Assembly: GCF_902785355.1 (NCBI RefSeq)
Contig: NZ_CACZYF010000002.1
Strand: one strand, 5' to 3'
DNA length: 64,000 nt
From: an uncultured Ruminococcus sp.
GTDB lineage: Bacteria > Bacillota > Clostridia > Oscillospirales > Acutalibacteraceae
Part shown: positions 1 through 64,000 of the stretch, piece by piece
How the letters are laid out: each line of letters opens with the position of its first letter
Position numbering within the stretch: position 1 is the first letter of the stretch
Translations under genes and position numbers: made by a program
Notes under the pieces: model-generated
The model's input: only the letters and a program-made list of their open reading frames with translations
Told to the model about the DNA's origin: nothing
The model's database searches: none

Positions 1-1
1 C

Positions 2-175
2 GACGCCTACTGCGTCGATATTCTGACCCAGAGCGCCGCGGCGAAATCAGCCTTCTCCGCCTTTAACCGCGAGCTGCTCCGCCGTCATATAGAGGGCTGC
101 GTCGTGCGCGATATCAAGAACGGCGAGGAGGATCTCGACGAGTTGATGGACATCATCGGCAAGCTGATGAAATAA
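2..175 (+). CDS. csoR: CsoR-family copper-sensing repressor, C-terminal fragment (5' end lies outside the window)
   Basis: Frame 2 reads DAYCVDILTQSAAAKSAFSAFNRELLRRHIEGCVVRDIKNG...GKLMK*. This shows the YCxDILTQ and HxxxC helices typical of CsoR/DUF156. The stop is 9 nt upstream of copA. Confidence 0.8.
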   Translation, partial: DAYCVDILTQSAAAKSAFSAFNRELLRRHIEGCVVRDIKNGEEDLDELMDIIGKLMK

Positions 176-184
176 GGTGAATTT

Positions 185-2713
185 ATGGAACGATATGACG
201 TAGGCGGGATGAGCTGCGCGGCGTGCTCGGCGCGGGTGGAGAAGGCTGTCGGGAGCGTCCCGGGCGTGACCTCCTGCTCGGTCAGTCTGCTGACAAACTC
301 GATGACCGTCGAGGGCAGCGCCGGCGCCGATAAGATCATCAGCGCCGTAGAAAAAGCGGGCTATACCGCGAGACCGCAGACTTCCCACGCAAACGAGAAA
401 CCGAAGATCAAAATAGAAAAGCCGAACGAGGTGAAACCGCTGGTACAGCGGTTCGTGATCTCGCTGATACTGTTACTGGTATTGATGTACTTCTCGATGG
501 GTCACGTGATGTGGGGCTTCCCGCTTCCCGCGTTCTTTGAACACAACCACATCGCGATCGCGCTGGTACAGCTGATCCTCAGCGCGACGATCATGGTCAT
601 CAACAAGCGCTTTTTTGTCAGCGGGATCAAGGGGATCATCCACCGTGCGCCGAATATGGACACGCTCGTCTCGCTCGGCTCGGCGGCGAGCTTCATCTGG
701 AGCGTGTACGAGCTGTTCGCGATGACCGTTGCCGATCAGGCGGAACAGATGCGCCTGCTTCACGGACTGTATTTCGAGTCAGCCGCGATGATCCTCGTGC
801 TGATCACGTTGGGCAAGATACTGGAAGCCCACAGCAAGGGCAAGACCACCGACGCACTGCGCGCGCTGATGGACCTGTCACCGAAAACCGCCGTCATCGA
901 ACGCGGCGGTGCTGAAAAGGAAGTGCCGATCGAAGAGGTACAGATCGGCGATATCTTCATCCTGCGACCGGGCATGAGCGTACCGGTGGACGGCGTCGTG
1001 ATCGAGGGTGAGAGCACACTCGACGAAAGTATGCTGACCGGCGAGAGCATCCCCGTCGACAAAGCGATCGACAGCGCGGTCTACTCCGCAACGCTGAACC
1101 AAAGCGGCTTTCTGAAATGCCGCGCAACCCGGGTCGGGGAGGATACGACCCTCAGTCAGATCATCCGCACCGTGTATGAAGCGAGCGCGACCAAGGCGCC
1201 GATCGCGCGGATCGCCGACAAGGTATCGGGGATCTTCGTCCCGACGGTCATCGGCATCGCAGTCGTGACCTTCATTATCTGGCTGTTGACGGGAGCGGCG
1301 TTCGCAGAAGCGCTGGAGCGCGGGATCTCGGTACTGGTCATCAGCTGTCCGTGCGCGCTGGGGCTTGCGACCCCGGTGTCGATCATGGTCGGCAACGGCG
1401 TAGGCGCTAAGGCGGGCATCCTCTTCAAGAACGCCGAAGCGCTGGAGACTGCCGGTAAAACGGAAATCATCGCACTGGATAAGACCGGCACCGTAACAAA
1501 GGGTACGCCGTCCGTCACGGATATCCTGCCGGCTGACGGAGTGAGCCCTGACGAATTGCTGATGACCGCCTTCAGCTTAGAGCGTATGAGCGCCCACCCG
1601 CTGGCGGAGGCGATCACAGCCTGCGCGGAGGAACAGCACCTCTCCCCTGCTGCTTGTGACAATTTCCAAAATCTATCGGGTCACGGGCTGACGGGTACGA
1701 TCGGCGGCGAAACGGTCTACGGAGGCTCGGCGAAATTCATCCGCACAAAGACCGCTTTGAGTCCGGATATTGAAAAAAAGATCAACGCGCTTGCCGATGA
1801 GGGGAAAACGCCGATGCTGTTCATCAAGGGTGAAAAGCTGCTGGGTATCATCGCGGCGGCGGACACCGTCAAGGACGACAGCAGGCAGGCGATCACGGAG
1901 CTCGGCGAGCTAGGCGTAAGGGTCGTGATGATCACCGGCGACAATGCCCACACCGCCAAGGCGATCGGAGACAGTGTAGGCGTCGACCGCGTATATGCGG
2001 ATGTTCTGCCCGCGGGCAAGAGCGACATCGTCACCGAGCTCAAGCACTACGGCAAGACCGCGATGGTGGGCGACGGCATCAACGACGCGCCTGCGCTGAC
2101 CGCGGCCGATACCGGCGTAGCGATCGGATCGGGCTCGGATATCGCGATCGACTCAGCCGACGTGGTGCTGGTCGGCTCGCGCCTCAGTGAAGCGGCGGCG
2201 GCGATCCGCCTCTCGCGCCAAACGCTTAGGAATATCCGCCAGAATCTGTTCTGGGCGTTCATCTACAACATCATCGGCATCCCGCTGGCGGCGGGACTGT
2301 GGATCCCGATCTTCGGAATCTCGCTGAGCCCGATGTTCGGCGCGGCGGCGATGAGCCTGAGCTCCTTCTGCGTCGTCAGCAACGCCCTGCGGCTGAATCT
2401 CTTTGACCCGCACAAGCATAAGAAAAGCAAGAAAACGGCTGTGGAACTGCCCGCAGCCGCCGAAAATACAAATATCACCGAAAAAGGAGAACCGAAAATG
2501 GCTGAAATGAAAGTAAATGTTGAGGGCATGATGTGCCCGATGTGCGAGAAGCACGTCAGAGAAGCGATCGAGAAGAATTTTTCCGTCGAGAGCGTAACCG
2601 CCTCGCATGAAAAGAAAAGCGTAGAGATCACCTCGCCCGAGGCGCTCGACTACGACAAGGTAGCCGCCGTCATCACCGAAGCGGGCTACAACCCCACCGG
2701 TTTGGCGGAATAA
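185..2713 (+). CDS. copA: Copper-translocating P1B-type ATPase with N-terminal and C-terminal HMA domains
   Basis: 842-aa ORF. It has an N-terminal GMSCAACSARVE motif, a CPC motif (SCPCALGLATP), DKTGT, GDGINDAP, and a second HMA (GMMCPMCEKHV) at the C-terminus. Confidence 0.95.
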   Translation: MERYDVGGMSCAACSARVEKAVGSVPGVTSCSVSLLTNSMTVEGSAGADKIISAVEKAGYTARPQTSHANEKPKIKIEKPNEVKPLVQRFVISLILLLVLMYFSMGHVMWGFPLPAFFEHNHIAIALVQLILSATIMVINKRFFVSGIKGIIHRAPNMDTLVSLGSAASFIWSVYELFAMTVADQAEQMRLLHGLYFESAAMILVLITLGKILEAHSKGKTTDALRALMDLSPKTAVIERGGAEKEVPIEEVQIGDIFILRPGMSVPVDGVVIEGESTLDESMLTGESIPVDKAIDSAVYSATLNQSGFLKCRATRVGEDTTLSQIIRTVYEASATKAPIARIADKVSGIFVPTVIGIAVVTFIIWLLTGAAFAEALERGISVLVISCPCALGLATPVSIMVGNGVGAKAGILFKNAEALETAGKTEIIALDKTGTVTKGTPSVTDILPADGVSPDELLMTAFSLERMSAHPLAEAITACAEEQHLSPAACDNFQNLSGHGLTGTIGGETVYGGSAKFIRTKTALSPDIEKKINALADEGKTPMLFIKGEKLLGIIAAADTVKDDSRQAITELGELGVRVVMITGDNAHTAKAIGDSVGVDRVYADVLPAGKSDIVTELKHYGKTAMVGDGINDAPALTAADTGVAIGSGSDIAIDSADVVLVGSRLSEAAAAIRLSRQTLRNIRQNLFWAFIYNIIGIPLAAGLWIPIFGISLSPMFGAAAMSLSSFCVVSNALRLNLFDPHKHKKSKKTAVELPAAAENTNITEKGEPKMAEMKVNVEGMMCPMCEKHVREAIEKNFSVESVTASHEKKSVEITSPEALDYDKVAAVITEAGYNPTGLAE

Positions 2714-2730
2714 AACTCATACAGACACAG

Positions 2731-2758
2731 GAAAGCCCATCCGAACGGATGGGCTTTC
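2731..2758. terminator. Hairpin between convergent copA and ftsZ, a likely bidirectional terminator
   Basis: GAAAGCCCATCCG-aac-GGATGGGCTTTC, a near-perfect stem lying between the two stop codons. Confidence 0.6.
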
Positions 2759-2773
2759 AATCTGCTTATTGAT

Positions 2774-3892
2774 TTATTTTGAATTGAAGATAGACATGAT
2801 GTCGTAGAAGGAATCGTCGTCATCGGTGGATTCAACCTCTACCGCAGGAGCTGCGGGAGTCTCAAGCGGATCGGGGGTCAGCGAGGGAGCTGACTTGGGA
2901 GAAGAGGTCGGGAACGCGCCGGAATTGTCGTTAGCGCCGCCGCAGCCGGTAGCGATAACGGTCACGCTGATCTCATCCTTCATATCCTCGTCGATCACAG
3001 CACCCCAGATAATGTTCGCGTTCTCGGCAGCCTTCTGCTGAACCATGGTGGACGCGGTGTCGATATCCTCGAGGGTGATGTCGGGAGAAGCGGTGATATT
3101 GATGATAACGCCGGTAGCGCCGTCGATGGAGGTCTCAAGCAGAGCGGAAGAGATCGCCATATCGGCAGCGACAGCCGCCTTATCCTTGCCGGTCGCCTTA
3201 CCGATACCCATATGCGCAAAGCCCGCGTCGCGCATGATCGCGGATACATCGGCAAAGTCAAGGTTGACAAGACCGGGAACAACGATCAGGTCGGAGATGC
3301 TCTGGACGCCCTGACGGAGTACGTCGTCGGCGATCAGGAAAGCGTTCTGGAGGGTGATGGTCTGGTCGGAAACGTGCTTTAATCTCTCGTTGGGAACGAT
3401 GATCAGGGAGTCAACGCACGCGGACAGCTCCGCAATACCCTGTTCAGCCTGAGCCATACGCTTCTTACCCTCAAAGGCAAAGGGCTTAGTAACGACCGCT
3501 ACGGTCAGAATACCCATATCCTTCGCGATATTTGCAACGATGGGAGCCGCGCCGGTACCGGTACCGCCGCCCATACCTGCGGTAATGAATACCATATCCG
3601 TATCCTTCAGGATCGCCGCGATCTCCTCGCGGTTCTCTTCAGCGGCAGCCTGTCCGACAGAAGGCATGGAGCCGGCGCCCTTGCCGCGGGTCGCCTTCTC
3701 GCCGATCTGAATCTTCTCCTGAGCCTGTGAATAACGCAGAACATGCTCATCCGTATTGATGGCGATGAACTCTACGTTCTTAACGTCCATTTTAATCATG
3801 CGGTTCACAGCGTTACCGCCGCCACCGCCTACGCCGATAACCTTAATAACCGGTAAGCCGCTTGCAGGGTTCTTTTCCAATTCAAAAGCCAT
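2774..3892 (-). CDS. ftsZ: Cell division GTPase FtsZ
   Basis: Contains [13 protein letters not shown] and the tubulin signature [11 protein letters not shown] moved the start to MAFELEKNP, which follows AGGAGG plus a 7-nt spacer. The longer ORF start has no RBS. Confidence 0.95.
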
Positions 3893-4094
3893 TTTATATC
3901 CTCCTTGTCGTATGAAGGCGCTGAAAGCTCCGAACATACTTATCGATTTTATAATTCTAAACTATCAATATATAATTTAACACAACAACATGATAAATTC
4001 AATCTTTTTCTTGAATTTTTTGAAAAATTATGAATATTCACATCAAAAATGTCATTATTTCTGTCGTCTAATAGTAACCATACCTAATAGATCG

Positions 4095-5396
4095 TTACTC
4101 CGCGGTATAATCGCCCTCGGTCCAGACGTAATCTCCGCTGATATCATCAACAGTATCTGCTTCGGTCGCCTCCTCGGTAGGAGCGGAGGGATCCTGTGTG
4201 GGCGCAACGGTCGGATTGATCGAGCCCTCGTTGAAGTAGGAACGCTTGGTCGTGTTACAACGGGAGACATCCAGCACACCGGTAACGGACGCGCCGTTCT
4301 TGTCGAGGTTCTCGCTGATGATGGTCATCGCGGTACGGATCTTGTAGCTCAGATCCTCGGGGAAACCGAGCTTGACCTTGATGCGGTTCTCGTAGGTGAA
4401 GGTGATGACCGCCATGTTGGTCGCGTCGATCTCAGTGATGCCCGTGTAGCCGTTATCGGCAAAGGTCTGGGTGATGCTCTCGATCATCGAGACGACCTTA
4501 TCGTCCTCGTACTTGACGTAGTCGCCGATCTCGCCGGAGGTCGGGTTGGGACCGATAAAGGTCGGCAGGTTATAATCGGCGGCGTTGTTCACCTTGTTAA
4601 GGATCCTGCCCTTGGTGCTGATGACAAGATAGTCGGTATCCGTCTGCTTGAGCAGATACCCCTCAACCGCTTCCTCGATATCGATGGTGATGGTATCGGG
4701 GATACGGAAGCCGACGCGCGCCTCCTCCACATAGGGGAACTCCTTCTTGATACGGCGCTCGGCGAGGTGCTTCGGCGCAATGAAGATGTTTTGACCGGAG
4801 TTGATGCCGGTCGCGGCGGCTATCGCGTTCCGATCATAGCGCTCGGTACCGGTCACCTCAAAGACCTGAGTCTTGAAGAGCACCGTCAGAGAGAGCACCA
4901 CGCCGACGATCAGCACCACCGTGATGATCGCCGTATAGCTGAGGATACGGATCAGCTTGCGGCGGGCGGGCGACATCGGCTTACGCTCACGCTCGGGCTT
5001 CTCAGGTCTCTGCGAACGATTTTTCCGATCCTTTGTTTTTTTCTTGATTTTGGCGCCTTTTATATTCTTCTGTTTGCGTCGGCGTTCGTCGCCTTTTTGA
5101 CTTTCATCTACAAAAAAGTCTTCATCACCGTGCGAGAACTCGCTGAGCATCTCGTCGCCCGGTTGTTCGCTGTATTCGGGCTCGCTGTACACCTCACGTT
5201 CAGCAAAGGTATCGAGCTCGTAATAGCGGTCGTCGCGCTCCTCATAGCGGCTGCGCGGGTGCTGACGCCGTGCAGCTCTGCCGACAGGCGCCTTTGAGGC
5301 GTTGCGGGAAACAGGCTTTCTGCTGTTTCTGCCGCGCTGTGCAGCGGGCGCTTTGCGGGGCGCAGGCGATGATTTTTTTGTCGGTTTTTTTGCCAT
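4095..5396 (-). CDS. ftsQ: Cell division protein FtsQ/DivIB-like (basic N-terminal tail, one TM, POTRA domain)
   Basis: 433 aa. It has a Lys/Arg-rich N-terminus, a TM helix (ILSYTAIITVVLIVGVVLSLTVL), then FEVTGTERY...IPDTITIDIEE, a POTRA-like segment. It sits between murA and ftsZ. Confidence 0.75.
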   Translation of the reverse strand: MAKKPTKKSSPAPRKAPAAQRGRNSRKPVSRNASKAPVGRAARRQHPRSRYEERDDRYYELDTFAEREVYSEPEYSEQPGDEMLSEFSHGDEDFFVDESQKGDERRRKQKNIKGAKIKKKTKDRKNRSQRPEKPERERKPMSPARRKLIRILSYTAIITVVLIVGVVLSLTVLFKTQVFEVTGTERYDRNAIAAATGINSGQNIFIAPKHLAERRIKKEFPYVEEARVGFRIPDTITIDIEEAVEGYLLKQTDTDYLVISTKGRILNKVNNAADYNLPTFIGPNPTSGEIGDYVKYEDDKVVSMIESITQTFADNGYTGITEIDATNMAVITFTYENRIKVKLGFPEDLSYKIRTAMTIISENLDKNGASVTGVLDVSRCNTTKRSYFNEGSINPTVAPTQDPSAPTEEATEADTVDDISGDYVWTEGDYTAE

Positions 5397-5438
5397 CTTC
5401 TTCTCCTCCTTTCCCGCGGGAAAGGAACTTCCTGTTAT

Positions 5439-6716
5439 TTATATTTTCTTCACGTCGGCGCCGAGGGAGCTGAGTACCAGCTCAAAGTCCTCGTAGCCGC
5501 GTTCAAGATATTCGATTCCGCCAATCTCGCTCTCGCCTCTCGCGCATAACGCGGCGACAACCAGCGCGGCGGCTCCGCGCAGATCGTGGGCTCTTACCGG
5601 AGCCGATAGGAGACGGCGCACGCCGTCAACGACAGCGACCTTGCCTTCGACGCGGATATCCGCGCCCAGTCGGCACAGCTCGCTGACATGGCTGTAGCGG
5701 CTGAGGAAAAGGTTCTCGACAAAGACCGTCATACCGTCGGCAACAGCCGCCATGCTCATCACCGGCGCCTGAGCGTCGGTCGGGAAACCGGGATACGGCA
5801 TAGTGCGAATCAGCTTGGGACTATGTAAGCGGTAGGGCGCGCTGATGCGCAGCCCGTCGGGGTTTATATCAATCTCACAGCCGCTGTCACGGAATACGGG
5901 CAGAACGGACTGCAAATGGGCGGGGATCACATGCTTTAAACGAATAGATGCACCGGTCACGGCAGCAGCGGACATCAAGGTTGCCGCGACGATACGGTCG
6001 GGAATGATCGTATGACAGGCGGGAGTCAGTTTTTCTACGCCCTCGATAATGATGGTGCTCTCACCCGCGCCGCTGATCTTCGCGCCGCAGGCGTTGAGGA
6101 AATCCGCGAGATCGACGATCTCGGGCTCCCGCGCGGCGTTCGCGACCACGGTGGTACCGTCGGCAACAGCGGCGGCGATCATCGTATTCTCCGTCGCGCC
6201 GACCGAAGGGATCGGCAAGGCGATCTTAGCAGCGTTGAGTCGATCCTCGACCACGCAGTCGAGCATACCGTGCTCCTCGCTGATGGAGATACCCATCTCG
6301 CGCAGGGCGCTCAGGTGCAGATCAATCGGACGCGGACCGAGCTCGCAGCCTCCGGGGAAGCTCATGCGGGCTCTGCCGAAGCGAGCGACGATCGCGCCGA
6401 GGAAGATGATCGACGAGCGCATGCGGTGCATCAGCTCGGGCGGGATATCACAGCGGTCCATGCCGTCGGTATTGACGACGAGGGTCGAGCCCTCGCGGTA
6501 CGCCGTACAGCCGAGATAGCGCAGAATCGCAAGCGACGCCTCCACGTCGCTCAGGCGCGGACAGTTATACAACACACACTCTCCCCCGCACAGCAGGGTC
6601 GCCGCCAAGATCGGTAAAGCGCTGTTCTTAGAGCCCTGTACGCTGACCTCTCCCGCTAGTTTTCTGCCTCCGTCAACCACAAATACCGACACACAAACAC
6701 CCTTTCCAAAAGTCAT
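5439..6716 (-). CDS. murA: UDP-N-acetylglucosamine 1-carboxyvinyltransferase
   Basis: Contains GGRKLAGEVSVQGSKNSALPILAATLL and the catalytic-Cys loop FPGGCELGPRPIDLH. The exact start is uncertain by a few codons. Confidence 0.9.
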   Translation of the reverse strand: MTFGKGVCVSVFVVDGGRKLAGEVSVQGSKNSALPILAATLLCGGECVLYNCPRLSDVEASLAILRYLGCTAYREGSTLVVNTDGMDRCDIPPELMHRMRSSIIFLGAIVARFGRARMSFPGGCELGPRPIDLHLSALREMGISISEEHGMLDCVVEDRLNAAKIALPIPSVGATENTMIAAAVADGTTVVANAAREPEIVDLADFLNACGAKISGAGESTIIIEGVEKLTPACHTIIPDRIVAATLMSAAAVTGASIRLKHVIPAHLQSVLPVFRDSGCEIDINPDGLRISAPYRLHSPKLIRTMPYPGFPTDAQAPVMSMAAVADGMTVFVENLFLSRYSHVSELCRLGADIRVEGKVAVVDGVRRLLSAPVRAHDLRGAAALVVAALCARGESEIGGIEYLERGYEDFELVLSSLGADVKKI

Positions 6717-6738
6717 TGCTCTTTATACTATGCTTTTC

Positions 6739-6841
6739 GGGGTGAAAGGTGCGATATAAGTTAGAAGCTAAAATACTTTACAGATATGATAGGGAAAGAA
6801 AACGCACAGCGTTCTCGCATCTTCTCACTTCTCACTCCTCG
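6739..6841. repeat. Heptad-armed hairpin element, copy h (murG-murA spacer)
   Basis: Left arm GGGGTGAAAGGTGCGA. Inner hairpin AACGC-aca-GCGTT (6801-6813). Right arm CTTCTCACTTCTCACTCCTC (6821-6840), which overlaps the last codons and the stop of murG. Confidence 0.6.
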
Positions 6842-7964
6842 ATTTTTCGGCGAGGACTTCCTTAATGGTCTTATATATACGCTCGTTGGCGTCGGTGATC
6901 GCGAGGCTCTGGGCGTTCTTACGATACTCTCCGAGAGTGGAGAGATCGGTAAGGATGCTGTCTACTGTTTCGATAAGCGTTTTTCCGTCAAGATCCTTTT
7001 CTTCGATCAGCTTCGCCGCCTTCTTCCTGACCATCGACATCGCGTTATGATACTGGTGATTCTCGGTAACATAAGGCGACGGGATCAGCACGGCGGGTCT
7101 GCCCTTCGCCTGGATCTCGGATAAGGTGATCGCACCCGCGCGGGATACGACCAGATCACATGCGGCGAGACAGTCGTTCATGTTGTCGATATACTGACGG
7201 ATATCGAGGTTATCGCATTTTTCGATATCCACGCCCTTTTCCTTCAGAAGGTCGGGCATCCATGTGCCCTGCTGACCGTAAGCGTGGATGTGGTAATACT
7301 TCTTATCCTTCGCGGAGCGGGCGATCAACTCAGCCATCGCCTCGTTGATGCACTTCGCGCCGAGTGAACCGCCGAAGGAGAGGATGATCGGCTTGCTGTC
7401 GTCGAGTCCCAGCCGCTTCTTCGCCTCGTCGTGCTTGGTCGCAAGGATAGAGGGGCGGATGGGATTACCGGTCAAAACAAACCTTGCCTTATCGGTAAAG
7501 CGCGGACGCGCGTCGTCGTTCGCGAGCATCACGCGGCTGACATTGCCGGCAAGCATCTTGTTGGTCACGCCGGGATAGGCGTTCTGCTCATGGATAACGG
7601 CGGGATAACCGAGGTTACAGGCGGCGAGGATGACCGGACCGCTGACGTAACCGCCGGTTCCGATACAGATATCGGGGTCGAACTCACGGATGATCTTCTT
7701 CGCCGTGCGGCGGGAAGAGAATGAGTAATGCACCGTCTTGATATTATGGATGATCTCCTTAGGAGCAAAGCTGCGGTGGAAGCCGCTGATGACAACCGAC
7801 TCGATCGGGAAGCCCGCCTGCTTAACGAGGCGCTGCTCCATACCGTCGCGGTTGCCAATAAAGAGGAACTCCGCGTCGGGCTCCTGCTCCTTGATATAGC
7901 CCGCGATCGCAAGCGCGGGGTTGATATGTCCGGCGGTACCTCCGCCGGCGAGTAATACTTTCAT
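6825..7964 (-). CDS. murG: UDP-GlcNAc:lipid I N-acetylglucosaminyltransferase MurG
   Basis: N-terminus MKVLLAGGGTAGHINPALAIA. 379 aa, located in the dcw cluster. Confidence 0.92.
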   Translation of the reverse strand: MKVLLAGGGTAGHINPALAIAGYIKEQEPDAEFLFIGNRDGMEQRLVKQAGFPIESVVISGFHRSFAPKEIIHNIKTVHYSFSSRRTAKKIIREFDPDICIGTGGYVSGPVILAACNLGYPAVIHEQNAYPGVTNKMLAGNVSRVMLANDDARPRFTDKARFVLTGNPIRPSILATKHDEAKKRLGLDDSKPIILSFGGSLGAKCINEAMAELIARSAKDKKYYHIHAYGQQGTWMPDLLKEKGVDIEKCDNLDIRQYIDNMNDCLAACDLVVSRAGAITLSEIQAKGRPAVLIPSPYVTENHQYHNAMSMVRKKAAKLIEEKDLDGKTLIETVDSILTDLSTLGEYRKNAQSLAITDANERIYKTIKEVLAEKSRSEK

Positions 7965-7985
7965 ATTTTTCTCCGAAAAACGGAG

Positions 7986-8089
7986 AACGGTTAACGGTTA
8001 ACGGTTAACGGTGTAGGTTACTCGCTTTGCTCGGACAGATAAATTCGTTTCCCACAACCATTATCCGTTATCTGTTATCCGTTATCCGG
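7986..8089. repeat. Heptad-armed hairpin element, copy a (ftsW-murG spacer)
   Basis: 3x AACGGTT plus AACGGTG (7986-8013). Core ACTCGCTTTGCTCGGACA. Right arm CCATTAT CCGTTAT CTGTTAT CCGTTAT CCGG (8058-8089), ending flush with the ftsW stop. Confidence 0.7.
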
Positions 8090-9313
8090 TTAAGATTTCT
8101 CTATATTCGATGTTCTGGATACCGAGAGGATAACGCCCATCTCAAACATCAGCGTCAGCAGCGACGAGCCACCGTAGCTGAAGAACGGCAGGGAGATACC
8201 TGTGTTCGGCAGCCAGTCCGTAATAACCAATATATTCAAAATAACCTGTAGTCCGATATGACTGATCAGTCCGATTCCGAGCAGCTTGCCGAAGCGATCG
8301 CGTGCGCGCAGCGAAATGATAACGCCGCGCCAGACCAAAAGTGCGAAGATCAGCAGAATCACGACCGCGCCGACCAGACCGAGCTCCTCGCACACGATGG
8401 CGAAGATGAAGTCGTTCTGCGGTTCGGGCAGGTATAGATACTTCTGCCTGCTCTGACCGAGTCCGAGACCGAACAGACCGCCCGAACCGATCGCGTAAAG
8501 GCTGTTTCGCGTCTGCCAGGTCGCGTTCCACATATCGCGGTCGAGGTCGTCGTTGAGCGCCTGACCCCAACCGTCCATACGTTCCATCGCGTAGGTCAGC
8601 GCACCGGTGACCCACAGCAGTAGGATGATAACGGCGAGGACACCCGCGCCGATCGCGAGCCACTTAATCTTGATGCCCGAAACAAACATCATGATAACGG
8701 TGAGCATCGCGCAGATAACGATACAGGAGTAGTGCGGCTCGAGGATCAGCAGCGCCGCCGTAGAGCCGAAGACCGCCGCACCGGGAAGAACGCCGTATTT
8801 CAGCGTTCCCATCTTATCATAATATCGGCTGCCCCAGTGAGCCATGAACAGGATGATCGCAAACTTACTGATCTCGGATGCCTGGATACCGAAGGCGCCG
8901 ACGCCGATCCACCGATGTACGCCTCCCGCCTGAGACGGCAGTACCAGTACCAGCATCAGCGCAAAGTAGCTGACGCCAAGGATAATTACCGCGAAACGGT
9001 GATAATAGTGGTAGTCAATAAAGGATACCGCGAACATGATCACCAGACCGATAACGGCGAAAATCAACTGTCGCTTGAGGTAATAATAACTGTCGCCGAT
9101 CTCGTAGAAGGCGACCGGATAACTCGCACTGAACATCATAGTGATGCCGATGATCAAAAGAGCGAGCATAATGATAATAAACGGAATATCGATTCCCTTG
9201 CCGATCGACAGCAGGGAGAACTTTATCTTACGTCTGCCTCCGTTGGATGAGGCATCCCTCTCGCGCTTGAACGCTTCGATCCTACGGCGAGAAATATCCT
9301 TTAATGAAGTCAT
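8090..9313 (-). CDS. ftsW: SEDS-family peptidoglycan glycosyltransferase FtsW/SpoVE
   Basis: 407-aa polytopic membrane protein with FtsW/RodA motifs (GGLFGLGLGQS, LPNTGISLPFFSYGGSS). Sits between mraY and murG. Confidence 0.9.
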   Translation of the reverse strand: MTSLKDISRRRIEAFKRERDASSNGGRRKIKFSLLSIGKGIDIPFIIIMLALLIIGITMMFSASYPVAFYEIGDSYYYLKRQLIFAVIGLVIMFAVSFIDYHYYHRFAVIILGVSYFALMLVLVLPSQAGGVHRWIGVGAFGIQASEISKFAIILFMAHWGSRYYDKMGTLKYGVLPGAAVFGSTAALLILEPHYSCIVICAMLTVIMMFVSGIKIKWLAIGAGVLAVIILLLWVTGALTYAMERMDGWGQALNDDLDRDMWNATWQTRNSLYAIGSGGLFGLGLGQSRQKYLYLPEPQNDFIFAIVCEELGLVGAVVILLIFALLVWRGVIISLRARDRFGKLLGIGLISHIGLQVILNILVITDWLPNTGISLPFFSYGGSSLLTLMFEMGVILSVSRTSNIEKS

Positions 9314-9341
9314 ATGCCTCCTCCTTTCGTAGTTTAAGGAA

Positions 9342-10349
9342 TCAGGTCAAGCCGAAGATGACCAGCAGCAGGGCGGTCAGACCGCACAGTGCGGTAAACG
9401 CCGAGAATACACAGACGATCTTCATCTCCGACCAGCCGCACATCTCAAAATGATGGTGGATAGGCGACATCTTAAACAGACGTTTACCGTGGGTTAGCTT
9501 GAAGTAGCTGACCTGCAGAACGACGCTGAGTTCTTCGAGGATATAGGTGAGCGCCAGCAGGAGAAGCATCAGCTGCATATCCATCGCGACCGCGAGGGAA
9601 CACACCATTCCGCCCAAAAACAGCGAGCCTGTATCGCCCATGAAGCACTTCGCAGGGTGGAAGTTCCAGATCAAGAAGCCCAGACAACCGCCTGCGGCTG
9701 CCGCGGCATAGATAACGTTTGCCTGATGGCCGCCGAGCACGTTCGCGATCAGCATCATAAACAGGCAGCAGAAGAAGGTGATCGAGCCGTCCAGACCGTC
9801 GATCCCGTCGGTCAGGTTGACGGAGTTGACGATTCCGACCAACGCAACCGCCATGATGATATAGTAGAAAAAGCCCAGATCGACATAACCGACGAAGGGA
9901 ACGATGATACGGGTGTCATCCTTGCAGATATACATCAAAAACAGGTACAGCGCTACGCTGATGAACTGGAGTATCAGTTTCTGCTTCGCGGTCAAGCCGA
10001 GATTGCGCTTCTTGACAACCTTGACATAATCGTCGATAAAGCCGATACCGCCGTTGAGAAGCGCATACAGCAGACCGATAAACACAAAGCGGCTGACGGA
10101 ATCCAGCCCGCCGTGACCGATAGCATACAGCAATACGCCCGCGGTCGTCGCGATCACGATACCGATGATGAACATGATACCGCCCATTGTGGGAGTACCC
10201 TGCTTATCCTTATGCCAGTTGGGACCCTCCTCCAGAATCGTCTGGCCGAACTTCAGCCTGTGGAGAAAGGGGATCAGAAATTTACCTACGACGGCAGATA
10301 TAGCGAAGGACACGATCGCCGCGCCGAACGCCCATAAGCCTGTTTCCAT
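9342..10349 (-). CDS. mraY: Phospho-N-acetylmuramoyl-pentapeptide transferase
   Basis: 335 aa with the motifs GTPTMGG, NLTDGIDGL, FMGDTGSL and SPIHHHFE. Confidence 0.95.
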   Translation of the reverse strand: METGLWAFGAAIVSFAISAVVGKFLIPFLHRLKFGQTILEEGPNWHKDKQGTPTMGGIMFIIGIVIATTAGVLLYAIGHGGLDSVSRFVFIGLLYALLNGGIGFIDDYVKVVKKRNLGLTAKQKLILQFISVALYLFLMYICKDDTRIIVPFVGYVDLGFFYYIIMAVALVGIVNSVNLTDGIDGLDGSITFFCCLFMMLIANVLGGHQANVIYAAAAAGGCLGFLIWNFHPAKCFMGDTGSLFLGGMVCSLAVAMDMQLMLLLLALTYILEELSVVLQVSYFKLTHGKRLFKMSPIHHHFEMCGWSEMKIVCVFSAFTALCGLTALLLVIFGLT

Positions 10350-10450
10350 GGTTACACCTCTTCTATCGTGGTTAATGATCAGCGATCAATTACAACCACA
10401 CTTTTAAGCATTTATTACACTGAGCAAAGCTTTATGCTTTGAGCTTTACG

Positions 10451-12763
10451 CTAATCCGCGATACCGGTACCGGTGAAGGTCACGGTAATAACCGTACCGG
10501 GCGTGACCTCGGTGCCCTCGGGCACGCTCTGAGATACTGCGGAGCTGCCGGATGAAACCATACCGGTCACGCTGACGTTGAGTCCGTAGGTCGCCGCGAT
10601 GTAGTTACAGTCGGATACGCTGTAGCCCGTGAAATTCGGTACCGTAACCTTATCGGTCTCGGCGGAATTATCGGTGTACAGCACAACGGTACCGCCGGAG
10701 GGTACGCCGGTGCCGGCGGGCGGGTTCTGGGATACGATCGTCGTACCCTCGCCCTTGAGCTGGGCGGTGAAGCCGTCGCTTTCAACCGCCTTGAGCGCAT
10801 CCTCGACGCTCATACCTGTATAGGCGCCGACGGAGGCGTCGATGTTGGATGCCTCGTCGTCGGTATATTGGGCGACGACCTCCAGATACGGAAGGACCTC
10901 GCTCATAATGCTGACAAATACAGGCGCCGCGACCGCGGAGCCGTAGTAGTTGCCCGCGGTAGGCGCGTCAAAGAATACCAGCGCAATATACTGAGGATTG
11001 TTAGCGGGTGAGAATCCGCAGAATGACGCGATATAGTCATCCGCGCCGTCTCCGTTGACGTCGATCAGCTTCTCGGACGTACCGGTCTTACCGCCGACGC
11101 GGTAGCCCGCGACATAGCCGTTAGAGCCGGAACCGGTAGTGGCGTTCTCCTCAAGGATACCGCACATTTCCTTAGAGACAGATTCGGAGATAACCTGCCG
11201 CTTGGTCTCGGTGGAAATATTCTTTACGACGTTGCCCTCCGCGTCAAGGATCTGCTTGACAACATGCGGCTGTACGATATAGCCGCCGTTCGCGACCGCG
11301 CTCGCCGCGGTGATCATCTGGATCGGGGTGATCGAGAAGTTCTGACCGAATGAAGCAACCGCCAAGTCGGTATCGAGCATGTTGCCCTCGATGCCGTCAT
11401 GGATGAAGAACTGGTCGTCGGATTCACCGGGAAGGTCAATACCGGTTTTTTCAGAGAAGCCGAACGCCTGATAGTAGTTCCAGAACTTTTCCTTGCCGAC
11501 CAGCTGGCCGATCTGGATGAAGCCGGGGTTACAGGAGTTGAGCAGACATTCCGCGTAGGTCTGTGAGCCGTGACCGGCGGTGTTGTGACAGTGGATGGTA
11601 TCGTCGTACAGCTGGAACGCGCCCGTACAGACGAAGCGGCTGTCCTTATTGACGACGCCCTCCTCGAGCGCCATGGAAAGCGTGACCATCTTAAATACCG
11701 AACCGGGATAGTAGGTGTCGGAGATCGCCTTGTTACGCCAATTACGCGCCAAAGCGGCGCTCTCCGCCTCGTTCTTTGCCTGAGTGATCAGCTTGTCGCG
11801 CTCCTCCTTTGACAAAAGGGAGGGATCCTCGGTATAGTCATGCTCGATCAGATAGTCGTTGTCGATCTTGTCGATCTCTTCCTTCTGATCCTTGTTGATG
11901 GTATAGGGATCGTTGGGATTGAAGCCGTTGACCGTCGCCATGGCGAGCACCTCGCCGTTATTGACGTTCATGATTACGCATACGCCGCGCTCCTTGACGT
12001 CGTTATCGATGACAGCCTGCTTCATATATTTCTCGGTAATGCTCTGGACGGTCTCATCAATGGTGAGTACGAGGGAGTTACCGTCGATGGCGCCGATGTT
12101 CTGGTTATAATCGAAGGGCATCTCGGTCTGGATACCGTTCTGAGCCGACACGATACGGCCGGGCGTTCCGGACAGATCGTCGTTGTACTGGTACTCTACG
12201 CCCGACAAGCCCTGATCCTCGGAGCCGGTGAAGCCGATGACCGAAGACGCGAGATCGTTATACGGATAATAGCGCTTATAGTCATCGAGAAGAGAGAGGA
12301 TACCCGACTTCTGATACTTTTCGGCGAGCTCCTCCTTGAGCTTTAAGATCTGCTCCTTCTCCTCGCTCTCGATCTTACGCTTGACGGAAACATAGTAGGT
12401 GTTCTGCTTCGTTTCCTCAAGAAGCTCCTTTTCATCGAGCTTGAGTATCTCGGAGAGGCGCTTCGCGACAAATGCGCGCTGCTCATCGCCCTCGGGTCCG
12501 TCGTCAAAATAAGCGGGAGCCATAACGACATGCCATACCGAAGCGGACTGCGCCAGGATCTTACCGTTGGTATCGTAGATAGTGCCGCGCTTTGCGGAGA
12601 TCGGCGTGTCAGAAAGCTGCTGTTCGATCGCCCTGCGCTGGAGTTCTTCGCCCTGTACCAACTGCAAGAACGCCAGTCGCGTGATGACCGCGCCGAAGCC
12701 CAGCGCGAGAATGATGACCAAGAGCCAGACGGTTCTTCTTCTGAGCTTTTGATTAGCGCCCAA
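10451..12763 (-). CDS. Class B penicillin-binding protein (PBP2B/SpoVD-like) with two C-terminal PASTA domains
   Basis: 770 aa. N-terminal TM, SxxK (SVFK), SxN (SCN) and KTG (KTGTSE) motifs, plus two PASTA-like repeats at the C-terminus. Confidence 0.9.
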   Translation of the reverse strand: MGANQKLRRRTVWLLVIILALGFGAVITRLAFLQLVQGEELQRRAIEQQLSDTPISAKRGTIYDTNGKILAQSASVWHVVMAPAYFDDGPEGDEQRAFVAKRLSEILKLDEKELLEETKQNTYYVSVKRKIESEEKEQILKLKEELAEKYQKSGILSLLDDYKRYYPYNDLASSVIGFTGSEDQGLSGVEYQYNDDLSGTPGRIVSAQNGIQTEMPFDYNQNIGAIDGNSLVLTIDETVQSITEKYMKQAVIDNDVKERGVCVIMNVNNGEVLAMATVNGFNPNDPYTINKDQKEEIDKIDNDYLIEHDYTEDPSLLSKEERDKLITQAKNEAESAALARNWRNKAISDTYYPGSVFKMVTLSMALEEGVVNKDSRFVCTGAFQLYDDTIHCHNTAGHGSQTYAECLLNSCNPGFIQIGQLVGKEKFWNYYQAFGFSEKTGIDLPGESDDQFFIHDGIEGNMLDTDLAVASFGQNFSITPIQMITAASAVANGGYIVQPHVVKQILDAEGNVVKNISTETKRQVISESVSKEMCGILEENATTGSGSNGYVAGYRVGGKTGTSEKLIDVNGDGADDYIASFCGFSPANNPQYIALVFFDAPTAGNYYGSAVAAPVFVSIMSEVLPYLEVVAQYTDDEASNIDASVGAYTGMSVEDALKAVESDGFTAQLKGEGTTIVSQNPPAGTGVPSGGTVVLYTDNSAETDKVTVPNFTGYSVSDCNYIAATYGLNVSVTGMVSSGSSAVSQSVPEGTEVTPGTVITVTFTGTGIAD

Positions 12764-12865
12764 TGAGCGACACTCCTTTCTTCAGTAATAAACAATCAGC
12801 GGTCGGTTTTATCGGAAATGAGTATAACCTGATTTTATATATCAAAACGTCACGACCCACTGTTC

Positions 12866-12908
12866 ATAAAAAACACGAATAAGAGTTAAGACAAATCTCA
12901 ACTCTTAT
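12866..12908 (-). terminator. Hairpin plus U-tract between ftsL and the PBP gene (weak or partial terminator)
   Basis: On the minus strand: ATAAGAGTT-loop-AACTCTTAT followed by TCGTGTTTTTTA. Confidence 0.4.
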
Positions 12909-12939
12909 CTCAAATCATTGTATGCAGTCAGCGGGTAAG

Positions 12940-13488
12940 CTATGACCACAGTGAAGCGAACGCCTCGGCGATGGACTCGAAAATACTCTTGTCGGAAGTC
13001 ATGGTGACCTCCGCCTTATCTCCCGTTGACAAATTGATAAACTCTTTCTGGGCGTTGGTCGCCTTGGACATATGCAGCTTATTCTGCGCATATTCCTCCA
13101 CCACGGGGGTCGAGATCGAGGAATCGACCTTCATCTCCAGCTGAGTGTACACGCTCTGCTGCTCGGCGAGCTTCGCCTTGGCGTTCACGATCTCCTGGTT
13201 CAGCTCCGTCAGCTGAACCTGACCGTGAATGATAGATACAACGATGAACGCGATCGCGATACCGAAAACAGCGATCAATGAAAGACGTAATACACCGGTA
13301 CGGCGTTTCTTGCTCTTTGAACGTGCCTTTCGTCCGGAACGCTTGAATCGTTCTCTGTCATCATTATTCTCTTTTGAGCTGCCATTCTGCTCGGCAGGCA
13401 GATCCTCGATGACCTCCGCGTCCGAATCGGGATCTCCCTCAAAGAGACTCAGGTCATAGGCGAGGCTGCTGTGTGAGTAATAAGCCAT
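12940..13488 (-). CDS. ftsL: FtsL-like septum formation protein (one TM plus coiled coil)
   Basis: Sits between rsmH and the PBP gene. TM helix LSLIAVFGIAIAFIVVSII is followed by a heptad-rich helix. Start set at MAYYSHSS, after a GAGGTG RBS. Confidence 0.6.
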   Translation of the reverse strand: MAYYSHSSLAYDLSLFEGDPDSDAEVIEDLPAEQNGSSKENNDDRERFKRSGRKARSKSKKRRTGVLRLSLIAVFGIAIAFIVVSIIHGQVQLTELNQEIVNAKAKLAEQQSVYTQLEMKVDSSISTPVVEEYAQNKLHMSKATNAQKEFINLSTGDKAEVTMTSDKSIFESIAEAFASLWS

Positions 13489-13706
13489 ACTGCACCTCAA
13501 ATCTATCTATACCGAAGCGGCGTTCCAAGCATTTTGGTTTCTGTTTTTCAGCCGTGTATTACGCTTCGGAATCATGCGCTGTAATCTTTCTGTAATCAAT
13601 CGGTAACTATTAGCCGCGGAATGCAGGCGGTAAGCACAGGATATAGTGCTAAACAGCGCTTTTTGAACTATTTATAGTAAATTGTAATTATTACAATGTT
13701 GTTATC

Positions 13707-13735
13707 ATTCTACTATATCCGCCCGCATATGTCCA
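13707..13735 (-). promoter_or_regulatory. Candidate internal promoter upstream of ftsL
   Basis: Minus strand reads TGGACA-17 nt-TAGAAT. A perfect 17-bp palindrome follows 9 nt downstream (13681-13697). Confidence 0.3.
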
Positions 13736-13823
13736 TAGTGAAACTGTACAAATATAGGCGGTAATGCAATATAATTTGCCATATCTGCCGAAAATACGTT
13801 TCTTTGATTCTCTCAGAGAATAA

Positions 13824-14747
13824 TTAAAGCTTCTCACAGATACGTAGCTTCGCCGATCTGGCTCTGGGATTGCTTTCAAGCTCCTCCGCCGAGGGTAAGA
13901 TCGGTTTTCGGGTGATGATCTTCACCTGCGGCTTTTTCCCGCAGACGCAGACGGGAAAGTCCTTCGGGCAGGTACAGCCCTGCGCTTTGTCGCGCATAAA
14001 CTGCTTAACAATGCGATCCTCCAGCGAATGGAAGGTAATTACGCTCAGCCTTCCGCCTTTATCGAGCAGCTCAAAGGCGCCCTGTAAGCCGCTCTCGAGC
14101 ACGTCGAGCTCACGGTTGACCGCGATACGGATCGCCTGGAAGGTCTTGCGCGCGGGATGTCCGTCGCGGCGCACCTTCTGAGGTACGTTCTCTTTGACGA
14201 TCTCGGCGAGCTCCAGGGTCGTTTTGATCGGCTTCTCGGCACGACTGCGAACAATGCCCTTTGCGATGGAATAGGCGTACTTTTCTTCACCGTAGAGAGA
14301 AATGATACGGCTCAACTCGCCGACCTCGAGGGTGTTGACTAAATCGGCGGCGCTCATGCCCCTTTGGCTCATACGCATATCCAGCGGAGCGTCCTCATGA
14401 TATGAGAAGCCGCGTGAGCCGTCGTCCAGCTGATGAGAGGATACGCCGATATCCAACAAAACGCCGTTAACATGCAACACGCCGCGGTCGTTCAAAAGCT
14501 GCTTCATATCGCCGAAGTTGCCCTCTACGATATGTGAGCGGGGATCATCCCTGAACCGTTCCGTTACCGCCGCGATGGCGTCGGGATCCTGGTCGATGCT
14601 GTATAGCGAGCCGTTACCGAGCCGCGAGAGGATCTCTGCCGAGTGTCCCCCGCCCCCTGCGGTACCGTCAACGTACACGCCGTCGGGGCGGATATTCAGT
14701 CCGTCGACTGCTTCACGGAGCAGTACCGTCACATGCATAAACTCCAA
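13824..14747 (-). CDS. rsmH: 16S rRNA (cytosine1402-N4)-methyltransferase
   Basis: Contains HVTVLLREAVDGL...DGTAGGGGHS...DIGVSSHQLD. Sits directly after mraZ. Confidence 0.95.
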   Translation of the reverse strand: MEFMHVTVLLREAVDGLNIRPDGVYVDGTAGGGGHSAEILSRLGNGSLYSIDQDPDAIAAVTERFRDDPRSHIVEGNFGDMKQLLNDRGVLHVNGVLLDIGVSSHQLDDGSRGFSYHEDAPLDMRMSQRGMSAADLVNTLEVGELSRIISLYGEEKYAYSIAKGIVRSRAEKPIKTTLELAEIVKENVPQKVRRDGHPARKTFQAIRIAVNRELDVLESGLQGAFELLDKGGRLSVITFHSLEDRIVKQFMRDKAQGCTCPKDFPVCVCGKKPQVKIITRKPILPSAEELESNPRARSAKLRICEKL

Positions 14748-14809
14748 ATGAAGCTGCCTCCTTTGAATTAGGTTGAAATCACACGGTCGCTCTATCGCTC
14801 CAATGAGCT

Positions 14810-15229
14810 TTACAGTCTCAGCAGCTCGAGCGCTTCCGCTACGGAAGCCTGCTTCTGCCGCTCCATGAACGCTGAAAAAGTATCCTTATCCCAGATCTCG
14901 ACTCGGGTATCCATACCGACGACCGTCACCTCGCCGTTGAGCCCCAGATCCTCACGGAGCTTCTGGGGAATACTGATTCTGCCCTGTGCGTTGGGCGAGA
15001 CCGGCTTGGCGGGTGAGATCAGGAGATACTGCAGCGCCAGCGCCTTATCGACGGGCAGCTGCCGAATCTGATCGCGCAGACGGTCGAACTGCGCCACGGA
15101 CATCACCTGCAAACAGCGGTTGAAGCCCATGGTCAGATAGAAGGTTTCGCCGAGCTCCTCGCGGAACTCAGCCGGCAGAATCACTCTGCCCTTGCTGTCA
15201 AGGTTATGGTCGCTGGTACCTAAGAACAT
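14810..15229 (-). CDS. mraZ: Transcriptional regulator MraZ
   Basis: Contains MFLGTSDHNLDSKGRVILP and a second SpoVT/AbrB-like repeat (QGRISIPQKLRE). Start set at the Met preceded by a GGAGG RBS. Confidence 0.9.
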   Translation of the reverse strand: MFLGTSDHNLDSKGRVILPAEFREELGETFYLTMGFNRCLQVMSVAQFDRLRDQIRQLPVDKALALQYLLISPAKPVSPNAQGRISIPQKLREDLGLNGEVTVVGMDTRVEIWDKDTFSAFMERQKQASVAEALELLRL

Positions 15230-15265
15230 TCTGCCGCCTCCTCTGTGCGATCTCGGTTTTATTCT

Positions 15266-15290
15266 GTCACAATATGTCACAGAACGCCAC
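15266..15290 (-). promoter_or_regulatory. Probable MraZ operator: three direct pentamers at exactly 10-bp spacing
   Basis: Minus strand reads GTGGCgttctGTGACatattGTGAC, between the promoter and the mraZ RBS. The plus-strand copies (gtcac/gtcac/gccac) start at 15266, 15276 and 15286. Confidence 0.55.
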
Positions 15291-15300
15291 CGGTACACCC

Positions 15301-15329
15301 ATTATAACCTATATGCATAGAGAAATCAA
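15301..15329 (-). promoter_or_regulatory. Sigma-A-type promoter of the mraZ/dcw operon
   Basis: Minus strand reads TTGATT-17 nt-TATAAT, about 70 nt upstream of the mraZ ATG. Confidence 0.5.
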
Positions 15330-15421
15330 GGGAAAATGTAACATTGATGCCATAATTTTTACAATTTTTTCACCAATCACGCACGATAAATGTAATCAAA
15401 TTGATTCCAACTGTTTTTGGT

Positions 15422-15452
15422 GAAAAAAAGCGGTACAGACGCGCTGTACCGC
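15422..15452 (-). terminator. Rho-independent terminator after the glycosyltransferase gene
   Basis: Minus strand reads GCGGTACAG-cgcgt-CTGTACCGC followed by TTTTTTT. Confidence 0.75.
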
Positions 15453-15459
15453 AGGGTAA

Positions 15460-16653
15460 TCAATCATTTTTATGCTTAAAGCGATATTCCTCGATGATCT
15501 CGGCATACTTATCCTGGACGAGCGGGACGATCTCCTTCCATGTCTTGGCGACATGATGCAGAGCGCCGTCGCTGACCTTTTCGAGCAGTCCGGGCGTACC
15601 GAAGATTCGGAGGATCTCGCGGAACATGGCGACCTTGTTCTCCTTCGCCGTAAAGCCGGAAACGTCCTTCATCACTGCCTCGGCGGCGTTCGAGCCCTCC
15701 GTGAGCAGCGAGGGGACGCCCATAGAAGCTGCCTCGCGCACCACCAGCGGCGAGTTGTCATATACCGACGGGAAGAAGAAGAGATCGGCGCTGAGATACA
15801 GACCGCTGAGTACGTCGCGGTCGGAGATCTTACCGACGAAGTTGACGTGACCGTCGCGGAAGTTCTGATCATCGGCATACTTGCGGATCGCCTGAGCGTC
15901 GTAGCCGTTACCGACGATGAAAAGGCGGTAATCATCGCTGTTTTCATCCAGCAGCTTGAAGGTATCGAGGATCAGCTTGAGGTTCTTATGCCAGATCTGG
16001 TGGCCTACGAACAGCAGGATATGCTTGTCCTCGGGAATCTTGAACGCCTCTGCCGCCTTCTTACGCAAAATGTCGGGATTCTGCGGCATCTCAAAGGTCG
16101 TACCGTTATCCATTACGAAAATATCACCGCGATAGCCGTAGCTGCGCAGTGTGTTCGCCGTCCCTTCCGAGCATGCCCACACGCTGTCGACGCTGTTGTA
16201 GAAGCGGACCACCTTTGCGGCGACGATCTTGGCGAGCGTCTTGGATCCGGTGATGTTGACGGCGTCGTCATAATACTTGGAGTGGAAGGTCGCAACGCTG
16301 GGGATTCCCAGCTTCTTCGCATAAGACGAGGCGAAGGTACCCTCCATGAACGGGCTGTGTGCATGAAAAATATCGATATTCCGGTTACGCAGGAACTGCC
16401 TGACCTTGCCGTCCAGCTTCGGGACCGGGGTCGCGTACTCGGCGATCGGGATCTTCAAGGCGCTGGTGCGGTAGACCTCGTAACTCAGCCCGCTGTCGTC
16501 ATACGGCAGCATGGGACGGGGCGTCACAACGCAGCTGTAGGCGGTTCGGTTCATCAGCTCGGCATAGTTATGTACTGTGGTCACGACGCCGTCAACGATC
16601 GGATAGTAGGCGTCCAGAAACTGTGCGGAGCGGATATCTTTGGGATTCATCAT
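15460..16653 (-). CDS. GT-B fold glycosyltransferase, family 4-like (probable glycolipid synthase)
   Basis: 397 aa with an E-x7-E-type C-terminal motif (FFFPSVYDNSPLVVREAASMG). Paired with a polytopic membrane protein. Confidence 0.8.
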   Translation of the reverse strand: MMNPKDIRSAQFLDAYYPIVDGVVTTVHNYAELMNRTAYSCVVTPRPMLPYDDSGLSYEVYRTSALKIPIAEYATPVPKLDGKVRQFLRNRNIDIFHAHSPFMEGTFASSYAKKLGIPSVATFHSKYYDDAVNITGSKTLAKIVAAKVVRFYNSVDSVWACSEGTANTLRSYGYRGDIFVMDNGTTFEMPQNPDILRKKAAEAFKIPEDKHILLFVGHQIWHKNLKLILDTFKLLDENSDDYRLFIVGNGYDAQAIRKYADDQNFRDGHVNFVGKISDRDVLSGLYLSADLFFFPSVYDNSPLVVREAASMGVPSLLTEGSNAAEAVMKDVSGFTAKENKVAMFREILRIFGTPGLLEKVSDGALHHVAKTWKEIVPLVQDKYAEIIEEYRFKHKND

Positions 16654-16681
16654 AGATCTCCTCCAAAAGAAAAGCGGAGGA

Positions 16682-17887
16682 CTACTCCGCTTGTTCTGTC
16701 GTTTGTTTCAATTGTCTGCGTTTCTCACGCATTTTCGTCACGGCGATATATCCGTAGATCAGCACGCCGATGATGATAAAGGAATAGTAGCACTGTAAGC
16801 GCCAGAGAAGCATCGACCAGAAGGTACCCGCCGTACCCAGAGAGCTGAATACAATATAGAACGAGCCCTCCGCCGCGCCGGCGTTACCGGGAGTCGGGAT
16901 CAGCGAGACAGCAGCCTGAATGAATACGCACATGAACAGCGCCTCAAAGTAACCGAGCTTGCCGTCGAAGGTACGTACCGCAAAGAACGGCATACTGCAC
17001 ATTGCGAGCTGGAAGATCGTAGAGAGGACAAGAAGCTTTACGAGCAGCTTACGATCCTTGGTAATCTTCTTGATATTGACGCTGTAATTATTCAGCGAAC
17101 GCACCGCCTTCATGATCGCGTGGTTCGGACGCTTTACAAGGTGGATCGCTGCGCCCAAACGGACGAAGAACGCCACGATGCGCATCGCGATCTTCGGCGC
17201 GACGCCGGAGATAATGATCATCAAGGGAACCAGGGTATATGCGACAGCGCCGATATACGCGGTGATCTTGATACCGGTCAAACCGGTCGCATTCATTGCA
17301 CTGTTACCGAAGATGAAGGTGAAAACACAGAGGATAACAAAGCCAAACTGCATCGTAAAGAAGCCGCTCAGCGGCATTGCCGAGGCGGCGCCGGAGCTGT
17401 AGCCGTTGGAATGTAAGTAGTAGATCTGGAAGGGCTGACCGCCCGCGCCGGAGGGGGTGATACAGTCGTAGTACTTACCGAGAGCGGCAGTCGAGAACGC
17501 GTGCCGCCACGAGACCTTCTCGCCCAGATGGCGCATCATCAAGATATACTTGAAGGTTTCACAGCCCAACACAATTGCGAGGCAGACAAGTCCTCCCAAG
17601 AGGAAAAGGACATTCGTAAATGAAAAATGAATCGGCGGAAGCTCCTTTCGGGTGAACTCCCTCGCCGCCGTGAAGTAGATGACCAGTGCGTTGATGATGA
17701 CGAAAAGAATGATGCCGATACGCTTGGTCAGCTTATTCGCGCCCTTCGGTTTCTCGAGAGGTTGATCGGGGTCGGGCGTCTCGGACAGTACTTCGCGCAT
17801 GATCTCTTCGTTCTCTGCGGCAGTTTTCGCGCGCTTCTCTGCCCTCGCCTTGGCCTTCTCCGAAGGTGGGTTCGCGGCTTTCTTCAC
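16682..17887 (-). CDS. Polytopic membrane protein, LPG-synthase-TM/UPF0104 (flippase-like) type
   Basis: 401 aa. Lys/Glu-rich N-terminus followed by about 8 TM helices. The family assignment rests on architecture and context only. Confidence 0.5.
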   Translation of the reverse strand: MKKAANPPSEKAKARAEKRAKTAAENEEIMREVLSETPDPDQPLEKPKGANKLTKRIGIILFVIINALVIYFTAAREFTRKELPPIHFSFTNVLFLLGGLVCLAIVLGCETFKYILMMRHLGEKVSWRHAFSTAALGKYYDCITPSGAGGQPFQIYYLHSNGYSSGAASAMPLSGFFTMQFGFVILCVFTFIFGNSAMNATGLTGIKITAYIGAVAYTLVPLMIIISGVAPKIAMRIVAFFVRLGAAIHLVKRPNHAIMKAVRSLNNYSVNIKKITKDRKLLVKLLVLSTIFQLAMCSMPFFAVRTFDGKLGYFEALFMCVFIQAAVSLIPTPGNAGAAEGSFYIVFSSLGTAGTFWSMLLWRLQCYYSFIIIGVLIYGYIAVTKMREKRRQLKQTTEQAE

Positions 17888-17974
17888 ATCATCACTCCCT
17901 TCACGTAGATAACTGCATTATACTATATTATTAAACGTTTTGCAAGAAAAAAATATGCACGACAAATGCGTATG

Positions 17975-18010
17975 CAAAACGAAGAAAGGCTGCCGCAGCA
18001 GCGACAGCCT
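17975..18010 (-). terminator. Terminator after purL
   Basis: Minus strand reads GGCTGTCGC-tgct-GCGGCAGCC followed by TTTCTTCGTTTTG. Confidence 0.6.
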
Positions 18011-18027
18011 CACGATCAGCAAAATGC

Positions 18028-21000
18028 TTATTTAAAATACTTGACAGCAGCCTCGAACATACGGATATCGTAGTTTCCGGGGACGTTCTTGTACAGGAAG
18101 CTGCCCTTGCGCTCGGAGTGACCCATCTTACCGAAGACTCTGCCGTCGGGCGAGGTGATGCCCTCGATCGCGTAAGCGGAGTTGTTCGGGTTGAAGTGTA
18201 CGTCGGTGGTCGCGTTGCCGGAGAGATCGACGTACTGGGTCGCGATCTGGCCGTTTTCGGCGAGCTTTTTGATAAGCTCCTCACCGGCATAGAACCTGCC
18301 TTCACCGTGAGAGATCGGGACGGTGTAGACGTCGCCGACGTTCGTCAGACTCAGCCACGGGCTCTTGTTAGAGGCGACGCGGGTATGTACAATACGGCTC
18401 TGGTGGCGGGAGATCGTGTTGTAGGTCAGGGTCGGACAATTCTCATCGGTATCGATGATCCTACCGTAGGGCACGAGGCCGAGCTTGATCAGCGCCTGGA
18501 AGCCGTTGCAGATACCGCACATCAGACCGTCACGGTTGTCGAGCAAGTCGGTGACGCCCTCCTTGACCGCCGCGTTACGGAAGAATGCGGTGATGAACTT
18601 AGCGGAGCCGTCCGGCTCGTCGCCGCCGGAGAAGCCGCCGGGGATGAACACCATCTGGGCGGTTTTCAGGGCGTTCGCGAACCGCTCAATGCTCTCCTTG
18701 ATGCCGGAGGAGCTGAGGTTGTTGATGACGATGATCTCGGCGTCGGCGCCTGCGTCAGCCATCGCCTTGGCGGAGTCGTACTCACAGTTGGTACCGGGGA
18801 AGGCGGGGATCAGCACCTTGGGCTTAGCGGTCTTGATCGCAGGTGTGGGAGCGACGGTCTCTTCCGTGAAGGAGAAGGTCTCGACCGGCGCCTTTGTATC
18901 GGGAATATTGCAGGAATAGACGCCCTCGAGCTTGTTTTCATAAACGCCGAGCAGCTCATCGGCGCTGACGGACTCGCCGCCGAGGGTGAACGCGCCGTCG
19001 TCGGTCACGGTACCGATCAGGGTACCCTCTATCTCGCCGTCGGTCTCGATAATGAACGAGCCGTAACGATAACCGTAGAGGGTGTCGGGATCGATGTCCT
19101 TATCAAACGCAAAGCCGAAGCCGTTGCCGAATGCGCTCTTCATCACCGCCTCGGCTACGCCGCCGAGGGTCGGGGTGTAGGCGGCATAGACCTTACCGCC
19201 GCGCATGAGGTCGGTGACCTTATCATACAGCTTCAAGAGACTGCCGGTCTCGGGCAGGCCGTTCTCATCATAATCGGGGGTGAGCAGGTAGACCCTGTGA
19301 CCCGCCGCCTTGAACTCGGGCGAGATCACGTTCTCAGCCTTATCGGTGGTAACGGCGAAGGAGACGAGGGTCGGCGGGACGTCGAGATCCTCGAAGCTGC
19401 CGCTCATACTGTCCTTGCCGCCGATGGAGCCGATACCGAGGTTCATCTGCGCCTTGAACGCGCCGAGCAGAGCGGCGAGGGGCTTACCCCAACGCTTGCC
19501 GTCGGTGCCGGGCTTCTCGAAGTATTCCTGGAATGTCAGATACACATCCTCAAAGGACGCGCCGGTGGCAATCAGCTTGGAGACCGACTCGATGACCGCG
19601 AGATACGCGCCGTGGTAGGGGCTCTTCTCGGCGATCAGGGGGTTGTAGCCCCACGCCATCAGGGAGACGGTATCGGTGTGCTTCTTCTCGACACTGACCT
19701 TCTGTACCATCGCCTGGATCGGGGTCAGCTGGTGCTTTCCGCCGAAGGGCATGAGCACAGTACCCGCGCCGATGGTAGAGTCGAAGCGCTCGGAGAGTCC
19801 GCGCTTGGAGCATATGTTCAGATCGGAGGCGAGCTTCTTCATATTCTCAGCGAAGCCGCCGCTGATCTCTTTATCATACGCCTCGGGTTTCGCGGGCGTG
19901 ATATCAATGTGCTTTTCAGCACCGTTAGAATTCAAAAATTCGCGGGAGATATCCACGATCTTTGCGCCGTTCCACGTCATGGTGAGGCGGTGATCCGCCT
20001 TGACGACCGCTACGGGGCAGGCGTTGAGGTTCTCTTCCTTCGCGAGCGCCATGAACGCGTCGACGTTCTCGGGCTCGACAACGACAGCCATACGCTCCTG
20101 TGACTCGGAGATCGCGAGCTCGGTACCGTCCAAGCCCTCATACTTCTTAGGCACGGCGTTGAGGTCGATATCCAGACCGTCGGCGAGCTCGCCGATCGCG
20201 ACGGATACGCCGCCCGCGCCGAAGTCGTTACAGCGTTTGATCATACGGGTCGCCTCGGCGTTGCGGAACAGGCGCTGAAGCTTACGCTCCTCGGGAGCGT
20301 TACCCTTCTGCACCTCAGCGCCGCAGGTCTCGACCGAATGGGCGTTATGCGCCTTGGAGGAGCCTGTCGCGCCGCCGATGCCGTCACGTCCGGTCGCGCC
20401 GCCCAAGAGGATCACGACGTCGCCAGGAGCGGGTACCTCGCGGCGGACGTTCTCAGCGGGAGCGGCGGCGATGACCGCGCCGATCTCCATACGCTTCGCG
20501 GCGTAGCCGGGGTGATACAGTTCGTCGACGATACCGGTCGCGAGACCGATCTGGTTACCGTAGGAGCTGTAGCCCGCCGCAGCGGTGGTAACGATCTTGC
20601 GCTGGGGGAGCTTGCCCTCGATGGTCTGTGAGACGGGAACGGTGGGATCAGCCGCGCCGGTCACGCGCATCGCGCCGTAGACGTAAGCGCGTCCCGACAG
20701 CGGGTCGCGGATCGCGCCGCCGATACAGGTCGCGGCGCCGCCGAAGGGCTCGATCTCGGTGGGGTGATTATGGGTCTCGTTCTTAAAGAGCAGGAGCCAC
20801 GGCTCCTTTTTGCCGTCGACCTCGACCTCCATCTTCACGGTGCAGGCATTGATCTCCTCGCTCTCATCGAGCTTAGGGAGCTTGCCGTCCTTCTTGAGCT
20901 GACGGACGGCGATGGTCGCGAGATCCATCAGGCAGATCGGCTTGGTTCTGCCTAAGCCTTTGCGAACGGCGATATACTCGTCATACGCCTGCTGTAACAG

Positions 21001-21717
21001 CTCATCCTCGAATTTCACGCTGTCGATGGTGGTCAGGAAGGTGGTGTGGCGGCAGTGATCCGACCAGTAGGTGTCGATCATGCGGATCTCGGTGATGGTC
21101 GGGTCACGGTGCTCGCTCCGAAAATACTGCTGACAGAAGGCGATATCATCGGCGTCCATCGCGAGACCGTAGTCGGCGACGAACTGCTCGAGCCCCTCTC
21201 TGTCAAGCTCGTTGAAGCCGTCGAGCGTCTTGACGGCGGTAGGGATATCGTACTGAACCGCTAAGGTCGCGGGCTTCTCGAGAGCCGCCTCGCGTGCCTC
21301 AACGGGGTTGATGACGTACTTCTTGATCTCGGCGATCTCAGGCTCGGTCAGGTCGCCGTACAGGACGTAGACCTTCGCCGAACGGACGATGGGACGATCA
21401 CCCTGAGAGATGATCTGGATACACTGGGCGGCGGAATCCGCACGCTGGTCGAACTGACCGGGAAGAAACTCCACAGCAAAGGTGTATGCGCCGGTCGTGT
21501 CGATCTCCTCGCTCGCTATATCTAACTGCGGCTCCGAAAAGACCGTACCGACGGCATAGTCGAAGAGCTCGGGGGTGATATCCTCCGCATCGTAGCGATT
21601 GATCACGCGCAGGTCGGTCAGCGAGCGGATTGACAAAAGGTTATTGATATCGGAGAGCAGGGCTTTCGCCTCATTCTGCAGTCCTTCTCGTTTTTCTACA
21701 TAGATTCTATATACCAT
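18028..21717 (-). CDS. purL: Single-chain phosphoribosylformylglycinamidine (FGAM) synthase
   Basis: About 1229 aa. PurL/AIRS-like domains plus a C-terminal glutaminase with the catalytic Cys (GICNGFQAL). Start set at MVYRIYVEK, after a GGAGGAA RBS. Confidence 0.95.
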   Translation of the reverse strand: MVYRIYVEKREGLQNEAKALLSDINNLLSIRSLTDLRVINRYDAEDITPELFDYAVGTVFSEPQLDIASEEIDTTGAYTFAVEFLPGQFDQRADSAAQCIQIISQGDRPIVRSAKVYVLYGDLTEPEIAEIKKYVINPVEAREAALEKPATLAVQYDIPTAVKTLDGFNELDREGLEQFVADYGLAMDADDIAFCQQYFRSEHRDPTITEIRMIDTYWSDHCRHTTFLTTIDSVKFEDELLQQAYDEYIAVRKGLGRTKPICLMDLATIAVRQLKKDGKLPKLDESEEINACTVKMEVEVDGKKEPWLLLFKNETHNHPTEIEPFGGAATCIGGAIRDPLSGRAYVYGAMRVTGAADPTVPVSQTIEGKLPQRKIVTTAAAGYSSYGNQIGLATGIVDELYHPGYAAKRMEIGAVIAAAPAENVRREVPAPGDVVILLGGATGRDGIGGATGSSKAHNAHSVETCGAEVQKGNAPEERKLQRLFRNAEATRMIKRCNDFGAGGVSVAIGELADGLDIDLNAVPKKYEGLDGTELAISESQERMAVVVEPENVDAFMALAKEENLNACPVAVVKADHRLTMTWNGAKIVDISREFLNSNGAEKHIDITPAKPEAYDKEISGGFAENMKKLASDLNICSKRGLSERFDSTIGAGTVLMPFGGKHQLTPIQAMVQKVSVEKKHTDTVSLMAWGYNPLIAEKSPYHGAYLAVIESVSKLIATGASFEDVYLTFQEYFEKPGTDGKRWGKPLAALLGAFKAQMNLGIGSIGGKDSMSGSFEDLDVPPTLVSFAVTTDKAENVISPEFKAAGHRVYLLTPDYDENGLPETGSLLKLYDKVTDLMRGGKVYAAYTPTLGGVAEAVMKSAFGNGFGFAFDKDIDPDTLYGYRYGSFIIETDGEIEGTLIGTVTDDGAFTLGGESVSADELLGVYENKLEGVYSCNIPDTKAPVETFSFTEETVAPTPAIKTAKPKVLIPAFPGTNCEYDSAKAMADAGADAEIIVINNLSSSGIKESIERFANALKTAQMVFIPGGFSGGDEPDGSAKFITAFFRNAAVKEGVTDLLDNRDGLMCGICNGFQALIKLGLVPYGRIIDTDENCPTLTYNTISRHQSRIVHTRVASNKSPWLSLTNVGDVYTVPISHGEGRFYAGEELIKKLAENGQIATQYVDLSGNATTDVHFNPNNSAYAIEGITSPDGRVFGKMGHSERKGSFLYKNVPGNYDIRMFEAAVKYFK

Positions 21718-21729
21718 GGTTTCCTCCAA

Positions 21730-23001
21730 TTATGCCTCGGGTTCGGCAGCAAGCGCCCGCTTACCGATATCATGACGGTAGTAGGCGTTATCGAAGCTGA
21801 TCTGCTCTACCATTTTATAGGAGCTGTCGATCGCGCCCTGCAGGGTATCGGCGATCGCGGTCACGCCGAGCACTCTGCCGCCCGAGGTAAGGAGCCTGCC
21901 GTCCTTTTCGGCAGCGCCGGCGACAAATACGCAGTCGGTGATCTCAGCGGGGATGGTGATCTCGTAGCCCTTCTCATAAGCGGTAGGATAACCCTTGCTC
22001 GCCATGATAACGCAGGCGGCATGCTTATCGGAGAACTTCACCTCAGTCTGAGCGAGGGTTCCGTCGGTAGTCGCCTTCATGATCGTATAGAGGTCGGACT
22101 CCAAGAGAGGCAGAACGACCTGGGTCTCGGGGTCGCCGAAACGGCAGTTATACTCGATCACCTTGGGACCGTCCGCAGTGATCATCAGACCGAAGTACAG
22201 ACAGCCCTTGAAGGTTCGTCCCTCGGCGTTCATCGCCTCAACGGTCGGCAGAAAGATCTTTTCCATACATTCCTTCGCGACAGCGTCGGTATAATAGGGA
22301 TTCGGGGCGACGGTACCCATACCGCCGGTGTTCAGCCCCGTATCGTTATCGCCGGCACGCTTATGATCCATCGAAGAGATCATCGGCACAACGGTCTTGC
22401 CGTCGGTAAAGCTCAGCACGCTGACCTCAGGCCCCTCGAGGAACTCCTCGATGACGATGCTGTTACCGCTCTTGCCGAACTTCTTATCCTTCATGATGGA
22501 GATGACCGCGTCACGCGCTTCATCGCGGGTCATCGCGATGATGACGCCCTTGCCCAGCGCCAGACCGTCCGCCTTGACGACGGTCGGGATGGGAGCGGTC
22601 TCAACATACGCGAGAGCCGCCTCGGCATCCGAAAAGACCTCGTAAGCGGCGGTTGGGATGCCGTACTTCTTCATCAGATTCTTTGAAAAAACCTTGCTGC
22701 CTTCGATGATCGCGGCTTCACTGCGCGGGCCGAAGCACGGGATGCCCTTTTCTTCGAGCGCGTCGACGCAGCCCAGCACCAGCGGATCGTCGGGAGCAAC
22801 GACGGCGTAGTCGATCTTGTTTTCGACCGCGAATCTGACGATACCGTCGATATCGGTTGCGCCGATATTCACGCACACGGCGTCGGCGGCGATACCGCCG
22901 TTGCCCGGCAGGGCATAGATCGTCTCGATCGCGGGATTCTCTCTCAGTTTCTTGATGATGGCGTGCTCACGTCCGCCGCCACCGACAACCATTATTTTCA
23001 T
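21730..23001 (-). CDS. purD: Phosphoribosylamine-glycine ligase
   Basis: N-terminus MKIMVVGGGGREHAI with an ATP-grasp body. The ATG is preceded by AGGTGA. The longer ORF begins at a GTG. Confidence 0.95.
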   Translation of the reverse strand: MKIMVVGGGGREHAIIKKLRENPAIETIYALPGNGGIAADAVCVNIGATDIDGIVRFAVENKIDYAVVAPDDPLVLGCVDALEEKGIPCFGPRSEAAIIEGSKVFSKNLMKKYGIPTAAYEVFSDAEAALAYVETAPIPTVVKADGLALGKGVIIAMTRDEARDAVISIMKDKKFGKSGNSIVIEEFLEGPEVSVLSFTDGKTVVPMISSMDHKRAGDNDTGLNTGGMGTVAPNPYYTDAVAKECMEKIFLPTVEAMNAEGRTFKGCLYFGLMITADGPKVIEYNCRFGDPETQVVLPLLESDLYTIMKATTDGTLAQTEVKFSDKHAACVIMASKGYPTAYEKGYEITIPAEITDCVFVAGAAEKDGRLLTSGGRVLGVTAIADTLQGAIDSSYKMVEQISFDNAYYRHDIGKRALAAEPEA

Positions 23002-23002
23002 A

Positions 23003-24520
23003 TCAGTCACCTGCTTTTTCTTTCTCTCCGAACCACGGATACTTCGGTTCGATCACATACAGACATTTTCTGCCCAATCTGTCATTCTCAACATCGCTGC
23101 TTATCATCCCGCTTGACCACTGTCTGAAGCCCTCCGGGAGCTCGCTCCACGAAGCATCGGCGGTATAGGCATAGACACCCTTATCCGCCTTATCAAGACC
23201 ATAAGCTTCGGAATAAATAAGCAGGGTGTAATGATCGTTACCGTCATCACGGATCTCCCTGTCACCGGGATTACGCTCATAGCTGATATCCGCAAGCTCA
23301 AAATAATAGGTATGATCGTTGATCTTCTTCGGATTCTTAAAGCTTCCGCTGAACTCGGACACATACATCGTACTTTGATAACCGTCGCCGCTCTCTCCCA
23401 TGTTGGAATCATGGAAGGAGCCGGTGAAGCTGCCGTCGCTTTTGAGCTCGATACTGCTCCCCCATGCGCCGGCGCCGGAGGTAAAGATGTAGTTACCGGC
23501 AAACTCGCCGTAGACCTCGACAGCCTCGGTAGGCCTTGCCTGAGTAGGCTTCTCGGTCTCCTGCTTACGCTCATCGGAGCTTGCGGTGTCGGTATCATTC
23601 TTATCGGAAGGCGTTGTGGGATCATTGCCGGAATCGCTATCCTCGCTGCCGATCAAATCGACCGCGTCATCATAGCTGGTGGACGCGATATCTTTTTTAT
23701 CACGGAAGAGATCGTCGATCTCATCCAATGTTCGATCCGAAACAATGATATCCTTATCAGAGGTGTTCAGACGATCGATCAACTGATCATACTGCCGCTT
23801 CGCGTCATCCGCGTTGCCGGACTCGGTTTTGCCGTCGGGATAATACGCATACGACGCGCTGCCGGAGCTGTCATCGAACACGCAGACAAACTTCTCAGCC
23901 GTACTCCCGTCCTCGGGAACGAGCCGGCTGAAGGTCTCGGTGTTATCAATGATCGTATAGCGATACAACGAACCGTCGGAGCGGTTGGTAAACAGGACGA
24001 AATGCTCGGCATTGTCGGTAGTATTACGAACGATCCTGCCGTCGCTGTCAACGGCGATACAGACTCTTACGGCGTTACTCTGCGAGTCCTTCTCGACAAA
24101 GACAAGATCCTCGATCCCGCTGCCGTTGATATCATAAACCGCGACCGGCGGTACCTCATGCTCCGAGGCAAAGCTTCCGATCTCATTCTTTGAATTCAAC
24201 AGGAGTTCTCCGTATTCACGAAACGCCTGTGCGGTAGTCAGCTTCTTCTGCCACGGATGTGCCACAACCGCAAAAATCCCACCGACCGCCACAGCGGCAC
24301 AGAGCACGCCGGCAATCGAGCCGATCACTACCGAGCGGACGTTTTTACGCGGCGGCTGAGGCGGCACGGGAGCCTGCATATAAACAGGCTCCTGCGGATA
24401 ATACGGTTGTTGATACGGTTGTTGATCCATCATCTGCTGAGGCACCTCGACCGGCGCGCCGCATTGAGGACAAAAGCTTTCTCCCGCTTCTACAGGACAG
24501 CCGCAATTACTGCAATACAT
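23003..24520 (-). CDS. Zinc-ribbon, single-pass membrane protein of unknown function
   Basis: MYCSNCGCPVEAGESFCPQCGAP, then a Pro/Gln-rich linker, a TM helix (VVIGSIAGVLCAAVAVGGIFAVV) and an extracytoplasmic part of about 400 aa. The stop is 1 nt from the purD ATG. Confidence 0.7.
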   Translation of the reverse strand: MYCSNCGCPVEAGESFCPQCGAPVEVPQQMMDQQPYQQPYYPQEPVYMQAPVPPQPPRKNVRSVVIGSIAGVLCAAVAVGGIFAVVAHPWQKKLTTAQAFREYGELLLNSKNEIGSFASEHEVPPVAVYDINGSGIEDLVFVEKDSQSNAVRVCIAVDSDGRIVRNTTDNAEHFVLFTNRSDGSLYRYTIIDNTETFSRLVPEDGSTAEKFVCVFDDSSGSASYAYYPDGKTESGNADDAKRQYDQLIDRLNTSDKDIIVSDRTLDEIDDLFRDKKDIASTSYDDAVDLIGSEDSDSGNDPTTPSDKNDTDTASSDERKQETEKPTQARPTEAVEVYGEFAGNYIFTSGAGAWGSSIELKSDGSFTGSFHDSNMGESGDGYQSTMYVSEFSGSFKNPKKINDHTYYFELADISYERNPGDREIRDDGNDHYTLLIYSEAYGLDKADKGVYAYTADASWSELPEGFRQWSSGMISSDVENDRLGRKCLYVIEPKYPWFGEKEKAGD

Positions 24521-24551
24521 ATCCAAACCCTCTTTCGATACGGTCAAACCA

Positions 24552-25736
24552 TCAATGGTGGAACAGTCTCATACCGGTGAACGCCATCACCATACCGTAC
24601 TTATCGGCGCACTCGATGACGAGATCGTCACGGATGGAGCCGCCGGGCTCGGCGATATACTTGACGCCGCTCTTATAGGCGCGCTCGATGTTGTCGGAGA
24701 AGGGGAAGAACGCATCGGAGCCGAGCGCGACGTCCTTGACCGTATCGAGATAAGCGCGCTGCTCCTCATCGGTGAAGGGAGCGGGCTGCTCGGTAAAGTA
24801 CTTCTGCCAGTTGCCGTCGGCGGTAACGTCCTCTTCGTTACGGTTGATATATCCGTCGATGACGTTGTCGCGGTCAGGACGGCGGATATCCTCCTTAAAG
24901 GGTAGGTTCAGTACCTTATCGCTCTGTCTGAGGAACCAGGTATCCGCCTTGCTTCCCGCGAGACGGGTGCAGTGGATACGGCTCTGCTGGCCGGCGCCGA
25001 CGCCGATCGCCTGGCCGTCGACCGCGTAGCAGACGGAGTTAGACTGGGTATATTTGAGGGTGATCAGGGCGATGATCAGGTCGCGCACGGCGCTGTCGGG
25101 CAGCTCCTTGTTCGCGGTGACGAGATTCTGAAGGAGTTCGCGGTTGATCTCAAAGTTGTTTCTGCCCTGCTCGAAGGTGATGCCGTAGACCTGCTTGTGC
25201 TCTACGGGATCGGGAACATAGTCGGGGTCGATCTGTACGATATTGTAGTTGCCGTTTCTCTTGGATTTGAGGATCTCCAGCGCCTCAGGCTCATAGCCGG
25301 GAGCGATGATGCCGTCGCTGACCTCGCGCTTGATCATCAGCGCGGTGGTCACATCACAGACGTCGGACAGCGCGACCCAGTCGCCGAAGGAGCACATACG
25401 GTCGGTACCGCGTGCGCGCGCATAAGCGCAGGCGAGGGGGCTGTCGTCCAGACCCTCGATATCGTCAACGAAGCAAGCCTTCTTCAGCTTATCGGAAAGC
25501 GGAACGCCGACAGCCGCCGAGGTGGGGCTGACGTGCTTGAAAGAGGTGACGGCGGGGAGTCCCAGCGCCTCCTTGAGCTCCTTGACGAGCTGCCAGGAGT
25601 TGAACGCGTCGAGGAAGTTGATGTAGCCGGGTCTGCCGCAGAGAATCTCGATGGGCAGATCGGAGCCGTCGTGCATAAAGATCTTCGCGGGTTTCTGGTT
25701 AGGGTTACAGCCGTATTTTAACTCAAATTCTTTCAT
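24552..25736 (-). CDS. purH: AICAR transformylase (AICARFT domain only)
   Basis: MKEFELKYGCNPNQKPA..., about 394 aa, with no MGS-like IMP cyclohydrolase domain. Start follows an AGGAG RBS. Confidence 0.85.
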   Translation of the reverse strand: MKEFELKYGCNPNQKPAKIFMHDGSDLPIEILCGRPGYINFLDAFNSWQLVKELKEALGLPAVTSFKHVSPTSAAVGVPLSDKLKKACFVDDIEGLDDSPLACAYARARGTDRMCSFGDWVALSDVCDVTTALMIKREVSDGIIAPGYEPEALEILKSKRNGNYNIVQIDPDYVPDPVEHKQVYGITFEQGRNNFEINRELLQNLVTANKELPDSAVRDLIIALITLKYTQSNSVCYAVDGQAIGVGAGQQSRIHCTRLAGSKADTWFLRQSDKVLNLPFKEDIRRPDRDNVIDGYINRNEEDVTADGNWQKYFTEQPAPFTDEEQRAYLDTVKDVALGSDAFFPFSDNIERAYKSGVKYIAEPGGSIRDDLVIECADKYGMVMAFTGMRLFHH

Positions 25737-25814
25737 GATGTTATCTCCTTTATAATGAATTGCTTCAATCCGAATCACGACCGAAGGTCGATTCATGCCG
25801 CAGAAGCAGGGAAC

Positions 25815-26534
25815 TTACACATTCTTATTAACCAATCGGTTCTCCTCTTCGCCGGTCTCGAGATCGATGTAGCGGACGTAGAGGGAGATCTTGTTATTCT
25901 CGTCGAGGGCGTTCCACAGCTTATCGGTGAACGCGTCGATGCTGTCGGGGATCGCTACGCGCTCAGGCTCGCCCTGGAAGGTCGGGATCGGGTTGCCGTC
26001 GCAGACGTAGGTGTGGATGAAGTGACCCAAGCCCGCCTTAGACGGATAAGAGAAGCCGTAACGGGCGCAGTCGGTGCCCTCGGGGTCGATCGACTTTAAG
26101 ATCGACATCTGATAGCAGAAGTCGCCGTCCTCAAAGGTCAGCATACCGCTGATACGGGGGGTCAGGTTGGGCGCGTCAGGCTCGAACTCGCGCTTCTCGA
26201 GCGCCTTGTTGAAGCTCAGCCCCTTTTCAAGGCCATCGTAGACGGTGTCGGTCTGGTCGCCGTTGGTGACGATGAGATTGTTCTCATACTCGCGGATCGC
26301 TGCATAAATGATCAGCGAGGGATCCTCGACCTTGGAAGCGTCGAAGGGCTCGGTATAAACCGCACCGTCGCGCTCGGTGAAGATACGGTTGCGGGAATTC
26401 GCGCTGCGGCCCATGATAAAGTAGGCGGTGGCAGCCTTCGTCCCGTCGGCAGTCTTGCCGATGATGATACCGCGGCCGGGATAGGTGTTGCCGTCCAGCA
26501 GTTCGGTGATGTCGTTGATTTTGTAGATATTCAT
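25815..26534 (-). CDS. purO: Stand-alone IMP cyclohydrolase of the archaeal PurO type
   Basis: 239 aa containing NTYPGRGIIIGKTADG...YFIMGRSANSRNR, matching my memory of the PurO-like IMPCH family. Adjacent to the AICARFT-only purH. Confidence 0.75.
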   Translation of the reverse strand: MNIYKINDITELLDGNTYPGRGIIIGKTADGTKAATAYFIMGRSANSRNRIFTERDGAVYTEPFDASKVEDPSLIIYAAIREYENNLIVTNGDQTDTVYDGLEKGLSFNKALEKREFEPDAPNLTPRISGMLTFEDGDFCYQMSILKSIDPEGTDCARYGFSYPSKAGLGHFIHTYVCDGNPIPTFQGEPERVAIPDSIDAFTDKLWNALDENNKISLYVRYIDLETGEEENRLVNKNV

Positions 26535-26555
26535 TCCAAATTACCCCTTTATTAT

Positions 26556-26680
26556 AGAGAATAGTGAATAGAGAACAGAGAACGGTTTCTCAGACTCGCT
26601 TCGCTCGGACAATTATATGAATCCGAAACGCGAAGCGTTTTCCATAACTGTTATCTATTATCTGTTATCTAATATCTGTT
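26556..26680. repeat. Heptad-armed hairpin element, copy b (purN-purO spacer)
   Basis: Left arm AGAGAAT AGTGAAT AGAGAAC AGAGAAC GG. Core CTCGCTTCGCTCGGA-caattatatgaa-TCCGAAACGCGAAGCG. Right arm of CTGTTAT/CTATTAT units, which runs 23 nt into the 3' end of purN. Confidence 0.7.
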
Positions 26681-27266
26681 TTGCGATCTTTTCCACAGAC
26701 TGCGGGAGGATAATCCACTCAGCCTGTTCCATGACGCGCTTTTGCAGCACTTCGGGCGTATCGCCGTCGAGAATCTCGACCGCCTTCTGGGCGATGATCT
26801 CGCCGCCGTCGGGGATCTCGTTGACGAAGTGGACGGTCGCGCCCGTGACCTTGACGCCCTTCTCGAGCGCCGCCTCATGAACGCGCAGTCCGTAGTAGCC
26901 CTGTCCGCAGAAAGACGGGATCAACGACGGATGGACGTTGAGGATCCGGTGGTCAAAGCGCGCCGTGAAGCGCTCCGACAGGATGGACATAAAGCCCGCG
27001 AGGACGATCAGGTCGATCTCCCGCTCCTCTAAAGCCGCGATGATCGCGTCCTCAAAGGCTTCCTGGGTCTTCAACTCTTTTTTCGATATATACAGGTGCT
27101 CAATACCGGCGTTCTCTGCACGGGTGAGCGCGTAGGCGTTCGCGTTGTTTGAGATGACCAGCACGACCTCGCCGCTGCGGATCACGCCGCTGTGCTGCGC
27201 GTCGATGATCGCCTGCAGGTTGGTGCCGCCGCCGGACACGAGCACGGCTATCTTTGCCTTTAGCAT
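26658..27266 (-). CDS. purN: Phosphoribosylglycinamide formyltransferase
   Basis: Contains [20 protein letters not shown] and HPSLIP. 202 aa. Confidence 0.92.
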
Positions 27267-28309
27267 AATTCGATCTTCTCCCCGTTATCGGAGGTGACGA
27301 TCTCGCCGAGTCGGTAAGCGTCCTCGCCCTGAGCGCGCAGGATCGCGAGCGCCTCGTCAGCCTGATCAGCGGGTACGACGATACTCATGCCGACACCCAT
27401 GTTGAAGGTATTGAACATATCGCGCTCGGATATGCCGCCCTTCTCCCGGATCAGCTTAAAGATCGGCAGCACGCGGACGTCCGCCTTGCGGATCCTCGCG
27501 CACAGACCGTCGGGGATGGAACGCGGGATGTTCTCATAAAAGCCGCCGCCGGTGATGTGGGAGATACCCTTGACGTCGCACTTCTCAAGCAGCGCGAGCA
27601 CGGGCTTGACATAGATCTTAGTCGGAGTGAGCAGGGTCTCACCCACGCTTCTGCCGCCGAGTGCTTCTACCGGCGTCTTGATATCGGCGTTCTCGACGTC
27701 AAAGACCTTGCGCACCAGCGAAAAGCCGTTACTGTGAACGCCGGAGGACGGCAGCGCAATGATCACATCGCCCGCCTGCATCTTCGTATTATCGATGATC
27801 TTATCCTTATCGACCACGCCGGTGCTGTAGCCCGCGAGGTCATACTCATCCTCGGGATAGAAGCCGGGCATCTCGGCAGTCTCGCCGCCGATCAGCGCCG
27901 CGCCGCTCATCACACAGCCGTCGGCAACGCCCTTGACGATATCGGCGATCCGCTCGGGAACGTTCTTGCCGCAGGCGATGTAGTCGAGGAACAAGAGGGG
28001 CTTCGCGCCGACGCATATAATATCATTGACGCACATCGCCACACAGTCGATACCGACGGTATCGTGCTTATCCATCAGGAAAGCGAGCTTGAGCTTGGTG
28101 CCGACGCCGTCGGTACCGCTGACCAGAACCGGCTTGGTGATACCGGTCAGATCAATCTCGAAGAGTCCGCCGAAACCGCCTACGTCGGAGCATACGCCCT
28201 CCGTCGCGGTACGCGCGACATGCTGTTTCATCAGCTCGACCGCCTTGTAGCCGGCGGTGATATCCACGCCCGCCGCGGCGTAAGCTTCTGATTTGGAATT
28301 CAAATTCAT
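27260..28309 (-). CDS. purM: Phosphoribosylformylglycinamidine cyclo-ligase (AIR synthetase)
   Basis: Contains YAAAGVD...GGFGGLF...DGVGTK. Start set at MNLNSK. Confidence 0.95.
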
Positions 28310-28437
28310 AATTCTACCTTTCTGCTCATGCCAGAGCATTTACAGGAATAATGATACTAATACTAATCGGTTGAGATTGCCGCGGCTCCTTTGGGAGCCG
28401 CGCAATGACGATTTTATAAAGATGCGCGCATTCGCCG

Positions 28438-29862
28438 CTATTCTTCGCCGTCCCAGCAGTAGGTGCACAGCTCGCACTTATCGAGACCGATCGCCTCGAC
28501 GATACCGTCAAGGGACTGGAAGTCGAGAGAATCGAACTTCAGCTTCTCGCATATCGTTTCTCTGAGCCTTTTACCGCGCTCGGTAGCGCCGTCGGCATAC
28601 TCACGGATATGGTCGAAGCCCTCTTCTCCCTCCAGTTCCAAAATCACCCTGCGGGCAATCAGATCCATATCGGAGGTGTTGCGCGAGAAATTGAGGAACT
28701 TACAGCCGTACATGATCGGCGGGCACGCGGAGCGCATGTGAACGCTCTTGGCGCCGTTCTCATACAGGAACTCGACCGTCTCGCGCAGCTGGGTACCGCG
28801 GACGATAGAGTCGTCCACGAACAGCAGATCCTTGTCCTTGATCAGGTCATAGACCGGGATCTGCTTCATCTTCGCGATCTTGTTGCGGTCGTTCTGGTTG
28901 GTGGGCATAAAGGAACGCGACCAGGTCGGGGTGTACTTGATGAACGCGCGCGCAAAGGGCTTGCCGCTTGCGTTCGCGTAACCGATCGCGTGAGGCGTAC
29001 CGGAATCGGGCACACCGCCGACGTAATCGACGTCGATGTCGCCGAGATTCTCACGGTCGTGCTGTGCCATGATCACACCGTTACGATAGCGCATGACCTC
29101 AACGTTCACGCCCTCGTAGGTCGAGGTCGGATAGCCGTAATAGCTCCAGAGGAAGGAGCAGATACGCTTCTTCTTACCGGGCTTTGAGAGCTGCTTGAGG
29201 CTGTCGGGCGTAAGGCGAACGATCTCGCCGGGCCCGAGCTCGCGCTCGTCCTCGTAGCCGAGCTTCCGGTACGCGTAGCTCTCGAAGGATACCGCGTAAC
29301 CGTACTCGCTCTTGCCGATACACACAGGCAGTCGTCCTACCTTATCGCGCGCGGCGATCAGCGAACCGTCCTCACACATGATCAGGATGTTCTGTGTACC
29401 GTCGATGATGTTCTGAGCGAACTTGATACCCTCCGCAAAGCTCGACTGGGTGTCGATCAGCGCGGCGAGCAGCTCAGTGGTGTTGACCCTGCCGCCGGTC
29501 ATCGCGTCAAAATGGCCGTAAGAATGCTTGAGGTGCTTTGCGATCAGATCATCGGCGTTGTTGATGATACCGACGCTGCAGATGGCATAGGTGCCGAGGT
29601 GCGAACGGATCAGCATCGGCTGGGGATCGGTGTCGGAGATAACGCCGATCGCCGAGGTACCCTGCATCTCTTCAAAAATATGTTCAAACTTTGTGCGGAA
29701 AGGTGCGTTTTCTATATTGTGGATCTTGCGTTGTAAGCCGATCTCGGGATCGTAGGCGGCAAGACCGCCGCGACGGGTTCCGAGATGGGAGTGGTAGTCA
29801 ACGCCGAAGAACACATCCATCATACAATCCTCGGTGGATGTGATACCAAAAAAGCCTCCCAT
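28438..29862 (-). CDS. purF: Amidophosphoribosyltransferase-like protein lacking the N-terminal Cys nucleophile
   Basis: PRTase body (LLFVDDSIVRGTQL). The N-terminus reads MGGFFGITSTEDC, and the ATG follows a GGAGG RBS with a 5-nt spacer. The longer ORF begins at a TTG. Confidence 0.8.
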   Translation of the reverse strand: MGGFFGITSTEDCMMDVFFGVDYHSHLGTRRGGLAAYDPEIGLQRKIHNIENAPFRTKFEHIFEEMQGTSAIGVISDTDPQPMLIRSHLGTYAICSVGIINNADDLIAKHLKHSYGHFDAMTGGRVNTTELLAALIDTQSSFAEGIKFAQNIIDGTQNILIMCEDGSLIAARDKVGRLPVCIGKSEYGYAVSFESYAYRKLGYEDERELGPGEIVRLTPDSLKQLSKPGKKKRICSFLWSYYGYPTSTYEGVNVEVMRYRNGVIMAQHDRENLGDIDVDYVGGVPDSGTPHAIGYANASGKPFARAFIKYTPTWSRSFMPTNQNDRNKIAKMKQIPVYDLIKDKDLLFVDDSIVRGTQLRETVEFLYENGAKSVHMRSACPPIMYGCKFLNFSRNTSDMDLIARRVILELEGEEGFDHIREYADGATERGKRLRETICEKLKFDSLDFQSLDGIVEAIGLDKCELCTYCWDGEE

Positions 29863-29880
29863 AATTACCTCCAAATAATC

Positions 29881-29998
29881 GGTGAATGATGAATGACTGA
29901 CGGTGAATGGTATTGAGAAACGCTGACGCGTTCCGGATTTCTATAATTCGGGTACGGGCAGCGCCCGCCCTTCACCATTCATCGTTCGCTGTTCACCC
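29881..29998. repeat. Heptad-armed hairpin element, copy e (purE-purF spacer, inverted orientation)
   Basis: Arms of GGTGAAT/GATGAAT units and CCATTCA/TCGTTCG/CTGTTCA units. Inner hairpins AACGC-tgac-GCGTT and GGGC-agc-GCCC, with CCCTTCACC. Confidence 0.7.
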
Positions 29999-30002
29999 GT
30001 TT

Positions 30003-30491
30003 TTATAATCTGTCCGCGATGCCCGCGTCCTTCTCTAAGACGACCGCCGCGTCAGCTCTGCGCTTATCGTCAAGCTTCTTTGCGAGCTCCTTATCCTCTA
30101 CAGCGAGGATCTGAGCGGCGAGCAGTGCGGCGTTCGCAGCGCCGTTGAGGGCGACGGTAGCGACCGGGATACCGGTAGGCATCTGCACGGTGGATAAAAG
30201 CGCGTCAAGACCGTCCATCATGCCGCCCTTACAGGGAATACCGATGACGGGCAGGGTGGTGTTGGCGGCGATCGCACCGGCAAGGTGAGCCGCCATGCCC
30301 GCCGCCGCAATCAGCACGCCGAAGCCGTTCTCACGGGCGTTCAGCGCGAAGTCGCGCGCCTCAACCGGTGTGCGATGAGCGGAATATACATGTACCTCGT
30401 AGGGTACACCGAGGGTCGTCAGCATGTCGGTCGCCTTTTTGACGATCGGCAGATCGCTGTCCGAACCCATGATAATACCGATTTTCTTCAT
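30003..30491 (-). CDS. purE: N5-carboxyaminoimidazole ribonucleotide mutase
   Basis: Contains [15 protein letters not shown]...AGMAAHLAG. Start follows a GGAGGTA RBS. Confidence 0.95.
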
Positions 30492-30512
30492 AGTTACCTC
30501 CAAATTGCCTCA

Positions 30513-30746
30513 GTGAGAAGTGAGAAGTGAGAAGTGAGGAGTGAGGAGTGAGGAGTGAAGGGCGGGACACCCGCCCCCGATTTGTGTAATACATTTGATA
30601 AAACAATACCGCCTGCAACCCTATAATGAGCCGCATACATTTGAAAAGCAGACATTGTATCAATCCAAAAGCCGTCAGGCTTTCACAAAATTCCTAACTC
30701 CTAACTCCTAACTCTAACCGACTCCTAACTCTAATTCCTCATTCTC
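30513..30746. repeat. Heptad-armed hairpin element, copy c (guaB-purE spacer, the largest copy)
   Basis: 3x GTGAGAA, 3x GTGAGGA and GTGAAGG. Then GGGCGGG-aca-CCCGCCC-CCGAT, a 90-nt spacer, AAGCC-gtca-GGCTT, and a right arm of CTCCTAA-type heptads. Confidence 0.8.
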
Positions 30747-30754
30747 AGCTTTTC

Positions 30755-32260
30755 TTACTTCATCGCGGAGCTCTTATCCTTCTGGATAACGTCGTGAGCG
30801 CCGCCCTCGACGATCGAGGTGGCGGAAACGAGGGTGAGCTTCGCCTTCTGCTGTAATTCGCGGATGGTCAGCGCGCCGCAGTTACACATGGTCGACTTGA
30901 CCTTGGAGAGCGACAGGGCGACGTTGTCCTTTAAGGAACCCGCATAAGGCACGAGGGAATCGACGCCCTCTTCGAAGCTGAGCTTCTTGTCGCCGCCGAG
31001 GTCGTAGCGCTGCCAGTTGCGCGCGCGCTGGGAACCCTCGCCCCAGTACTCCTTATAATAGGTTCCGTTGATGCTGACCTTGTTGGAGGGGCTTTCATCA
31101 AAGCGGGCGAAATAACGGCCCAGCATGATGAAGTCAGCGCCCATCGCCAGCGCCAGCGTGATATGATGATCGTAAACGATACCGCCGTCGGAGCAGACGG
31201 GGATGTACACGCCGGTTTCTTCAAAATACTTATCTCTCTCGGCGCAGACCTCGATCAGCGCGGTCGCCTGGCCGCGTCCGATACCCTTGGTCTCACGGGT
31301 GATACAGATGGAGCCGCCGCCGATACCGACCTTGATGAAGTCGGCGCCGCAGTCGGCGAGATAACGGAAGCCCTCGGCGTCAACGACGTTGCCCGCGCCG
31401 ACCTTGACGCTGTCGCCGTAGTGCTCGCGGATCCAGTCGATGGTCAGCTTCTGCCACTCCGAGAAGCCCTCGGAGGAGTCGATGCACAGCACGTCGGCGC
31501 CCGCCTCGATCAGGGCGGGGACACGCTCGGCATAGTCGCGGGTGTTGATACCGGCACCGACCACATAGCGCTTATGCTCGTCGAGGAGCTCGTCAGGATT
31601 CTGCTTATGGCTGTCGTAGTCCTTGCGGAATACGAAGTAGCGCATTCTGCCGTCCTTGGTGATAACAGGCAGGGAATTGAGCTTATGATCCCAGATGATG
31701 TCGTTGCACTCGCTGAGGGTAGCGCCCTCATAAGCGTAGATCAGCTTGTCGAACGGGGTCATGAAGTCAGCGACCTTCTCCGACTTATCCATACGGCTGA
31801 TACGGTAGTCGCGGCTGGTGACGACGCCGAGCAGCTTGCCGTCGGGAGCGCCGCCCTCGGTCACGGCGAGGGTGGAGTGACCGGTACGACGGGTCAGCTC
31901 AATGACGTCGGCAAGGGTCGCGTCGGGACGGATGTTACTGTCGCTCTGGACAAAGCCCGCCTTATAGCTCTTGGCTCTCTTGACCATCGCCGCCTCGTCC
32001 TCTACGCTCTGGGAGCCGTAGATGAAGCTCACGCCGCCCTGGGTCGCGAGGGCTACGGCGAGGCGGTCGCCGGATACCGCCTGCATGATCGCGGAGACCA
32101 GCGGGATATTCATGGTGATCACGCTCTCCTCCTCCTTCTTATACTTGACCAGCGGGGTCTTGAGGGTGACGTTCGCGGGGATGCACTCCGATGACGAGTA
32201 GCCCGGGATCAGCAGATATTCGTTAAAAGTATGTGCGGGTTCATTGATAAAGGTTGCCAT
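30755..32260 (-). CDS. guaB: IMP dehydrogenase (with CBS pair)
   Basis: 501 aa. Catalytic loop [15 protein letters not shown]-barrel motifs, and a CBS insert. Confidence 0.85.
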
Positions 32261-32686
32261 TTAGATGATCCTCTCTTCCTTGGTTTCGCAGTAGATACAG
32301 CGATATACCTTGTTCTCTTTATCGGTCAGCTTGAACACGTGGTCAAGCTCCTGTTCGGTGGTGGTGATACAGCGGGGATTCTTGCAGCGGATGACGTTTG
32401 TCAGCATCGACGGCATGCGGATGTTCATCTTCTCGGCACGCTCGCCGTTCTTGATGATATTGACAGTCGCGCCGGGGTCGATATAGCCGATCACATCGAT
32501 ATTGACGGGGATATCCGCGTCGATCTTGATGATGTCCTTACGCCCCATCTTCTTGCTCTGGACGTTCTTGATGATCGCGATTGAGCAGTCGAGCTCGTCG
32601 AGATTCAAGAGATCATAGAGCTTCATGCCCTTACCGGCAGTGATGTGGTCGATCACGATACCGTTCTGAATAGAGTCGATGTTCAT
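32261..32686 (-). CDS. pyrI: Aspartate carbamoyltransferase regulatory subunit
   Basis: 141 aa with C-terminal Zn cysteines (CKNPRC...CIYCE). Overlaps the pyrB stop. Confidence 0.9.
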
Positions 32687-33606
32687 ATCGTGCCCGCCTC
32701 CTTCAAGAGTTTTAAGATCAGCGCCATGCGCATGTACTTGCCGTTCAAGACCTGCTTGAAGTAGCAGGCGCGGGGATCGCTGTCAATCGCGACGCTGATC
32801 TCGTTGACGCGGGGCAGCGGATGCATGATCGCGAGATCCTTCTTCGCGTTCCTAAGCTTCTCGGGGGTGAGGATATAGCTGTCCTTGAGGCGAAGGTAAT
32901 CCTCCTCGTTGAAGAAACGCTCGCGCTGGACGCGGGTCATGTAGAGGATGTCGAGATCGGGCATCGCGCCCTCGAGATCGGTGGTCTGTACATAGGGGAT
33001 GCGCTTCTTCTTGAGCACATCCTTCTTGACGTAGCTCGGGACCTTCAGCTCCTCGGGCGAGATCAGGACGAACTTGATCCCCTCATAGCGGGACATCGCG
33101 TTGATCAGCGAATGGACGGTTCTGCCGAACTTGAGGTCGCCGCACAGACCGATGGTCATATTGTTCATATCGCCGCGCTCGCGGTAGATCGTAAGCAGAT
33201 CGGCGAGAGTCTGGGTCGGGTGGTTGTGACCGCCGTCGCCCGCGTTGATGACGGGGATGCTCGCCGCGCGGGAGGCGACCAGCGCCGCGCCCTCCTTGGG
33301 ATGGCGCATAGCGATGATATCGGCGTAGCAGGAAACGGTCTTGGCGGTATCGGCGACGGACTCGCCCTTGGCGGCGGAGCTTGCGCCCGCCGAGGAGACC
33401 GAGATCACATTGCCGCCCAGCTCGTACATCGCCGCCTCAAAGCTCAGGCGGGTACGGGTCGAGGGCTCAAAAAACAGGGTGGCGAGCTTCTTGTGGCGGC
33501 ACGCCTCCTGATATTTTTCGGGGTTGTCTATGATGTCGCAGGCAGTCTGCATAAGCTCCTCGAGCTCCTGCACGCTCAGATCAACGATATCGAGTACACT
33601 TCTCAT
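32683..33606 (-). CDS. pyrB: Aspartate carbamoyltransferase catalytic subunit
   Basis: Contains [17 protein letters not shown] and HPLPR motifs. Confidence 0.95.
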
Positions 33607-34247
33607 GCGTTTGCTCCGATCCAGCTTTCATCAGAGGGATTGTTTCGGAATCTGATCAGTCGCTCGACGTCCTCGGGACGGATATAACCGTCCTCGGCGG
33701 CGACATCGGCGATCACGTCGAAGTTGGTCAGAGAGATGTTCTTCACATCAGCTGCAGCGAGTCGGTCGAGACCCTTCTGCATACCGTAGGTGAAAATGGA
33801 CACGATGCCCAGAACCTCGGCGCCCGCCTCGCGGAGCACGTCGACGACCTCGAGCACCGAACCGCCGGTCGAGATCAGATCCTCGACAACGACGACCTTC
33901 TGACCCTTCTCCAGTCTGCCTTCGATCTGGTTCTGTCTGCCGTGATCCTTGTGACCGGAGCGGACATAACCCATCGGCAGGCCCATGATATGGGCGGTGA
34001 TGGCGGCGTGGGCGATACCCGCGGTGGAGGTACCCATCAGCACCTCGACATCGGGGTAATTCTCACGGATAAGCTGTGCCAAGCCCTCCTCGACGTCGGT
34101 ACGGACGTCCTTATCCGAGAGAGTGAGACGGTTGTCACAGTAGACAGGGCTCTTGATGCCGCTCGCCCATGTAAAGGGCTCCTCGGGGCGGAAGAATACC
34201 GCCTTTATCTTTAATAAATCCTTTGCGATCTTTACATTCAGTTCCAT
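33603..34247 (-). CDS. pyrE: Orotate phosphoribosyltransferase
   Basis: Contains the PRPP loop [13 protein letters not shown]. Start set at [10 protein letters not shown], after an AAGGAG RBS. The longer ORF extension is just a translation of repeat element d. Confidence 0.9.
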
Positions 34248-34261
34248 AATATGCTCCTTTT

Positions 34262-34373
34262 CAGATAACAGAGAAAAGAGAAAAGAGAAAAGAGAACAGT
34301 GAAGGGCGGAATACCCGCACCCGATCAAATATCTGTACTCTCTTATCTGTTACCTGTAATCTGTTATCTATTC
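34262..34373. repeat. Heptad-armed hairpin element, copy d (pyrF-pyrE spacer)
   Basis: 3x AGAGAAA, AGAGAAC and AGTGAAG. Then GGGCGG-aata-CCCGCACCCGAT and a right arm of TATCTGT/TACCTGT/AATCTGT heptads, ending at the pyrF stop. Confidence 0.75.
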
Positions 34374-35078
34374 TTATCCTACAAATTCTTCTACACAGCG
34401 TCTGTATGCCGCTACGGGGTCATCCGCCTGGGTGATCGGTCTGCCGACGACGATATAGTCGGAGCCGATCTCTTTCGCGGCGGCGGGAGTCATAACGCGC
34501 TTCTGGTCGCCGATATCGCCGTCCGCGAAGCGTACGCCCGGGGTGACGGTGAGGAAGTCCTTACCGCAGGTATCGTGTACCTTACCCGCCTCCAAGGGAG
34601 AGCAGACAACGCCGTCGAGTCCGCTTTCCTCGGCGCACTTGGCGTAATGCATCACGACCTTGTCAATCGGCTCGCGGATGAGCAGATCGTTCTCCATCGC
34701 CTCCTGATCGGTGGAGGTCAGCTGAGTCACGGCGATCAGGAGGGGTCGGGTACCGTCCTCGCGGGTGAGTCCCTCGAGCGCCGCCTGCATCATGCGCTTG
34801 GTGCCGCCTGCGTGCAGGTTGGTGATATCGACGTCGAGGCGACTGAGTACCGCCATCGCCTTCTTTACGGTGTTGGGGATATCGTGGAGCTTGAGGTCGA
34901 GGAAGATCTTGTGACCTCTGCGCTTGATCTCGCGCACGATCTCGGGACCCTCGGCATAATACAGCTCCATGCCGATCTTGACGAAGGGCTTACGCGCCTC
35001 GTCCTTGAATTTGTCGAGGAAGTCAAAGACTGCCTCAGCGGACGAAAAGTCGCATGCTACGATGACGTCCTTACCCAT
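34374..35078 (-). CDS. pyrF: Orotidine 5'-phosphate decarboxylase
   Basis: Contains VACDF...[12 protein letters not shown]...VVGRPI. Confidence 0.9.
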
Positions 35079-35988
35079 TACTAACGCCTCCTATCAGGTC
35101 TTTCAGGTTTTCTATTTTATATGTATCCATCGCGGCGGGGAGCTCTTCGACGAGCTTTTTGCACGCCATGGGATCGATCAGGTTCTGTGCGCCGACTTCA
35201 ACTGCCGTTGCGCCGGCGAGCATCATCTCGAGCACGTTCTCGGGCGTACTCACGCCGCCGCCGCCCACGATCGGGATATTGACGGCGTTCGCGACCTGGT
35301 ACACCATCCGAAGCGCGACCGGGAAGATCGCGGGGCCGGAGAAGCCGCCCATCGTATTCGCGATGACGGGCTTGCGCGTTTTCAGGTCGATGCGCATACC
35401 GAGCAGGGTATTGATCAGGCTGATACCGTCAGCACCCGCCGCCTCGCACGCCTTGGCAATCGCGGCGATATCGGTAACGTTGGGGCTGAGCTTGACCAGC
35501 ACCGGCTTCTTGGTGACCGCCTTGACGGCAGCGACGACCTCAGCCGCCGCCTGAGGGTCGGTGCCGAAGCTCATCCCGCCGCCGTGAACGTTGGGACAGC
35601 TGACATTGACCTCCAGCCAGCCGACCTGCGGCTCTTTATCCAATAAAGCGCAGGTGTAGGCGTAGTCCTCGACCGAGAAGCCGCTGACGTTCGCCATCAC
35701 GGGCTTATGAAAGCATTTTTTCAGCTTCGGAAGCTCCTCCGAGATGACTTTATCCACGCCGGGATTTTGCAGTCCGACGGCGTTGATCATACCCGCGGTA
35801 CACTCGGCGATACGCGGGGTAGGATTGCCGAAACGCGGGTCGCGGGTCGTGCCCTTGAAGGAGAAGGTGCCCAGTAGATTGATATCGTAGATCTCGGCGA
35901 ACTCGTAGCCGTAGCCGAAGGTACCGGAAGCGGGGATGATCGGGTTATCGAGCTCGATACCGCAGAGGTTCACGCTCAGTCTGCCCAT
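35071..35988 (-). CDS. pyrD: Dihydroorotate dehydrogenase, class 1B catalytic subunit
   Basis: Contains [11 protein letters not shown]...NVSCPNV...GGI, and is paired with pyrK. Confidence 0.9.
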
Positions 35989-36710
35989 AAGATCTCCTCC
36001 TTCCTCAGTACGGGGCCGTCCTTGCAGATACGCTTATAGCCGGTGATGGTCTTGCACGAGCAGCCCATGCACGCGCCGAAGCCGCAGCCCATCCGCTCCT
36101 CGAAGCTGAACTGACCGGAAGTCACGGTCGCCTTATAGAGCGCTCTGAACATCGGCATCGGTCCGCAGGTGTAGAAGTAAGTATAGTGCGAGGGCAGCGC
36201 GTCGGTGACAAAGCCCTTCACCCCGCGCGAGCCGTCAACGGTCGCCACGGTGACGTCACAGCCGAGGGCTCTGAACTCGTCCTCATAAAAGACCTCGTCG
36301 GCGGTGTTGAAGCCGAGCACGACGTGTACGGTCCTGCCCTGTGCGAGCAGCCTCTTGGCGAGCAGGTACATCGGCGGTACGCCGACTCCGCCGCCTACAA
36401 GCAGAGGTTCATCCCCCGCAGGCGTGAGGTCGTAGCCGTTGCCCAGCCCCGTCAGGAGCCGCAGCTGCGTACCCTCGGGCATTGCGCTCATGGCGGCGGT
36501 ACCCTTGCCGACCACCTTGTAGATCAGGGTCAGCACGTCGCCCTCGACGTCACAGACGGAGATCGGTCGGCGCAGGTAAAAGCCGTCGAGCTGTATATTG
36601 ACGAATTCCCCGGCGTTTTTGACCGCCGAGGTATCGCCGCGCAGGAGCATTTTATAAACGTCCTTCGCAATTTTTGTATTTTCAATAATAGTAAAAATCG
36701 AATCTTGCAT
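35976..36710 (-). CDS. pyrK: Dihydroorotate dehydrogenase electron-transfer subunit (FAD, 2Fe-2S)
   Basis: 244 aa with an FNR-like fold and a C-terminal cluster motif, CGFGACMGCSC. Confidence 0.85.
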   Translation of the reverse strand: MQDSIFTIIENTKIAKDVYKMLLRGDTSAVKNAGEFVNIQLDGFYLRRPISVCDVEGDVLTLIYKVVGKGTAAMSAMPEGTQLRLLTGLGNGYDLTPAGDEPLLVGGGVGVPPMYLLAKRLLAQGRTVHVVLGFNTADEVFYEDEFRALGCDVTVATVDGSRGVKGFVTDALPSHYTYFYTCGPMPMFRALYKATVTSGQFSFEERMGCGFGACMGCSCKTITGYKRICKDGPVLRKEEILWAD

Positions 36711-36811
36711 AGGTTCACCGAACGTTAATTATTTTTTCACGCTTGACCCGCCGTTACGGATTATTCAGCAAATCGCTGCCCTTTGTAAAAGGCGGGATAA
36801 AGACGCGCGCG

Positions 36812-39800
36812 TCATGCGTCGATCGTTGAGATCGTCAGCGTGGTCTCCTCGAGTACATCAAGTAATACACGAACGGTATCTAATGATGTGAAGATGGTCA
36901 CACCGTTTTCGACAGCTGTCTGGCGGATCGCGGTGCCGTCCTCATAGTGCACGCCCGACATGATCGCTCTGGTGTTGATAACGTAGCTGACATAGCCTGC
37001 GCGGATCGCGTCGAGGATCTGGGTAGAGCCCTCAGATAGCTTTCTGAGCGTCCTTGTACGGATGCCGTGCTCGCGCATGACCTTTGCGGTCAGGTCGGTC
37101 GCCTCGATATTGAAGCCGAGGTTGTAGAAACGGCGTACCAGCGGGATCGCTTCTTCCTTATCTTCATCCGCGAGAGTGACGATAACGGTACCGTAGTTCT
37201 GCACCTTGGTGCCTGCCGCGACGAGCGCCTTGTACATGGCACGCGACAGCTTTTTATCATAGCCGATCGCTTCACCTGTAGACTTCATTTCGGGAGAGAG
37301 ATAAGCGTCAAGTCCCTTGATCTTCTGGAACGAGAATACCGGAACCTTGACATAATAACGCTTCTTCTCTTCGGGATAAAGCTGGAAGATTCCCTGCTCT
37401 TTCAGGCTCTTGCCGAGGATGACCTCGGTCGCGATATCCGCAAGGGAATAGCCGGTAGATTTAGAGAGGAACGGAACGGTTCTGGAGGAACGCGGGTTGA
37501 CCTCTATAATGTAAACGTCGTCGTTTTCGTCAACGATGAACTGGATATTATACAGACCGATGATGCCGATGGCTTTACCGAGCTTTTTAGCATACTGTAA
37601 AATGATACCCTTGACCTTATCGGAGATGGAGAAGGACGGGTAGACGGAAATCGAGTCGCCCGAATGAACGCCTGTTCTCTCTACCAGCTCCATGATACCG
37701 GGCACGAACACGTCAACGCCGTCGCAGATCGCGTCGACCTCGACCTCTTTACCCATGATGTATTTATCGACCAGAACGGGCTTGTCTTCATCGATCTCAA
37801 CAGCAGTTTTCAGATAGTGGCGTAAATCCTCTTCCTTACTTACGATCTGCATGGCGCGGCCGCCAAGCACGAACGACGGACGGACGAGCACGGGATAGCC
37901 GATCTCGGCGGCAGCTTTGACGCCTTCTTCTATCGAAGTGACAGCCTTGCCCGCGGGCTGCGGGATACCGAGTTCCTTGATGATGGCGTTGAAGCTGTCG
38001 CGGTTCTCGGCTCTCTCGATCGCGGCACAGTCTGTACCGATGATCTTCACACCTCTGTCCATCAGCGGCTGAGCGAGGTTGATCGCAGTCTGACCGCCTA
38101 AAGAAGCGATAACGCCCTCGGGCTGCTCAAAGTCAATGATCGCCATGACGTCCTCGGGTGTGAGGGGCTCGAAATAGAGCTTGTCGGCGGTGGTATAGTC
38201 GGTGGAAACGGTTTCGGGGTTATTATTGATGATGATCGCTTCATAACCCGCACGGCGGATGGTCTGTACCGCGTGAACGGTAGAGTAGTCAAACTCTACG
38301 CCCTGACCGATACGGATGGGACCCGCGCCGAGCACTATGATCTTTTTCTTATCGGTGAGGCGGGAAGCGTTCTCACCCGTGTAGGACGAGTAGAGATAGG
38401 CGATGTACTTACCGGTATGCAGCGTGTCGACCATCTTAAAGATGGGGGTGATACCGTTCGCCTTGCGGGTATTGTAGATCTCGATCTCGGGAGTGTTCCA
38501 GAGAGCGGAGATATATTCATCGGAGAAGCCCATGATCTTCGCGGCTCTGAGGGTCTCGATATCGCCCTTGTTCGCCTTGAGGGTATTCTCCATGTCAACG
38601 ATCTTCTTAAACGATTCGAGGAACAACTCAGTAATCATGGTGACCTCATGGAGCTTCTCGATCGAGGCGCCGCGGCGGAGCAGCTCAAAGACGGCATAGA
38701 CGTTATCGTCCTTGAACTCGCTGAGATAATCGAACAGCTCGTCGTCGGAGTAGTCGTCGAACTTGGACAGATAGAAGTGGCACACACCGGTCTCGAGGGA
38801 ACGAACAGACTTGAGGCAGCACTCCTCGAGGGTGGAGCCGATGCCCATGACCTCGCCGGTCGCCTTCATCTGGGTACCGAGGGTGTTGGGCGCGTCGGCA
38901 AATTTATCGAAGGGGAAGCGCGGGAACTTCGCGACGATATAGTCGAGCGAAGGCTCGATCGCCGCCGTACCGCCCGCTACCGGGATCTCCTCCAGCGCCA
39001 TACCCATCGCGATCTTCGCGGTGACGCGGGCGATCGGATAACCCGACGCCTTGGACGCGAGCGCCGAGGAGCGGGAAACGCGGGGGTTGACCTCGATCAG
39101 GTAATACTCAGAGGAGGTCGGATTCAGCGCGAACTGGACGTTGCAGCCGCCCTCGATCTTCAGCTCACGGATGATCTTGATCGCGCTGTCGTTGAGCATC
39201 TTCAGGTCTTTATCGTTCAGCGAAAGGATCGGCGCGACAACGATGCTGTCGCCGGTATGGACGCCGACGGGATCGACGTTCTCCATGCCGCAGATGGTGA
39301 TCGCGGTATCGTTAGAGTCGCGCATGACCTCGAACTCGATCTCCTTGTAGCCCTTTACGGACTTCTCGATCAAGACCTGATGCACAGGACTGAGTGCAAA
39401 CGCCTGTCTGCCTATTTCAACCAATTCTTCTTCATTATCCGCAAAGCCGCCGCCTGTACCGCCAAGGGTGAACGCAGGGCGGAGCACAACGGGATAGCCG
39501 ACTTCTGTGGCAGCCTTTTTTGCTTCATCAAGATTATAGGTGATCTGCGACGGGATGACCGGCTCACCGATACTCTCGCACATTTCCTTGAACAGCTCTC
39601 TGTCCTCGGCGCGCTCGATACTCTCAGACGAGGTGCCGAGCAGTTGTACACCACACTCCTTGAGGATACCCTTACGCTCAAGCTGCATTGCGAGATTCAG
39701 ACCCGTCTGACCGCCGATACCCGGCACGATCGCGTCGGGACGCTCATAGCGGAGGATTTTCGCGATATACTCCAGCGTCAGCGGCTCCATATAGACCTTG

Positions 39801-39985
39801 TCCGCGATCTGGGTATCGGTCATGATGGTCGCAGGGTTAGAGTTGCACAGGATAACCTCGTAACCCTCTTCCTTGAGCGCCAAGCAAGCCTGGGTGCCCG
39901 CGTAGTCGAACTCGGCAGCCTGACCGATCACGATCGGACCCGAGCCGATGATAAGTACCTTTTTCACATCAGTTCTTTTTGCCAT
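36812..39985 (-). CDS. carB: Carbamoyl-phosphate synthase large subunit
   Basis: About 1057 aa with duplicated ATP-grasp halves and an MGS-like C-terminus. Start set at MAKRTDVKKVLIIGSGPI. Confidence 0.95.
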   Translation of the reverse strand: MAKRTDVKKVLIIGSGPIVIGQAAEFDYAGTQACLALKEEGYEVILCNSNPATIMTDTQIADKVYMEPLTLEYIAKILRYERPDAIVPGIGGQTGLNLAMQLERKGILKECGVQLLGTSSESIERAEDRELFKEMCESIGEPVIPSQITYNLDEAKKAATEVGYPVVLRPAFTLGGTGGGFADNEEELVEIGRQAFALSPVHQVLIEKSVKGYKEIEFEVMRDSNDTAITICGMENVDPVGVHTGDSIVVAPILSLNDKDLKMLNDSAIKIIRELKIEGGCNVQFALNPTSSEYYLIEVNPRVSRSSALASKASGYPIARVTAKIAMGMALEEIPVAGGTAAIEPSLDYIVAKFPRFPFDKFADAPNTLGTQMKATGEVMGIGSTLEECCLKSVRSLETGVCHFYLSKFDDYSDDELFDYLSEFKDDNVYAVFELLRRGASIEKLHEVTMITELFLESFKKIVDMENTLKANKGDIETLRAAKIMGFSDEYISALWNTPEIEIYNTRKANGITPIFKMVDTLHTGKYIAYLYSSYTGENASRLTDKKKIIVLGAGPIRIGQGVEFDYSTVHAVQTIRRAGYEAIIINNNPETVSTDYTTADKLYFEPLTPEDVMAIIDFEQPEGVIASLGGQTAINLAQPLMDRGVKIIGTDCAAIERAENRDSFNAIIKELGIPQPAGKAVTSIEEGVKAAAEIGYPVLVRPSFVLGGRAMQIVSKEEDLRHYLKTAVEIDEDKPVLVDKYIMGKEVEVDAICDGVDVFVPGIMELVERTGVHSGDSISVYPSFSISDKVKGIILQYAKKLGKAIGIIGLYNIQFIVDENDDVYIIEVNPRSSRTVPFLSKSTGYSLADIATEVILGKSLKEQGIFQLYPEEKKRYYVKVPVFSFQKIKGLDAYLSPEMKSTGEAIGYDKKLSRAMYKALVAAGTKVQNYGTVIVTLADEDKEEAIPLVRRFYNLGFNIEATDLTAKVMREHGIRTRTLRKLSEGSTQILDAIRAGYVSYVINTRAIMSGVHYEDGTAIRQTAVENGVTIFTSLDTVRVLLDVLEETTLTISTIDA

Positions 39986-40020
39986 AATAATACCTCCCAA
40001 ATAACGACGGCTTTGCCGCC

Positions 40021-40108
40021 GGTGAATGGTGAACGCTGAATGGTGAGCAGTATCGGGAGGGCTGCGCCCTCACCTGTTTCTGCTTGTCGCCTTTCATCGT
40101 CCCGATTC
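40021..40108. repeat. Heptad-armed hairpin element, copy f (pyrC-carB spacer, inverted orientation)
   Basis: GGTGAAT GGTGAAC GCTGAAT GGTGAGC, then ATCGGGAGGGC-tgc-GCCCTCACC, then a pyrimidine-rich arm. Confidence 0.6.
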
Positions 40109-40134
40109 TATTTTAATCTTTTCTAAAAACCATC

Positions 40135-41364
40135 TTAATGCTGACTGTCGTTTAAAGCATACACCGCCTTGCCGCCCTTTACGGTCAAGAGGCATACGCC
40201 GCTGAGTTCCCAGCCCTCGAAGGGCGTCGCCTTACCCATCGAAAGAAAGTCCTTCGGGTCGACGGTAAAGCTTCTGTCCAGATCCCAGACGGTGTAGTCG
40301 TTTGGATCGAGCGGGATATTGAAGCGCTTACGCGCGTTAAACACCAAGAGCTCCATGAGCTTTTCCATGGAGATGAAGCCGGTCTTGACGAGCTTCGTAT
40401 ATAGCACGGGAAACGCCGTCTCGATACCGACGATACCGAAGGCGGATTTCTCCAGCCCCCTCGCCTTTTCCTCGTCGCTGTGGGGCGCGTGATCGGTAGC
40501 GATCATGTCTATCGTACCGTCGGCGATCCCCTCTAGGAGCGCCTCTCGGTCAGCTTTATCGCGAAGCGGCGGATTCATCTTGAAGCGTCCGTCCTCCATC
40601 AGATCGCTGTCGTCCATGACAAGATAATGCGGCCCCGTCTCGCAGGTGATATTCACACCTTCTGCCTTTGCCTGACGGATCAGCGCGACGCTCTCCTTGG
40701 TGGAGATGTGACAGACATGGTAGCCGCAGCCGGTCTGACGACACAGTTCGATATCTCTCTTGATGGGACCCCACTCGCTCTCTGAGCAGATCCCGCGGTG
40801 ACCGTGCGCCTTTGCGTAGCCGCCGTCGTGGATATAGCCGCCGTGAAGCAGGCTGTTGTCCTCACAATGGGCAACAATCAGTTTGCCCAGCGATTTTGCC
40901 CGCTGCATCGCCTCGCGCATCATGCTCTCGCTCTGCACACCGCGGCCGTCATCGGAGAACGCGACGACGTCAGCCGCCATACCTTCCAGATCGGCGAGCG
41001 CCTCTCCCCTCTCGCCTACGGTGATCGCGCCGTAGGGCAGCACATCGATCACCGAGTCGCGTTCGATGATATCGAGCTGCTGTCTGAGGTTTTCGACGCT
41101 GTCGGGGACGGGATTCAGGTTCGGCATCGTGCAAACGGTGGTATATCCGCCGCGCGCTGCCGCCGCCGAACCGGTGGCAATTTTTTCTTTATAAGAAAAT
41201 CCCGGCTCGCGAAAATGCACATGCACATCACAAAAGCCGGGAAAGGCAACAAGATTATCAGAGCGCTGCGAAAGGACATCGGGACAGAAAAAGGCGCTGT
41301 CTGCCGAGGGTAAAAAGTCGAACATTCTCTTGATTTCCACAATCTGAGTTTTAATACCACCCAT
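40135..41364 (-). CDS. pyrC: Dihydroorotase
   Basis: Contains FCDVHVHFREPG and HCED motifs and the Asp loop ATDHAPH. 409 aa; the start is uncertain. Confidence 0.9.
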   Translation of the reverse strand: MGGIKTQIVEIKRMFDFLPSADSAFFCPDVLSQRSDNLVAFPGFCDVHVHFREPGFSYKEKIATGSAAAARGGYTTVCTMPNLNPVPDSVENLRQQLDIIERDSVIDVLPYGAITVGERGEALADLEGMAADVVAFSDDGRGVQSESMMREAMQRAKSLGKLIVAHCEDNSLLHGGYIHDGGYAKAHGHRGICSESEWGPIKRDIELCRQTGCGYHVCHISTKESVALIRQAKAEGVNITCETGPHYLVMDDSDLMEDGRFKMNPPLRDKADREALLEGIADGTIDMIATDHAPHSDEEKARGLEKSAFGIVGIETAFPVLYTKLVKTGFISMEKLMELLVFNARKRFNIPLDPNDYTVWDLDRSFTVDPKDFLSMGKATPFEGWELSGVCLLTVKGGKAVYALNDSQH

Positions 41365-41426
41365 GGTAACGCTCCTTTCGACTGAACGGATCGTTTCGGG
41401 ATATCCGAACCGATTGACCGTTATTT

Positions 41427-41455
41427 AAAGAAAAAGCCTCACACACGGCGAGGCT
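41427..41455 (-). terminator. Leader hairpin plus U-tract, proximal (candidate pyr attenuator terminator)
   Basis: Minus strand reads AGCCTC-gccgtgtgt-GAGGCT followed by TTTTTCTTT, about 60 nt upstream of the pyrC RBS. Confidence 0.55.
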
Positions 41456-41462
41456 GATAACA

Positions 41463-41486
41463 CAAAAACTCGGGCATCCCTGCCCG
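41463..41486 (-). terminator. Leader hairpin plus U-tract, distal
   Basis: Minus strand reads CGGGCA-ggga-TGCCCG followed by AGTTTTTGTG. Confidence 0.45.
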
Positions 41487-41537
41487 TATCCCAATCTTGT
41501 CGATATCACAGTATCGCCTTAAAGATTTATTGAATGT

Positions 41538-41567
41538 ATTTTACCACAGGAAGGGGGGTTCTGTCAA
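41538..41567 (-). promoter_or_regulatory. Promoter of the pyr block, with an extended -10
   Basis: Minus strand reads TTGACA-18 nt-(TGg)TAAAAT. Confidence 0.5.
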
Positions 41568-41949
41568 ATAGGTTTATTCTGCGAATCGTGCATAATTTCT
41601 GGTCATTTTGACCAAAATCATCCGGCATAATTCTTACACGAAATAATGGCGCGCCGTATGAAACGAATGAAGCTTGATACAGGAAAAACCTGCCGCAAAA
41701 CAAAGGACAGAATCGCGAACAAGCCGGTCGTTTACGTGTTCTTAACGATTGTTTTCAGAGAAAACAGGCTGTAATCGAGCTCAATAACAGCGAGCCGAAC
41801 ACCTCACAAAACCGACAGAGTCAAGAATCGCATCGGGTCTCTCTTCCCGAAAGCCCATATTTGCGAATGAAATCCACTCCGGCGAAACACCCCTGTTTAC
41901 GGGTGAAATATGTCCGCAAATTCGCCCATATAAACGGGTGAAAATCGTG

Positions 41950-41978
41950 TTGACAAACACCCATTAACTTGCTATAAT
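41950..41978 (+). promoter_or_regulatory. Consensus sigma-A promoter of the tRNA gene
   Basis: TTGACA-17 nt-TATAAT, ending 20 nt before the tRNA 5' end. Confidence 0.65.
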
Positions 41979-41998
41979 AATCAAGTTAAAACAAATGC

Positions 41999-42075
41999 GG
42001 GCCACTAGCTCAGTTGGTTAGAGCAACCGGCTCATAACCGGTCGGTCCGGGGTTCGAGTCCCTGATGGCCCACCA
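41999..42075 (+). tRNA. tRNA with anticodon CAT (elongator Met or lysidine-modified Ile2), with encoded CCA
   Basis: 77-nt cloverleaf read by hand. Acceptor GGGCCAc/aTGGCCC, D arm GCTC/GAGC, anticodon stem ACCGG/CCGGT with loop CTCATAA, T arm CGGGG-TTCGAGT-CCCTG, then ACCA. Confidence 0.9.
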
Positions 42076-42084
42076 CAGCAGAGC

Positions 42085-42131
42085 AAATCCGAAATCGTCA
42101 TCGTCGGTGACTGTTTCGGATTTCTCATTTT
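42085..42131 (+). terminator. Hairpin plus T-tract after the tRNA
   Basis: AAATCCGAAA-19 nt-TTTCGGATTT followed by CTCATTTT. Confidence 0.5.
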
Positions 42132-42174
42132 CCGTGATTTTGTCTGAATGTGAGCTGTTTTCGTATAATCGAAT

Positions 42175-42210
42175 CAGGCAGGGAGTTTTGACGCTCCCTG
42201 CCTGTTTTTT
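42175..42210 (+). terminator. Strong rho-independent terminator
   Basis: CAGGCAGGGAG-ttttgacg-CTCCCTGCCTG followed by TTTTTT. Confidence 0.75.
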
Positions 42211-42226
42211 ACTCTCGCAGCGATAT

Positions 42227-42475
42227 TTACATCTGTTCGATCACCGTCCCACATTCGCTCTGTTCTTCGTCCTGTTGCTTCAAAAGCTCTTGCGCCTGTC
42301 TCCATGCTTCAAACTCTCTTTGTCCTTCCTCGGTCTCAAAGAAGGCAATGATGTCGGGGAGAACCATTCGTGCAATGGATTCAAGAACATGTTCCGGGAT
42401 TCCGCACTCGGTGTTGGGATCGGGCGGTAATCCCATTAAGTCGGCTTCGGTGATTGTCTTGCGTGTTGTTGCCAT
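42227..42475 (-). CDS. Small acidic hypothetical protein of the kind seen on mobile elements
   Basis: 82-aa ORF (...GIPEHVLESIARMVLPDIIAFFETEEGQREFEAWRQ...). No convincing RBS, so the start is uncertain. Confidence 0.4.
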   Translation of the reverse strand: MATTRKTITEADLMGLPPDPNTECGIPEHVLESIARMVLPDIIAFFETEEGQREFEAWRQAQELLKQQDEEQSECGTVIEQM

Positions 42476-42861
42476 AAGGCAACGCTTCTATCTTTGTCGG
42501 TCATTCCTCCTTCTTAGTTCAGATAGATTGTGCCCATCGGGCGGTGGATTTGTAATTCATTTTTCCTCCGAAATTTGGCTTTTGCTATTTGGAAAGAGTA
42601 ACTGAAAATGAAATAGCCTCATGTGTCAAGCAGGTTGACACACAAGACTATGAATCATTTGTATTCAATTATCTTTCTATTCGATATTATAACAAATTCG
42701 AACATATTTGTCAAGCCTTTGGTGCCGAGCCATCATGGGATAGATTCTTTCCGCATACCGAACTGTTCTTCGGAGCCGTTCGGCGTTTTCTTTGTATGGC
42801 GCCGCAATATTTGACATTGGATTTGAGTCACACCGAACAAATAAAAACGGAAAACTTTTAC

Positions 42862-42890
42862 TTGTAAAACCTCTGAACCTAAGCTAAAAT
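42862..42890 (+). promoter_or_regulatory. Candidate promoter of the dockerin gene
   Basis: TTGTAA-17 nt-TAAAAT. An AAGGAGG RBS sits 9 nt before the ATG at 42919. Confidence 0.45.
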
Positions 42891-42918
42891 ACACCAAACC
42901 GTAAAGGAGGTTTCTGTT

Positions 42919-44028
42919 ATGAAAGTAAAATCTGTTTTATCTTTATCACTCTGTATGGCGATGATGATGTCCGTATCCGTCAAAGCAGAAAGTCGAATGC
43001 TCGGTGATGTCGACGGTGACGGCGAGATCAGTATTACCGACGCAACGATTATCCAGCGATACACGGTCGGTATCAAGACGCCTGTCGCTGTTACTTCTTC
43101 TGTTGCCGACATTGACGGCGATCACACCGTGACCGTGATGGATGCTTCACACCTGCAACGCTGGATGGTGAATGTATCAGATAGCTGTCCGATCTCGAAG
43201 CCTATCTATGAACCGTCGCCGACTGATCGGTATGTTACGGTCGAGGGCGTCACCTTCGATTTGAAGAAAGTTCCTTCGGAAATCACTCTTACAGATAAAA
43301 GCATTACCTTGATGCTCTTGCCTAAGAGTGAGATCGATCCCCACGATATCACGACAGTGGTCAATAACGGTCAATACATTAATCAGATTGACTACACTGA
43401 CAGCCGTTTCAAGGAGAGTTACCTGATCGAAAAGGAGAACGGAATCCTTCACGGTTATGACTGCGAAGTGACCGACAGAGAGGATAATCCTCTGGCTTAC
43501 GTCTACGCTCACTACAGGAGCGGGCTGTGCTTTCCTTTTCAGACGACAATCAGCTGTATCGGAGAAGCGCACGGAATCTTTCCGATCGAGCTGTATTACA
43601 AGGGCAAGTTGATACGACGAGTGACTGTCAAGGTCGACGTCAACCGTACTCCCGAGGTTATCGAAAAGACGTTGAACATCGTTCGGTCGGCTGAGAAAGC
43701 CTGTTGGACTTCGTCCATGACCGACAGAGAAAAGATGAAAGCCTTTGCCGAATACATTCGGGATCACTATACATATGACCAAATCATGTGCGTTGAGGGA
43801 GCGGTTTTGACCGCCTTTGCCGCCAGAGATCTGGGACTTGAATCCATGCTTCTCTATCCGGGCGGTGAAGCAACCCAGCACTGTGACCGCCATATCGTTA
43901 CATATAATCTGTATGCAAATACAGCCGTTCCGGGCGGACACTGCGCTTGCCTGGTCAAGTATGATAACTGCACCATGCGCTATGATGTGCAGGGTGAGCT
44001 GTGTATTATCAAGGAATATGCACGCTGA
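42919..44028 (+). CDS. Secreted dockerin-domain protein with a possible transglutaminase-like cysteine peptidase C-terminal domain
   Basis: Signal peptide MKVKSVLSLSLCMAMMMSVSVKA. Two dockerin Ca-binding repeats (GDVDGDGEISITDATIIQRY and ADIDGDHTVTVMDASHLQRW). C-terminal Cys...His...Asp pattern (MCVEGAV...GGHCACL...RYDV). Confidence 0.8.
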   Translation: MKVKSVLSLSLCMAMMMSVSVKAESRMLGDVDGDGEISITDATIIQRYTVGIKTPVAVTSSVADIDGDHTVTVMDASHLQRWMVNVSDSCPISKPIYEPSPTDRYVTVEGVTFDLKKVPSEITLTDKSITLMLLPKSEIDPHDITTVVNNGQYINQIDYTDSRFKESYLIEKENGILHGYDCEVTDREDNPLAYVYAHYRSGLCFPFQTTISCIGEAHGIFPIELYYKGKLIRRVTVKVDVNRTPEVIEKTLNIVRSAEKACWTSSMTDREKMKAFAEYIRDHYTYDQIMCVEGAVLTAFAARDLGLESMLLYPGGEATQHCDRHIVTYNLYANTAVPGGHCACLVKYDNCTMRYDVQGELCIIKEYAR

Positions 44029-44045
44029 TAAATCCACAAGAATCG

Positions 44046-44067
44046 CCGTCCTTCGGGACGGTTTTTT
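44046..44067 (+). terminator. Rho-independent terminator after the dockerin gene
   Basis: CCGTCC-ttcg-GGACGG followed by TTTTTT. Confidence 0.8.
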
Positions 44068-44161
44068 CTTGATTACACCCAGTAAAACCGGACAACTTTT
44101 TCTTTGTCTAAGCGGAGAAATCTTTTCTCTTTTTGTGCACTATTTTTGCGCGAAATCACTC

Positions 44162-44346
44162 GCAACCCACATTAAGCTCTCATTTTTGGCTTGATTTCGT
44201 AATCAGAAAATCTCAGCAACCCACAAAATCGAAAACGAGCCAATAGCAACCCACCTAAAAACCAGCTCTAAGAATGTCTCAAAAATGGCTTAACGGTCGG
44301 CGTTGCCGTCCGTTGTGATGCCCGATAATTTGAAACAGCAACCCAC
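44162..44346 (+). repeat. Four direct copies of the 9-mer GCAACCCAC (iteron-like) in a non-coding stretch
   Basis: Exact copies at 44162, 44216, 44246 and 44338, all in the same orientation. Confidence 0.6.
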
Positions 44347-44722
44347 TTCCTTTTCACCTGCTTCAAAATCGAATCTACACCGTATTCGTCATAATGGACA
44401 ATTCGCTTCACTTAATCGGTGTTCCAACCGGATTTATAATGGGGACGGTATTGAGCAGGGACGACAATACATTGTACTGAAATGGCGCTTATCTAAGCGC
44501 TTTTCGATGTTTTGGAGGTGTGTAGAAATAATATCGTCCCCACCGTCCCAAAGCAATAAACGAGGATATAGGAGGGTCAATCACCTTATGATTTTTCTCC
44601 AAAAACGCATCTCAAAACCGATAGTCTCAGAGCAATTATTCTGCAATTAATGTAACGAAAACCATTCCATATTTGCTCATCAGAAACGAGAACAGCGGCG
44701 AGATCATTTGATCTCACCGCTG

Positions 44723-44986
44723 CTATGATTCTGTATAAATCTCTGTTGCGATCTTCACGCCGAGCTTGAAGCCTTCGATATAAGCATCCTTCTCAGACAG
44801 AGCGATCACCGATAGCTGGCAGTTCTCGATCTGATTCAGCTTCTCTTTCTGCTGCTCCGAAGTGATTATTGATCGAAACTCATCGAGTAATTTCGCCATC
44901 TCTGAGAGCTTTTTCTTGGTGCCTTTGCTCTGATTATACTCGCTTGGATTGACATTTCCGAAGAAGAAATCTTCTAACGTGGTCAT
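44723..44986 (-). CDS. Small helical hypothetical protein
   Basis: MTTLEDFFFGNVNPSEY... (87 aa). The ATG is preceded by AAGGAG, and a hairpin terminator lies downstream at about 44696-44722. Confidence 0.55.
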   Translation of the reverse strand: MTTLEDFFFGNVNPSEYNQSKGTKKKLSEMAKLLDEFRSIITSEQQKEKLNQIENCQLSVIALSEKDAYIEGFKLGVKIATEIYTES

Positions 44987-45138
44987 GGTATCACGCTCCT
45001 TACAAGCACAATACAATACCATATTTTGATTACAATATCCAGCTAAATAATCGACAAAGAAAGATAAAGATAATTGTAAAACAGGTCAATGAATATGATA
45101 TTTTTAATGATATATTCGAATACGTTTACCAGATGAAA

Positions 45139-48100
45139 TCATTTTATCGAATCCATAATATTCAACAAACTCTGGTAACTATCCACATCGTGATATCTGA
45201 CCTCACTTGTCGAGATATTGTTGAACAGCTTCTTGGCGCATTTGATCTTCGCCTGCTCAATCGGTCTGAGACTCAGGCTCTCCATGGTGCCCTTTGTCTC
45301 GGCGACAAAGTAGATATGTTTGACGGTGCCCTCATAAAACGCAATCGCCCAGTCGGGAGAATAGTTGCCAACCGGCGTCGGGATATGGAAGCCCTTCGGG
45401 AGCTTTGCGTAGACACATACTTCATCCGCAGTATCCAGATCCTCGGCAAATCGGCGCTCGATACTCTGCTCGGCGCTACCGTCGGTGAACACATAATCCT
45501 GAACCGCTTTATTCGCCTTAAACGCCTGATCTATGGGACGGGAATTCTTCTCAGCAGTAAAGATTCCGCTGTCATACTCGCCATCAATCTGATTGTACGA
45601 GATATGCTCTACGATTGCAGTCGCCTTCTGCTCATTGATCAAGCGGCTGATCTTGGTGATGAATTCCTCGGGGTTGTTGCGGAACATACTGAGCTTCTGT
45701 TCGGAGATGCCTTTCAAAATCCGTACAACCGTCCTTCGGGTTAGCTTCGTCTGTTCGGCAATCTTACCTACCAGATCATATTTGACAGCGCTCTTTTCAC
45801 GATGTTTCAATACTTTTGTTTTGGTATGTTCTCTGCTGAAAGAATCCCCGCGATCAACCTCGTGCCGTTCCATATCATCCTTCTGTGAACCGACGGTCGC
45901 TGTATATTGCAACTCTGCGACAACCAGCTTGTCATTGATATGGATGACCGCGTTGCGCACCAGTTCATCGCTGTCGAAGTCGACCGTATAAGCGTACTTG
46001 CGGTTAATCTGCTTCCAGAGCGTCTGGAACTCTTTCTTATAGAAATTATCGTTCAGCGGATTATCCTTGACCTTTGTCTCGCTGCCATCGACAAACATAC
46101 GCTCCAGCACACTGTCATCATAGATCGCCTGAATCAGACCGTGGATGCCTTCTGCCATACTCTCCATCCCATTGGGTAATTCAGCAAGAGTACCCATCTG
46201 CGCGTCCATGCGGTATTTATCGGTGACTTTGCGCTGCATATCGACATATCCATTAAATATCAGGTAGAACTCGATATTGTTTGCCATATCGTCGGTAATC
46301 AGCGTCGGCACGCCGTCCATCTTGACATACTTGCCCTTGAAGTACTCGGAGGTTGCTGTCTCGGGACGATCATACAGCTCCGCCTTGATATCCTTCTGCA
46401 GATCGCCGATGAAGGACTTGTAGCTCTCGCTGGCTATGACGGTCAGCATATTGATGTCATGCACCTGATCGCCGACACTCTCCACATCAATGCGGCTGCC
46501 GTTACGATCGACGCACAAGCGCAGTCCGCGTCCAACCTCCTGCCGCTTGGCAGTATTACTGTCGGAATGTTTCAAGGTACAGATCTGGAACACATTGGGA
46601 TTATCCCATCCTTCGCGCAAGGCAGAATGGGAAAAGATAAATCGTGTCGGCTCCTCAAAGCTGAGGAGTCTTTCTTTATTTTTCAGAATCAGATCGTAAG
46701 CGGAAATATCATCGGAGAATTCACTCCCGCGTTTGAGCTTACTATCAACCGCATGACCCTTTTTATCGATGCTGAAATAGCCCTTATGCACCTTGCTCGG
46801 ATCACTGCATTTCTCGCGCAGATATTTCTGGTACGGAGTCTGCTCCAAGCCGATGTAATCATTGAAAACACTATTATACTCTTCTTCAAATATCTTGCCG
46901 TACTCGCCGAGCTGTTCTTCCCCGTTCTCATCATAGAGGCGGTACTTCGCGACCTCGTCGATGAAGAACAGCGACAGACACTTGATGCCGCGGTTAAAGA
47001 GCTGCTCCTCTTTCTCAAAGTGCGAGAGGATCGTCTCGCGAATCTGAATGCGGCGCATATCCTTTTCGGATACGTCGCCGACCACATTACCCGTGCTGAT
47101 CACTTCGCCGTTAGTGAAGGTTACTGTATGGTTGATCGGATTGATCTCGGATACGACAAAGCCCTTATACTGCTCCATCTCTTTGGAAAGGAAGAACAGA
47201 TCGTCACCCACGCCGACAGTGCGCGACTCACGGTTGATCGACTTGTTATAACCGATCTCCATCTCGATTTTTGCCATCGGAGGCTTGTTCTTCGACAGAA
47301 TGATCTGTTCCAAATACAGATACTTGTCCGTGCCGCGGAAGTTCTTGACCTCAAAGCCCTTGACCTCGATCTTCTTGACCAGACGCTTATTGAACGCATC
47401 CAGCGCGTCAAGCACATAGACAAGGTTATGCTGTGTTTTATGAGTTGCGGAATAATTCAGAGAAAACAGAGGGTTAAAGTTCTTCAACGCCTTCTGTGTG
47501 ACCTCACCGCCCATCTTCTGTGGCTCGTCCAGAATCAGGATCGGACGGTTCGCCTTGATGACGTCAATTGGACGACGGGAGCCGAACTCGTCACGCTTGC
47601 TGTAGATGATACGGCTCTCCTTATTCCTCGCACCTTCCTTGAGCGAGGACGCAAACGCCTGCGTATTGATGATCATGACATTCAGCCCCGAGTTACCGGA
47701 GAAGGAGTCGAGCTGATTGAGGTTCGAGCTGTTGTAGATGAAGAATCGCGCTTTCTTGCCGTAATGCTCCATGAAGTGATCCTCCATGGTCTCGAACGAC
47801 TTTTTCACGCCCTCGCGGATCGCGATACTCGGCACGACGACAATGAACTTCGTCCAGCCGTAACGCTTGTTCAGCTCGAACATCGTCTTGATATAGACAT
47901 AGGTCTTGCCGGTACCGGTCTCCATCTCGACGTCCAGACTGCACCGTCCCAGATCGCCCACCAACGCGGATGACGTCTTGATATTGTTCTCCTGCTGGAT
48001 ACGGCGGATATTCGCGAGCAGCTGATCATCGGAAAGGCTGATACGCTCATTCTTATAGCCGATATCATATATGTAGTTGTCATCAAACTCATCGCCGTCG

Positions 48101-48246
48101 AGCGTCGCCTGAATGTTCTCGAACTTCTTAGAGCCGAGGTCACGAGTGTACCGCGTACCGGTATCCATCCCCTGACCGCTGAAAACATTCACAACCGCCT
48201 CCACCGCGTCAGTCTGATACTGTTGGATTTTGAATTTGAAATTCAT
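45139..48246 (-). CDS. res: Type III restriction enzyme Res subunit (helicase plus PD-(D/E)xK endonuclease)
   Basis: Contains METGTGKTYVY (motif I), LILDEPQKMGG (motif II), and a C-terminal nuclease motif SPDWAIAF...YFVAETKG. Start set at MNFKFKIQQYQ, after AAGGTGA. Confidence 0.9.
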   Translation of the reverse strand: MNFKFKIQQYQTDAVEAVVNVFSGQGMDTGTRYTRDLGSKKFENIQATLDGDEFDDNYIYDIGYKNERISLSDDQLLANIRRIQQENNIKTSSALVGDLGRCSLDVEMETGTGKTYVYIKTMFELNKRYGWTKFIVVVPSIAIREGVKKSFETMEDHFMEHYGKKARFFIYNSSNLNQLDSFSGNSGLNVMIINTQAFASSLKEGARNKESRIIYSKRDEFGSRRPIDVIKANRPILILDEPQKMGGEVTQKALKNFNPLFSLNYSATHKTQHNLVYVLDALDAFNKRLVKKIEVKGFEVKNFRGTDKYLYLEQIILSKNKPPMAKIEMEIGYNKSINRESRTVGVGDDLFFLSKEMEQYKGFVVSEINPINHTVTFTNGEVISTGNVVGDVSEKDMRRIQIRETILSHFEKEEQLFNRGIKCLSLFFIDEVAKYRLYDENGEEQLGEYGKIFEEEYNSVFNDYIGLEQTPYQKYLREKCSDPSKVHKGYFSIDKKGHAVDSKLKRGSEFSDDISAYDLILKNKERLLSFEEPTRFIFSHSALREGWDNPNVFQICTLKHSDSNTAKRQEVGRGLRLCVDRNGSRIDVESVGDQVHDINMLTVIASESYKSFIGDLQKDIKAELYDRPETATSEYFKGKYVKMDGVPTLITDDMANNIEFYLIFNGYVDMQRKVTDKYRMDAQMGTLAELPNGMESMAEGIHGLIQAIYDDSVLERMFVDGSETKVKDNPLNDNFYKKEFQTLWKQINRKYAYTVDFDSDELVRNAVIHINDKLVVAELQYTATVGSQKDDMERHEVDRGDSFSREHTKTKVLKHREKSAVKYDLVGKIAEQTKLTRRTVVRILKGISEQKLSMFRNNPEEFITKISRLINEQKATAIVEHISYNQIDGEYDSGIFTAEKNSRPIDQAFKANKAVQDYVFTDGSAEQSIERRFAEDLDTADEVCVYAKLPKGFHIPTPVGNYSPDWAIAFYEGTVKHIYFVAETKGTMESLSLRPIEQAKIKCAKKLFNNISTSEVRYHDVDSYQSLLNIMDSIK

Positions 48247-48269
48247 AGGATCACCTTGCATTTGCTTTG

Positions 48270-48782
48270 TTACTTAGCTATATTGTTATCTTGAAGCTTT
48301 ATTCTTTTTCTAATATCATTAACCAGTTTACGATTTTGTTCTATTTGAATGTCTTTATTTGATCTCCATGCAAACAATCCGTTTGATAATCCGATAAGGT
48401 TCTTGCTGGTCTCTAACAAGTCATTTTTTGAAGGGATTCCTATATGAATAAACGGCATTATCTCAATAAATCCCTGCAATTCAGAAGCTATGTCACGTAA
48501 TTCATTAGATGCTTTATCCAACTCATCTCTATTGGCTTTATCAACCTTAAGAGCAGGATCAGAATAATAACGTGCTTGATATGTAAGGTGATAAGCTATT
48601 TTTTGTTTAATCTCCCTATACTTCTGTAAAGGAGTAATCCAAAGAGTGAACAAAATTTGCCCTAGAATAAATACTATAACACCGCTAAGCAACGTAATGC
48701 CAAAGGTTATCCATGGACTTGAATTTGCGTTATTCACTGTTATCTCCAATGGGGTAGCTATTTCATCAAAAGTTGCACTCAT
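48270..48782 (-). CDS. Small membrane protein (N-terminal TM hairpin plus helical domain), function unknown
   Basis: 170 aa. TM region WITFGITLLSGVIVFILGQILFTLWI. GGAGA RBS. Visibly more AT-rich than res and mod. Confidence 0.6.
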   Translation of the reverse strand: MSATFDEIATPLEITVNNANSSPWITFGITLLSGVIVFILGQILFTLWITPLQKYREIKQKIAYHLTYQARYYSDPALKVDKANRDELDKASNELRDIASELQGFIEIMPFIHIGIPSKNDLLETSKNLIGLSNGLFAWRSNKDIQIEQNRKLVNDIRKRIKLQDNNIAK

Positions 48783-48799
48783 GTTTATTCTCCAACGCC

Positions 48800-49600
48800 T
48801 TAGTAGTTGCCATGCTCCATTAATGTTTTTGCGTAGTCATAGAGATTATCATAATGAAGCAACGCAATATCTTTGTCTTTCAAGAATTCTCTACGTATCC
48901 TGTATGTTTTATCTGTAAAATCCGACCTTCTACCCGCAACAACCACATAATGAAAGCGTGTAGAATCAAACGTATACATTTCATCCGGCAACTGTTCATT
49001 TGTATATTTTTTTAAATCATTTGTAATTGAACTGAAACCAAATTCTAAATATCGCTGCCACTCTTTAATCTGTTTAATACCATCTCTGAATGCTTTTCCC
49101 AGTTCTCCGTCCTCAATTGTTATATTTGAATTGGGGTGTTCAAACTCTACCAGCACAAAACTATATCCATCAGATGATCTGCCAATCAATAAATAATCGG
49201 CTCTATAGTCGTTTCCTATTGGAAACTCTCTGAATAAAAAAGCATCATGATGTCCGAAGCTAAATAACGTAAATATTGATGCAGGTATCATATAATACTG
49301 TTTTTCCTTAATAAAACGTAGTATTTTTGCTTCATTTAAATCATTCGTACAGAGCAAGTCCTTATACTCATTACAAATATCGCTTATCCTCTGCTTATCT
49401 CTTAGCTCAACAGGATCAAGATAATTATTAGGGAATAAACTCATATTATGCCTAACTGCACTTGGATAACTTGTATAGGGACTTGGATGAAACATTCTTT
49501 CAACATGATACTCTTTATCCAATCTTTCTTTTTCATCAATCTCATCTTGAAATAACGAAGAATAATCCCTATCATATATTCCGAGTTTTATTGAACCCAT
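48800..49600 (-). CDS. PD-(D/E)xK nuclease-fold protein resembling DUF4263 (the Shedu SduA domain)
   Basis: 266 aa. The segment NEAKILRFIKEKQYYM...IGNDYRADYLLIGRSSDGYSFVLVEFEHP...QIKEWQRYLE recalls the DUF4263 pattern (E..F...D-[FY]-L...hhhhE-x-K). The usual Lys position reads E-F-E-H. AT-rich. Confidence 0.45.
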   Translation of the reverse strand: MGSIKLGIYDRDYSSLFQDEIDEKERLDKEYHVERMFHPSPYTSYPSAVRHNMSLFPNNYLDPVELRDKQRISDICNEYKDLLCTNDLNEAKILRFIKEKQYYMIPASIFTLFSFGHHDAFLFREFPIGNDYRADYLLIGRSSDGYSFVLVEFEHPNSNITIEDGELGKAFRDGIKQIKEWQRYLEFGFSSITNDLKKYTNEQLPDEMYTFDSTRFHYVVVAGRRSDFTDKTYRIRREFLKDKDIALLHYDNLYDYAKTLMEHGNY

Positions 49601-49601
49601 T

Positions 49602-51638
49602 TTATATCACCTTTCTAACTGTATCAGGACTATATGTAGCGAAGATTTGGTCGAAGTTGGTGGCGACGGAGTCGTTCTTCATGGAGCTGTCGCGCATGAC
49701 GAAGTAGGCGGGCTGGAGCTTGGCGACAGCGGTGATGGTCTCGTCGCTGACGTTCTCGTCAAAGCAGGCGATCAGGAAGTTGTCCGCTACGTTAAAGACC
49801 TTCTTGCCGGCGATGGTGCTCTCTTCGATCTTGCTCGACAGGAGCACGCCGAGGTCGAGCATCACCTGGAAGAGCAGATCCTCGGGGGTGCGATCCTCTT
49901 TGATATTGCTCTCGAGGTCGTCGAGGATCGACATCTGGACGTCGTGGGGATTGTAGTAAACGTCCTTCATGTTGGTAGAATCGAGCTTCAAAACGCGGAA
50001 GCCGATATCGAGTTTGGAGTTTGGAGATTGGAATGTGGAGCTATTTGTTTTCTCAACTCCACTCTCCACACTCAACACTCCACTCTCTTCCGTGATCTTT
50101 TTACCGGCTCGGCGAATACGCTCCTTGCCGATTTCGCAGATGTTTTTGTATCCGGCTTTATATGCCTCTTTCTTTTCATCACATAGTTCAGGGAGTTGAA
50201 CCATAATAAACTTACGATTGCCGCCGTCCGAAGCATTAAGATACATAACTGCATGAGCAGTTGTTGCAGAGCCAGAGAAGAAATCTAAACAATAATAATC
50301 ATTTCCAACAATAGATTGTGCAAGCTTTCCTATTAAGCGGCTTGGCTTTGAAAAATCAAACAAATACTGTTGACCCAGTAGCTTGTGCAATTCATCATTC
50401 GCATCTTCATTTGTTCCCCAACCACCGTTGTTTAAATTGTAATCATACGTAAACTCAGAAAGAGATTCTCCGTCAGCACCGATCCTTTGAAGCAAATCCT
50501 TTAGCATTTTAACGCGTTTTTCATTTACTATTCTACGGACATAATTATCCTGCGTAATATAAAGCAATCCTTCAGCAGAATAATTGTCAAGAGCTTTTTG
50601 TGAATAAATCCAGTTACTATCAACCCTTACGTCACGAACCAATACCCCATCAACTACTTCTAAATCATCAAGGTATATTAATTCCATGTTACCAGAACTG
50701 ATTCTTGTCCCCGCTGATATAGTGTAATCTTTCTCTTTATACTTGCTAGGGGTTCCTTTCTTTATTGTTCTTATTCCTCTTGCGTTAGTGGTTTTTATGC
50801 ATGGATACGTTTCTTGATCTGTATTCACCTCTCCAACTAATCCCTCAAAACAATTGTTTGATTTGCAAAAGACTAAAACATATTCTTTCATGTTAATATA
50901 GTGTTTGCTTAGAAAAGCTCCTTTTTTCTTTTTCTCCCACACTAACTGCGCTACAAAGCTTTTACTGCCAAATACTTCGTCACAAATTTTCTTTAGATTC
51001 TCAGCCTCATAGTCATTAATGCTTATGAAAATCACGCCATCATCAGACAACAAATCACGGGCAATCTTCAAACGCGGATAGAGCATATTCAGCCAGTCGG
51101 TATGGAAGCGACCGTTACTCTCGGTATTCTGGAACAAGTGGTTGCCATCATCGTCAATCTGACCGCTGTTTTCGATATACTCGTCGACACTCTCTTTGAA
51201 ATTATCATTATATACGAAGTCGCTCCCGGTATTATAGGGCGGGTCGATATAGATCATCTTGACTTTGCCGAGATAGGTCTCCTGCAGGAGCTTGAGGACG
51301 TCGAGGTTGTCGCCCTCGATATAGAGATTTTCAGTGTTATCAAAATCGACGCTCTCTTCGCGGCAGGGACGCAGCGTCTTACGGATCGGAGCATTCGCCG
51401 CGAGGATCGACTTCTTCTTATCCGGCCAAGTGAACTGATAGCGCTCGTCGCGCCCCTCTACCACCACAGCCGAAATCTCCTGCTGCAGCACATCCTTATC
51501 GATCGCGCGCTCGATGATCGCCTTTCCGTTCTCGTCATATCCCGTGATCGTCTCCGTCACCGCATTCGGAAACAAAGCCGCCAGCTTCTCATAATTCTCC
51601 TGAGTCCGATCCTTACTCTGCATCTTCATCTTGTCCAT
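49602..51638 (-). CDS. mod: Type III R-M Mod subunit (beta-class N6-adenine/N4-cytosine DNA methyltransferase)
   Basis: Contains IYIDPPYNTGSDF (motif IV) upstream of DFFSGSATTAHAV (motif I). 678 aa, with a strong AGGAGG RBS. Confidence 0.9.
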   Translation of the reverse strand: MDKMKMQSKDRTQENYEKLAALFPNAVTETITGYDENGKAIIERAIDKDVLQQEISAVVVEGRDERYQFTWPDKKKSILAANAPIRKTLRPCREESVDFDNTENLYIEGDNLDVLKLLQETYLGKVKMIYIDPPYNTGSDFVYNDNFKESVDEYIENSGQIDDDGNHLFQNTESNGRFHTDWLNMLYPRLKIARDLLSDDGVIFISINDYEAENLKKICDEVFGSKSFVAQLVWEKKKKGAFLSKHYINMKEYVLVFCKSNNCFEGLVGEVNTDQETYPCIKTTNARGIRTIKKGTPSKYKEKDYTISAGTRISSGNMELIYLDDLEVVDGVLVRDVRVDSNWIYSQKALDNYSAEGLLYITQDNYVRRIVNEKRVKMLKDLLQRIGADGESLSEFTYDYNLNNGGWGTNEDANDELHKLLGQQYLFDFSKPSRLIGKLAQSIVGNDYYCLDFFSGSATTAHAVMYLNASDGGNRKFIMVQLPELCDEKKEAYKAGYKNICEIGKERIRRAGKKITEESGVLSVESGVEKTNSSTFQSPNSKLDIGFRVLKLDSTNMKDVYYNPHDVQMSILDDLESNIKEDRTPEDLLFQVMLDLGVLLSSKIEESTIAGKKVFNVADNFLIACFDENVSDETITAVAKLQPAYFVMRDSSMKNDSVATNFDQIFATYSPDTVRKVI
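50010..50088. repeat. Heptad-armed hairpin lying in frame inside the mod coding sequence (copy i)
   Basis: GAGTTTG GAGTTTG GAGATTG GAATGTG GAG, loop ctatttgttttc, then TCAACTC CACTCTC CACACTC AACACTC CACTCTC. Confidence 0.7.
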
Positions 51639-52305
51639 TTTCTGCCTCCTGATTGTATGAAACTATATTAATTGCTCTGTCTAAAGTCTTTTTTTGATCT
51701 TCCAATAATTGATCAAATTCCAAGTTGTGCTTTTCTTCAGTTTGTACCATTGTATTAGTGAGTGATTCAGATAACAGTTCAGACACTAAAAAAGAAAGAA
51801 ATGCTGCCATAGTGAGGATATCTTGATTTGCAATTATTCTCGAATTAAAAGACTCATATGCAATAACCAAGAAAAAAGACAAAAAACCACAAGATATTAA
51901 AACGAAATCCATTGCCCTTTCAACTTTAATATACCTTTTCGCTTTATTAATACGTTTATTAAATTGAGAAATATATTTATCTCTAATTGAAACTACTTTT
52001 TCATATTCAGTTTCTGCGTGATAGCCCAAAATAGTTGCAGTTTTTTCTTGTAAATAGGATATCTCATTAAACCTTTTTTTATCGCTTTCTATTCTTTTCA
52101 TCATCTGCTCTTGAGCATTAATCATGGTACGCGACAGAGACGCTCCGGTAAACCAAAAAGTAGCAATCGTTGTTGCAGCCACAATTTTGTCCCAACCATC
52201 TATATTCCAGTTATACTTTTGAGATAATAAATGAACAATAAAGGAAACAAAAACGAATACAGTAAATGCAAGCATTAATGGGTTAAGGTAATAGTATTTC
52301 TTCAT
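51613..52305 (-). CDS. Four-TM membrane protein, function unknown
   Basis: 230 aa, with TM helices at about residues 8-27, 40-58, 133-150 and 165-182. Very AT-rich. The ATG abuts the DUF4391 stop (0-nt gap), and the 3' end overlaps the mod start by 26 nt. Confidence 0.6.
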   Translation of the reverse strand: MKKYYYLNPLMLAFTVFVFVSFIVHLLSQKYNWNIDGWDKIVAATTIATFWFTGASLSRTMINAQEQMMKRIESDKKRFNEISYLQEKTATILGYHAETEYEKVVSIRDKYISQFNKRINKAKRYIKVERAMDFVLISCGFLSFFLVIAYESFNSRIIANQDILTMAAFLSFLVSELLSESLTNTMVQTEEKHNLEFDQLLEDQKKTLDRAINIVSYNQEAENGQDEDAE

Positions 52306-52932
52306 TTATCTCATGTCCTTTAAACATATAATTTGCTGATGCAGTTCAAATTTCTTCTTCGGCTGGGCTTCGCGCTTAAGCTGTTTTTCCAGTCGTTCGA
52401 TCTCCCGTTCGAGCTTTTGCCGCTGTTCATACTCCAGTATAACATCTTTCAGCGGTTTGGAGAAGTCCTTTTGTATGCCGGAAACCTGATAGAACAATGC
52501 GGCGTAGATATCGTCGAGCGACAGTCCGTCTGCGCTCAGGTTCAGACTCTCACTCGGCGCAAAATCCGTATGATAGTAATTGCCGACCGAAAGTGACTCG
52601 GAGGAGGTCTTTTCTTTATAGGCGATCCAGAGCTGACTCTCCCCACCATATGTCAGGATGAAAAACGTATGATACGGGATACCGCGGTCGATCAGCCGCA
52701 GAATGCTGCTGTCAAAATTCTTGGTCGTCAGCTCGATCTCGAATATCTCGATCTCGTCAATCGTTTCACTCGTCGCAACACCGAGCGTATCCGCCGTCAG
52801 CTTATAGCGCCAGTAGATCGCGCTGATCTGATCGACGAATATCCGCTTGTTCGCAGCTGACACCGTCAGATTCTCATAAAAGCTCTTTTTCGGAACTTTT
52901 ACATTTACTATGGTTTTTGATGAAAACTCCAT
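52306..52932 (-). CDS. DUF4391-family protein
   Basis: 208 aa. The segment VPKKSFYENL...FVDQISAIYWRYKL...IEIFEIEL...LRLIDRGIPYHTFFIL matches my memory of the DUF4391 consensus. Needs an HMM check. Confidence 0.6.
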   Translation of the reverse strand: MEFSSKTIVNVKVPKKSFYENLTVSAANKRIFVDQISAIYWRYKLTADTLGVATSETIDEIEIFEIELTTKNFDSSILRLIDRGIPYHTFFILTYGGESQLWIAYKEKTSSESLSVGNYYHTDFAPSESLNLSADGLSLDDIYAALFYQVSGIQKDFSKPLKDVILEYEQRQKLEREIERLEKQLKREAQPKKKFELHQQIICLKDMR

Positions 52933-52939
52933 ATTTGCC

Positions 52940-53590
52940 TCATCCGTTAAAATCTTCTATTTCAATTAAAAAGCTATCAAAATACCTTCTTCTTTGCATT
53001 TCTATTTCTTCTTCTCTGAAGAAATCTTGCTCGAGTTCCAATTCGCGTTCCATTCTTCGTGCTGGACGCCACTCTGTGTGATAATGATTTCGCCATAGAG
53101 TGATGCGATCAACCAGATCCCGACAACAAACATCCGCAGATTGACTGTTGATGATAATGCTCTCAATATCACTCAGTGCTTTCTTTTCTTCTTCGTACTC
53201 TTTATCCAACCAAAAGTAAGAGGAACAGGCGTATTGTTTGATTGACATTCTGAAATTATTTTCGCGGTTAACAGCAGTAATAAATGCAGCTATTTTAGCG
53301 CGCTGTTCATATCTGACCAAAACCAGTACCTTATTCGGAATTGACGACGCAATTGCTTCAGCGATTCTTTGGAAAGTGTACTGTTTGTAGTAACAACCCA
53401 CGACCGCTTCGATGACTACCAGCTCTGAGTTGTTAGGATATCTAATTAGATACCGGATGATTACTTCGGATAGGTACTCCTTTAATAATCGAGATTCAGC
53501 AGCAGTCAGATTTGCCTTTTTGATAAATGTATCCGCGTCCAATCTTTTATTGACTCTTGACTTATCCAGAGCATAAAACAGGCGTTCCAT
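52940..53590 (-). CDS. Hypothetical protein, possible divergent DUF4391 paralogue
   Basis: About 216 aa. The block order resembles the neighbouring gene (VNKRLDADTF...LSEVIIRYLI...LVVIEAVV...IASSIPNKVLVLVRY). The start lies within 2 nt of the SNF2 stop. Confidence 0.4.
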   Translation of the reverse strand: MERLFYALDKSRVNKRLDADTFIKKANLTAAESRLLKEYLSEVIIRYLIRYPNNSELVVIEAVVGCYYKQYTFQRIAEAIASSIPNKVLVLVRYEQRAKIAAFITAVNRENNFRMSIKQYACSSYFWLDKEYEEEKKALSDIESIIINSQSADVCCRDLVDRITLWRNHYHTEWRPARRMERELELEQDFFREEEIEMQRRRYFDSFLIEIEDFNG

Positions 53591-53592
53591 GT

Positions 53593-56500
53593 TCACCTCA
53601 CCACTAAGAAGGTTATCAATTCAAAATCAGCTAAGCCTTTGAAACTATCGGAAAGCAGGGTTGTGCCGCCGGGCTTGAAAAGGCTGTTGATATCAGCGGT
53701 CTCTTTCACCTCGATGATGGAGCCGACTGCTTGCTTGAGGAGTTCGGAATAGGTCGACATATCTCTGCCGTCGTCGGTCTCGCGATTGAAGGCGCGGTAC
53801 AACTCGGGAATCGGCTCTGATTTACCGCGGCAGATATGACGCATACTGTCAAGCAACTTTTTCGGAGAGGCGTGGTTGCAGATCACTTCTCCGTCCATAC
53901 CGATATAGACCATGTAGAACGGATGGAGCTGGTTATGCTCGTCGATCTTTGCCTTATCGGTCGCTTTCAGCACATAGATCACACCCTTCGGCGCATCGTC
54001 GCCTGCATACGCTACAGCGTGCATACCATGCGGAGCGCTCTCGACGTCGGGATGCTCTTTCATGTATTCGAGAAGATCAAGTCGGAATTCGTTAAGCCCT
54101 AAATCCATGATAGAAATACCGGAGCTCATATCCTCGATATCGACGACCTCATCCTTGAGCTTCTGCAGCTGTGCCTTGCGGTATTCGAGGTCGGTTTTCT
54201 CCTCGTCACTGAGGATATTGTCATCACCGGTTGCCGTCATATCGACGATCTTCATGCGGGTCTCGATCTTCGATTTCAGATTGATGTATTCGTCAAGAGA
54301 GACGTTCGGCCAGAAGTTGACGAGCTGGATAACTGAATTGCGGCTGCCGATACGGTCGATACGTCCGAAACGCTGGATAATGCGCACGGGGTTCCAGTGG
54401 ATATCGTAATTGATCAGATAGTCGCAGTCCTGAAGGTTCTGACCCTCGCTGATGCAGTCGGTCGCAATCAGTACGTCGATGTCAGGCGCATTGGGATTAA
54501 GGCTGTCTCGATCCTTGGATATGGGTGAAAAGCTGGTGAGCACAGAGTTGAGATCTGTACTTTTCAGTTTTGCGGTTGTTCTGCCGTCAATCGATCCGGT
54601 CACCATAGCGGTATCAATGCCGAAGGTTTCTTTCATATATCGACTGACATGGGTGTAAAGGTATCCGGCTGTGTCGGCAAAGGCGGTGAAAATAATCACT
54701 TTACGATTGTCGGGATTGATCGGATTTTCAATTTTCCTTTTGAGGACTTCAAATAGCTTTTGCAGTTTGCTGTCATGCTCGGGAGTAATATCTTCTACCA
54801 TGCTAGTGAGGAGTTCGAGAACCTCCAGATCCTTTTCGAGATCGTGTTTCCATGACTCGTAATCCATATCGCCGAGCTGGATTTTGACTTTCTTTCCGAA
54901 AGAAAAGAGATCATCATTATCCTGATCCTCGGGATCGAAGTCGTCAACATCTGACATATCGGTCAAATCAAGCTGTACTGCATGATTCTCTTTATAGTAA
55001 TCGATTTTATCAAGGGTATTTTCTATCTGTTCCTTGATACGCTTGAGTGTCAAGGAGAAAGAGAAGATGGAGCTCTCCATACGCTTCATCAGATTGATAG
55101 CGTTCAAACGACGCAGACCAAGCTCACGGTTCTCCTGTGTGAAACCGATATTGATAGCGTTGTCTTTATACATTTCCGCGTACTTTTCTTTTTTGAACGG
55201 AAGGATATAATGAGACGGCAGATAGATATATAGCCCCAACATCATCAGCTGCTCGAAAATCTCATTGTAGGTGATGGCAGTTTTGAGATCAGTCAGCGGA
55301 GGATAAAGTGAAATCGGCGACAGACGAGTCGGGAAGGTTCCGATATCAGTTGTGTCATAGTATTTTTGGATATGCTTGCGCGAGCGTGCGATCGTAACGC
55401 TGTCAAGGACTTCAAAAAAGTCGTAATCGAGCATTTTGAGCAACACCTCTGTTGTACGCTTTTCGGGAGCAGATTTACTCCATGCGTTAAATGCTTTCTG
55501 TGCGTTTCGGAATATCTCGTCGATCGTTCGCTTGGTATCGAGTTGTGAATCGATCAACGCGGCATTGCCTTCATATGCCAATGCAAGCTGATTTTTAAGA
55601 TCATTGAAACGATTGTTGACGGGGGTCGCTGATAACATGAGGACCTTTGTCTTGACGCCTTTGCGGATGACATGATTCAGCAATTTGAGATAGCGGTTTT
55701 CTTTTTCATTATCTTCGCCTGAAAGCTGTCCACCGTTTCGGAAGTTATGGGATTCATCAATCACAACGAGATCATAGTTACCCCAGTTCAGACGGTTCAG
55801 CTCTATTCCGTTTGAGCTACCATGGGTTCTGCCGAGATCAGTATGGAATAACACATCATAGCGGAGCCTGTCCTCTGCAATCGGATTGTTGAGATAGTTG
55901 CCCTTGTAGGTGTTCCAGTTAGCTGATAGCTTCTTAGGGCACAGCACCAATACGGTTTTGTTGCGGTTTTCATAGTACTTGATAACGGATAGCGCAGTGA
56001 AGGTCTTACCGAGACCGACGCTGTCAGCAAGAATACAACCATTATACTTTTCCAGTTTGTTGATGATAGCGAGACACGCCTCACGCTGGAAATTATACAG
56101 CATGTTCCATATCTTGCTGTTTTTGAAGCCGGTCGCCTCATTCGGCAGAACATCCTCAGAGATATCCTCAAGGAATTCGTTAAACAGGTTATATAGGGTG
56201 ATAAAGTAAATGAATTCCGGCGGGTTCTCATTATAGGCTGCAGAGATGTTCTCGATCACCTCGTCAGTGACATCTTGCAAGCGTCGCTTATCATTCCAGA
56301 GTTGCTCAAAAAGCTGGAGATATAATTCGGATAGCGGAGATTCAACCTTATTAACATAGCTATATGCTTTGTTGCCTCGCTCACAGCCAAGGTCTACGGT
56401 AGTGAAGCCATCGATAGGCATATAGTTTTTGTCATCAAGATTGATGAAACCCGTCATCTTTTCGTTGGTGATATTAGATTTGAATTTAACCTTCTGTCGG

Positions 56501-56823
56501 ATCCAGTCAGCACATTCTTTGGCGATTGCTTTTTGGGTTAGCTCATTACGGAGCTTGATCTCGAATTCTGTTCCGTAAATACTACGCTCACGGTTCAGCC
56601 GAGGAATGTAAAACTCTCTTTTTTCTTTAGCAACCTTCTCAGTTGTAAATGTCGGAGAGGTAAAAATAAATCGCAGCTCATCAATACTCTCCAACTCCGC
56701 CTTCAACTCCTGAAAAGCGTAGATTGAAAAGCATGCAGCTGCGATCTGCATTTTACTTCCTGTATGAAGCTCTTTCGATAAATCGTCCTTGAGTGTTTTA
56801 TTTGTGTTGTAAATGATTTCCAT
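53593..56823 (-). CDS. SNF2/Rad54-family helicase with an unassigned N-terminal region of about 240 aa
   Basis: 1076 aa with the motifs ILADSVGLGKTFTAL (I), LVVIDESHNFRN (II), MLSATPVNN (III) and NPVRIIQRFGRIDRIGS (VI). Confidence 0.9.
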   Translation of the reverse strand: MEIIYNTNKTLKDDLSKELHTGSKMQIAAACFSIYAFQELKAELESIDELRFIFTSPTFTTEKVAKEKREFYIPRLNRERSIYGTEFEIKLRNELTQKAIAKECADWIRQKVKFKSNITNEKMTGFINLDDKNYMPIDGFTTVDLGCERGNKAYSYVNKVESPLSELYLQLFEQLWNDKRRLQDVTDEVIENISAAYNENPPEFIYFITLYNLFNEFLEDISEDVLPNEATGFKNSKIWNMLYNFQREACLAIINKLEKYNGCILADSVGLGKTFTALSVIKYYENRNKTVLVLCPKKLSANWNTYKGNYLNNPIAEDRLRYDVLFHTDLGRTHGSSNGIELNRLNWGNYDLVVIDESHNFRNGGQLSGEDNEKENRYLKLLNHVIRKGVKTKVLMLSATPVNNRFNDLKNQLALAYEGNAALIDSQLDTKRTIDEIFRNAQKAFNAWSKSAPEKRTTEVLLKMLDYDFFEVLDSVTIARSRKHIQKYYDTTDIGTFPTRLSPISLYPPLTDLKTAITYNEIFEQLMMLGLYIYLPSHYILPFKKEKYAEMYKDNAINIGFTQENRELGLRRLNAINLMKRMESSIFSFSLTLKRIKEQIENTLDKIDYYKENHAVQLDLTDMSDVDDFDPEDQDNDDLFSFGKKVKIQLGDMDYESWKHDLEKDLEVLELLTSMVEDITPEHDSKLQKLFEVLKRKIENPINPDNRKVIIFTAFADTAGYLYTHVSRYMKETFGIDTAMVTGSIDGRTTAKLKSTDLNSVLTSFSPISKDRDSLNPNAPDIDVLIATDCISEGQNLQDCDYLINYDIHWNPVRIIQRFGRIDRIGSRNSVIQLVNFWPNVSLDEYINLKSKIETRMKIVDMTATGDDNILSDEEKTDLEYRKAQLQKLKDEVVDIEDMSSGISIMDLGLNEFRLDLLEYMKEHPDVESAPHGMHAVAYAGDDAPKGVIYVLKATDKAKIDEHNQLHPFYMVYIGMDGEVICNHASPKKLLDSMRHICRGKSEPIPELYRAFNRETDDGRDMSTYSELLKQAVGSIIEVKETADINSLFKPGGTTLLSDSFKGLADFELITFLVVR

Positions 56824-56862
56824 GATTGACCTACCAACTTGGGATATAACAATACATAATAA

Positions 56863-56891
56863 ATCATACCACTAAATCCCACATTTTTCAA
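56863..56891 (-). promoter_or_regulatory. Promoter of the SNF2...res operon
   Basis: Minus strand reads TTGAAA-17 nt-TATGAT, about 40 nt upstream of the SNF2 ATG. Confidence 0.5.
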
Positions 56892-56986
56892 CGATAAATG
56901 ACAAATCTTCATGGTTAACTACTTTAGAGATTAATTATGATTCTCTTCCATTTCTCGTTGCTCCGGAATTTGGCTGGACAGAATCA

Positions 56987-57244
56987 TCACAAATCTTCCG
57001 GATGATAGCAAGTCTCGGCGTTGTAGGGCTTGGATAAAAATGAATACGACTTGACTGAGCTTACGGTGCAGGATGCGAGCAATATCAGGACAACTATCAC
57101 GATCGCAGCAAGGATCATCCATGTGCTACAGCCGCAGCATCCGCTGTTACGTTTGGGCGGCTTGCCGCCGCCTGATCTTTTCATGCTTTCTTCAAAGATT
57201 CTGTATTCAATATAGTCATCAACATAATCATCATGATTGCTCAT
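56987..57244 (-). CDS. Small single-pass membrane protein
   Basis: 85 aa. Acidic N-terminus, a CCGC motif, and the TM helix WMILAAIVIVVLILLAS. AGAGGTG RBS. Confidence 0.5.
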   Translation of the reverse strand: MSNHDDYVDDYIEYRIFEESMKRSGGGKPPKRNSGCCGCSTWMILAAIVIVVLILLASCTVSSVKSYSFLSKPYNAETCYHPEDL

Positions 57245-57277
57245 ACCGACACCTCTTTGTCAAATATTATAGCTCCC

Positions 57278-57460
57278 TCAATTGAGGTGAATTGATTTTT
57301 TACAATTGACGCATCGTATCCAGATTGACTTCTTTCCATAAATCATTTCAGTAATAGTCAGTTTGCTCTGATGACAAAATGGACATTCATGTGATTTTCC
57401 TGTTGTTTCGTAAATCAACGCAACATCTAACCACTTATCAATTGGCTGTTTCTTCTTCAT
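57278..57460 (-). CDS. Small zinc-finger protein (CPFC...CVNC)
   Basis: About 60 aa. The ATG follows a GAGGA RBS. Confidence 0.45.
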   Translation of the reverse strand: MKKKQPIDKWLDVALIYETTGKSHECPFCHQSKLTITEMIYGKKSIWIRCVNCKKSIHLN

Positions 57461-57710
57461 ATTCAATCCTCACTACACTATCCGCGCCCGAGGCATACTC
57501 GATCCGCCCGACTGAGCCGACATAGTTCATCGTACCGTCGGGATGGATCGCATAGAGATCAGAACAATGGCGGTCGGTGGGGCTGACACCGTCCCCAAAG
57601 GTGAAACCCTCCGACTCTGCCTGTCGCAGAAAGCTCATTGCTGTTTCCTCATCCTTGAGGTGAACATACACGCGCTCACCCATGCTTGCTAACTCTTTGA
57701 TTGTTTTCAT
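57438..57710 (-). CDS. Hypothetical protein (90 aa)
   Basis: MKTIKELASMGERVYVHLKDEE..., with an AAGGAG RBS 7 nt upstream. Confidence 0.5.
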   Translation of the reverse strand: MKTIKELASMGERVYVHLKDEETAMSFLRQAESEGFTFGDGVSPTDRHCSDLYAIHPDGTMNYVGSVGRIEYASGADSVVRIEYEEETAN

Positions 57711-57867
57711 AATGACACTCCTTTTGTAATATATCCTAAAGAGCGACGGGGTCACCTATCGGTCAAGCATTAGCACCTTACCGTCGTGAGATTCGGCAGG
57801 TTGCTGTGCGGTCAACGGGCTTGTCCCTCGCGCACTCTATATAGGCTTATTCTGTTTTAGCTACCGA

Positions 57868-58023
57868 TTACCACTCGTCATCCGAGACGGTATCAAAATC
57901 ATCCGCGCTGTCTTCCTCGCTCATCATATCTTCCATGACAGCGAATCCGAGCGCCTCTTCCGCAACGTCGGTATGGCCGTCGCCGTTAAAGTCAAACATT
58001 CCGCCAAAAACATCATCAAACAT
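57868..58023 (-). CDS. Small acidic protein with an EF-hand-like DFNGDGHTD loop
   Basis: 51 aa from MFDDVFGGMFDFNGDGHTD. Strong AGGAGG RBS. Confidence 0.5.
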   Translation of the reverse strand: MFDDVFGGMFDFNGDGHTDVAEEALGFAVMEDMMSEEDSADDFDTVSDDEW

Positions 58024-58036
58024 CTGTATCCTCCTG

Positions 58037-58630
58037 TTATCTGAACAACAGCGCTGCCGCTGTTTCAAAGTCGTAGTTCAGGTTAATCATCACAACCGTT
58101 TCACCGATCTCCTCGGAGATGTTCTTCTCAATCCTGCTGATTGGATACGCATCGGAGATGGTGATGTACTTTAGTTGCCAGACGTCATTTGCCTTGTCCG
58201 CACGCATTATCTTCATCCCCTCAAAGGCAGAGATCGCCCGCGTCGCAGTGGTTACAATCTCCGATCTCTTATTGGGTCGCTTGCAGGGTGCTTTCTCCCG
58301 CCTGAGCTTCGGCATAAAGTAGTGACAGCCTTTTTCCTCGCAGTGATGCTCGGCGCAGTGACCGGCAGTCAGAAAACCGGGGTGCTCGCCGCATTGACAG
58401 TAACCGATGCAGTTACCGCACCCGGTGATCCTGCCGTCAATACATCGGCGGCGATAAGGATCGCTTTGTGCCTTGTCAAGATAAGCGTAATCAAACAATC
58501 CGAAATGCACATCATCAACTCCGTTTTGTAAATATTTAACTTTGTAACGCTTATACCCATTATACAAAACAGAAAGTCCAATAAACGCTTCTTTGAAAAG
58601 AAAATTTGTTCGAAAAAAGCTTGACATCAT
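58037..58630 (-). CDS. Cys/His-rich hypothetical protein (start uncertain)
   Basis: Contains GCGNCIGYCQCGEHPGFLTAGHCAEHHCEEKGCHYF. The annotated 5' end overlaps the divergent promoter at 58621-58649, so the true start is probably further downstream. Confidence 0.45.
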   Translation of the reverse strand: MMSSFFRTNFLFKEAFIGLSVLYNGYKRYKVKYLQNGVDDVHFGLFDYAYLDKAQSDPYRRRCIDGRITGCGNCIGYCQCGEHPGFLTAGHCAEHHCEEKGCHYFMPKLRREKAPCKRPNKRSEIVTTATRAISAFEGMKIMRADKANDVWQLKYITISDAYPISRIEKNISEEIGETVVMINLNYDFETAAALLFR

Positions 58631-58649
58631 CCTACTTTAGTAGTATAGT
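58621..58649 (+). promoter_or_regulatory. Near-consensus promoter of the DUF3990/HTH pair
   Basis: TTGACA-17 nt-TATAGT. A GAGGTGA RBS precedes the ATG at 58668. Confidence 0.55.
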
Positions 58650-58667
58650 ATATGCAGAGGTGATATC

Positions 58668-59354
58668 ATGAGTAAGTTAGTATTATATCACGGCAGTGAT
58701 CACATCGTAGGTCAGCCTATTTTCGGAAAGGGTAAGCCCGACAATGACTACGGCATGGGCTTCTACTGCACCGAATCTATCGAGCTTGCGAAAGAGTGGG
58801 CTTGCGGTGAGCGCGGTCAGGACGGCTATGCCAACGCTTATACCATCGACACCGACGGGCTGAACATACTGAACCTATCCGACGAAAAGTATAATATCCT
58901 GAACTGGCTGGCAATACTGATAAAGAACAGACGGTTCAGCACAACGGTCCCGATCGCTCAGGTCGCCAAACAGTATATCATTGAGAATTTCTCCGTCGAT
59001 ATTACGCCCTACGACATCATCATTGGCTATCGTGCGGATGACTCCTACTTCTCCTTTGCGAAGGACTTTATCAGCAACACGATCTCCCTTGAGCAGTTAT
59101 CCCGCGCGATGCGCCTGGGCAAACTTGACGAGCAGGTAGTGCTGAAATCGAAGAAGGCATTTGACACTGTTCAGTTTGACAGAGACAAATGCGAATACGC
59201 TGACAGCAGTATCTATTTTCCGTTGAGAGAGAAGAGAGACAGCGAAGCGAGAACACAGTATCTGAGCGTTGAACGCTACAACGATGTCGTGAATGGTTTG
59301 TTCATTCGGGACATCATGGGAAGGAACATGAAGAATGAAGACTTTAGCAGATAA
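58668..59354 (+). CDS. DUF3990-family protein
   Basis: MSKLVLYHGSDHIVGQPIFGKGKPDNDYGMGFYCTESIELAKEWA matches my memory of the DUF3990 N-terminal signature. Confidence 0.7.
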   Translation: MSKLVLYHGSDHIVGQPIFGKGKPDNDYGMGFYCTESIELAKEWACGERGQDGYANAYTIDTDGLNILNLSDEKYNILNWLAILIKNRRFSTTVPIAQVAKQYIIENFSVDITPYDIIIGYRADDSYFSFAKDFISNTISLEQLSRAMRLGKLDEQVVLKSKKAFDTVQFDRDKCEYADSSIYFPLREKRDSEARTQYLSVERYNDVVNGLFIRDIMGRNMKNEDFSR

Positions 59355-59958
59355 TTATTCTGATGAAAAGACGATCGACCTGGTCGCCGAGTGCTTTGAT
59401 TATGCAGTCAACTTCTGTAAAACAGACGGAGACGATTTTTGGAACTACCTTGTTATTTCGGGAATCGCTAAGCAGCTGGAGGACGGCAATCCGAAGTTCG
59501 TATTGGGACACTCCGCTGTAGAGATCGTGAACATGGTATTTGATAAACTAAACATCCCATCTGACAACACCGACTATGTTGCTTTTGAACGCTCACCCGA
59601 ATACTGGGCAGGCTGGGCATTGGCTCAGTATCAGATCAAGTCGGAGCAGTCTTACAAAAAGCTCCATTCGCTCGTTGGCTTTTCGGAGTTGATCGGAATG
59701 TACCAAACGCTGCATGAAGCGCCGATCGAGAAGTTCTTTGATAAGATGAACAAGCGAACGGCGAATCAACAAATCGGGTTGAAACGGCAAAGAGAGAGAA
59801 TGGGATTATCTCAATCAAGCCTGTCGAGAATCTCCGGCATCAGCCTGAAAACGATCCAAGCCTATGAGCAAGGGCAGAAGGATCTCAAGCGAGCGAAGCT
59901 CGAAACGCTGAACTTGTTTGCCGATATTCTGGCATGCAAGATCGAGGATCTGTTTTAG
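59335..59958 (+). CDS. Protein with a C-terminal XRE-type HTH domain, partner of the DUF3990 gene
   Basis: The C-terminus LKRQRERMGLSQSSLSRISGISLKTIQAYEQGQKDL is a classic Cro/C1 HTH. The gene overlaps the upstream gene by 20 nt. Confidence 0.7.
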   Translation: MKTLADNYSDEKTIDLVAECFDYAVNFCKTDGDDFWNYLVISGIAKQLEDGNPKFVLGHSAVEIVNMVFDKLNIPSDNTDYVAFERSPEYWAGWALAQYQIKSEQSYKKLHSLVGFSELIGMYQTLHEAPIEKFFDKMNKRTANQQIGLKRQRERMGLSQSSLSRISGISLKTIQAYEQGQKDLKRAKLETLNLFADILACKIEDLF

Positions 59959-59987
59959 TTGACAAAATGTTTCAGGCGCGCTAATAT
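59959..59987 (+). promoter_or_regulatory. Near-consensus promoter of the recombinase gene
   Basis: TTGACA-17 nt-TAATAT, followed by an AGAGGTGA RBS. Confidence 0.5.
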
Positions 59988-60018
59988 CTAACAAACTTTG
60001 AAGAAGAGGTGAGAACGA

Positions 60019-61539
60019 ATGAATGGTGTAATTTATGCAAGGTATTCTTCCGATAATCAAAGGGAAGAAAGTATTGAGGGACAGCTGAGAGAATGTATGG
60101 CGTTTGCTGAGAAGAACGATATTCAAATCGTCGAGACGTACATCGACAGAGCGCTCTCCGCAAAGACAGATAATCGTCCAGCGTTTCAGCGAATGATTCG
60201 GGACAGCGCCAAAGAACAATTCGAGGTCATCATCGTATGGAAGCTTGACCGCTTCGCCCGAAATCGTTACGATTCCGCACACTATAAGGCGATCCTGAGA
60301 CGCAACAACGTGCGTGTGGTTTCCGCTACCGAGGCAATCTCGCAGGGTCCCGAAGGTATTATCCTTGAATCTCTTTTGGAAGGCATGGCGGAGTATTACT
60401 CAGCCGAGCTTGCTGAAAAGGTGCTCCGCGGAATGAATGAAAATGCTTACAAATGCAAATTCAACGGAGGTACGATCCCATACGGCTACTATGTAGATGA
60501 CGAACAGCATCTGCAGATCGAGCCTGAAACCGCTGCCATTGTCCGTGAAGTTTTCGAGCTTTATGACAGCGGGATGACAATGAAAGAAATCGTGACTACG
60601 CTCAACGGTAAAGGACTCCGCAACAGAAAAGGAAATCCATTCAAGATATCCGTTGTCTCCAAAATGCTGACCAATCGGCGATATATCGGTGAATACAAAT
60701 TCAGAGAGATCGTTATCGAGAACGGCATCCCTGCCATCATCTCAAAAGAGATGTTTGAATCCGTTAATAACAAACTAAGCGCAAACAGAAAAAAGCCAGC
60801 CCGAAAGAAATCAGGCGAGGAATATATTCTGACTACAAAGCTCTACTGCGGTAACTGTAAATCCTTCATGGTCGGCGAGAGCGGTACCAGCCGATGGGAT
60901 AAAACCTACCGCTACTACAAGTGCGTGTCTGCAAAGCGGAAAAGCGGCTGCGATAAGAAAGCTGTTCAGAAGGATCTGATCGAGGATCTGGTGATCGATC
61001 AAATCCAAAAGATCATCCGAGACGATTCCGCTATCAATTTGATCGCAGACAAAATCATCAAGACACAAGGCGAAGAGGATAACGGAATTCAACTTCTCAG
61101 GCGCCAGCTTGCTGAGGCTGAAACGAGTATCGAAAACCTGATGAAAGCGATCGAGATGGGAATCATCACCGAGACCACCAAAAACCGATTGATCAAGCTC
61201 GAGGATCGGAAAAAGGAACTCGAGGTCAGGCTGGCTTCGGAGACGATCAAAAAGCCTATCCTGACAAGGGAACAGATCATTTTCTGGCTTCAGCGATTCA
61301 GAACCTTCGATCCAAAGAATCCGAAGCACAGGAAAAACATGATCGACAGCTTTGTCAACGCGATAGTGCTGTACGATGACAAGATCATCTTCTACTTCAA
61401 CTATAAAGAGAACGCCGAAACCCTTTATCAGAAGGATTTGGAGGATTTTTCGGATTTATTCGTCTCTGCTCCACCACACCAATATAAATCAAACCCTTAT
61501 TTCTATGTCGGCGGTTTTGCTGTCACGGTTTGGTTTTAA
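60019..61539 (+). CDS. Large serine recombinase (resolvase domain, recombinase domain, zinc ribbon, coiled coil)
   Basis: Contains VIYARYSSDNQREESIEGQ (catalytic Ser), CGNCKSFM...YYKCVSAKRKSGC, and a C-terminal coiled coil. 506 aa. Confidence 0.9.
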   Translation: MNGVIYARYSSDNQREESIEGQLRECMAFAEKNDIQIVETYIDRALSAKTDNRPAFQRMIRDSAKEQFEVIIVWKLDRFARNRYDSAHYKAILRRNNVRVVSATEAISQGPEGIILESLLEGMAEYYSAELAEKVLRGMNENAYKCKFNGGTIPYGYYVDDEQHLQIEPETAAIVREVFELYDSGMTMKEIVTTLNGKGLRNRKGNPFKISVVSKMLTNRRYIGEYKFREIVIENGIPAIISKEMFESVNNKLSANRKKPARKKSGEEYILTTKLYCGNCKSFMVGESGTSRWDKTYRYYKCVSAKRKSGCDKKAVQKDLIEDLVIDQIQKIIRDDSAINLIADKIIKTQGEEDNGIQLLRRQLAEAETSIENLMKAIEMGIITETTKNRLIKLEDRKKELEVRLASETIKKPILTREQIIFWLQRFRTFDPKNPKHRKNMIDSFVNAIVLYDDKIIFYFNYKENAETLYQKDLEDFSDLFVSAPPHQYKSNPYFYVGGFAVTVWF

Positions 61540-61549
61540 CGGAAGAAGA

Positions 61550-61593
61550 AATCCCAAAGGATTGTTTTATTCCCTTTGGGATTTTTCTTTTTT
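61550..61593 (+). terminator. Rho-independent terminator after the recombinase gene
   Basis: AATCCCAAAGG-12 nt-CCTTTGGGATT followed by TTTCTTTTTT. Confidence 0.8.
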
Positions 61594-61974
61594 ATATTGC
61601 TTCTGAGGATAGCATCCGCCTTGTACCTTACCGTTGCTATCATATACGGTACAATACTTTTGGTTAACAAAGATGTATATGTGGTAGATCAGGAAGCATA
61701 CTCTTATGAGAAGCCGATTTATGAAGAACAACAGATTACAGTATGCTACGTTTGCGGCGCTGAGTTTGATACTTCTTATGACGCAAGCACTTTTTATGCT
61801 CATGGTACTCAGCATTTGCTCGCCGGAGAAGGCAGCGGTTATCACAATGAAGTCCGCGAGATTCAGACAGGAAGCAAAACTGTCAACGTTCCCGAAGAGG
61901 GCCACTACGAAAAGAAGGTCGTAAAGGACGCTTGGGATGAAAAGGTTCTCATCAAAGAAGCCGGATGGTATTAA
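61576..61974 (+). CDS. Doubtful ORF: possible small membrane-anchored protein
   Basis: The C-terminal two thirds look protein-like. However, the TTG start lies inside the terminator stem, the FFFFILLL segment is simply the T-tract translated, and there is no RBS. Confidence 0.3.
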   Translation: MGFFFFILLLRIASALYLTVAIIYGTILLVNKDVYVVDQEAYSYEKPIYEEQQITVCYVCGAEFDTSYDASTFYAHGTQHLLAGEGSGYHNEVREIQTGSKTVNVPEEGHYEKKVVKDAWDEKVLIKEAGWY

Positions 61975-62096
61975 TTAATCATAAGAGGAAACAAAACATA
62001 ATCAATTTACTATGGTTCAGCTTCAAACAGGTATTGGACGAACACCTACTTTTTCTTCTGCGGTTTCACAGTAAGGGTTTCGATCTGATATCATTT

Positions 62097-62288
62097 GGGG
62101 CTGTCGCAAAACAAAAAATGTCATTCTGAACGCAAGTGAAGAATCTGAAAGTGCTCATTTTTCCGTCCGATTACACATAATAGGTGTAATCAAATCAGAT
62201 AAATTGCACGATAAGATCCTTCGCTAAAGCTCAGGATGACACTCTGAGGGGCTATCGCTATTCTTAGTGCGACAGCCCCTTGTTTTTT
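62097..62288. repeat. Triple-nested palindromic element (copy g), whose 3' part also forms a plus-strand terminator
   Basis: Outer pair GGGGCTGTCGCA/TGCGACAGCCCC. Middle pair GTCATTCTGAACGCAAGTGAAGAATC (62120-62145) with GATCCTTCGCTAAAGCTCAGGATGAC (62215-62240). Centre GATTACAC-ataatag-GTGTAATC. Finally GGGGCTATCGC...GCGACAGCCCC followed by TTGTTTTTT. Confidence 0.7.
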
Positions 62289-62358
62289 CAATCCTTGAAA
62301 GTCAAAAAATGCTTTCCACAGCGAGTCATCGGGCTATAAATACCGATACTCCGATATA

Positions 62359-63159
62359 TCAAAGCAGCGTTTTGTTCATACTTCCGGTTTGGTAGCCGCG
62401 CAGCTCCAAGGCGACATAGAGAAAGCCGAGTTCGTTCAGCTTTTCGGTGATCCTGTCGGCGATCTCAGGCTCGATGATACGTGGGAACTGCCCGCGCTCG
62501 ATCTCGATGCGGGCTACCTCGCCGTGTACCCGAACACGCACCTGACTAAAGCCCATATCGATCAGGAGCTGTTCCGCTTCACCGACCGACTTCAGCTTTT
62601 CCGCAGTGATATGTACACCGTAGGGAAAGCGCGTCGCAAAGCAAGCAAACGACGGCTTATTGTACGTCGGGAGACCAAGCTGCTCGGACAGCGCCCGTAT
62701 CTCCGCTTTTGTCAGTCCAACCTCCTGTAGAGGGCTTCGCACTCCGAGCTCTCGAAGTGCCGACATACCGGGTCGGTAATCGCTCAGATCATCGATGTTT
62801 GAGCCCTCGACGATCTTTGTAAAGCCATACTCCTCGGCAGTTTTAAGAAAGGCGGTAAACAGCTCTTTCTTACAGATATAGCAGCGGTCGGGCGGGTTAT
62901 CGGCAAAGCCGACGATCGCCATCTGATCGATCTCCACCGTAACCGGCCTGACGCCGAGGCTCTCGCAAAAGGCTCGCGCCTCCCGATTCTCTCTTTCGGG
63001 AAAAGAGATCGATTTGCCTGTGATTGCGAGAACGTTCTCACCCAGCGCTTCATACGCCGCTTTAAGTAAAAGCGTAGAGTCTACGCCTGCAGAAAAAGCG
63101 ACAGCCGTACGTTTCATTTCCCTGAGCCGTTTGATCAGCTCATGCCATTTATCGTTCAT
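62359..63159 (-). CDS. larE: PP-loop ATP-utilising enzyme, LarE-type sulfur transferase
   Basis: Contains AVAFSAGVDSTLLL (PP-loop) and the CYICKKELF motif. Adjacent to larC. Confidence 0.75.
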   Translation of the reverse strand: MNDKWHELIKRLREMKRTAVAFSAGVDSTLLLKAAYEALGENVLAITGKSISFPERENREARAFCESLGVRPVTVEIDQMAIVGFADNPPDRCYICKKELFTAFLKTAEEYGFTKIVEGSNIDDLSDYRPGMSALRELGVRSPLQEVGLTKAEIRALSEQLGLPTYNKPSFACFATRFPYGVHITAEKLKSVGEAEQLLIDMGFSQVRVRVHGEVARIEIERGQFPRIIEPEIADRITEKLNELGFLYVALELRGYQTGSMNKTLL

Positions 63160-64000
63160 ACTCTTTCAGCAATTCCCTTGCTTGCGCAAGACTGATTCTC
63201 TTTTCATCTGCGATCCGCGCGAGATCGTCGTACTCGAGCTTTACTCGCGTCACGCCATGGCCCGAGGAACGCTTTCGGCGGATCATGCCGAACGGTGTTT
63301 CCACCGTTTCGATCTTCCTGTCCAGCGTATAGCGGTCAACCGCAGTCTCACGGATGCCTATGGTTGTCGTGTGCATAAAAATCAGGCGAGCAATCTTTTC
63401 TTTCTCATGTTCTTTACAGATCACCTTTAATAATAAGCCCGGACGGTTCTTCTTCATCCCGACAGGAATGGTAAAGACCTCTGCCGCACCGCCGTCGAAC
63501 AGCTTCTCCATCGCGAAACCGATCGCCTCACCCGTCATATCATCTACGTTGCAGGAAAGCTCCACGATACCGCTCTGCACACTGTCCGACTCGCCTAACA
63601 TCGCACGGATACAGTTTGCGACGGGGAATTCCTTCTTCCCCATACCGTAGCCGATCGCCTGCGTCCTCATCACGGGCATCTCGCCGAATCGCGTCACAAA
63701 GCGCTTTAACAAGGCCGCTCCCGTCGGTGTACACAGCTCGCCGTCGATCTTTCCCGAATAAGCGGGGATTCCCTTTAAAAGATACGCTGTCGCGGGAGCG
63801 GGAACAGGCAAAATACCGTGAGCGCACTTAACCGTGCCGCAGCCGACGTGTACGGGAGAAGCAACCACCTCGTCGGGTGCGATCCGGTACATCAGCATAC
63901 ATACTGCCGCGATATCCGCGACTGCATCGATCGAGCCTACCTCATGAAAGTGGATATCGTTTACGGGGACGCCGTGTACATGGCTCTCTGCCTCGGCGAT
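63149..64000 (-). CDS. larC: Nickel-pincer cofactor biosynthesis protein LarC (DUF111), with the N-terminus outside the window
   Basis: The reading frame stays open to the window edge (...VNDIHFHEVGSIDAVADIAAVCMLMYRIAP...GILPVPAPAT...ELCTPTGAALL). Confidence 0.8.
   Translation of the reverse strand: MAEAESHVHGVPVNDIHFHEVGSIDAVADIAAVCMLMYRIAPDEVVASPVHVGCGTVKCAHGILPVPAPATAYLLKGIPAYSGKIDGELCTPTGAALLKRFVTRFGEMPVMRTQAIGYGMGKKEFPVANCIRAMLGESDSVQSGIVELSCNVDDMTGEAIGFAMEKLFDGGAAEVFTIPVGMKKNRPGLLLKVICKEHEKEKIARLIFMHTTTIGIRETAVDRYTLDRKIETVETPFGMIRRKRSSGHGVTRVKLEYDDLARIADEKRISLAQARELLKEYER

Follow-up and report, generated by a model that had tools for sequence, protein, structure and literature searches.

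A 64-kb stretch of DNA from an uncultured gut or rumen Ruminococcus sp. (the window) carries nested hairpins, framed by 7-nt tandem repeats, in the gaps between genes of its operons. This raises the question of whether such structures act in the mRNA or spread as DNA. We lean, with slightly better than even confidence, toward the latter: they would be dispersed mosaic repeats of the foldback type whose origin, spread, and change take place in the DNA, and we favor a behavior like that of fast-changing selfish DNA over that of a tuned RNA switch. The family is apparently undescribed; the nearest known kinds are REP/BIME mosaics, miniature inverted-repeat elements (MITEs), cyanobacterial STRR/SDR repeats, and eukaryotic foldback elements.

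The main copy (positions 30511 to 30748) contains the following features.

30511..30561, left arm, period 7; on the + strand, 3x GTGAGAA, 3x GTGAGGA, GTGAAGG; in the mRNA (− strand), the 3' pyrimidine-rich arm, CTTCAC TCCTCAC x3 TTCTCAC x3
30555..30581, − strand, module M1, GC hairpin ATCGGGGGCGGG-tgt-CCCGCCCTTCAC
30582..30661, no strand assigned, AT-rich center, the middle of the complete element
30662..30686, − strand, module M2, GTGAAAGCC-tgac-GGCTTTTGGATT
30690..30748, right arm; TTCCTAA CTCCTAA CTCCTAA on the + strand, followed by units of lower regularity; becomes the 5' purine-rich arm (GGAGTTA type) of the mRNA

On the + strand, the left arm is followed by GGGCGGG-aca-CCCGCCC and CCGAT, then by a center of about 80 to 90 nt, a second hairpin, AATCC-AAAAGCC-gtca-GGCTTT, and the CTCCTAA-type array. 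This structure had been given letter by letter in a preliminary description of the locus, and it stands on re-reading. Tandem Repeats Finder places period-7 arrays at 30512-30558 (6.7 copies, 97% matches) and 30692-30718, as well as in all other listed copies. The arms pair as AGTGAGGAGTGAGGAGTGAGGA / AGTTAGGAGTTAGGAGTTAGGA; the proposed spacing of one mismatch every 7 nt holds across three heptads and becomes less regular farther outward. The 263-nt spacer folds at −87.6 kcal/mol, compared to −70.2 ± 4.8 kcal/mol in dinucleotide shuffles (z −3.66), and none of the 200 shuffles equals it; the arms are more complementary than those of shuffled controls. The center shows no sigma-70 promoter consensus, and a pur promoter could not be shown there. 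In other genomes, the centers of complete elements span 38 to 95 nt, and their sequence is not conserved between complete elements.

The related structures in the window are listed below. Fold z-scores compare the region of each copy with shuffled sequences (200 shuffles for the main copy and for 6739-6841).

6739..6841, murG>murA spacer, degenerate relative; one short TTCTCAC arm at 6821-6840 that overlaps the end of murG; M2-like hairpin GAAAACGC-aca-GCGTTCTC
7982..8092, spoVE>murG spacer, arms AACGGTT x4 and TTATCCG x4; M3 at 8020-8037 (region 7965-8089, z −4.57)
26553..26682, purN>purO spacer, arms of the ATAGAGA type and the TTATCTG/TTATCTA type (family A), the right arm overlapping the end of purN; M3 at 26594-26611, M2 at 26620-26642 (region 26535-26657, z −2.29)
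28376..28406, purF>purM spacer, plain GC hairpin GCGGCTCC-caaa-GGAGCCGC without heptamer arms
29880..29998, purE>purF spacer, whole element inverted; arms of the GGTGAAT type (family B); M2 at 29915-29939, M1 at 29948-29975 (region 29875-30002, z −4.12)
34262..34371, pyrF>pyrE spacer, arms AGAGAAA x4 and TTATCTG type (family A); M1 at 34299-34325 (region 34254-34373, z −3.79)
40020..40112, pyrC>carB spacer, inverted; arm of the GGTGAAT type (family B); degenerate M1 at 40052-40073, ATCGGGAGGGC-tgc-GCCCTCAC (region 40001-40134, z −4.27)
50008..50090, − strand, in-gene copy, GGAGTKT / CTCCAAA heptamer hairpin (family C) in a type III methyltransferase gene (region 50000-50095, z −5.78)

The main copy, five other intergenic copies, and the in-gene copy fold at z −2.3 to −5.8, and these statistics, together with the recurring modules, uphold the idea of a multicopy family of nested hairpins. 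The statement that seven long operon spacers are filled has to be lowered to six with a convincing element. The structure at 6739-6841, earlier counted as a copy, combines its single short arm with a degenerate hairpin module and no convincing second arm, and 50 of 200 shuffles fold as well (z −0.59). The copy reported inside a gene, at 50010-50088, is indeed a heptamer hairpin, read in frame within a hypervariable linker of the methyltransferase. A homologue with 75% identity carries a different heptamer hairpin at the same site, and a close relative of that homologue has none. The spoVE>murG copy is conserved in L029, a related species of 92% identity. The plain purF>purM hairpin is similar to hairpin modules that belong to a second repeat family; in strain L003, a 267-nt insertion from that family sits at the site of this hairpin.

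The common plan of the elements is a purine-rich heptamer arm, zero to three small conserved modules, and a pyrimidine-rich heptamer arm. Specifically, M1 has the form TCGGGTGCGGG-loop-CCCGCCCTTCAC, M2 is GGGAAA-hairpin-TTTnGGATT, and M3 is the 18-mer ACTCGCTTYGCTCGGACA. The window contains two exact occurrences of M3 (0.14 expected), two matches to the M1 pattern GTGAAGGGCGG..CCGCNCCCGAT (0 expected), and three occurrences of M2; with the two looser, inverted copies at 29948-29975 and 40052-40073, M1 is present four times, so that internal motifs do recur between copies, as had been noticed. In M2, the GAAA/TTT base of the stem and the GGATT tail are conserved and the upper stem covaries; 98.5% of the cells in its alignment are paired, both sides change in 2 of 6 pairs, and none of 500 shuffles matches this. 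M1 is also found, in near-identical sequence, in L029, L031, and 25 metagenome contigs. In about 10 of these contigs it lies less than approximately 100 nt from the contig end, as expected of a high-copy repeat. It is flanked by ATCGGG on one side and by CTTCAC on the other, and its outer heptad, CCTTCAC, is echoed by the adjoining heptads, which are NNTTCAC-like in the window and in the 25 contigs. Because the units on the M1 side echo CCTTCAC, the arms have the appearance of terminal repeats, expanded by slippage, of a core that ends in GTGAA...TTCAC.

The arms themselves show a polarity. A census of 152 period-7 arrays from the window and the fetched loci, with partners searched within 330 nt, finds an inverted partner for 63 arrays and a direct one for 2; purines dominate the 5' arm in 32 of 33 cases, and pyrimidines the 3' arm in 28 of 30. 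Seven is the commonest tandem period (86 arrays), and the sample comprises 79 distinct heptads. The heptamers had been called copy-specific, which overstates the case. They form three families (A, B, and C), each common to two or three window copies, and arms score a mean of 14.6 when paired with their own partner versus 8.0 in cross pairs, with cross scores of up to 18 within a family. Family A arms (CAGATAA versus TTCTCTG) show the same periodic T/G mismatch in the purN>purO and pyrF>pyrE spacers of the window and in the purE>purF spacer of L162, so that such families recur across spacers and genomes. Single-linkage clustering of heptads at one mismatch was uninformative, as 135 of 151 arrays chain into one network. 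Most arms are of the GNGAA or GATAA type, and the suggested pairing of Shine-Dalgarno-like with anti-Shine-Dalgarno-like units is therefore incidental. A view of the heptads as target-site duplications was dropped, the arms being inverted and not direct.

Comparison of strains of one species, in which coding DNA is 95 to 97% identical and the PurE protein is identical, shows rapid change in the elements. In L003, the guaB>purE arms have fewer heptads than those of the window, and the purN>purO spacer keeps its arms and lacks M2 and M3 (18 nt in place of 59 nt). The pyrF>pyrE element is one heptad shorter in L003 and L161; length polymorphisms of both one and two heptads are observed. In L006 to L009, guaB>purE and purE>purF are filled by unrelated hairpin sequence, the latter spacer being 79 nt long. 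In related species (PurE 91 to 99% identical), five orthologous junctions were compared, and each holds some hairpin mosaic in every relative examined, built from other heptads (GTGGTCA/TGTTCAC, CTAAGAA/TTCTTAG, or GGTTACC x12) or from another repeat family, nested insertions included. The differences between strains are replacements and not simple insertions: the strain comparisons yielded no clean pair of filled and empty sites with a target-site duplication, and no flanking direct repeat was seen by eye. Both the heptamer unit and the number of heptads do turn over between strains, a point that the preliminary description had marked for comparison. Copies also exist beyond the window: sister strains and related species carry them, as do metagenomes from the rumen or gut. 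A sequencing or assembly artifact was discarded, since the same elements are present in independent assemblies and in isolate genomes.

The hairpin mosaics at the same five junctions in every relative examined could mean that structure is selected rather than merely tolerated. The hairpins might then be cis-acting RNA structures of polycistronic mRNAs that set segmental mRNA stability, provide sites for RNase III, RNase Y, or RNase J, or tune downstream translation, with the heptamer arms as an easy evolutionary route to a long stem. Such a role would fit the strong hairpins retained in all relatives at pyrF>pyrE, guaB>purE, purE>purF, and purN>purO despite sequence replacement. It would also fit the readthrough of the hairpins: a scan of 26400-34500 for intrinsic terminators (a GC hairpin plus a T run) found none in the element-bearing spacers and a total equal to the shuffle expectation, and what comes after the arms is a Shine-Dalgarno sequence in place of T runs. 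This sequence, which serves the next gene, stays immediately beyond the stem. A generic hairpin would function in either orientation, and 19 of the 23 classifiable elements lie between co-directional genes. However, this 83% is close to the value of about three quarters expected for a Firmicute genome. The scan of 26.4 to 34.5 kb put neither a terminator nor a sigma-70 promoter consensus in the spacers, which fits the DNA-level reading. With respect to transcription, entire elements are found in either orientation (window M1, two sense and two antisense), and the order of M1 and M2 is reversed in two of the four window copies. The sense strand has neither an excess of G-U pairs nor a folding advantage, folding better than the antisense strand in three copies, worse in three, and equally in one. 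Elements differ in presence, length, and type between strains of the same species, one copy resides in a coding linker, and others precede the starts of divergently oriented genes; a generic stem, moreover, needs no conserved modules with fixed ends. The role in transcript processing or stability implied at the outset thus finds nothing specific in its favor, given the two orientations, the equal folding of the strands, the translated copy, and the unrelated sequence in the same spacers of strains with identical PurE, and we consider a selected RNA function rather unlikely.

At the other extreme, the elements could be purely local by-products of mutation, with heptamer slippage beside stable GC hairpins and intrastrand template switching together producing every hairpin separately at its own site, and with no mobility involved. 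The echo of the terminal heptad of M1 in the adjoining heptads and the one- and two-heptad length polymorphisms agree with such an origin, as does the overrepresentation of heptanucleotide repeats in bacterial intergenic DNA, which has been attributed to polymerase slippage (PMC4692102). However, M1, M2, M3, and arm families with the same periodic mismatch recur at many nonorthologous sites and in different genera, and the periodic mismatch itself speaks against a second arm derived mainly from a copy of the first. A strictly local origin is therefore improbable.

Searches for known classes agree with an apparently undescribed family. At the gathering score, Rfam finds only tRNA and the SAM riboswitch in the whole window and only tRNAs in 22 M3-carrying loci; at E ≤ 10, it gives chance-level matches only in 26500-30800 and in L038. 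Rfam searches of proteobacterial and clostridial loci returned nothing relevant. No Rfam family matches the elements at either threshold. The papers searched, on heptamers, hairpins, Ruminococcus, or MITEs, contain no description of them. A CRISPR array, with its direct repeats of 24 to 48 nt and unique spacers, was rejected, as the units here are 7-nt tandem repeats in inverted arms; the single match to a CRISPR repeat, in L038, is at chance level (E 0.16).

The preliminary description could not place the elements in REP/BIME, which is too strong a statement, as they form a BIME-like mosaic of small conserved hairpin modules. Like BIMEs, they combine short imperfect palindromes with other motifs in extragenic mosaics present in many copies per genome, lie between co-transcribed genes, form stable mRNA hairpins, serve as targets for further insertion, and are polymorphic between strains. 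They could even belong to REP/BIME proper and owe their spread to a REP-associated tyrosine transposase (RAYT) whose gene lies outside the window. M1, a 27-nt imperfect palindrome conserved across many copies, falls in the 20- to 40-nt range of REP units, and related rumen genomes carry GTAG-headed palindromes (TGTAGGGG...CCCCTACA) inside the same heptamer-armed mosaics, as well as M3-like units in inverted doublets that resemble REPINs. However, one end of a REP palindrome bears a conserved tetranucleotide, GTAG or CGTC (PMC3733652), whereas M1 is flanked by ATCGGG and TTCAC, no intergenic element of the window contains a GTAG- or CGTC-tagged palindrome, and its spacers contain no GTAGGG...CCCTAC palindrome. 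No transposase or RAYT gene was seen in the 64-kb window, and no Y1 transposase is found among the 30 ORFs scanned. The long inverted arms of tandem heptamers, the defining extra feature here, are not described for REP/BIME in PMC3733652, PMC2817692, or PMC3116915, and the host is a Firmicute, whereas REP/BIME elements belong to Proteobacteria. Membership in REP/BIME proper has, in our judgment, a slim chance of being correct. We know of no REP/BIME element with heptamer-array arms.

Cyanobacterial STRR arrays are also intergenic tandem heptamers with very small conserved units embedded, as found here. In Nostoc, small dispersed repeats (SDR) of about 20 to 27 nt were reportedly tied to heptamer arrays and hairpins by Elhai et al. 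in 2008; they share with the present modules their small size, their apparent insertion into one another, and their position beside heptamer arrays and hairpins. However, the phylum and the sequences differ: STRR units include CCCCAGT, TTGGTCA, and CAACAGT, whereas those here are of the GNGAA, GATAA, or GGAGT type. STRR arrays use few heptamers genome-wide, in contrast to the 79 heptads of our sample, and have not been described as obligate inverted pairs around a module. Heptameric intergenic repeats are likewise known from Xanthomonas and Nostoc (GGGAATC and GGGGAYT; PMC4692102) and from Beggiatoaceae (TAACTGA; PMC4679880). These are overrepresented intergenic heptamers whose length varies between close relatives, and some Xanthomonas arrays form inverted pairs, as here. 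However, each genome uses one heptamer, mostly in single direct arrays that enclose no conserved hairpin modules, and these repeats have been proposed to form G-quadruplexes or to control translation.

Resemblance to MITEs extends to the length of 80 to 260 nt, the terminal inverted repeats, the strong predicted hairpins, the intergenic location with occasional in-frame intragenic copies, and, in the form of replacements rather than clean insertions, filled and empty sites between strains. However, the inverted ends are variable tandem arrays instead of a fixed transposase-binding sequence, and the conserved parts are internal. Fixed terminal repeats common with a parent IS were not found, heptamer unit and length varying between copies, and the flanks of at least 120 M3 loci revealed no parent insertion sequence. 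The foldback (FB) elements of Drosophila and other eukaryotes have long inverted arms of short tandem repeats around a variable center, and their repeat number varies between copies and between the two arms. They are kilobase-scale elements with other repeat periods, and their relation to the present ones would be one of analogy only.

M3 extends well beyond Ruminococcus. At least 120 stretches from species-representative genomes contain the exact 18-mer, with about 35 expected by chance (an arithmetic estimate), and this 18-mer caps copy-specific hairpins in at least nine phyla. The matches listed include Beta-, Gamma-, and Deltaproteobacteria-type lineages, Bacteroidota, Actinomycetota, Acidobacteriota, Gemmatimonadota, Verrucomicrobiota, Patescibacteria, and many Firmicutes, and in most of them the 18-mer is at the apex of a long hairpin with a lineage- or copy-specific stem. 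On one strand, it contains GCGAAGC, known as a DNA mini-hairpin of extraordinary stability, with tandem G-A pairs on its flanks. A K-turn was ruled out, as the 3-nt bulge does not adjoin these pairs. Foldback elements with hexamer arms were observed in a Xanthomonadales genome.

All-against-all BLASTP of 3,522 ORFs from the flanks of at least 120 M3 loci found no transposase among the common protein families; the flanks share only generic families (ABC ATPases, histidine kinases, GGDEF, and PBPs) and spurious ORFs over the repeat. A separate, crude ORF-based look at the context of M3 proved unreliable in GC-rich genomes. Full-text literature searches with M3 14-mers of both strands gave no match. 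When the proteobacterial M3 hairpins were compared with plasmids by BLAST, two weak matches fell under transposase genes (E 6e-3) and one match fell on a Variovorax chromid, with no annotated feature there. IMG/VR contains only two M3 matches, so phages are not an obvious carrier. We offer only tentatively, as an unlikely proposition, that M3 is a very small pan-bacterial hairpin-capping element and that a widespread mechanism installs the cap at hairpin tips or builds up hairpins with the cap as their starting point. Candidates would be a transposase of single-strand DNA that is specific to hairpins, or else an activity of a primase-like or repair kind, and the heptamer-armed elements of Ruminococcus and the hexamer-armed ones of Xanthomonadales might be products of the same process.

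The anatomy of the elements, the fold statistics, the polymorphism between strains, the independence of orientation, and the wider distribution are observed, whereas slippage as the origin of the heptads, the mobility of whole elements, and any effect on mRNA are inferred. For the DNA-level foldback mosaics that we prefer, the following course of events may be envisaged. An element is a long imperfect inverted repeat, lying on either strand, whose tandem-heptamer arms (purine-rich 5', pyrimidine-rich 3') enclose a small repertoire of modules: M2, an optional M3 or AT-rich center, and then M1. Replication slippage would alter the number of heptads, and modules and other small hairpin elements might be gained, lost, or nested at hairpin apexes. 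Arm families would be carried to new sites with the element, either by a candidate trans-acting enzyme or by recombination between copies. Several points speak against this reading: the strain comparisons gave replacements and no clean filled and empty sites with a target-site duplication, no transposase was seen in the window or among the protein families common to the flanks of M3 loci, and hairpin mosaics fill the same five junctions in all relatives examined. In addition, the arms remain similar in length and complementary while the heptad changes, even in coding DNA, which requires selection for pairing or a putative coupling mechanism. Elements would persist where tolerated, namely, in untranslated gaps between co-directional genes and in one flexible protein linker. 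Lacking terminator tails, they are co-transcribed with the operons, and in the mRNA they would form very stable hairpins (−35 to −88 kcal/mol) that probably act, by analogy with REP/BIME, as generic exonuclease barriers or RNase targets.

If this description holds, the abundant gut and rumen Clostridia carry an unlisted repeat family that fills, in this window, about one intergenic gap per 8 to 9 kb. Because the elements differ between strains that are 95 to 97% identical, they provide strain-level variation usable for typing, and metagenome assemblies probably often break into contigs at them. The excess of heptamers in bacterial intergenic DNA has long been noted; in the present elements, the arrays can be linked with module ends of defined sequence and with a partner in inverted orientation. 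If the M3 cap across phyla is not a biophysical coincidence, it points to an unnamed mechanism or mobile agent. Finally, the location of the elements inside essential cell-wall, purine, and pyrimidine operons suggests that they might affect gene expression through their mRNA hairpins.

The largest element, at 30511-30748 (the main copy), occupies the 263-nt guaB>purE gap (X>Y denotes the spacer between genes X and Y) between guaB (30755-32260) and purE (true start, the ATG at 30491); the flanking genes are all on the - strand. Direct reading of the sequence bears out the layout given in the preliminary description. On the + strand, three GTGAGAA, three GTGAGGA and one GTGAAGG heptads are followed by a GC hairpin, GGGCGGG-aca-CCCGCCC, plus CCGAT; next come an AT-rich centre (~80 nt), AATCC-AAAAGCC-gtca-GGCTTT and an array of CTCCTAA-type heptads. 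Both arrays are detected by Tandem Repeats Finder. The arms had been described as pairing with one mismatch per heptad, which holds across three heptads; further out, the pairing is less regular. The spacer folds better than shuffled controls (-87.6 vs -70.2 +/- 4.8 kcal/mol for dinucleotide shuffles; z -3.66, 0/200).

Gene blocks and element copies in the window
5.4-13.5 kb, murA-murG-spoVE/ftsW-mraY-spoVD-ftsL
18-30.5 kb, pur operon
30.7-41.4 kb, guaB and pyr operon
7982-8092, element copy, spoVE>murG, fold z -4.57
26553-26682, element copy, purN>purO, fold z -2.29
29880-29998, element copy, purE>purF, fold z -4.12
30511-30748, main copy, guaB>purE, fold z -3.66
34262-34371, element copy, pyrF>pyrE, fold z -3.79
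40020-40112, element copy, pyrC>carB, fold z -4.27
50008-50090, element copy inside a gene, fold z -5.78

The stretch at 6739-6841, previously listed as a related element, is not a full copy: only one short arm and a degenerate hairpin are present, and it folds no better than its shuffles (z -0.59). No element is found in the spacers spoVD>mraY, carB>pyrK and purF>purM (fold z -0.35 to -2.0) or in ftsL>spoVD, which was folded without shuffle controls; small heptamer-like hairpins are present in two of these four long spacers. One AAAGCTT-type array in spoVD>mraY (10427-10452, 3.7 copies) forms a small hairpin, and its equivalent in a related species (L029) is exactly 14 nt, or two heptads, shorter. 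Just upstream of the murG start, beyond the 3' arm of the spoVE>murG element, lies a separate hairpin, TTCTCCG-ttttt-CGGAGAA (7965-7990). Its 3' half includes the GGAG of the murG ribosome-binding site, which, judging from the sequence, could be occluded.

Three small conserved modules recur inside the elements. M1, TCGGGTGCGGG-loop-CCCGCCCTTCAC, is present four times in the window and faces either way. M2, GRGAAA-stem-loop-stem-TTTnGGATT, is present three times, with one further degenerate instance. Eleven M2 instances, drawn from six genomes or contigs, have 98.5% of cells paired, and in two of the six pairs both sides change (CG/UA/GC and GC/CG); 0/500 shuffles match this, and slid controls fall to 17-55% paired. 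M3, ACTCGCTTYGCTCGGACA, has two exact occurrences (8020-8037 and 26594-26611) vs 0.14 expected. Read on one strand, a complete element consists of a purine-rich arm, M2, an AT-rich centre or M3, M1 and a pyrimidine-rich arm. This form is seen in the main copy and in three metagenome contigs (L142, L154 and L160), with sequence-unrelated centres of 38-95 nt. The heptads adjacent to M1 are always NNTTCAC-like (TCCTCAC, TGTTCTC, CGTTCAC, TATTCAC, TCTTATT etc.), echoing the last heptad of M1 itself, CCTTCAC; the other arm is complementary (GTGAANN-like), and GTGAAA is often the start of M2. The arms thus have the appearance of terminal repeats expanded from a core bounded by GTGAA...TTCAC. The two arms of an element are similar in length and roughly 70-85% complementary, and their mismatch is periodic, indicating that each was homogenised on its own and not copied from the other.

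A census of the window and all fetched loci yielded 152 period-7 arrays, of which 63 are paired with an inverted array no more than 330 nt away and only 2 with a direct one. The 5' arm is purine-rich in 32/33 and the 3' arm pyrimidine-rich in 28/30. This polarity is identical on either strand because the arms are complementary, and it results from M1 always facing outward with its TTCAC end. Seven is the commonest tandem-repeat period in the sampled DNA (86 arrays), and period-7 arrays are found mainly in the window and in rumen/gut Clostridia genomes, with up to 10 per 8 kb. Of the paired-arm elements that could be classified (24), 19 are flanked by co-directional, 2 by convergent and 2 by divergent genes, and 1 is inside an ORF. 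The earlier view that each copy is built from a different heptamer captures the large diversity (79 distinct heptads among 151 arrays) but does not hold strictly, as one arm type, family A, is common to non-orthologous sites. Its CAGATAA units opposite TTCTCTG, always with the same T/G mismatch, align between purN>purO and pyrF>pyrE in the window and purE>purF in the related contig L162; in ftsL>spoVD of L029, where the window sequence is unrelated, M1 has adjoining arms related to family A. Such recurrence at new sites suggests that arms travel with the element.

Identical PurE is encoded on 20 metagenome contigs. L001 matches the window at 100%; in coding DNA, L003 is 96-97% and L006-L009 are 94-97% identical to it. 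The comparison of orthologous spacers in sister strains suggested in the preliminary description shows that element presence, heptad number and modules differ between strains. Some sites carry a second, MITE-like family, distinct from the heptamer-armed elements.

Orthologous spacers in strains of the same species
guaB>purE: element retained in L003 with shorter arms (3' arm 25 nt vs 52); unrelated 181-nt spacer of other hairpins (GGCTCCCTTTCTCAAGGGAGC ... CCACCTCCCTTAGGAAAGGGAGGC) in L006-L009
purE>purF: unrelated 79-nt spacer with mini-hairpins TTCGCGAAGCGAA and TTTGCAAAGCAAA in L006-L009
purN>purO: both heptamer arms in L003, without M2 and M3; 18 nt of further heptads vs 59 nt in the window
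pyrF>pyrE: one heptad fewer in L003
purF>purM: 267-nt second-family element inserted in L003 into the plain GC hairpin at 28376-28406

In fetched contigs of related species (PurE 91-99% identical), these five junctions are long throughout, each with some hairpin mosaic of differing content; fold z is -2.7 to -4.4 in 4/8 of these variants and weaker in the remainder.

Junctions in related species
guaB>purE: GTGGTCA / TGTTCAC arms around an M1-like hairpin (L162-L165); GGAGT-type arms (L166); second family (L161)
purE>purF: GATAACA / TTCTCTG arms with M1 and M2 (L162-L163); CTAAGAA / TTCTTAG arms (L164-L165)
pyrF>pyrE: twelve GGTTACY heptads (L166); second family (L162, L164); second family with a nested insert of ~125 nt (L163, L165)

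The ends of the second family are themselves hairpins (GGCTCCCTTnnnAAGGGAGC ... CCACCTCCCTTnnnAAGGGAGGC), and its members are inserted into pre-existing hairpins: in purF>purM (L003 12088-12385), guaB>purE (L006 1689-1869, L161 4320-4500) and pyrF>pyrE (L162-L165, ~700-870). Its end motif adjoins M1 in many rumen metagenome contigs. Another motif, ..GTTnTyCCGCCTTTT..(hairpin)..AACGGCGGGTCA.., is common to carB>pyrK in the window (36711-36811) and to purF>purM of relatives (L162 6559-6693, L164 6538-6672, L166 6526-6658). It has a conserved long-range stem and no Rfam match at E<=10, and could represent a leader or attenuator of nucleotide operons not described before.

Occupation of identical junctions in every relative is the main support for the alternative that the hairpins are selected RNA structures, which appears rather unlikely. 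An operon-specific RNA role fits poorly with the in-gene copy, which lies in a tolerant protein linker. This hairpin (50008-50090) is in the mod gene of a type III restriction-modification system and is translated (...ESGVLSVESGVEKTNSSTFQSPN...) within a linker ranging from 0 to ~80 residues among homologues. One homologue, P0003 (75% identity), has a different heptamer hairpin in the same place (AGGAATT / CTCCTAA arms, -24.5 kcal/mol), and P0004, a close relative of P0003, has none. The linker segments in the window, P0003 and P0004 measure 93, 78 and 42 nt, all in frame.

The mod gene is part of a defence island (45139-56823, - strand):
45139-48261, - strand, type III restriction-modification res
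48800-49600, - strand, Shedu-like SduA_C protein
49602-51638, - strand, type III restriction-modification mod
52306-53596, - strand, two DUF4391 proteins
53593-56823, - strand, SNF2 helicase resembling DISARM DrmD

The island adjoins a large serine recombinase with Resolvase, Recombinase and zinc-ribbon domains (60019-61539, + strand). The window also contains a SAM riboswitch (S-box; 57753-57847, - strand; 58.9 bits vs a gathering score of 44.4) directly upstream of a 105-aa ORF (57438-57755), and a dockerin-domain protein (42919-44028, + strand), which fits a cellulosome-bearing Ruminococcus.

Whole elements can face either way with respect to transcription: read along the mRNA, M1 runs forward at 30555 and 34299 and backward at 29948 and 40052. 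Folding energy is better in sense for three elements, better in antisense for three and equal for one, i.e., without bias, and no enrichment of G-U pairs was found in the sense strand. In a scan of 26.4-34.5 kb, the spacers contain no terminator-like or sigma-70-like sites, so the elements are presumably read through. Consistent with the earlier failure to place them, they have no Rfam match at the gathering score or, above chance level in 26500-30800, at E<=10. The best-supported reading, held with moderate confidence, is a DNA-level foldback-type mosaic repeat family. Small conserved hairpin modules occupy the middle of the element; its terminal repeats would be expanded by slippage into heptamer arrays, and modules and further elements would be gained, lost and nested at hairpin apexes. 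Heptanucleotide repeats are over-represented in bacterial intergenic DNA, with polymerase slippage given as the cause (PMC4692102). By analogy with REP/BIME, the elements would likely affect mRNA decay; the DNA-repeat and selected-RNA views are compatible, not exclusive.

Proteins identical to those of the window are assigned by NCBI to "uncultured Ruminococcus sp." The same architecture is found in rumen/gut Clostridia genomes, where the middle often contains GTAG-headed REP-like palindromes and inverted doublets of M3-like units. The exact M1 pattern is present in 25 JGI metagenome contigs, in about 10 of them no more than 100 nt from the end of the contig, which fits a high-copy repeat that interrupts assembly. 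Like REP/BIME, the elements are extragenic mosaics of small palindromes that form hairpins in mRNA, but those in the window are negative in the GTAG/CGTC tag test. They resemble MITEs in size and strain polymorphism but lack terminal repeats of fixed sequence, and the strain comparisons showed no target-site duplication by eye. Cyanobacterial STRR/SDR are likewise intergenic heptamers with embedded very small units, but share neither sequence nor host. Of the kinds compared, eukaryotic foldback elements are nearest in architecture, by analogy only.

M3 has a far wider distribution. A scan for the exact 18-mer ACTCGCTTYGCTCGGACA in one genome per species (596 Gb) found it in at least 120 stretches (L011-L130) from at least 9 phyla, against a chance estimate of ~35.

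Taxa among the M3 matches listed
Marinobacter (many species), Thauera, Polaromonas, Halorhodospira, Lysobacteraceae, delta-proteobacterial and Myxococcales genomes
Bacteroidales, Tannerella, Sphingobacterium
Acidimicrobiia, Thermoanaerobaculia, Gemmatimonadota, Opitutaceae
Saccharibacteria, Kaiserbacteria, many Firmicutes

Among the matches listed, folds enclose the 18-mer in at least 8 base pairs in 96/122 occurrences (median 27), compared with 54/122 (median 5) when downstream flanks are swapped between matches. M3 is usually at the hairpin apex, on a stem of lineage- or copy-specific sequence, and by crude gene calls its two orientations with respect to co-directional flanking genes number 16 and 15. 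IMG/VR contains only two matches. On one strand, the core CGAGCGAAGCGAG corresponds to the GCGAAGC DNA mini-hairpin with flanking tandem G-A pairs; this mini-hairpin has a Tm of 76.5 C and is known at single-strand replication initiation sites (PMC13037366). In a Xanthomonadales genome (L038 1460-1600), M3-capped hairpins enclose inverted 6-nt arrays, (GCAACG)n and (CCTTGG / CCGTTG)n. A Variovorax chromid (L167 1390-2100) has a ~700-nt composite palindrome between convergent genes, with an M3 variant (ACTCGCTTCGCTCAAACA) and many GCCGAGCGAAGCGAnGGCC units. Short-repeat arms beside M3 are thus not confined to Clostridia. In an uncultured Clostridium (L020 2597-2871), an M3 copy (2743-2760) separates two neighbouring tRNA genes. 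Among the M3 loci listed, no protein family in the flanks offers an explanation, nor was one found in Rfam or the literature. This cross-phylum hairpin cap is a lead separate from the heptamer-armed family, and a more novel one.

Follow-up and report, generated by a model that had tools for sequence, protein, structure and literature searches.

The window analyzed here is a stretch of 64,000 nucleotides from an uncultured Ruminococcus sp. (contig NZ_CACZYF010000002.1). An operon of eight co-directional genes sits in it on an integrative element beside a tRNA-Met gene, which is the likely integration site of this low-GC island. The island ORFs that were scanned with Pfam included no cas genes. 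The features of the island are listed below, with those of the operon in 5' to 3' order.

41999-42075, plus strand: tRNA-Met, boundary of the low-GC island, adjoining the housekeeping genes pyrC and carB
60019-61539, plus strand: large serine recombinase (Resolvase, Recombinase and Zn_ribbon_recom domains), near the other island end
56891-56863, minus strand: candidate sigma-70-type promoter, TTGAAA-17-TATGAT plus TG extension, ~40 nt 5' of the SNF2 start codon
56823-53593, minus strand: SNF2, 1076 aa, core gene 1
53596-52940, minus strand: DUF4391-a, 218 aa, variable slot 0
52932-52306, minus strand: DUF4391-b, 208 aa, core gene 2
52305-51613, minus strand: 4-TM protein, 230 aa, slot 1 cargo
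51638-49602, minus strand: Mod, 678 aa, core gene 3
50307-50967, minus strand: variable target-recognition region, central block of Mod
49600-48800, minus strand: SduA, 266 aa, slot 2 cargo A
48782-48270, minus strand: TM protein, 170 aa, slot 2 cargo B
48261-45139, minus strand: Res, 1040 aa (1035 aa from the second ATG), core gene 4
45022-44723, minus strand: possible ninth gene, DUF6809, 99 aa, a small ORF after Res
44724-44691, minus strand: intrinsic terminator, the strongest of the region

All eight ORFs reported by an earlier note on this DNA were found on the minus strand between 56823 and 45139 at the coordinates it gave. The recomputed junctions (-4, +7, 0, -26, +1, +17 and +8 nt, in order) fit its range of -26 to +23 nt, since the gap between the TM protein and Res is +23 nt if Res begins at the second ATG and +8 nt otherwise. 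We infer a single transcript for the operon. The promoter proposed earlier is present, matches 10 of 12 positions and has the top score in the region, but as a functional promoter it is plausible rather than proven because promoter-like sites are no more numerous there than in shuffles (23 found vs 26 expected). The transcript may extend one gene beyond Res and include DUF6809, because the strongest terminator sits after that ORF. The DUF6809 ORF holds the same position in metagenome contigs bearing an identical locus and was not found behind Res in the related operons compared.

HMM searches recovered each of the domains that had been proposed for the operon genes. SNF2 matched Pfam SNF2-rel_dom (2.1e-11) and Helicase_C (3.9e-15) and, over its full length, the PADLOC model C3a139 'HKD+Snf2' (6.6e-126). 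Its ATPase motifs GLGKT and DESH are intact and are accompanied by a strongly conserved N-terminal domain of ~240 aa with no assigned function. The HmaA and DrmD models cover its helicase lobes only (for DrmD, 157 bits vs a cut-off of 610). DUF4391-b matched PF14335 at 7.7e-48 and carries the conserved motif EAQPKKKFEL (EKQPKKKFEL in the family consensus from alignments). Its AlphaFold2 model (pLDDT 91.7) consists of an alpha+beta N-terminal domain and a C-terminal helical hairpin, for which no structural relatives were matched in PDB or BFVD; neither sequence nor structure comparison yielded a DUF4391 relative of known function. Mod (N6_N4_Mtase 3.6e-28; PADLOC MTase_III 1.4e-208) is homologous to EcoP15I Mod (1.1e-54) and carries the motifs DPPY and FSGSA, a form of FxGxG. 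Operons that share 82-91% identity with the window on both sides of the central Mod block show no nucleotide similarity within it. No long simple-sequence tract of the phase-variable type is present in the gene, only two short imperfect 7-nt arrays. Res (ResIII and RE_endonuc, 3.9e-30; PADLOC REase_III 8.8e-288) is homologous to EcoP15I Res (4.4e-70) and combines an SF2 ATPase with a C-terminal PD-(D/E)xK endonuclease, read as SPDW ... AETKG. The catalytic motifs read from the sequence are intact.

By comparison with related operons, DUF4391-a, the 4-TM protein, SduA and the 170-aa TM protein are variable inserts. DUF4391-a (PF14335 at 7e-10) is a divergent paralogue with 16% identity to the core copy by alignment. 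It was found only in the window, in contigs with the window's own eight-gene locus (L097, L098 and L100) and in loci L008-L010. L004 and L094 lack precisely this gene while their flanks are ~91% identical, and operons with 91% nucleotide identity in SNF2 do without this first DUF4391 copy. The other three inserts are indeed AT-rich genes slotted between subunits, as had been claimed, with 31-33.5% GC (4-TM protein 31%, SduA 33%, TM protein 33.5%) vs 45-49% in the core genes. A hydropathy scan of the 4-TM protein gave two strong and two weaker hydrophobic segments. This protein has no Pfam match, only a weak SLATT match in PADLOC (0.0026), and a single distant homologue (25% identity) in 5.8 billion proteins, which occupies the same slot of a related operon. 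SduA matched PADLOC PDLC00386 over its full length (5.5e-100) and Pfam SduA_C (3.2e-16); its homologues, at 37-42% identity, retain the D...VEFE motif and lie in a BREX-like locus or beside a NACHT protein. The 170-aa TM protein has one N-terminal transmembrane segment by hydropathy scan, no match in Pfam or PADLOC, and four homologues with 49-58% identity. Two of these adjoin Schlafen/AlbA_2 genes, and in one of these two cases a Type I HsdS lies upstream. SduA adjoins none of the four, so a role as a Shedu partner was rejected.

The related loci were compared as a set of 91, and a genome survey covered 80 loci, mostly from Clostridia, that were the best matches to one DUF4391 subfamily. In these comparisons the invariant unit is composed of four genes: SNF2, DUF4391, Mod, and Res. 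SNF2 was present upstream in all 66 evaluable loci, while Mod and Res followed DUF4391 in 48 and 47 of 49 evaluable loci, respectively. The sole downstream-evaluable locus that lacks Mod as well as Res (L056) has an upstream flank too short to judge SNF2. The unit spans Bacillota, Pseudomonadota, and Actinomycetota and is carried by plasmids, integrative elements and one phage-like element; the same four genes are annotated on plasmids of E. coli, Acinetobacter, Aeromonas, Mycolicibacterium, and Methylotuvimicrobium, and in Erysipelothrix phi1605. The neighbourhood survey therefore agrees with the earlier note in that SNF2 and DUF4391 are strictly kept beside Mod and Res in other genomes. Their wiring to a Type III enzyme stands, but the tandem DUF4391 does not define the module, as only one DUF4391 copy belongs to the conserved unit.

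A crude neighbour-joining tree, built without bootstrap, grouped the Res of four-gene systems, drawn from three phyla and including that of the window, in one clade (49-53% identical to the window Res), and the Res of two-gene systems lay outside that clade (29-37% identical to the window Res). This separate clade argues against the view that SNF2-DUF4391 is a two-gene defence system of its own, merely neighbouring a Type III R-M system as happens in defence islands. The same can be said of order, orientation and adjacency, which are fixed in 66/66 and 47-48/49 loci across three phyla, of stop and start codons that overlap or abut, and of the fetched loci, among which no DUF4391 with any other partner set was seen. 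We regard this view as improbable, although Mod and Res suffice in P1 and EcoP15I, two-gene versions exist, and the Res of one four-gene locus, that of Erysipelothrix phi1605, clusters with those of two-gene systems.

Comparison of the loci also revealed that the SNF2-DUF4391, DUF4391-Mod, and Mod-Res junctions are hot spots for nested unrelated genes. Among 60 complete loci, 53 had cargo in slot 1 and 44 had cargo in slot 2, and 6 had neither slot occupied; these figures describe one clade because the survey took the best matches to one DUF4391 subfamily. The 159 cargo ORFs of these loci, called by a simple longest-ORF rule and perhaps including some spurious small ones, formed 78 protein clusters. 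Known defence cargo included YhcG/DUF1016 (PDC-S02), RhuM, TIR, HEPN, Schlafen, AAA_13/PrrC, AriA/AriAB (PARIS), PtuA (Septu), AbiLi, GmrSD, and Abi_C, and many other slot clusters had no match at all. The slots are empty in most of the examples from Proteobacteria and Actinobacteria. The window and loci L004, L008, L011, and L094 share 82-92% nucleotide identity in the core genes and no similarity in slot 0, slot 1, central Mod or slot 2, and the breaks in similarity fall within ~25 nt of gene ends. Operons ~90% identical in the core thus differ in slot genes and in the Mod target-recognition region. Four unrelated slot-1 genes have the tail NGQDEDAE in common, since their reading frames run on into the conserved ribosome-binding site and start of Mod. 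No repeats flanking the slots were found.

These patterns bear on whether the eight genes are one obligate machine, with the membrane proteins and Shedu as effectors triggered by SNF2, DUF4391, Mod and Res. Shedu is generally regarded as a single-gene system, and SduA fits its full-length PADLOC model. Unrelated genes fill the slots of operons with a nearly identical core, cargo is absent from six complete loci and most plasmid examples, and both SduA and the TM protein have homologues in unrelated contexts. The 4-TM protein, SduA and the TM protein were accordingly rejected as fixed layers of one machine, as near-identical operons carry different ones. The candidate promoter shared by all eight genes, the very tight or overlapping junctions and the sole distant relative of the 4-TM protein in the same slot speak for such a machine, as does the precedent of PrrC, which is nested in a Type IC locus and activated upon inhibition of the host enzyme (PMC12707154). 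Overall we consider an obligate machine unlikely.

A third view is that the cassette mainly serves its mobile element instead of defending the host against phage, either by addiction or exclusion or, through the variable Mod, by epigenetic switching. All examples lie on a plasmid, integrative element or phage-like element, R-M systems are known to stabilise such elements, and swapping of Mod target recognition is also typical of phase-variable regulons. Yet the slots hold anti-phage modules and Mod lacks the long repeat tract of phase-variable genes, which makes this the least credible of the three views and a very improbable one. Service to a mobile element and phage defence are roles that can coexist.

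We therefore favor, as the probable reading, a four-gene restriction-modification system on an integrative element with nested interchangeable defence genes. The interpretation as a multi-layer, methylation-linked defence locus stands on HMM domain calls and locus comparison. PADLOC named only RM type III, Shedu, and an orphan SNF2 candidate within the operon, and no PADLOC model set covers all eight genes, in agreement with the claim that the operon is not a named system. The SNF2-DUF4391 pair had also been called uncharacterised, and we found no paper on it, on the four-gene core or on DUF4391 in defence. The four-gene restriction system thus appears widespread but unstudied, and the eight-gene operon is predicted to be anti-phage.

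In the mechanism that we propose, Mod would methylate host sites with a specificity set by its swappable central region, and Mod-Res would cut unmethylated incoming DNA in the manner of EcoP15I. SNF2 and DUF4391 would form a complex acting with Mod-Res on DNA, at best guess as a translocase or adaptor that helps to engage or license targets; this role is conjectured from likeness to SNF2 proteins that DISARM, BREX type 3, and Hma contain. Genes nested in the slots would be self-contained second-line defences under the same promoter, inherited with the scaffold. Such independence is suggested by SduA and the TM protein, both of which have relatives in other defence contexts. Homologous recombination in the conserved flanking genes would exchange both cargo and Mod specificity.

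Like Type III R-M systems (EcoP15I / EcoP1I), the window system has a beta-class Mod (DPPY) with a variable target-recognition region, followed by a Res with SF2 ATPase and C-terminal PD-(D/E)xK nuclease. Unlike them, it has two additional obligate upstream genes (SNF2 and DUF4391), Res and Mod of a separate lineage (Res 28.6% identical to P1 Res by alignment), and genes nested ahead of Mod and between Mod and Res. Hma and Type-2 BR also combine an SNF2 helicase, a methyltransferase and a third NTPase. Type-2 BR further has a domain N-terminal to its SNF2 core as well as DUF3780, a small protein that stands alone and is of unknown fold, and the hma locus is likewise an insertion hot spot. However, the window system is without the DUF499 ATPase and DUF3780, its methyltransferase is of the Type III Mod class, and its nuclease is on Res and not on the SNF2 protein. 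DISARM class 1 (DrmD SNF2, DrmMI methylase and DrmABC) is likewise restriction-like and pairs an SNF2 ATPase with an adenine methylase, but DrmA, DrmB, and DrmC are absent here and the DrmD cut-off is not reached. The window SNF2 belongs to the same family as C3a139 'HKD+Snf2', from which the matching PADLOC model was built. Shah et al. 2018 (PMC6546367) listed C3a139, on the basis of four neighbourhoods, as a candidate for an accessory role in Type III CRISPR-Cas and did not connect it with DUF4391, Mod, and Res. The 266-aa protein resembles Shedu (SduA, DUF4263) along its full length, although it is nested within another system and the ExK position is ExE in its subfamily, conserved among homologues. 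Nesting of defence genes in multi-gene systems is itself already known, having been published for Hma, BREX, DISARM, and Type I R-M as 'guilt by embedding' (bioRxiv 10.1101/2024.01.29.577857). As in those systems and in EcoprrI with PrrC, unrelated same-orientation defence genes lie between the core genes of a methylation-based system, and the cargo in common includes PDC-S02/YhcG, GmrSD, PARIS, Septu, and PrrC-like proteins. The four-gene scaffold as a host of nesting is outside the published set, being distinct from plain Type III R-M and from all four scaffolds analyzed there, and it differs from them in its three defined slots with boundaries at gene ends.

The eight-gene operon on the minus strand (56823-45139) is best described as a Type III-derived four-gene restriction system. 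Its core genes are SNF2, DUF4391, Mod and Res, and the SNF2/DUF4391 (slot 0), DUF4391/Mod (slot 1) and Mod/Res (slot 2) junctions form defined slots that accept interchangeable defence genes. The earlier note had read these genes, from the sequence alone, as a multi-layer methylation-linked defence locus; this was largely right, but the operon is better described as a four-gene system with slots, of which the window holds one filled example. All eight ORFs were found on the minus strand where the note had placed them. The following features of the operon and its surroundings are referred to below.

60019-61539: large serine recombinase
58668-59958, plus strand (opposite the operon): DUF3990 protein (228 aa) overlapping an HTH protein (207 aa)
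56891-56863, minus strand: candidate promoter TTGAAA-17-TATGAT with a TG extension
56823-45139, minus strand: SNF2, first DUF4391, second DUF4391, 4-TM protein (230 aa), Mod, SduA, TM protein (170 aa), Res
44691-45022: DUF6809 ORF (99 aa) with its terminator
44724-44691: strongest terminator of the region
42919-44028: dockerin type I protein (369 aa)
41999-42075: tRNA-Met

Gene linkage was surveyed across 91 loci, comprising 80 species-representative genomes, metagenome contigs with close relatives, annotated plasmids and the window. The 80 genomes are mostly gut and rumen Clostridia and were found with a narrow DUF4391 alignment, which replaced a first, broader one that was too diverse for locus search. 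ORFs of each locus were queried with the eight window proteins, and linkage was counted only where the flank sufficed. SNF2 was located upstream of DUF4391 in 66 of 66 such loci; on the downstream side, Mod was present in 48 and Res in 47 of 49 loci. The neighbourhood that the note had proposed to survey is thus conserved. The same order is annotated on plasmids of E. coli, Acinetobacter and Aeromonas, on one Mycolicibacterium and one Methylotuvimicrobium plasmid and, disrupted by insertion sequences, on a Sphingobium plasmid. Erysipelothrix phage phi1605 has it as well, the gene at the place of DUF4391 being labelled a chemotaxis protein. This phage gene (6239-6952 of the locus) escaped detection with the window DUF4391 as query, and its label of methyl-accepting chemotaxis protein is almost certainly wrong. 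Searching E. coli genomes and plasmids with the operon at the nucleotide level retrieved short Mod or Res fragments only. The DUF4391 profile, run over 1.84 billion representatives, matched 3,412 clusters at 50% identity.

Additional genes adjoin the core in some loci. The Mycolicibacterium and Methylotuvimicrobium plasmids (L101 and L102) have a small HTH gene of about 61-66 aa ahead of the core (5496-5681 and 5484-5684) and a large AAA-family ATPase after it (14656-17247 and 14875-16983), which could be a regulator or extra components specific to these lineages. Among relatives of the window operon, the closest ones with a single DUF4391 (L004, L005 and L007) have, directly after Res, a protein of >1040 aa that combines PLDc_2, ResIII, Helicase_C and DUF3427 domains (17506-20633 in L004); this would appear to be a further restriction-like gene stacked on that element.

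Within the window, gene junctions range from a 26-nt overlap to a 17-nt gap (23 nt if the second ATG of Res is used), and the proposed promoter was the best promoter-like match of the region, in which such sites are not commoner than in shuffled sequence. No strong minus-strand terminator was detected inside the operon, whose genes are presumably co-transcribed. Since the strongest terminator lies after the DUF6809 ORF, the transcript may extend to this ninth gene. The DUF6809 ORF starts 116 nt past Res and keeps its position in contigs with an identical locus; it was not found after Res in related operons. The three slotted genes are AT-rich, as the note had remarked (31-33.5% GC versus 45-49% for SNF2, the second DUF4391, Mod and Res). 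The same eight-gene locus was recovered from 11 metagenome contigs, flanked there too by the dockerin, pyrC and carB genes, and the 170-aa protein is identical to one from an uncultured Ruminococcus. The operon is held in a low-GC island of about 20 kb, which is an integrative element because it is bounded by the tRNA-Met and contains the large serine recombinase. DUF3990 was also observed once as slot cargo at another locus, so this gene and its HTH neighbour may form another defence or toxin-antitoxin module within the island. The dockerin protein, in the low-GC stretch between the tRNA-Met and the operon, fits a cellulosome-bearing Ruminococcus host.

Profile searches recovered every domain call made for the operon proteins. 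Mod matched PF01555 (N6_N4_Mtase, 3.6e-28), PADLOC MTase_III (1.4e-208) and EcoP15I (4ZCF chain A, 1.1e-54), and has the beta-class DPPY and FxGxG motifs as IDPPYN and FSGSA. Res matched ResIII (1.8e-14), RE_endonuc (3.9e-30), PADLOC REase_III (8.8e-288) and EcoP15I (4ZCF chain C, 4.4e-70), and joins an SF2 ATPase to a C-terminal PD-(D/E)xK endonuclease. Against the NCBIfam equivalog PRK15483 it scored 380 bits, below the cut-off of 564, so it is a relative rather than an equivalog. The operon would be expected to restrict and methylate DNA. In a crude neighbour-joining tree without support values, Res from four-gene systems of three phyla formed one clade (49-53% identical to the window), and Res from two-gene systems fell outside it (phage P1, 28.6%; an E. 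coli chromosomal system, 35%; a Clostridioides phage, 36.5%). The exception was phi1605, the Res of which groups with the two-gene enzymes although its locus has four genes.

SNF2 comprises SNF2-rel_dom and Helicase_C domains with intact GLGKT and DESH motifs, preceded by about 240 residues that show 69% mean column identity among 19 N-terminal domains from three phyla. PADLOC model C3a139, named 'HKD+Snf2' and derived from candidate accessory proteins for Type III CRISPR listed in 2018 (PMC6546367), matches SNF2 over its full length. Among the 19 domains no histidine is invariant or nearly so, which makes an active HKD nuclease unlikely; no Pfam match to PLDc was found in SNF2, and a profile comparison with a neighbouring gene's PLDc_2 domain revealed no similarity. 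A profile search of the N-terminal domain against PDB sequences gave no match, and its single-sequence structure model (pLDDT 36) was unusable for fold comparison. As for DUF4391, PF14335 matched the first copy weakly (7e-10) and the second strongly (7.7e-48). In the AlphaFold2 model (pLDDT 91.7), an alpha+beta domain leads into a long helical hairpin, which carries a conserved motif with the consensus EKQPKKKFEL. Fold searches of PDB and BFVD with this model yielded no match (best E-value 0.013, TM-score at most 0.24).

Operons about 90% identical to the window in the core hold different genes in the same places, as in two related loci.

L004: SNF2, DUF4391, 316-aa gene, Mod, 297-aa gene, Res
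L008: SNF2, two DUF4391, 600-aa and 210-aa genes, Mod, 336-aa and 269-aa genes, Res

Nucleotide identity between related operons and the window is 82-92% in the promoter region, SNF2, the second DUF4391, the first ~670 nt and last ~700 nt of Mod, and Res, and similarity is absent from the first DUF4391, slot 1, the central ~660 nt of Mod and slot 2. The first DUF4391 is missing from L004 and from another relative, L094. Accordingly, of the module of SNF2 and tandem DUF4391 proposed in the earlier note, the association of SNF2 with DUF4391 was kept, whereas the first DUF4391 is a variable insert. The breaks in the mosaic sit at most ~25 nt from gene ends. Four unrelated slot-1 genes share the C-terminal tail NGQDEDAE because each of them reads into the conserved ribosome-binding site and start codon of Mod. 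We found no direct or inverted repeats flanking the slots, and an integron-like or shufflon-like mechanism was dropped for this reason. Given the conserved flanks, the exact breaks and the lack of slot repeats, the simplest mechanism would be exchange of cargo by homologous recombination in the conserved flanks, which we infer here.

Type III enzymes carry their target-recognition domain in the centre of Mod. As this is the part of Mod that is not conserved, related operons probably differ in specificity. The window Mod has two tandem arrays of 7-nt units, both short and imperfect (GAGTTTG x4.4 and ACTCCAC x4.6, 50010-50087), in a stretch that lengthens the protein by ~50 aa over its close relatives (678 versus 619-631 aa). 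Because seven is not divisible by three, gain or loss of copies would shift the reading frame; the arrays probably lack the length and regularity that phase variation needs. An inverted repeat of 18 nt (83% complementary, 50346-50363 and 50854-50871) roughly flanks the variable centre and is probably due to chance.

Slot 1 was occupied in 53 and slot 2 in 44 of the 60 loci that have the complete core, with neither filled in six. These figures hold for the sampled clostridial clade; in most of the plasmid examples from Proteobacteria and Actinobacteria the slots are empty. The cargo consisted of 159 ORFs in 78 clusters, and in five loci the core DUF4391 has a further divergent copy ahead of it. 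A scan of representatives for 61 of the 78 clusters gave matches to 274 PADLOC models, each hit by at least one representative, including PDC-S02, PDC-S06, AriA, PtuA, AbiLi, PrrC and mad3/8, with Pfam matches including TIR, HEPN, SLFN, GmrSD_N and Abi_C. Much of the cargo is thus of a defence nature.

Families identified among the slot cargo
YhcG/DUF1016 (PADLOC PDC-S02): 16 loci
RhuM: 9 loci
TIR: 7 loci
HEPN, Schlafen/AlbA_2, AAA_13/PrrC-like
PARIS AriA/AriAB, Septu PtuA, AbiLi
GmrSD, Abi_C, HerA

Ten further cargo representatives were scanned singly, eight of which had no PADLOC match, and none of the seven of these scanned individually against Pfam had a significant match. Seven of the eight come from clusters present in at least two loci, and several have transmembrane segments. 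These eight are candidates for new defence genes.

PADLOC-negative cargo representatives (locus, coordinates)
L004, 13455-14348
L005, 9216-10166
L008, 11268-12077
L020, 1070-2881
L036, 697-1383
L045, 10642-11280
L060, 1145-1549
L085, 13585-14553

Proteins with hydrophobic segments made up 29 of 88 in slot 1 and 7 of 54 in slot 2; no membrane-protein bias of slot 1 is claimed, as such figures would be expected of a proteome.

The cargo of the window includes two proteins with hydrophobic segments (230 and 170 aa), neither of which matched a family in Pfam or PADLOC, and hence no known defence gene. The 230-aa 4-TM protein has a single, weak SLATT match (0.0026); among 5.8 billion proteins its one relative is distant (25% identity) and occupies slot 1 of a related operon. 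The 170-aa protein has four relatives, two of which adjoin Schlafen/AlbA_2 genes, one of these downstream of a Type I HsdS. SduA adjoins none of the four, and from these contexts we rejected the 170-aa protein as a Shedu partner. SduA itself matched Pfam SduA_C (3.2e-16) and PADLOC PDLC00386 (5.5e-100, residues 8-266 on profile 3-268), and had no sequence match in the PDB. Together with three homologues (37-42% identity) it reads D...VE(F/L)E rather than ExK, a variant that is probably functional as it is conserved among them. Relatives of SduA adjoin brxA in a BREX-like locus and a 2098-aa NACHT protein. In the former (L106, 6254-9016), the SduA relative (42% identity) lies right after brxA and before DUF4365 and Cap4-nuclease genes, so this Shedu subfamily is also nested in a BREX-like locus. 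The differing contexts of their relatives indicate that the 4-TM protein, SduA and the 170-aa protein are separate movable units and not one module.

Any role of SNF2-DUF4391 is putative. One reading, which we regard as improbable, is that it could serve as a guard, informing effectors in the slots of the state of the Type III enzyme or of incoming DNA, the scaffold acting as a general-purpose 'effector socket'. The 4-TM protein and other nested genes would then be switched on via the scaffold instead of acting alone, as PrrC is by EcoprrI, and DUF4391 would be an adapter of new fold between the SNF2 motor and Mod-Res. Apart from this guard reading, no role is known for two of the conserved components of a restriction system that spans at least three phyla, and explaining them would reveal how an SNF2 motor can couple to a Type III enzyme; since E. 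coli plasmids carry native versions, the four-gene system is directly testable. The scaffold also widens 'guilt by embedding' to a new host system, with 78 cargo clusters from only 91 loci, and its unmatched cargo provides candidate defence genes from gut and rumen Clostridia, which are poorly covered by E. coli screens. The exact break points, one of them at the Mod ribosome-binding site, lend themselves to the study of how defence cassettes and methylase specificities are exchanged.

DISARM consists of DrmA (a DUF1998 helicase), DrmB and DrmC with a methylase, and the note's exclusion of this system stands, as no operon gene matched DrmB or DrmC. The DrmA, DrmD, HmaA, BrxH and ZorD models match the helicase lobes of SNF2 only (DrmD equivalog, 157 versus 610 bits). 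Hma/BR systems combine a DUF499 AAA+ ATPase, an N6-methyltransferase and a nuclease-fused SNF2, with DUF3780 in Type-2 BR (PMC12839542). In contrast, the only ATPases of the operon are SNF2 and Res, its proteins have no Pfam match to DUF499 or DUF3780, and the HmaA match is limited to SNF2 residues 577-837. Nesting of defence genes is known for Hma, BREX, DISARM and Type I R-M (bioRxiv 10.1101/2024.01.29.577857); we found no description in the open-access literature of nesting in Type III systems or in an SNF2-DUF4391-Mod-Res cassette. The same literature holds no mention of PF14335 or of DUF4391 in defence, and a 2025 review of restriction-modification does not mention SNF2 (PMC12707154). Two papers name DUF4391, both unrelated to this subject, and in one of them it is an apparent slip for DUF7941. 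The slots described here hold genes oriented like the core genes that enclose them, and these differ between homologous loci, as expected of nested cargo. As expected of Shedu, SduA is a single protein with a C-terminal DUF4263/SduA_C nuclease domain, in which D...VEFE stands at the place of the canonical D...ExK triad. Classic Type III R-M is a two-gene system in which adjacent Mod and Res suffice, one that hemimethylates an asymmetric site and whose ATP-dependent cleavage requires two inversely oriented unmodified sites. Although Mod and Res are both homologous to EcoP15I subunits, the window operon has two genes between them and, unlike the two-gene form, this system has SNF2 and DUF4391 as regular companions of Mod and Res (66/66 and 47-48/49 loci).
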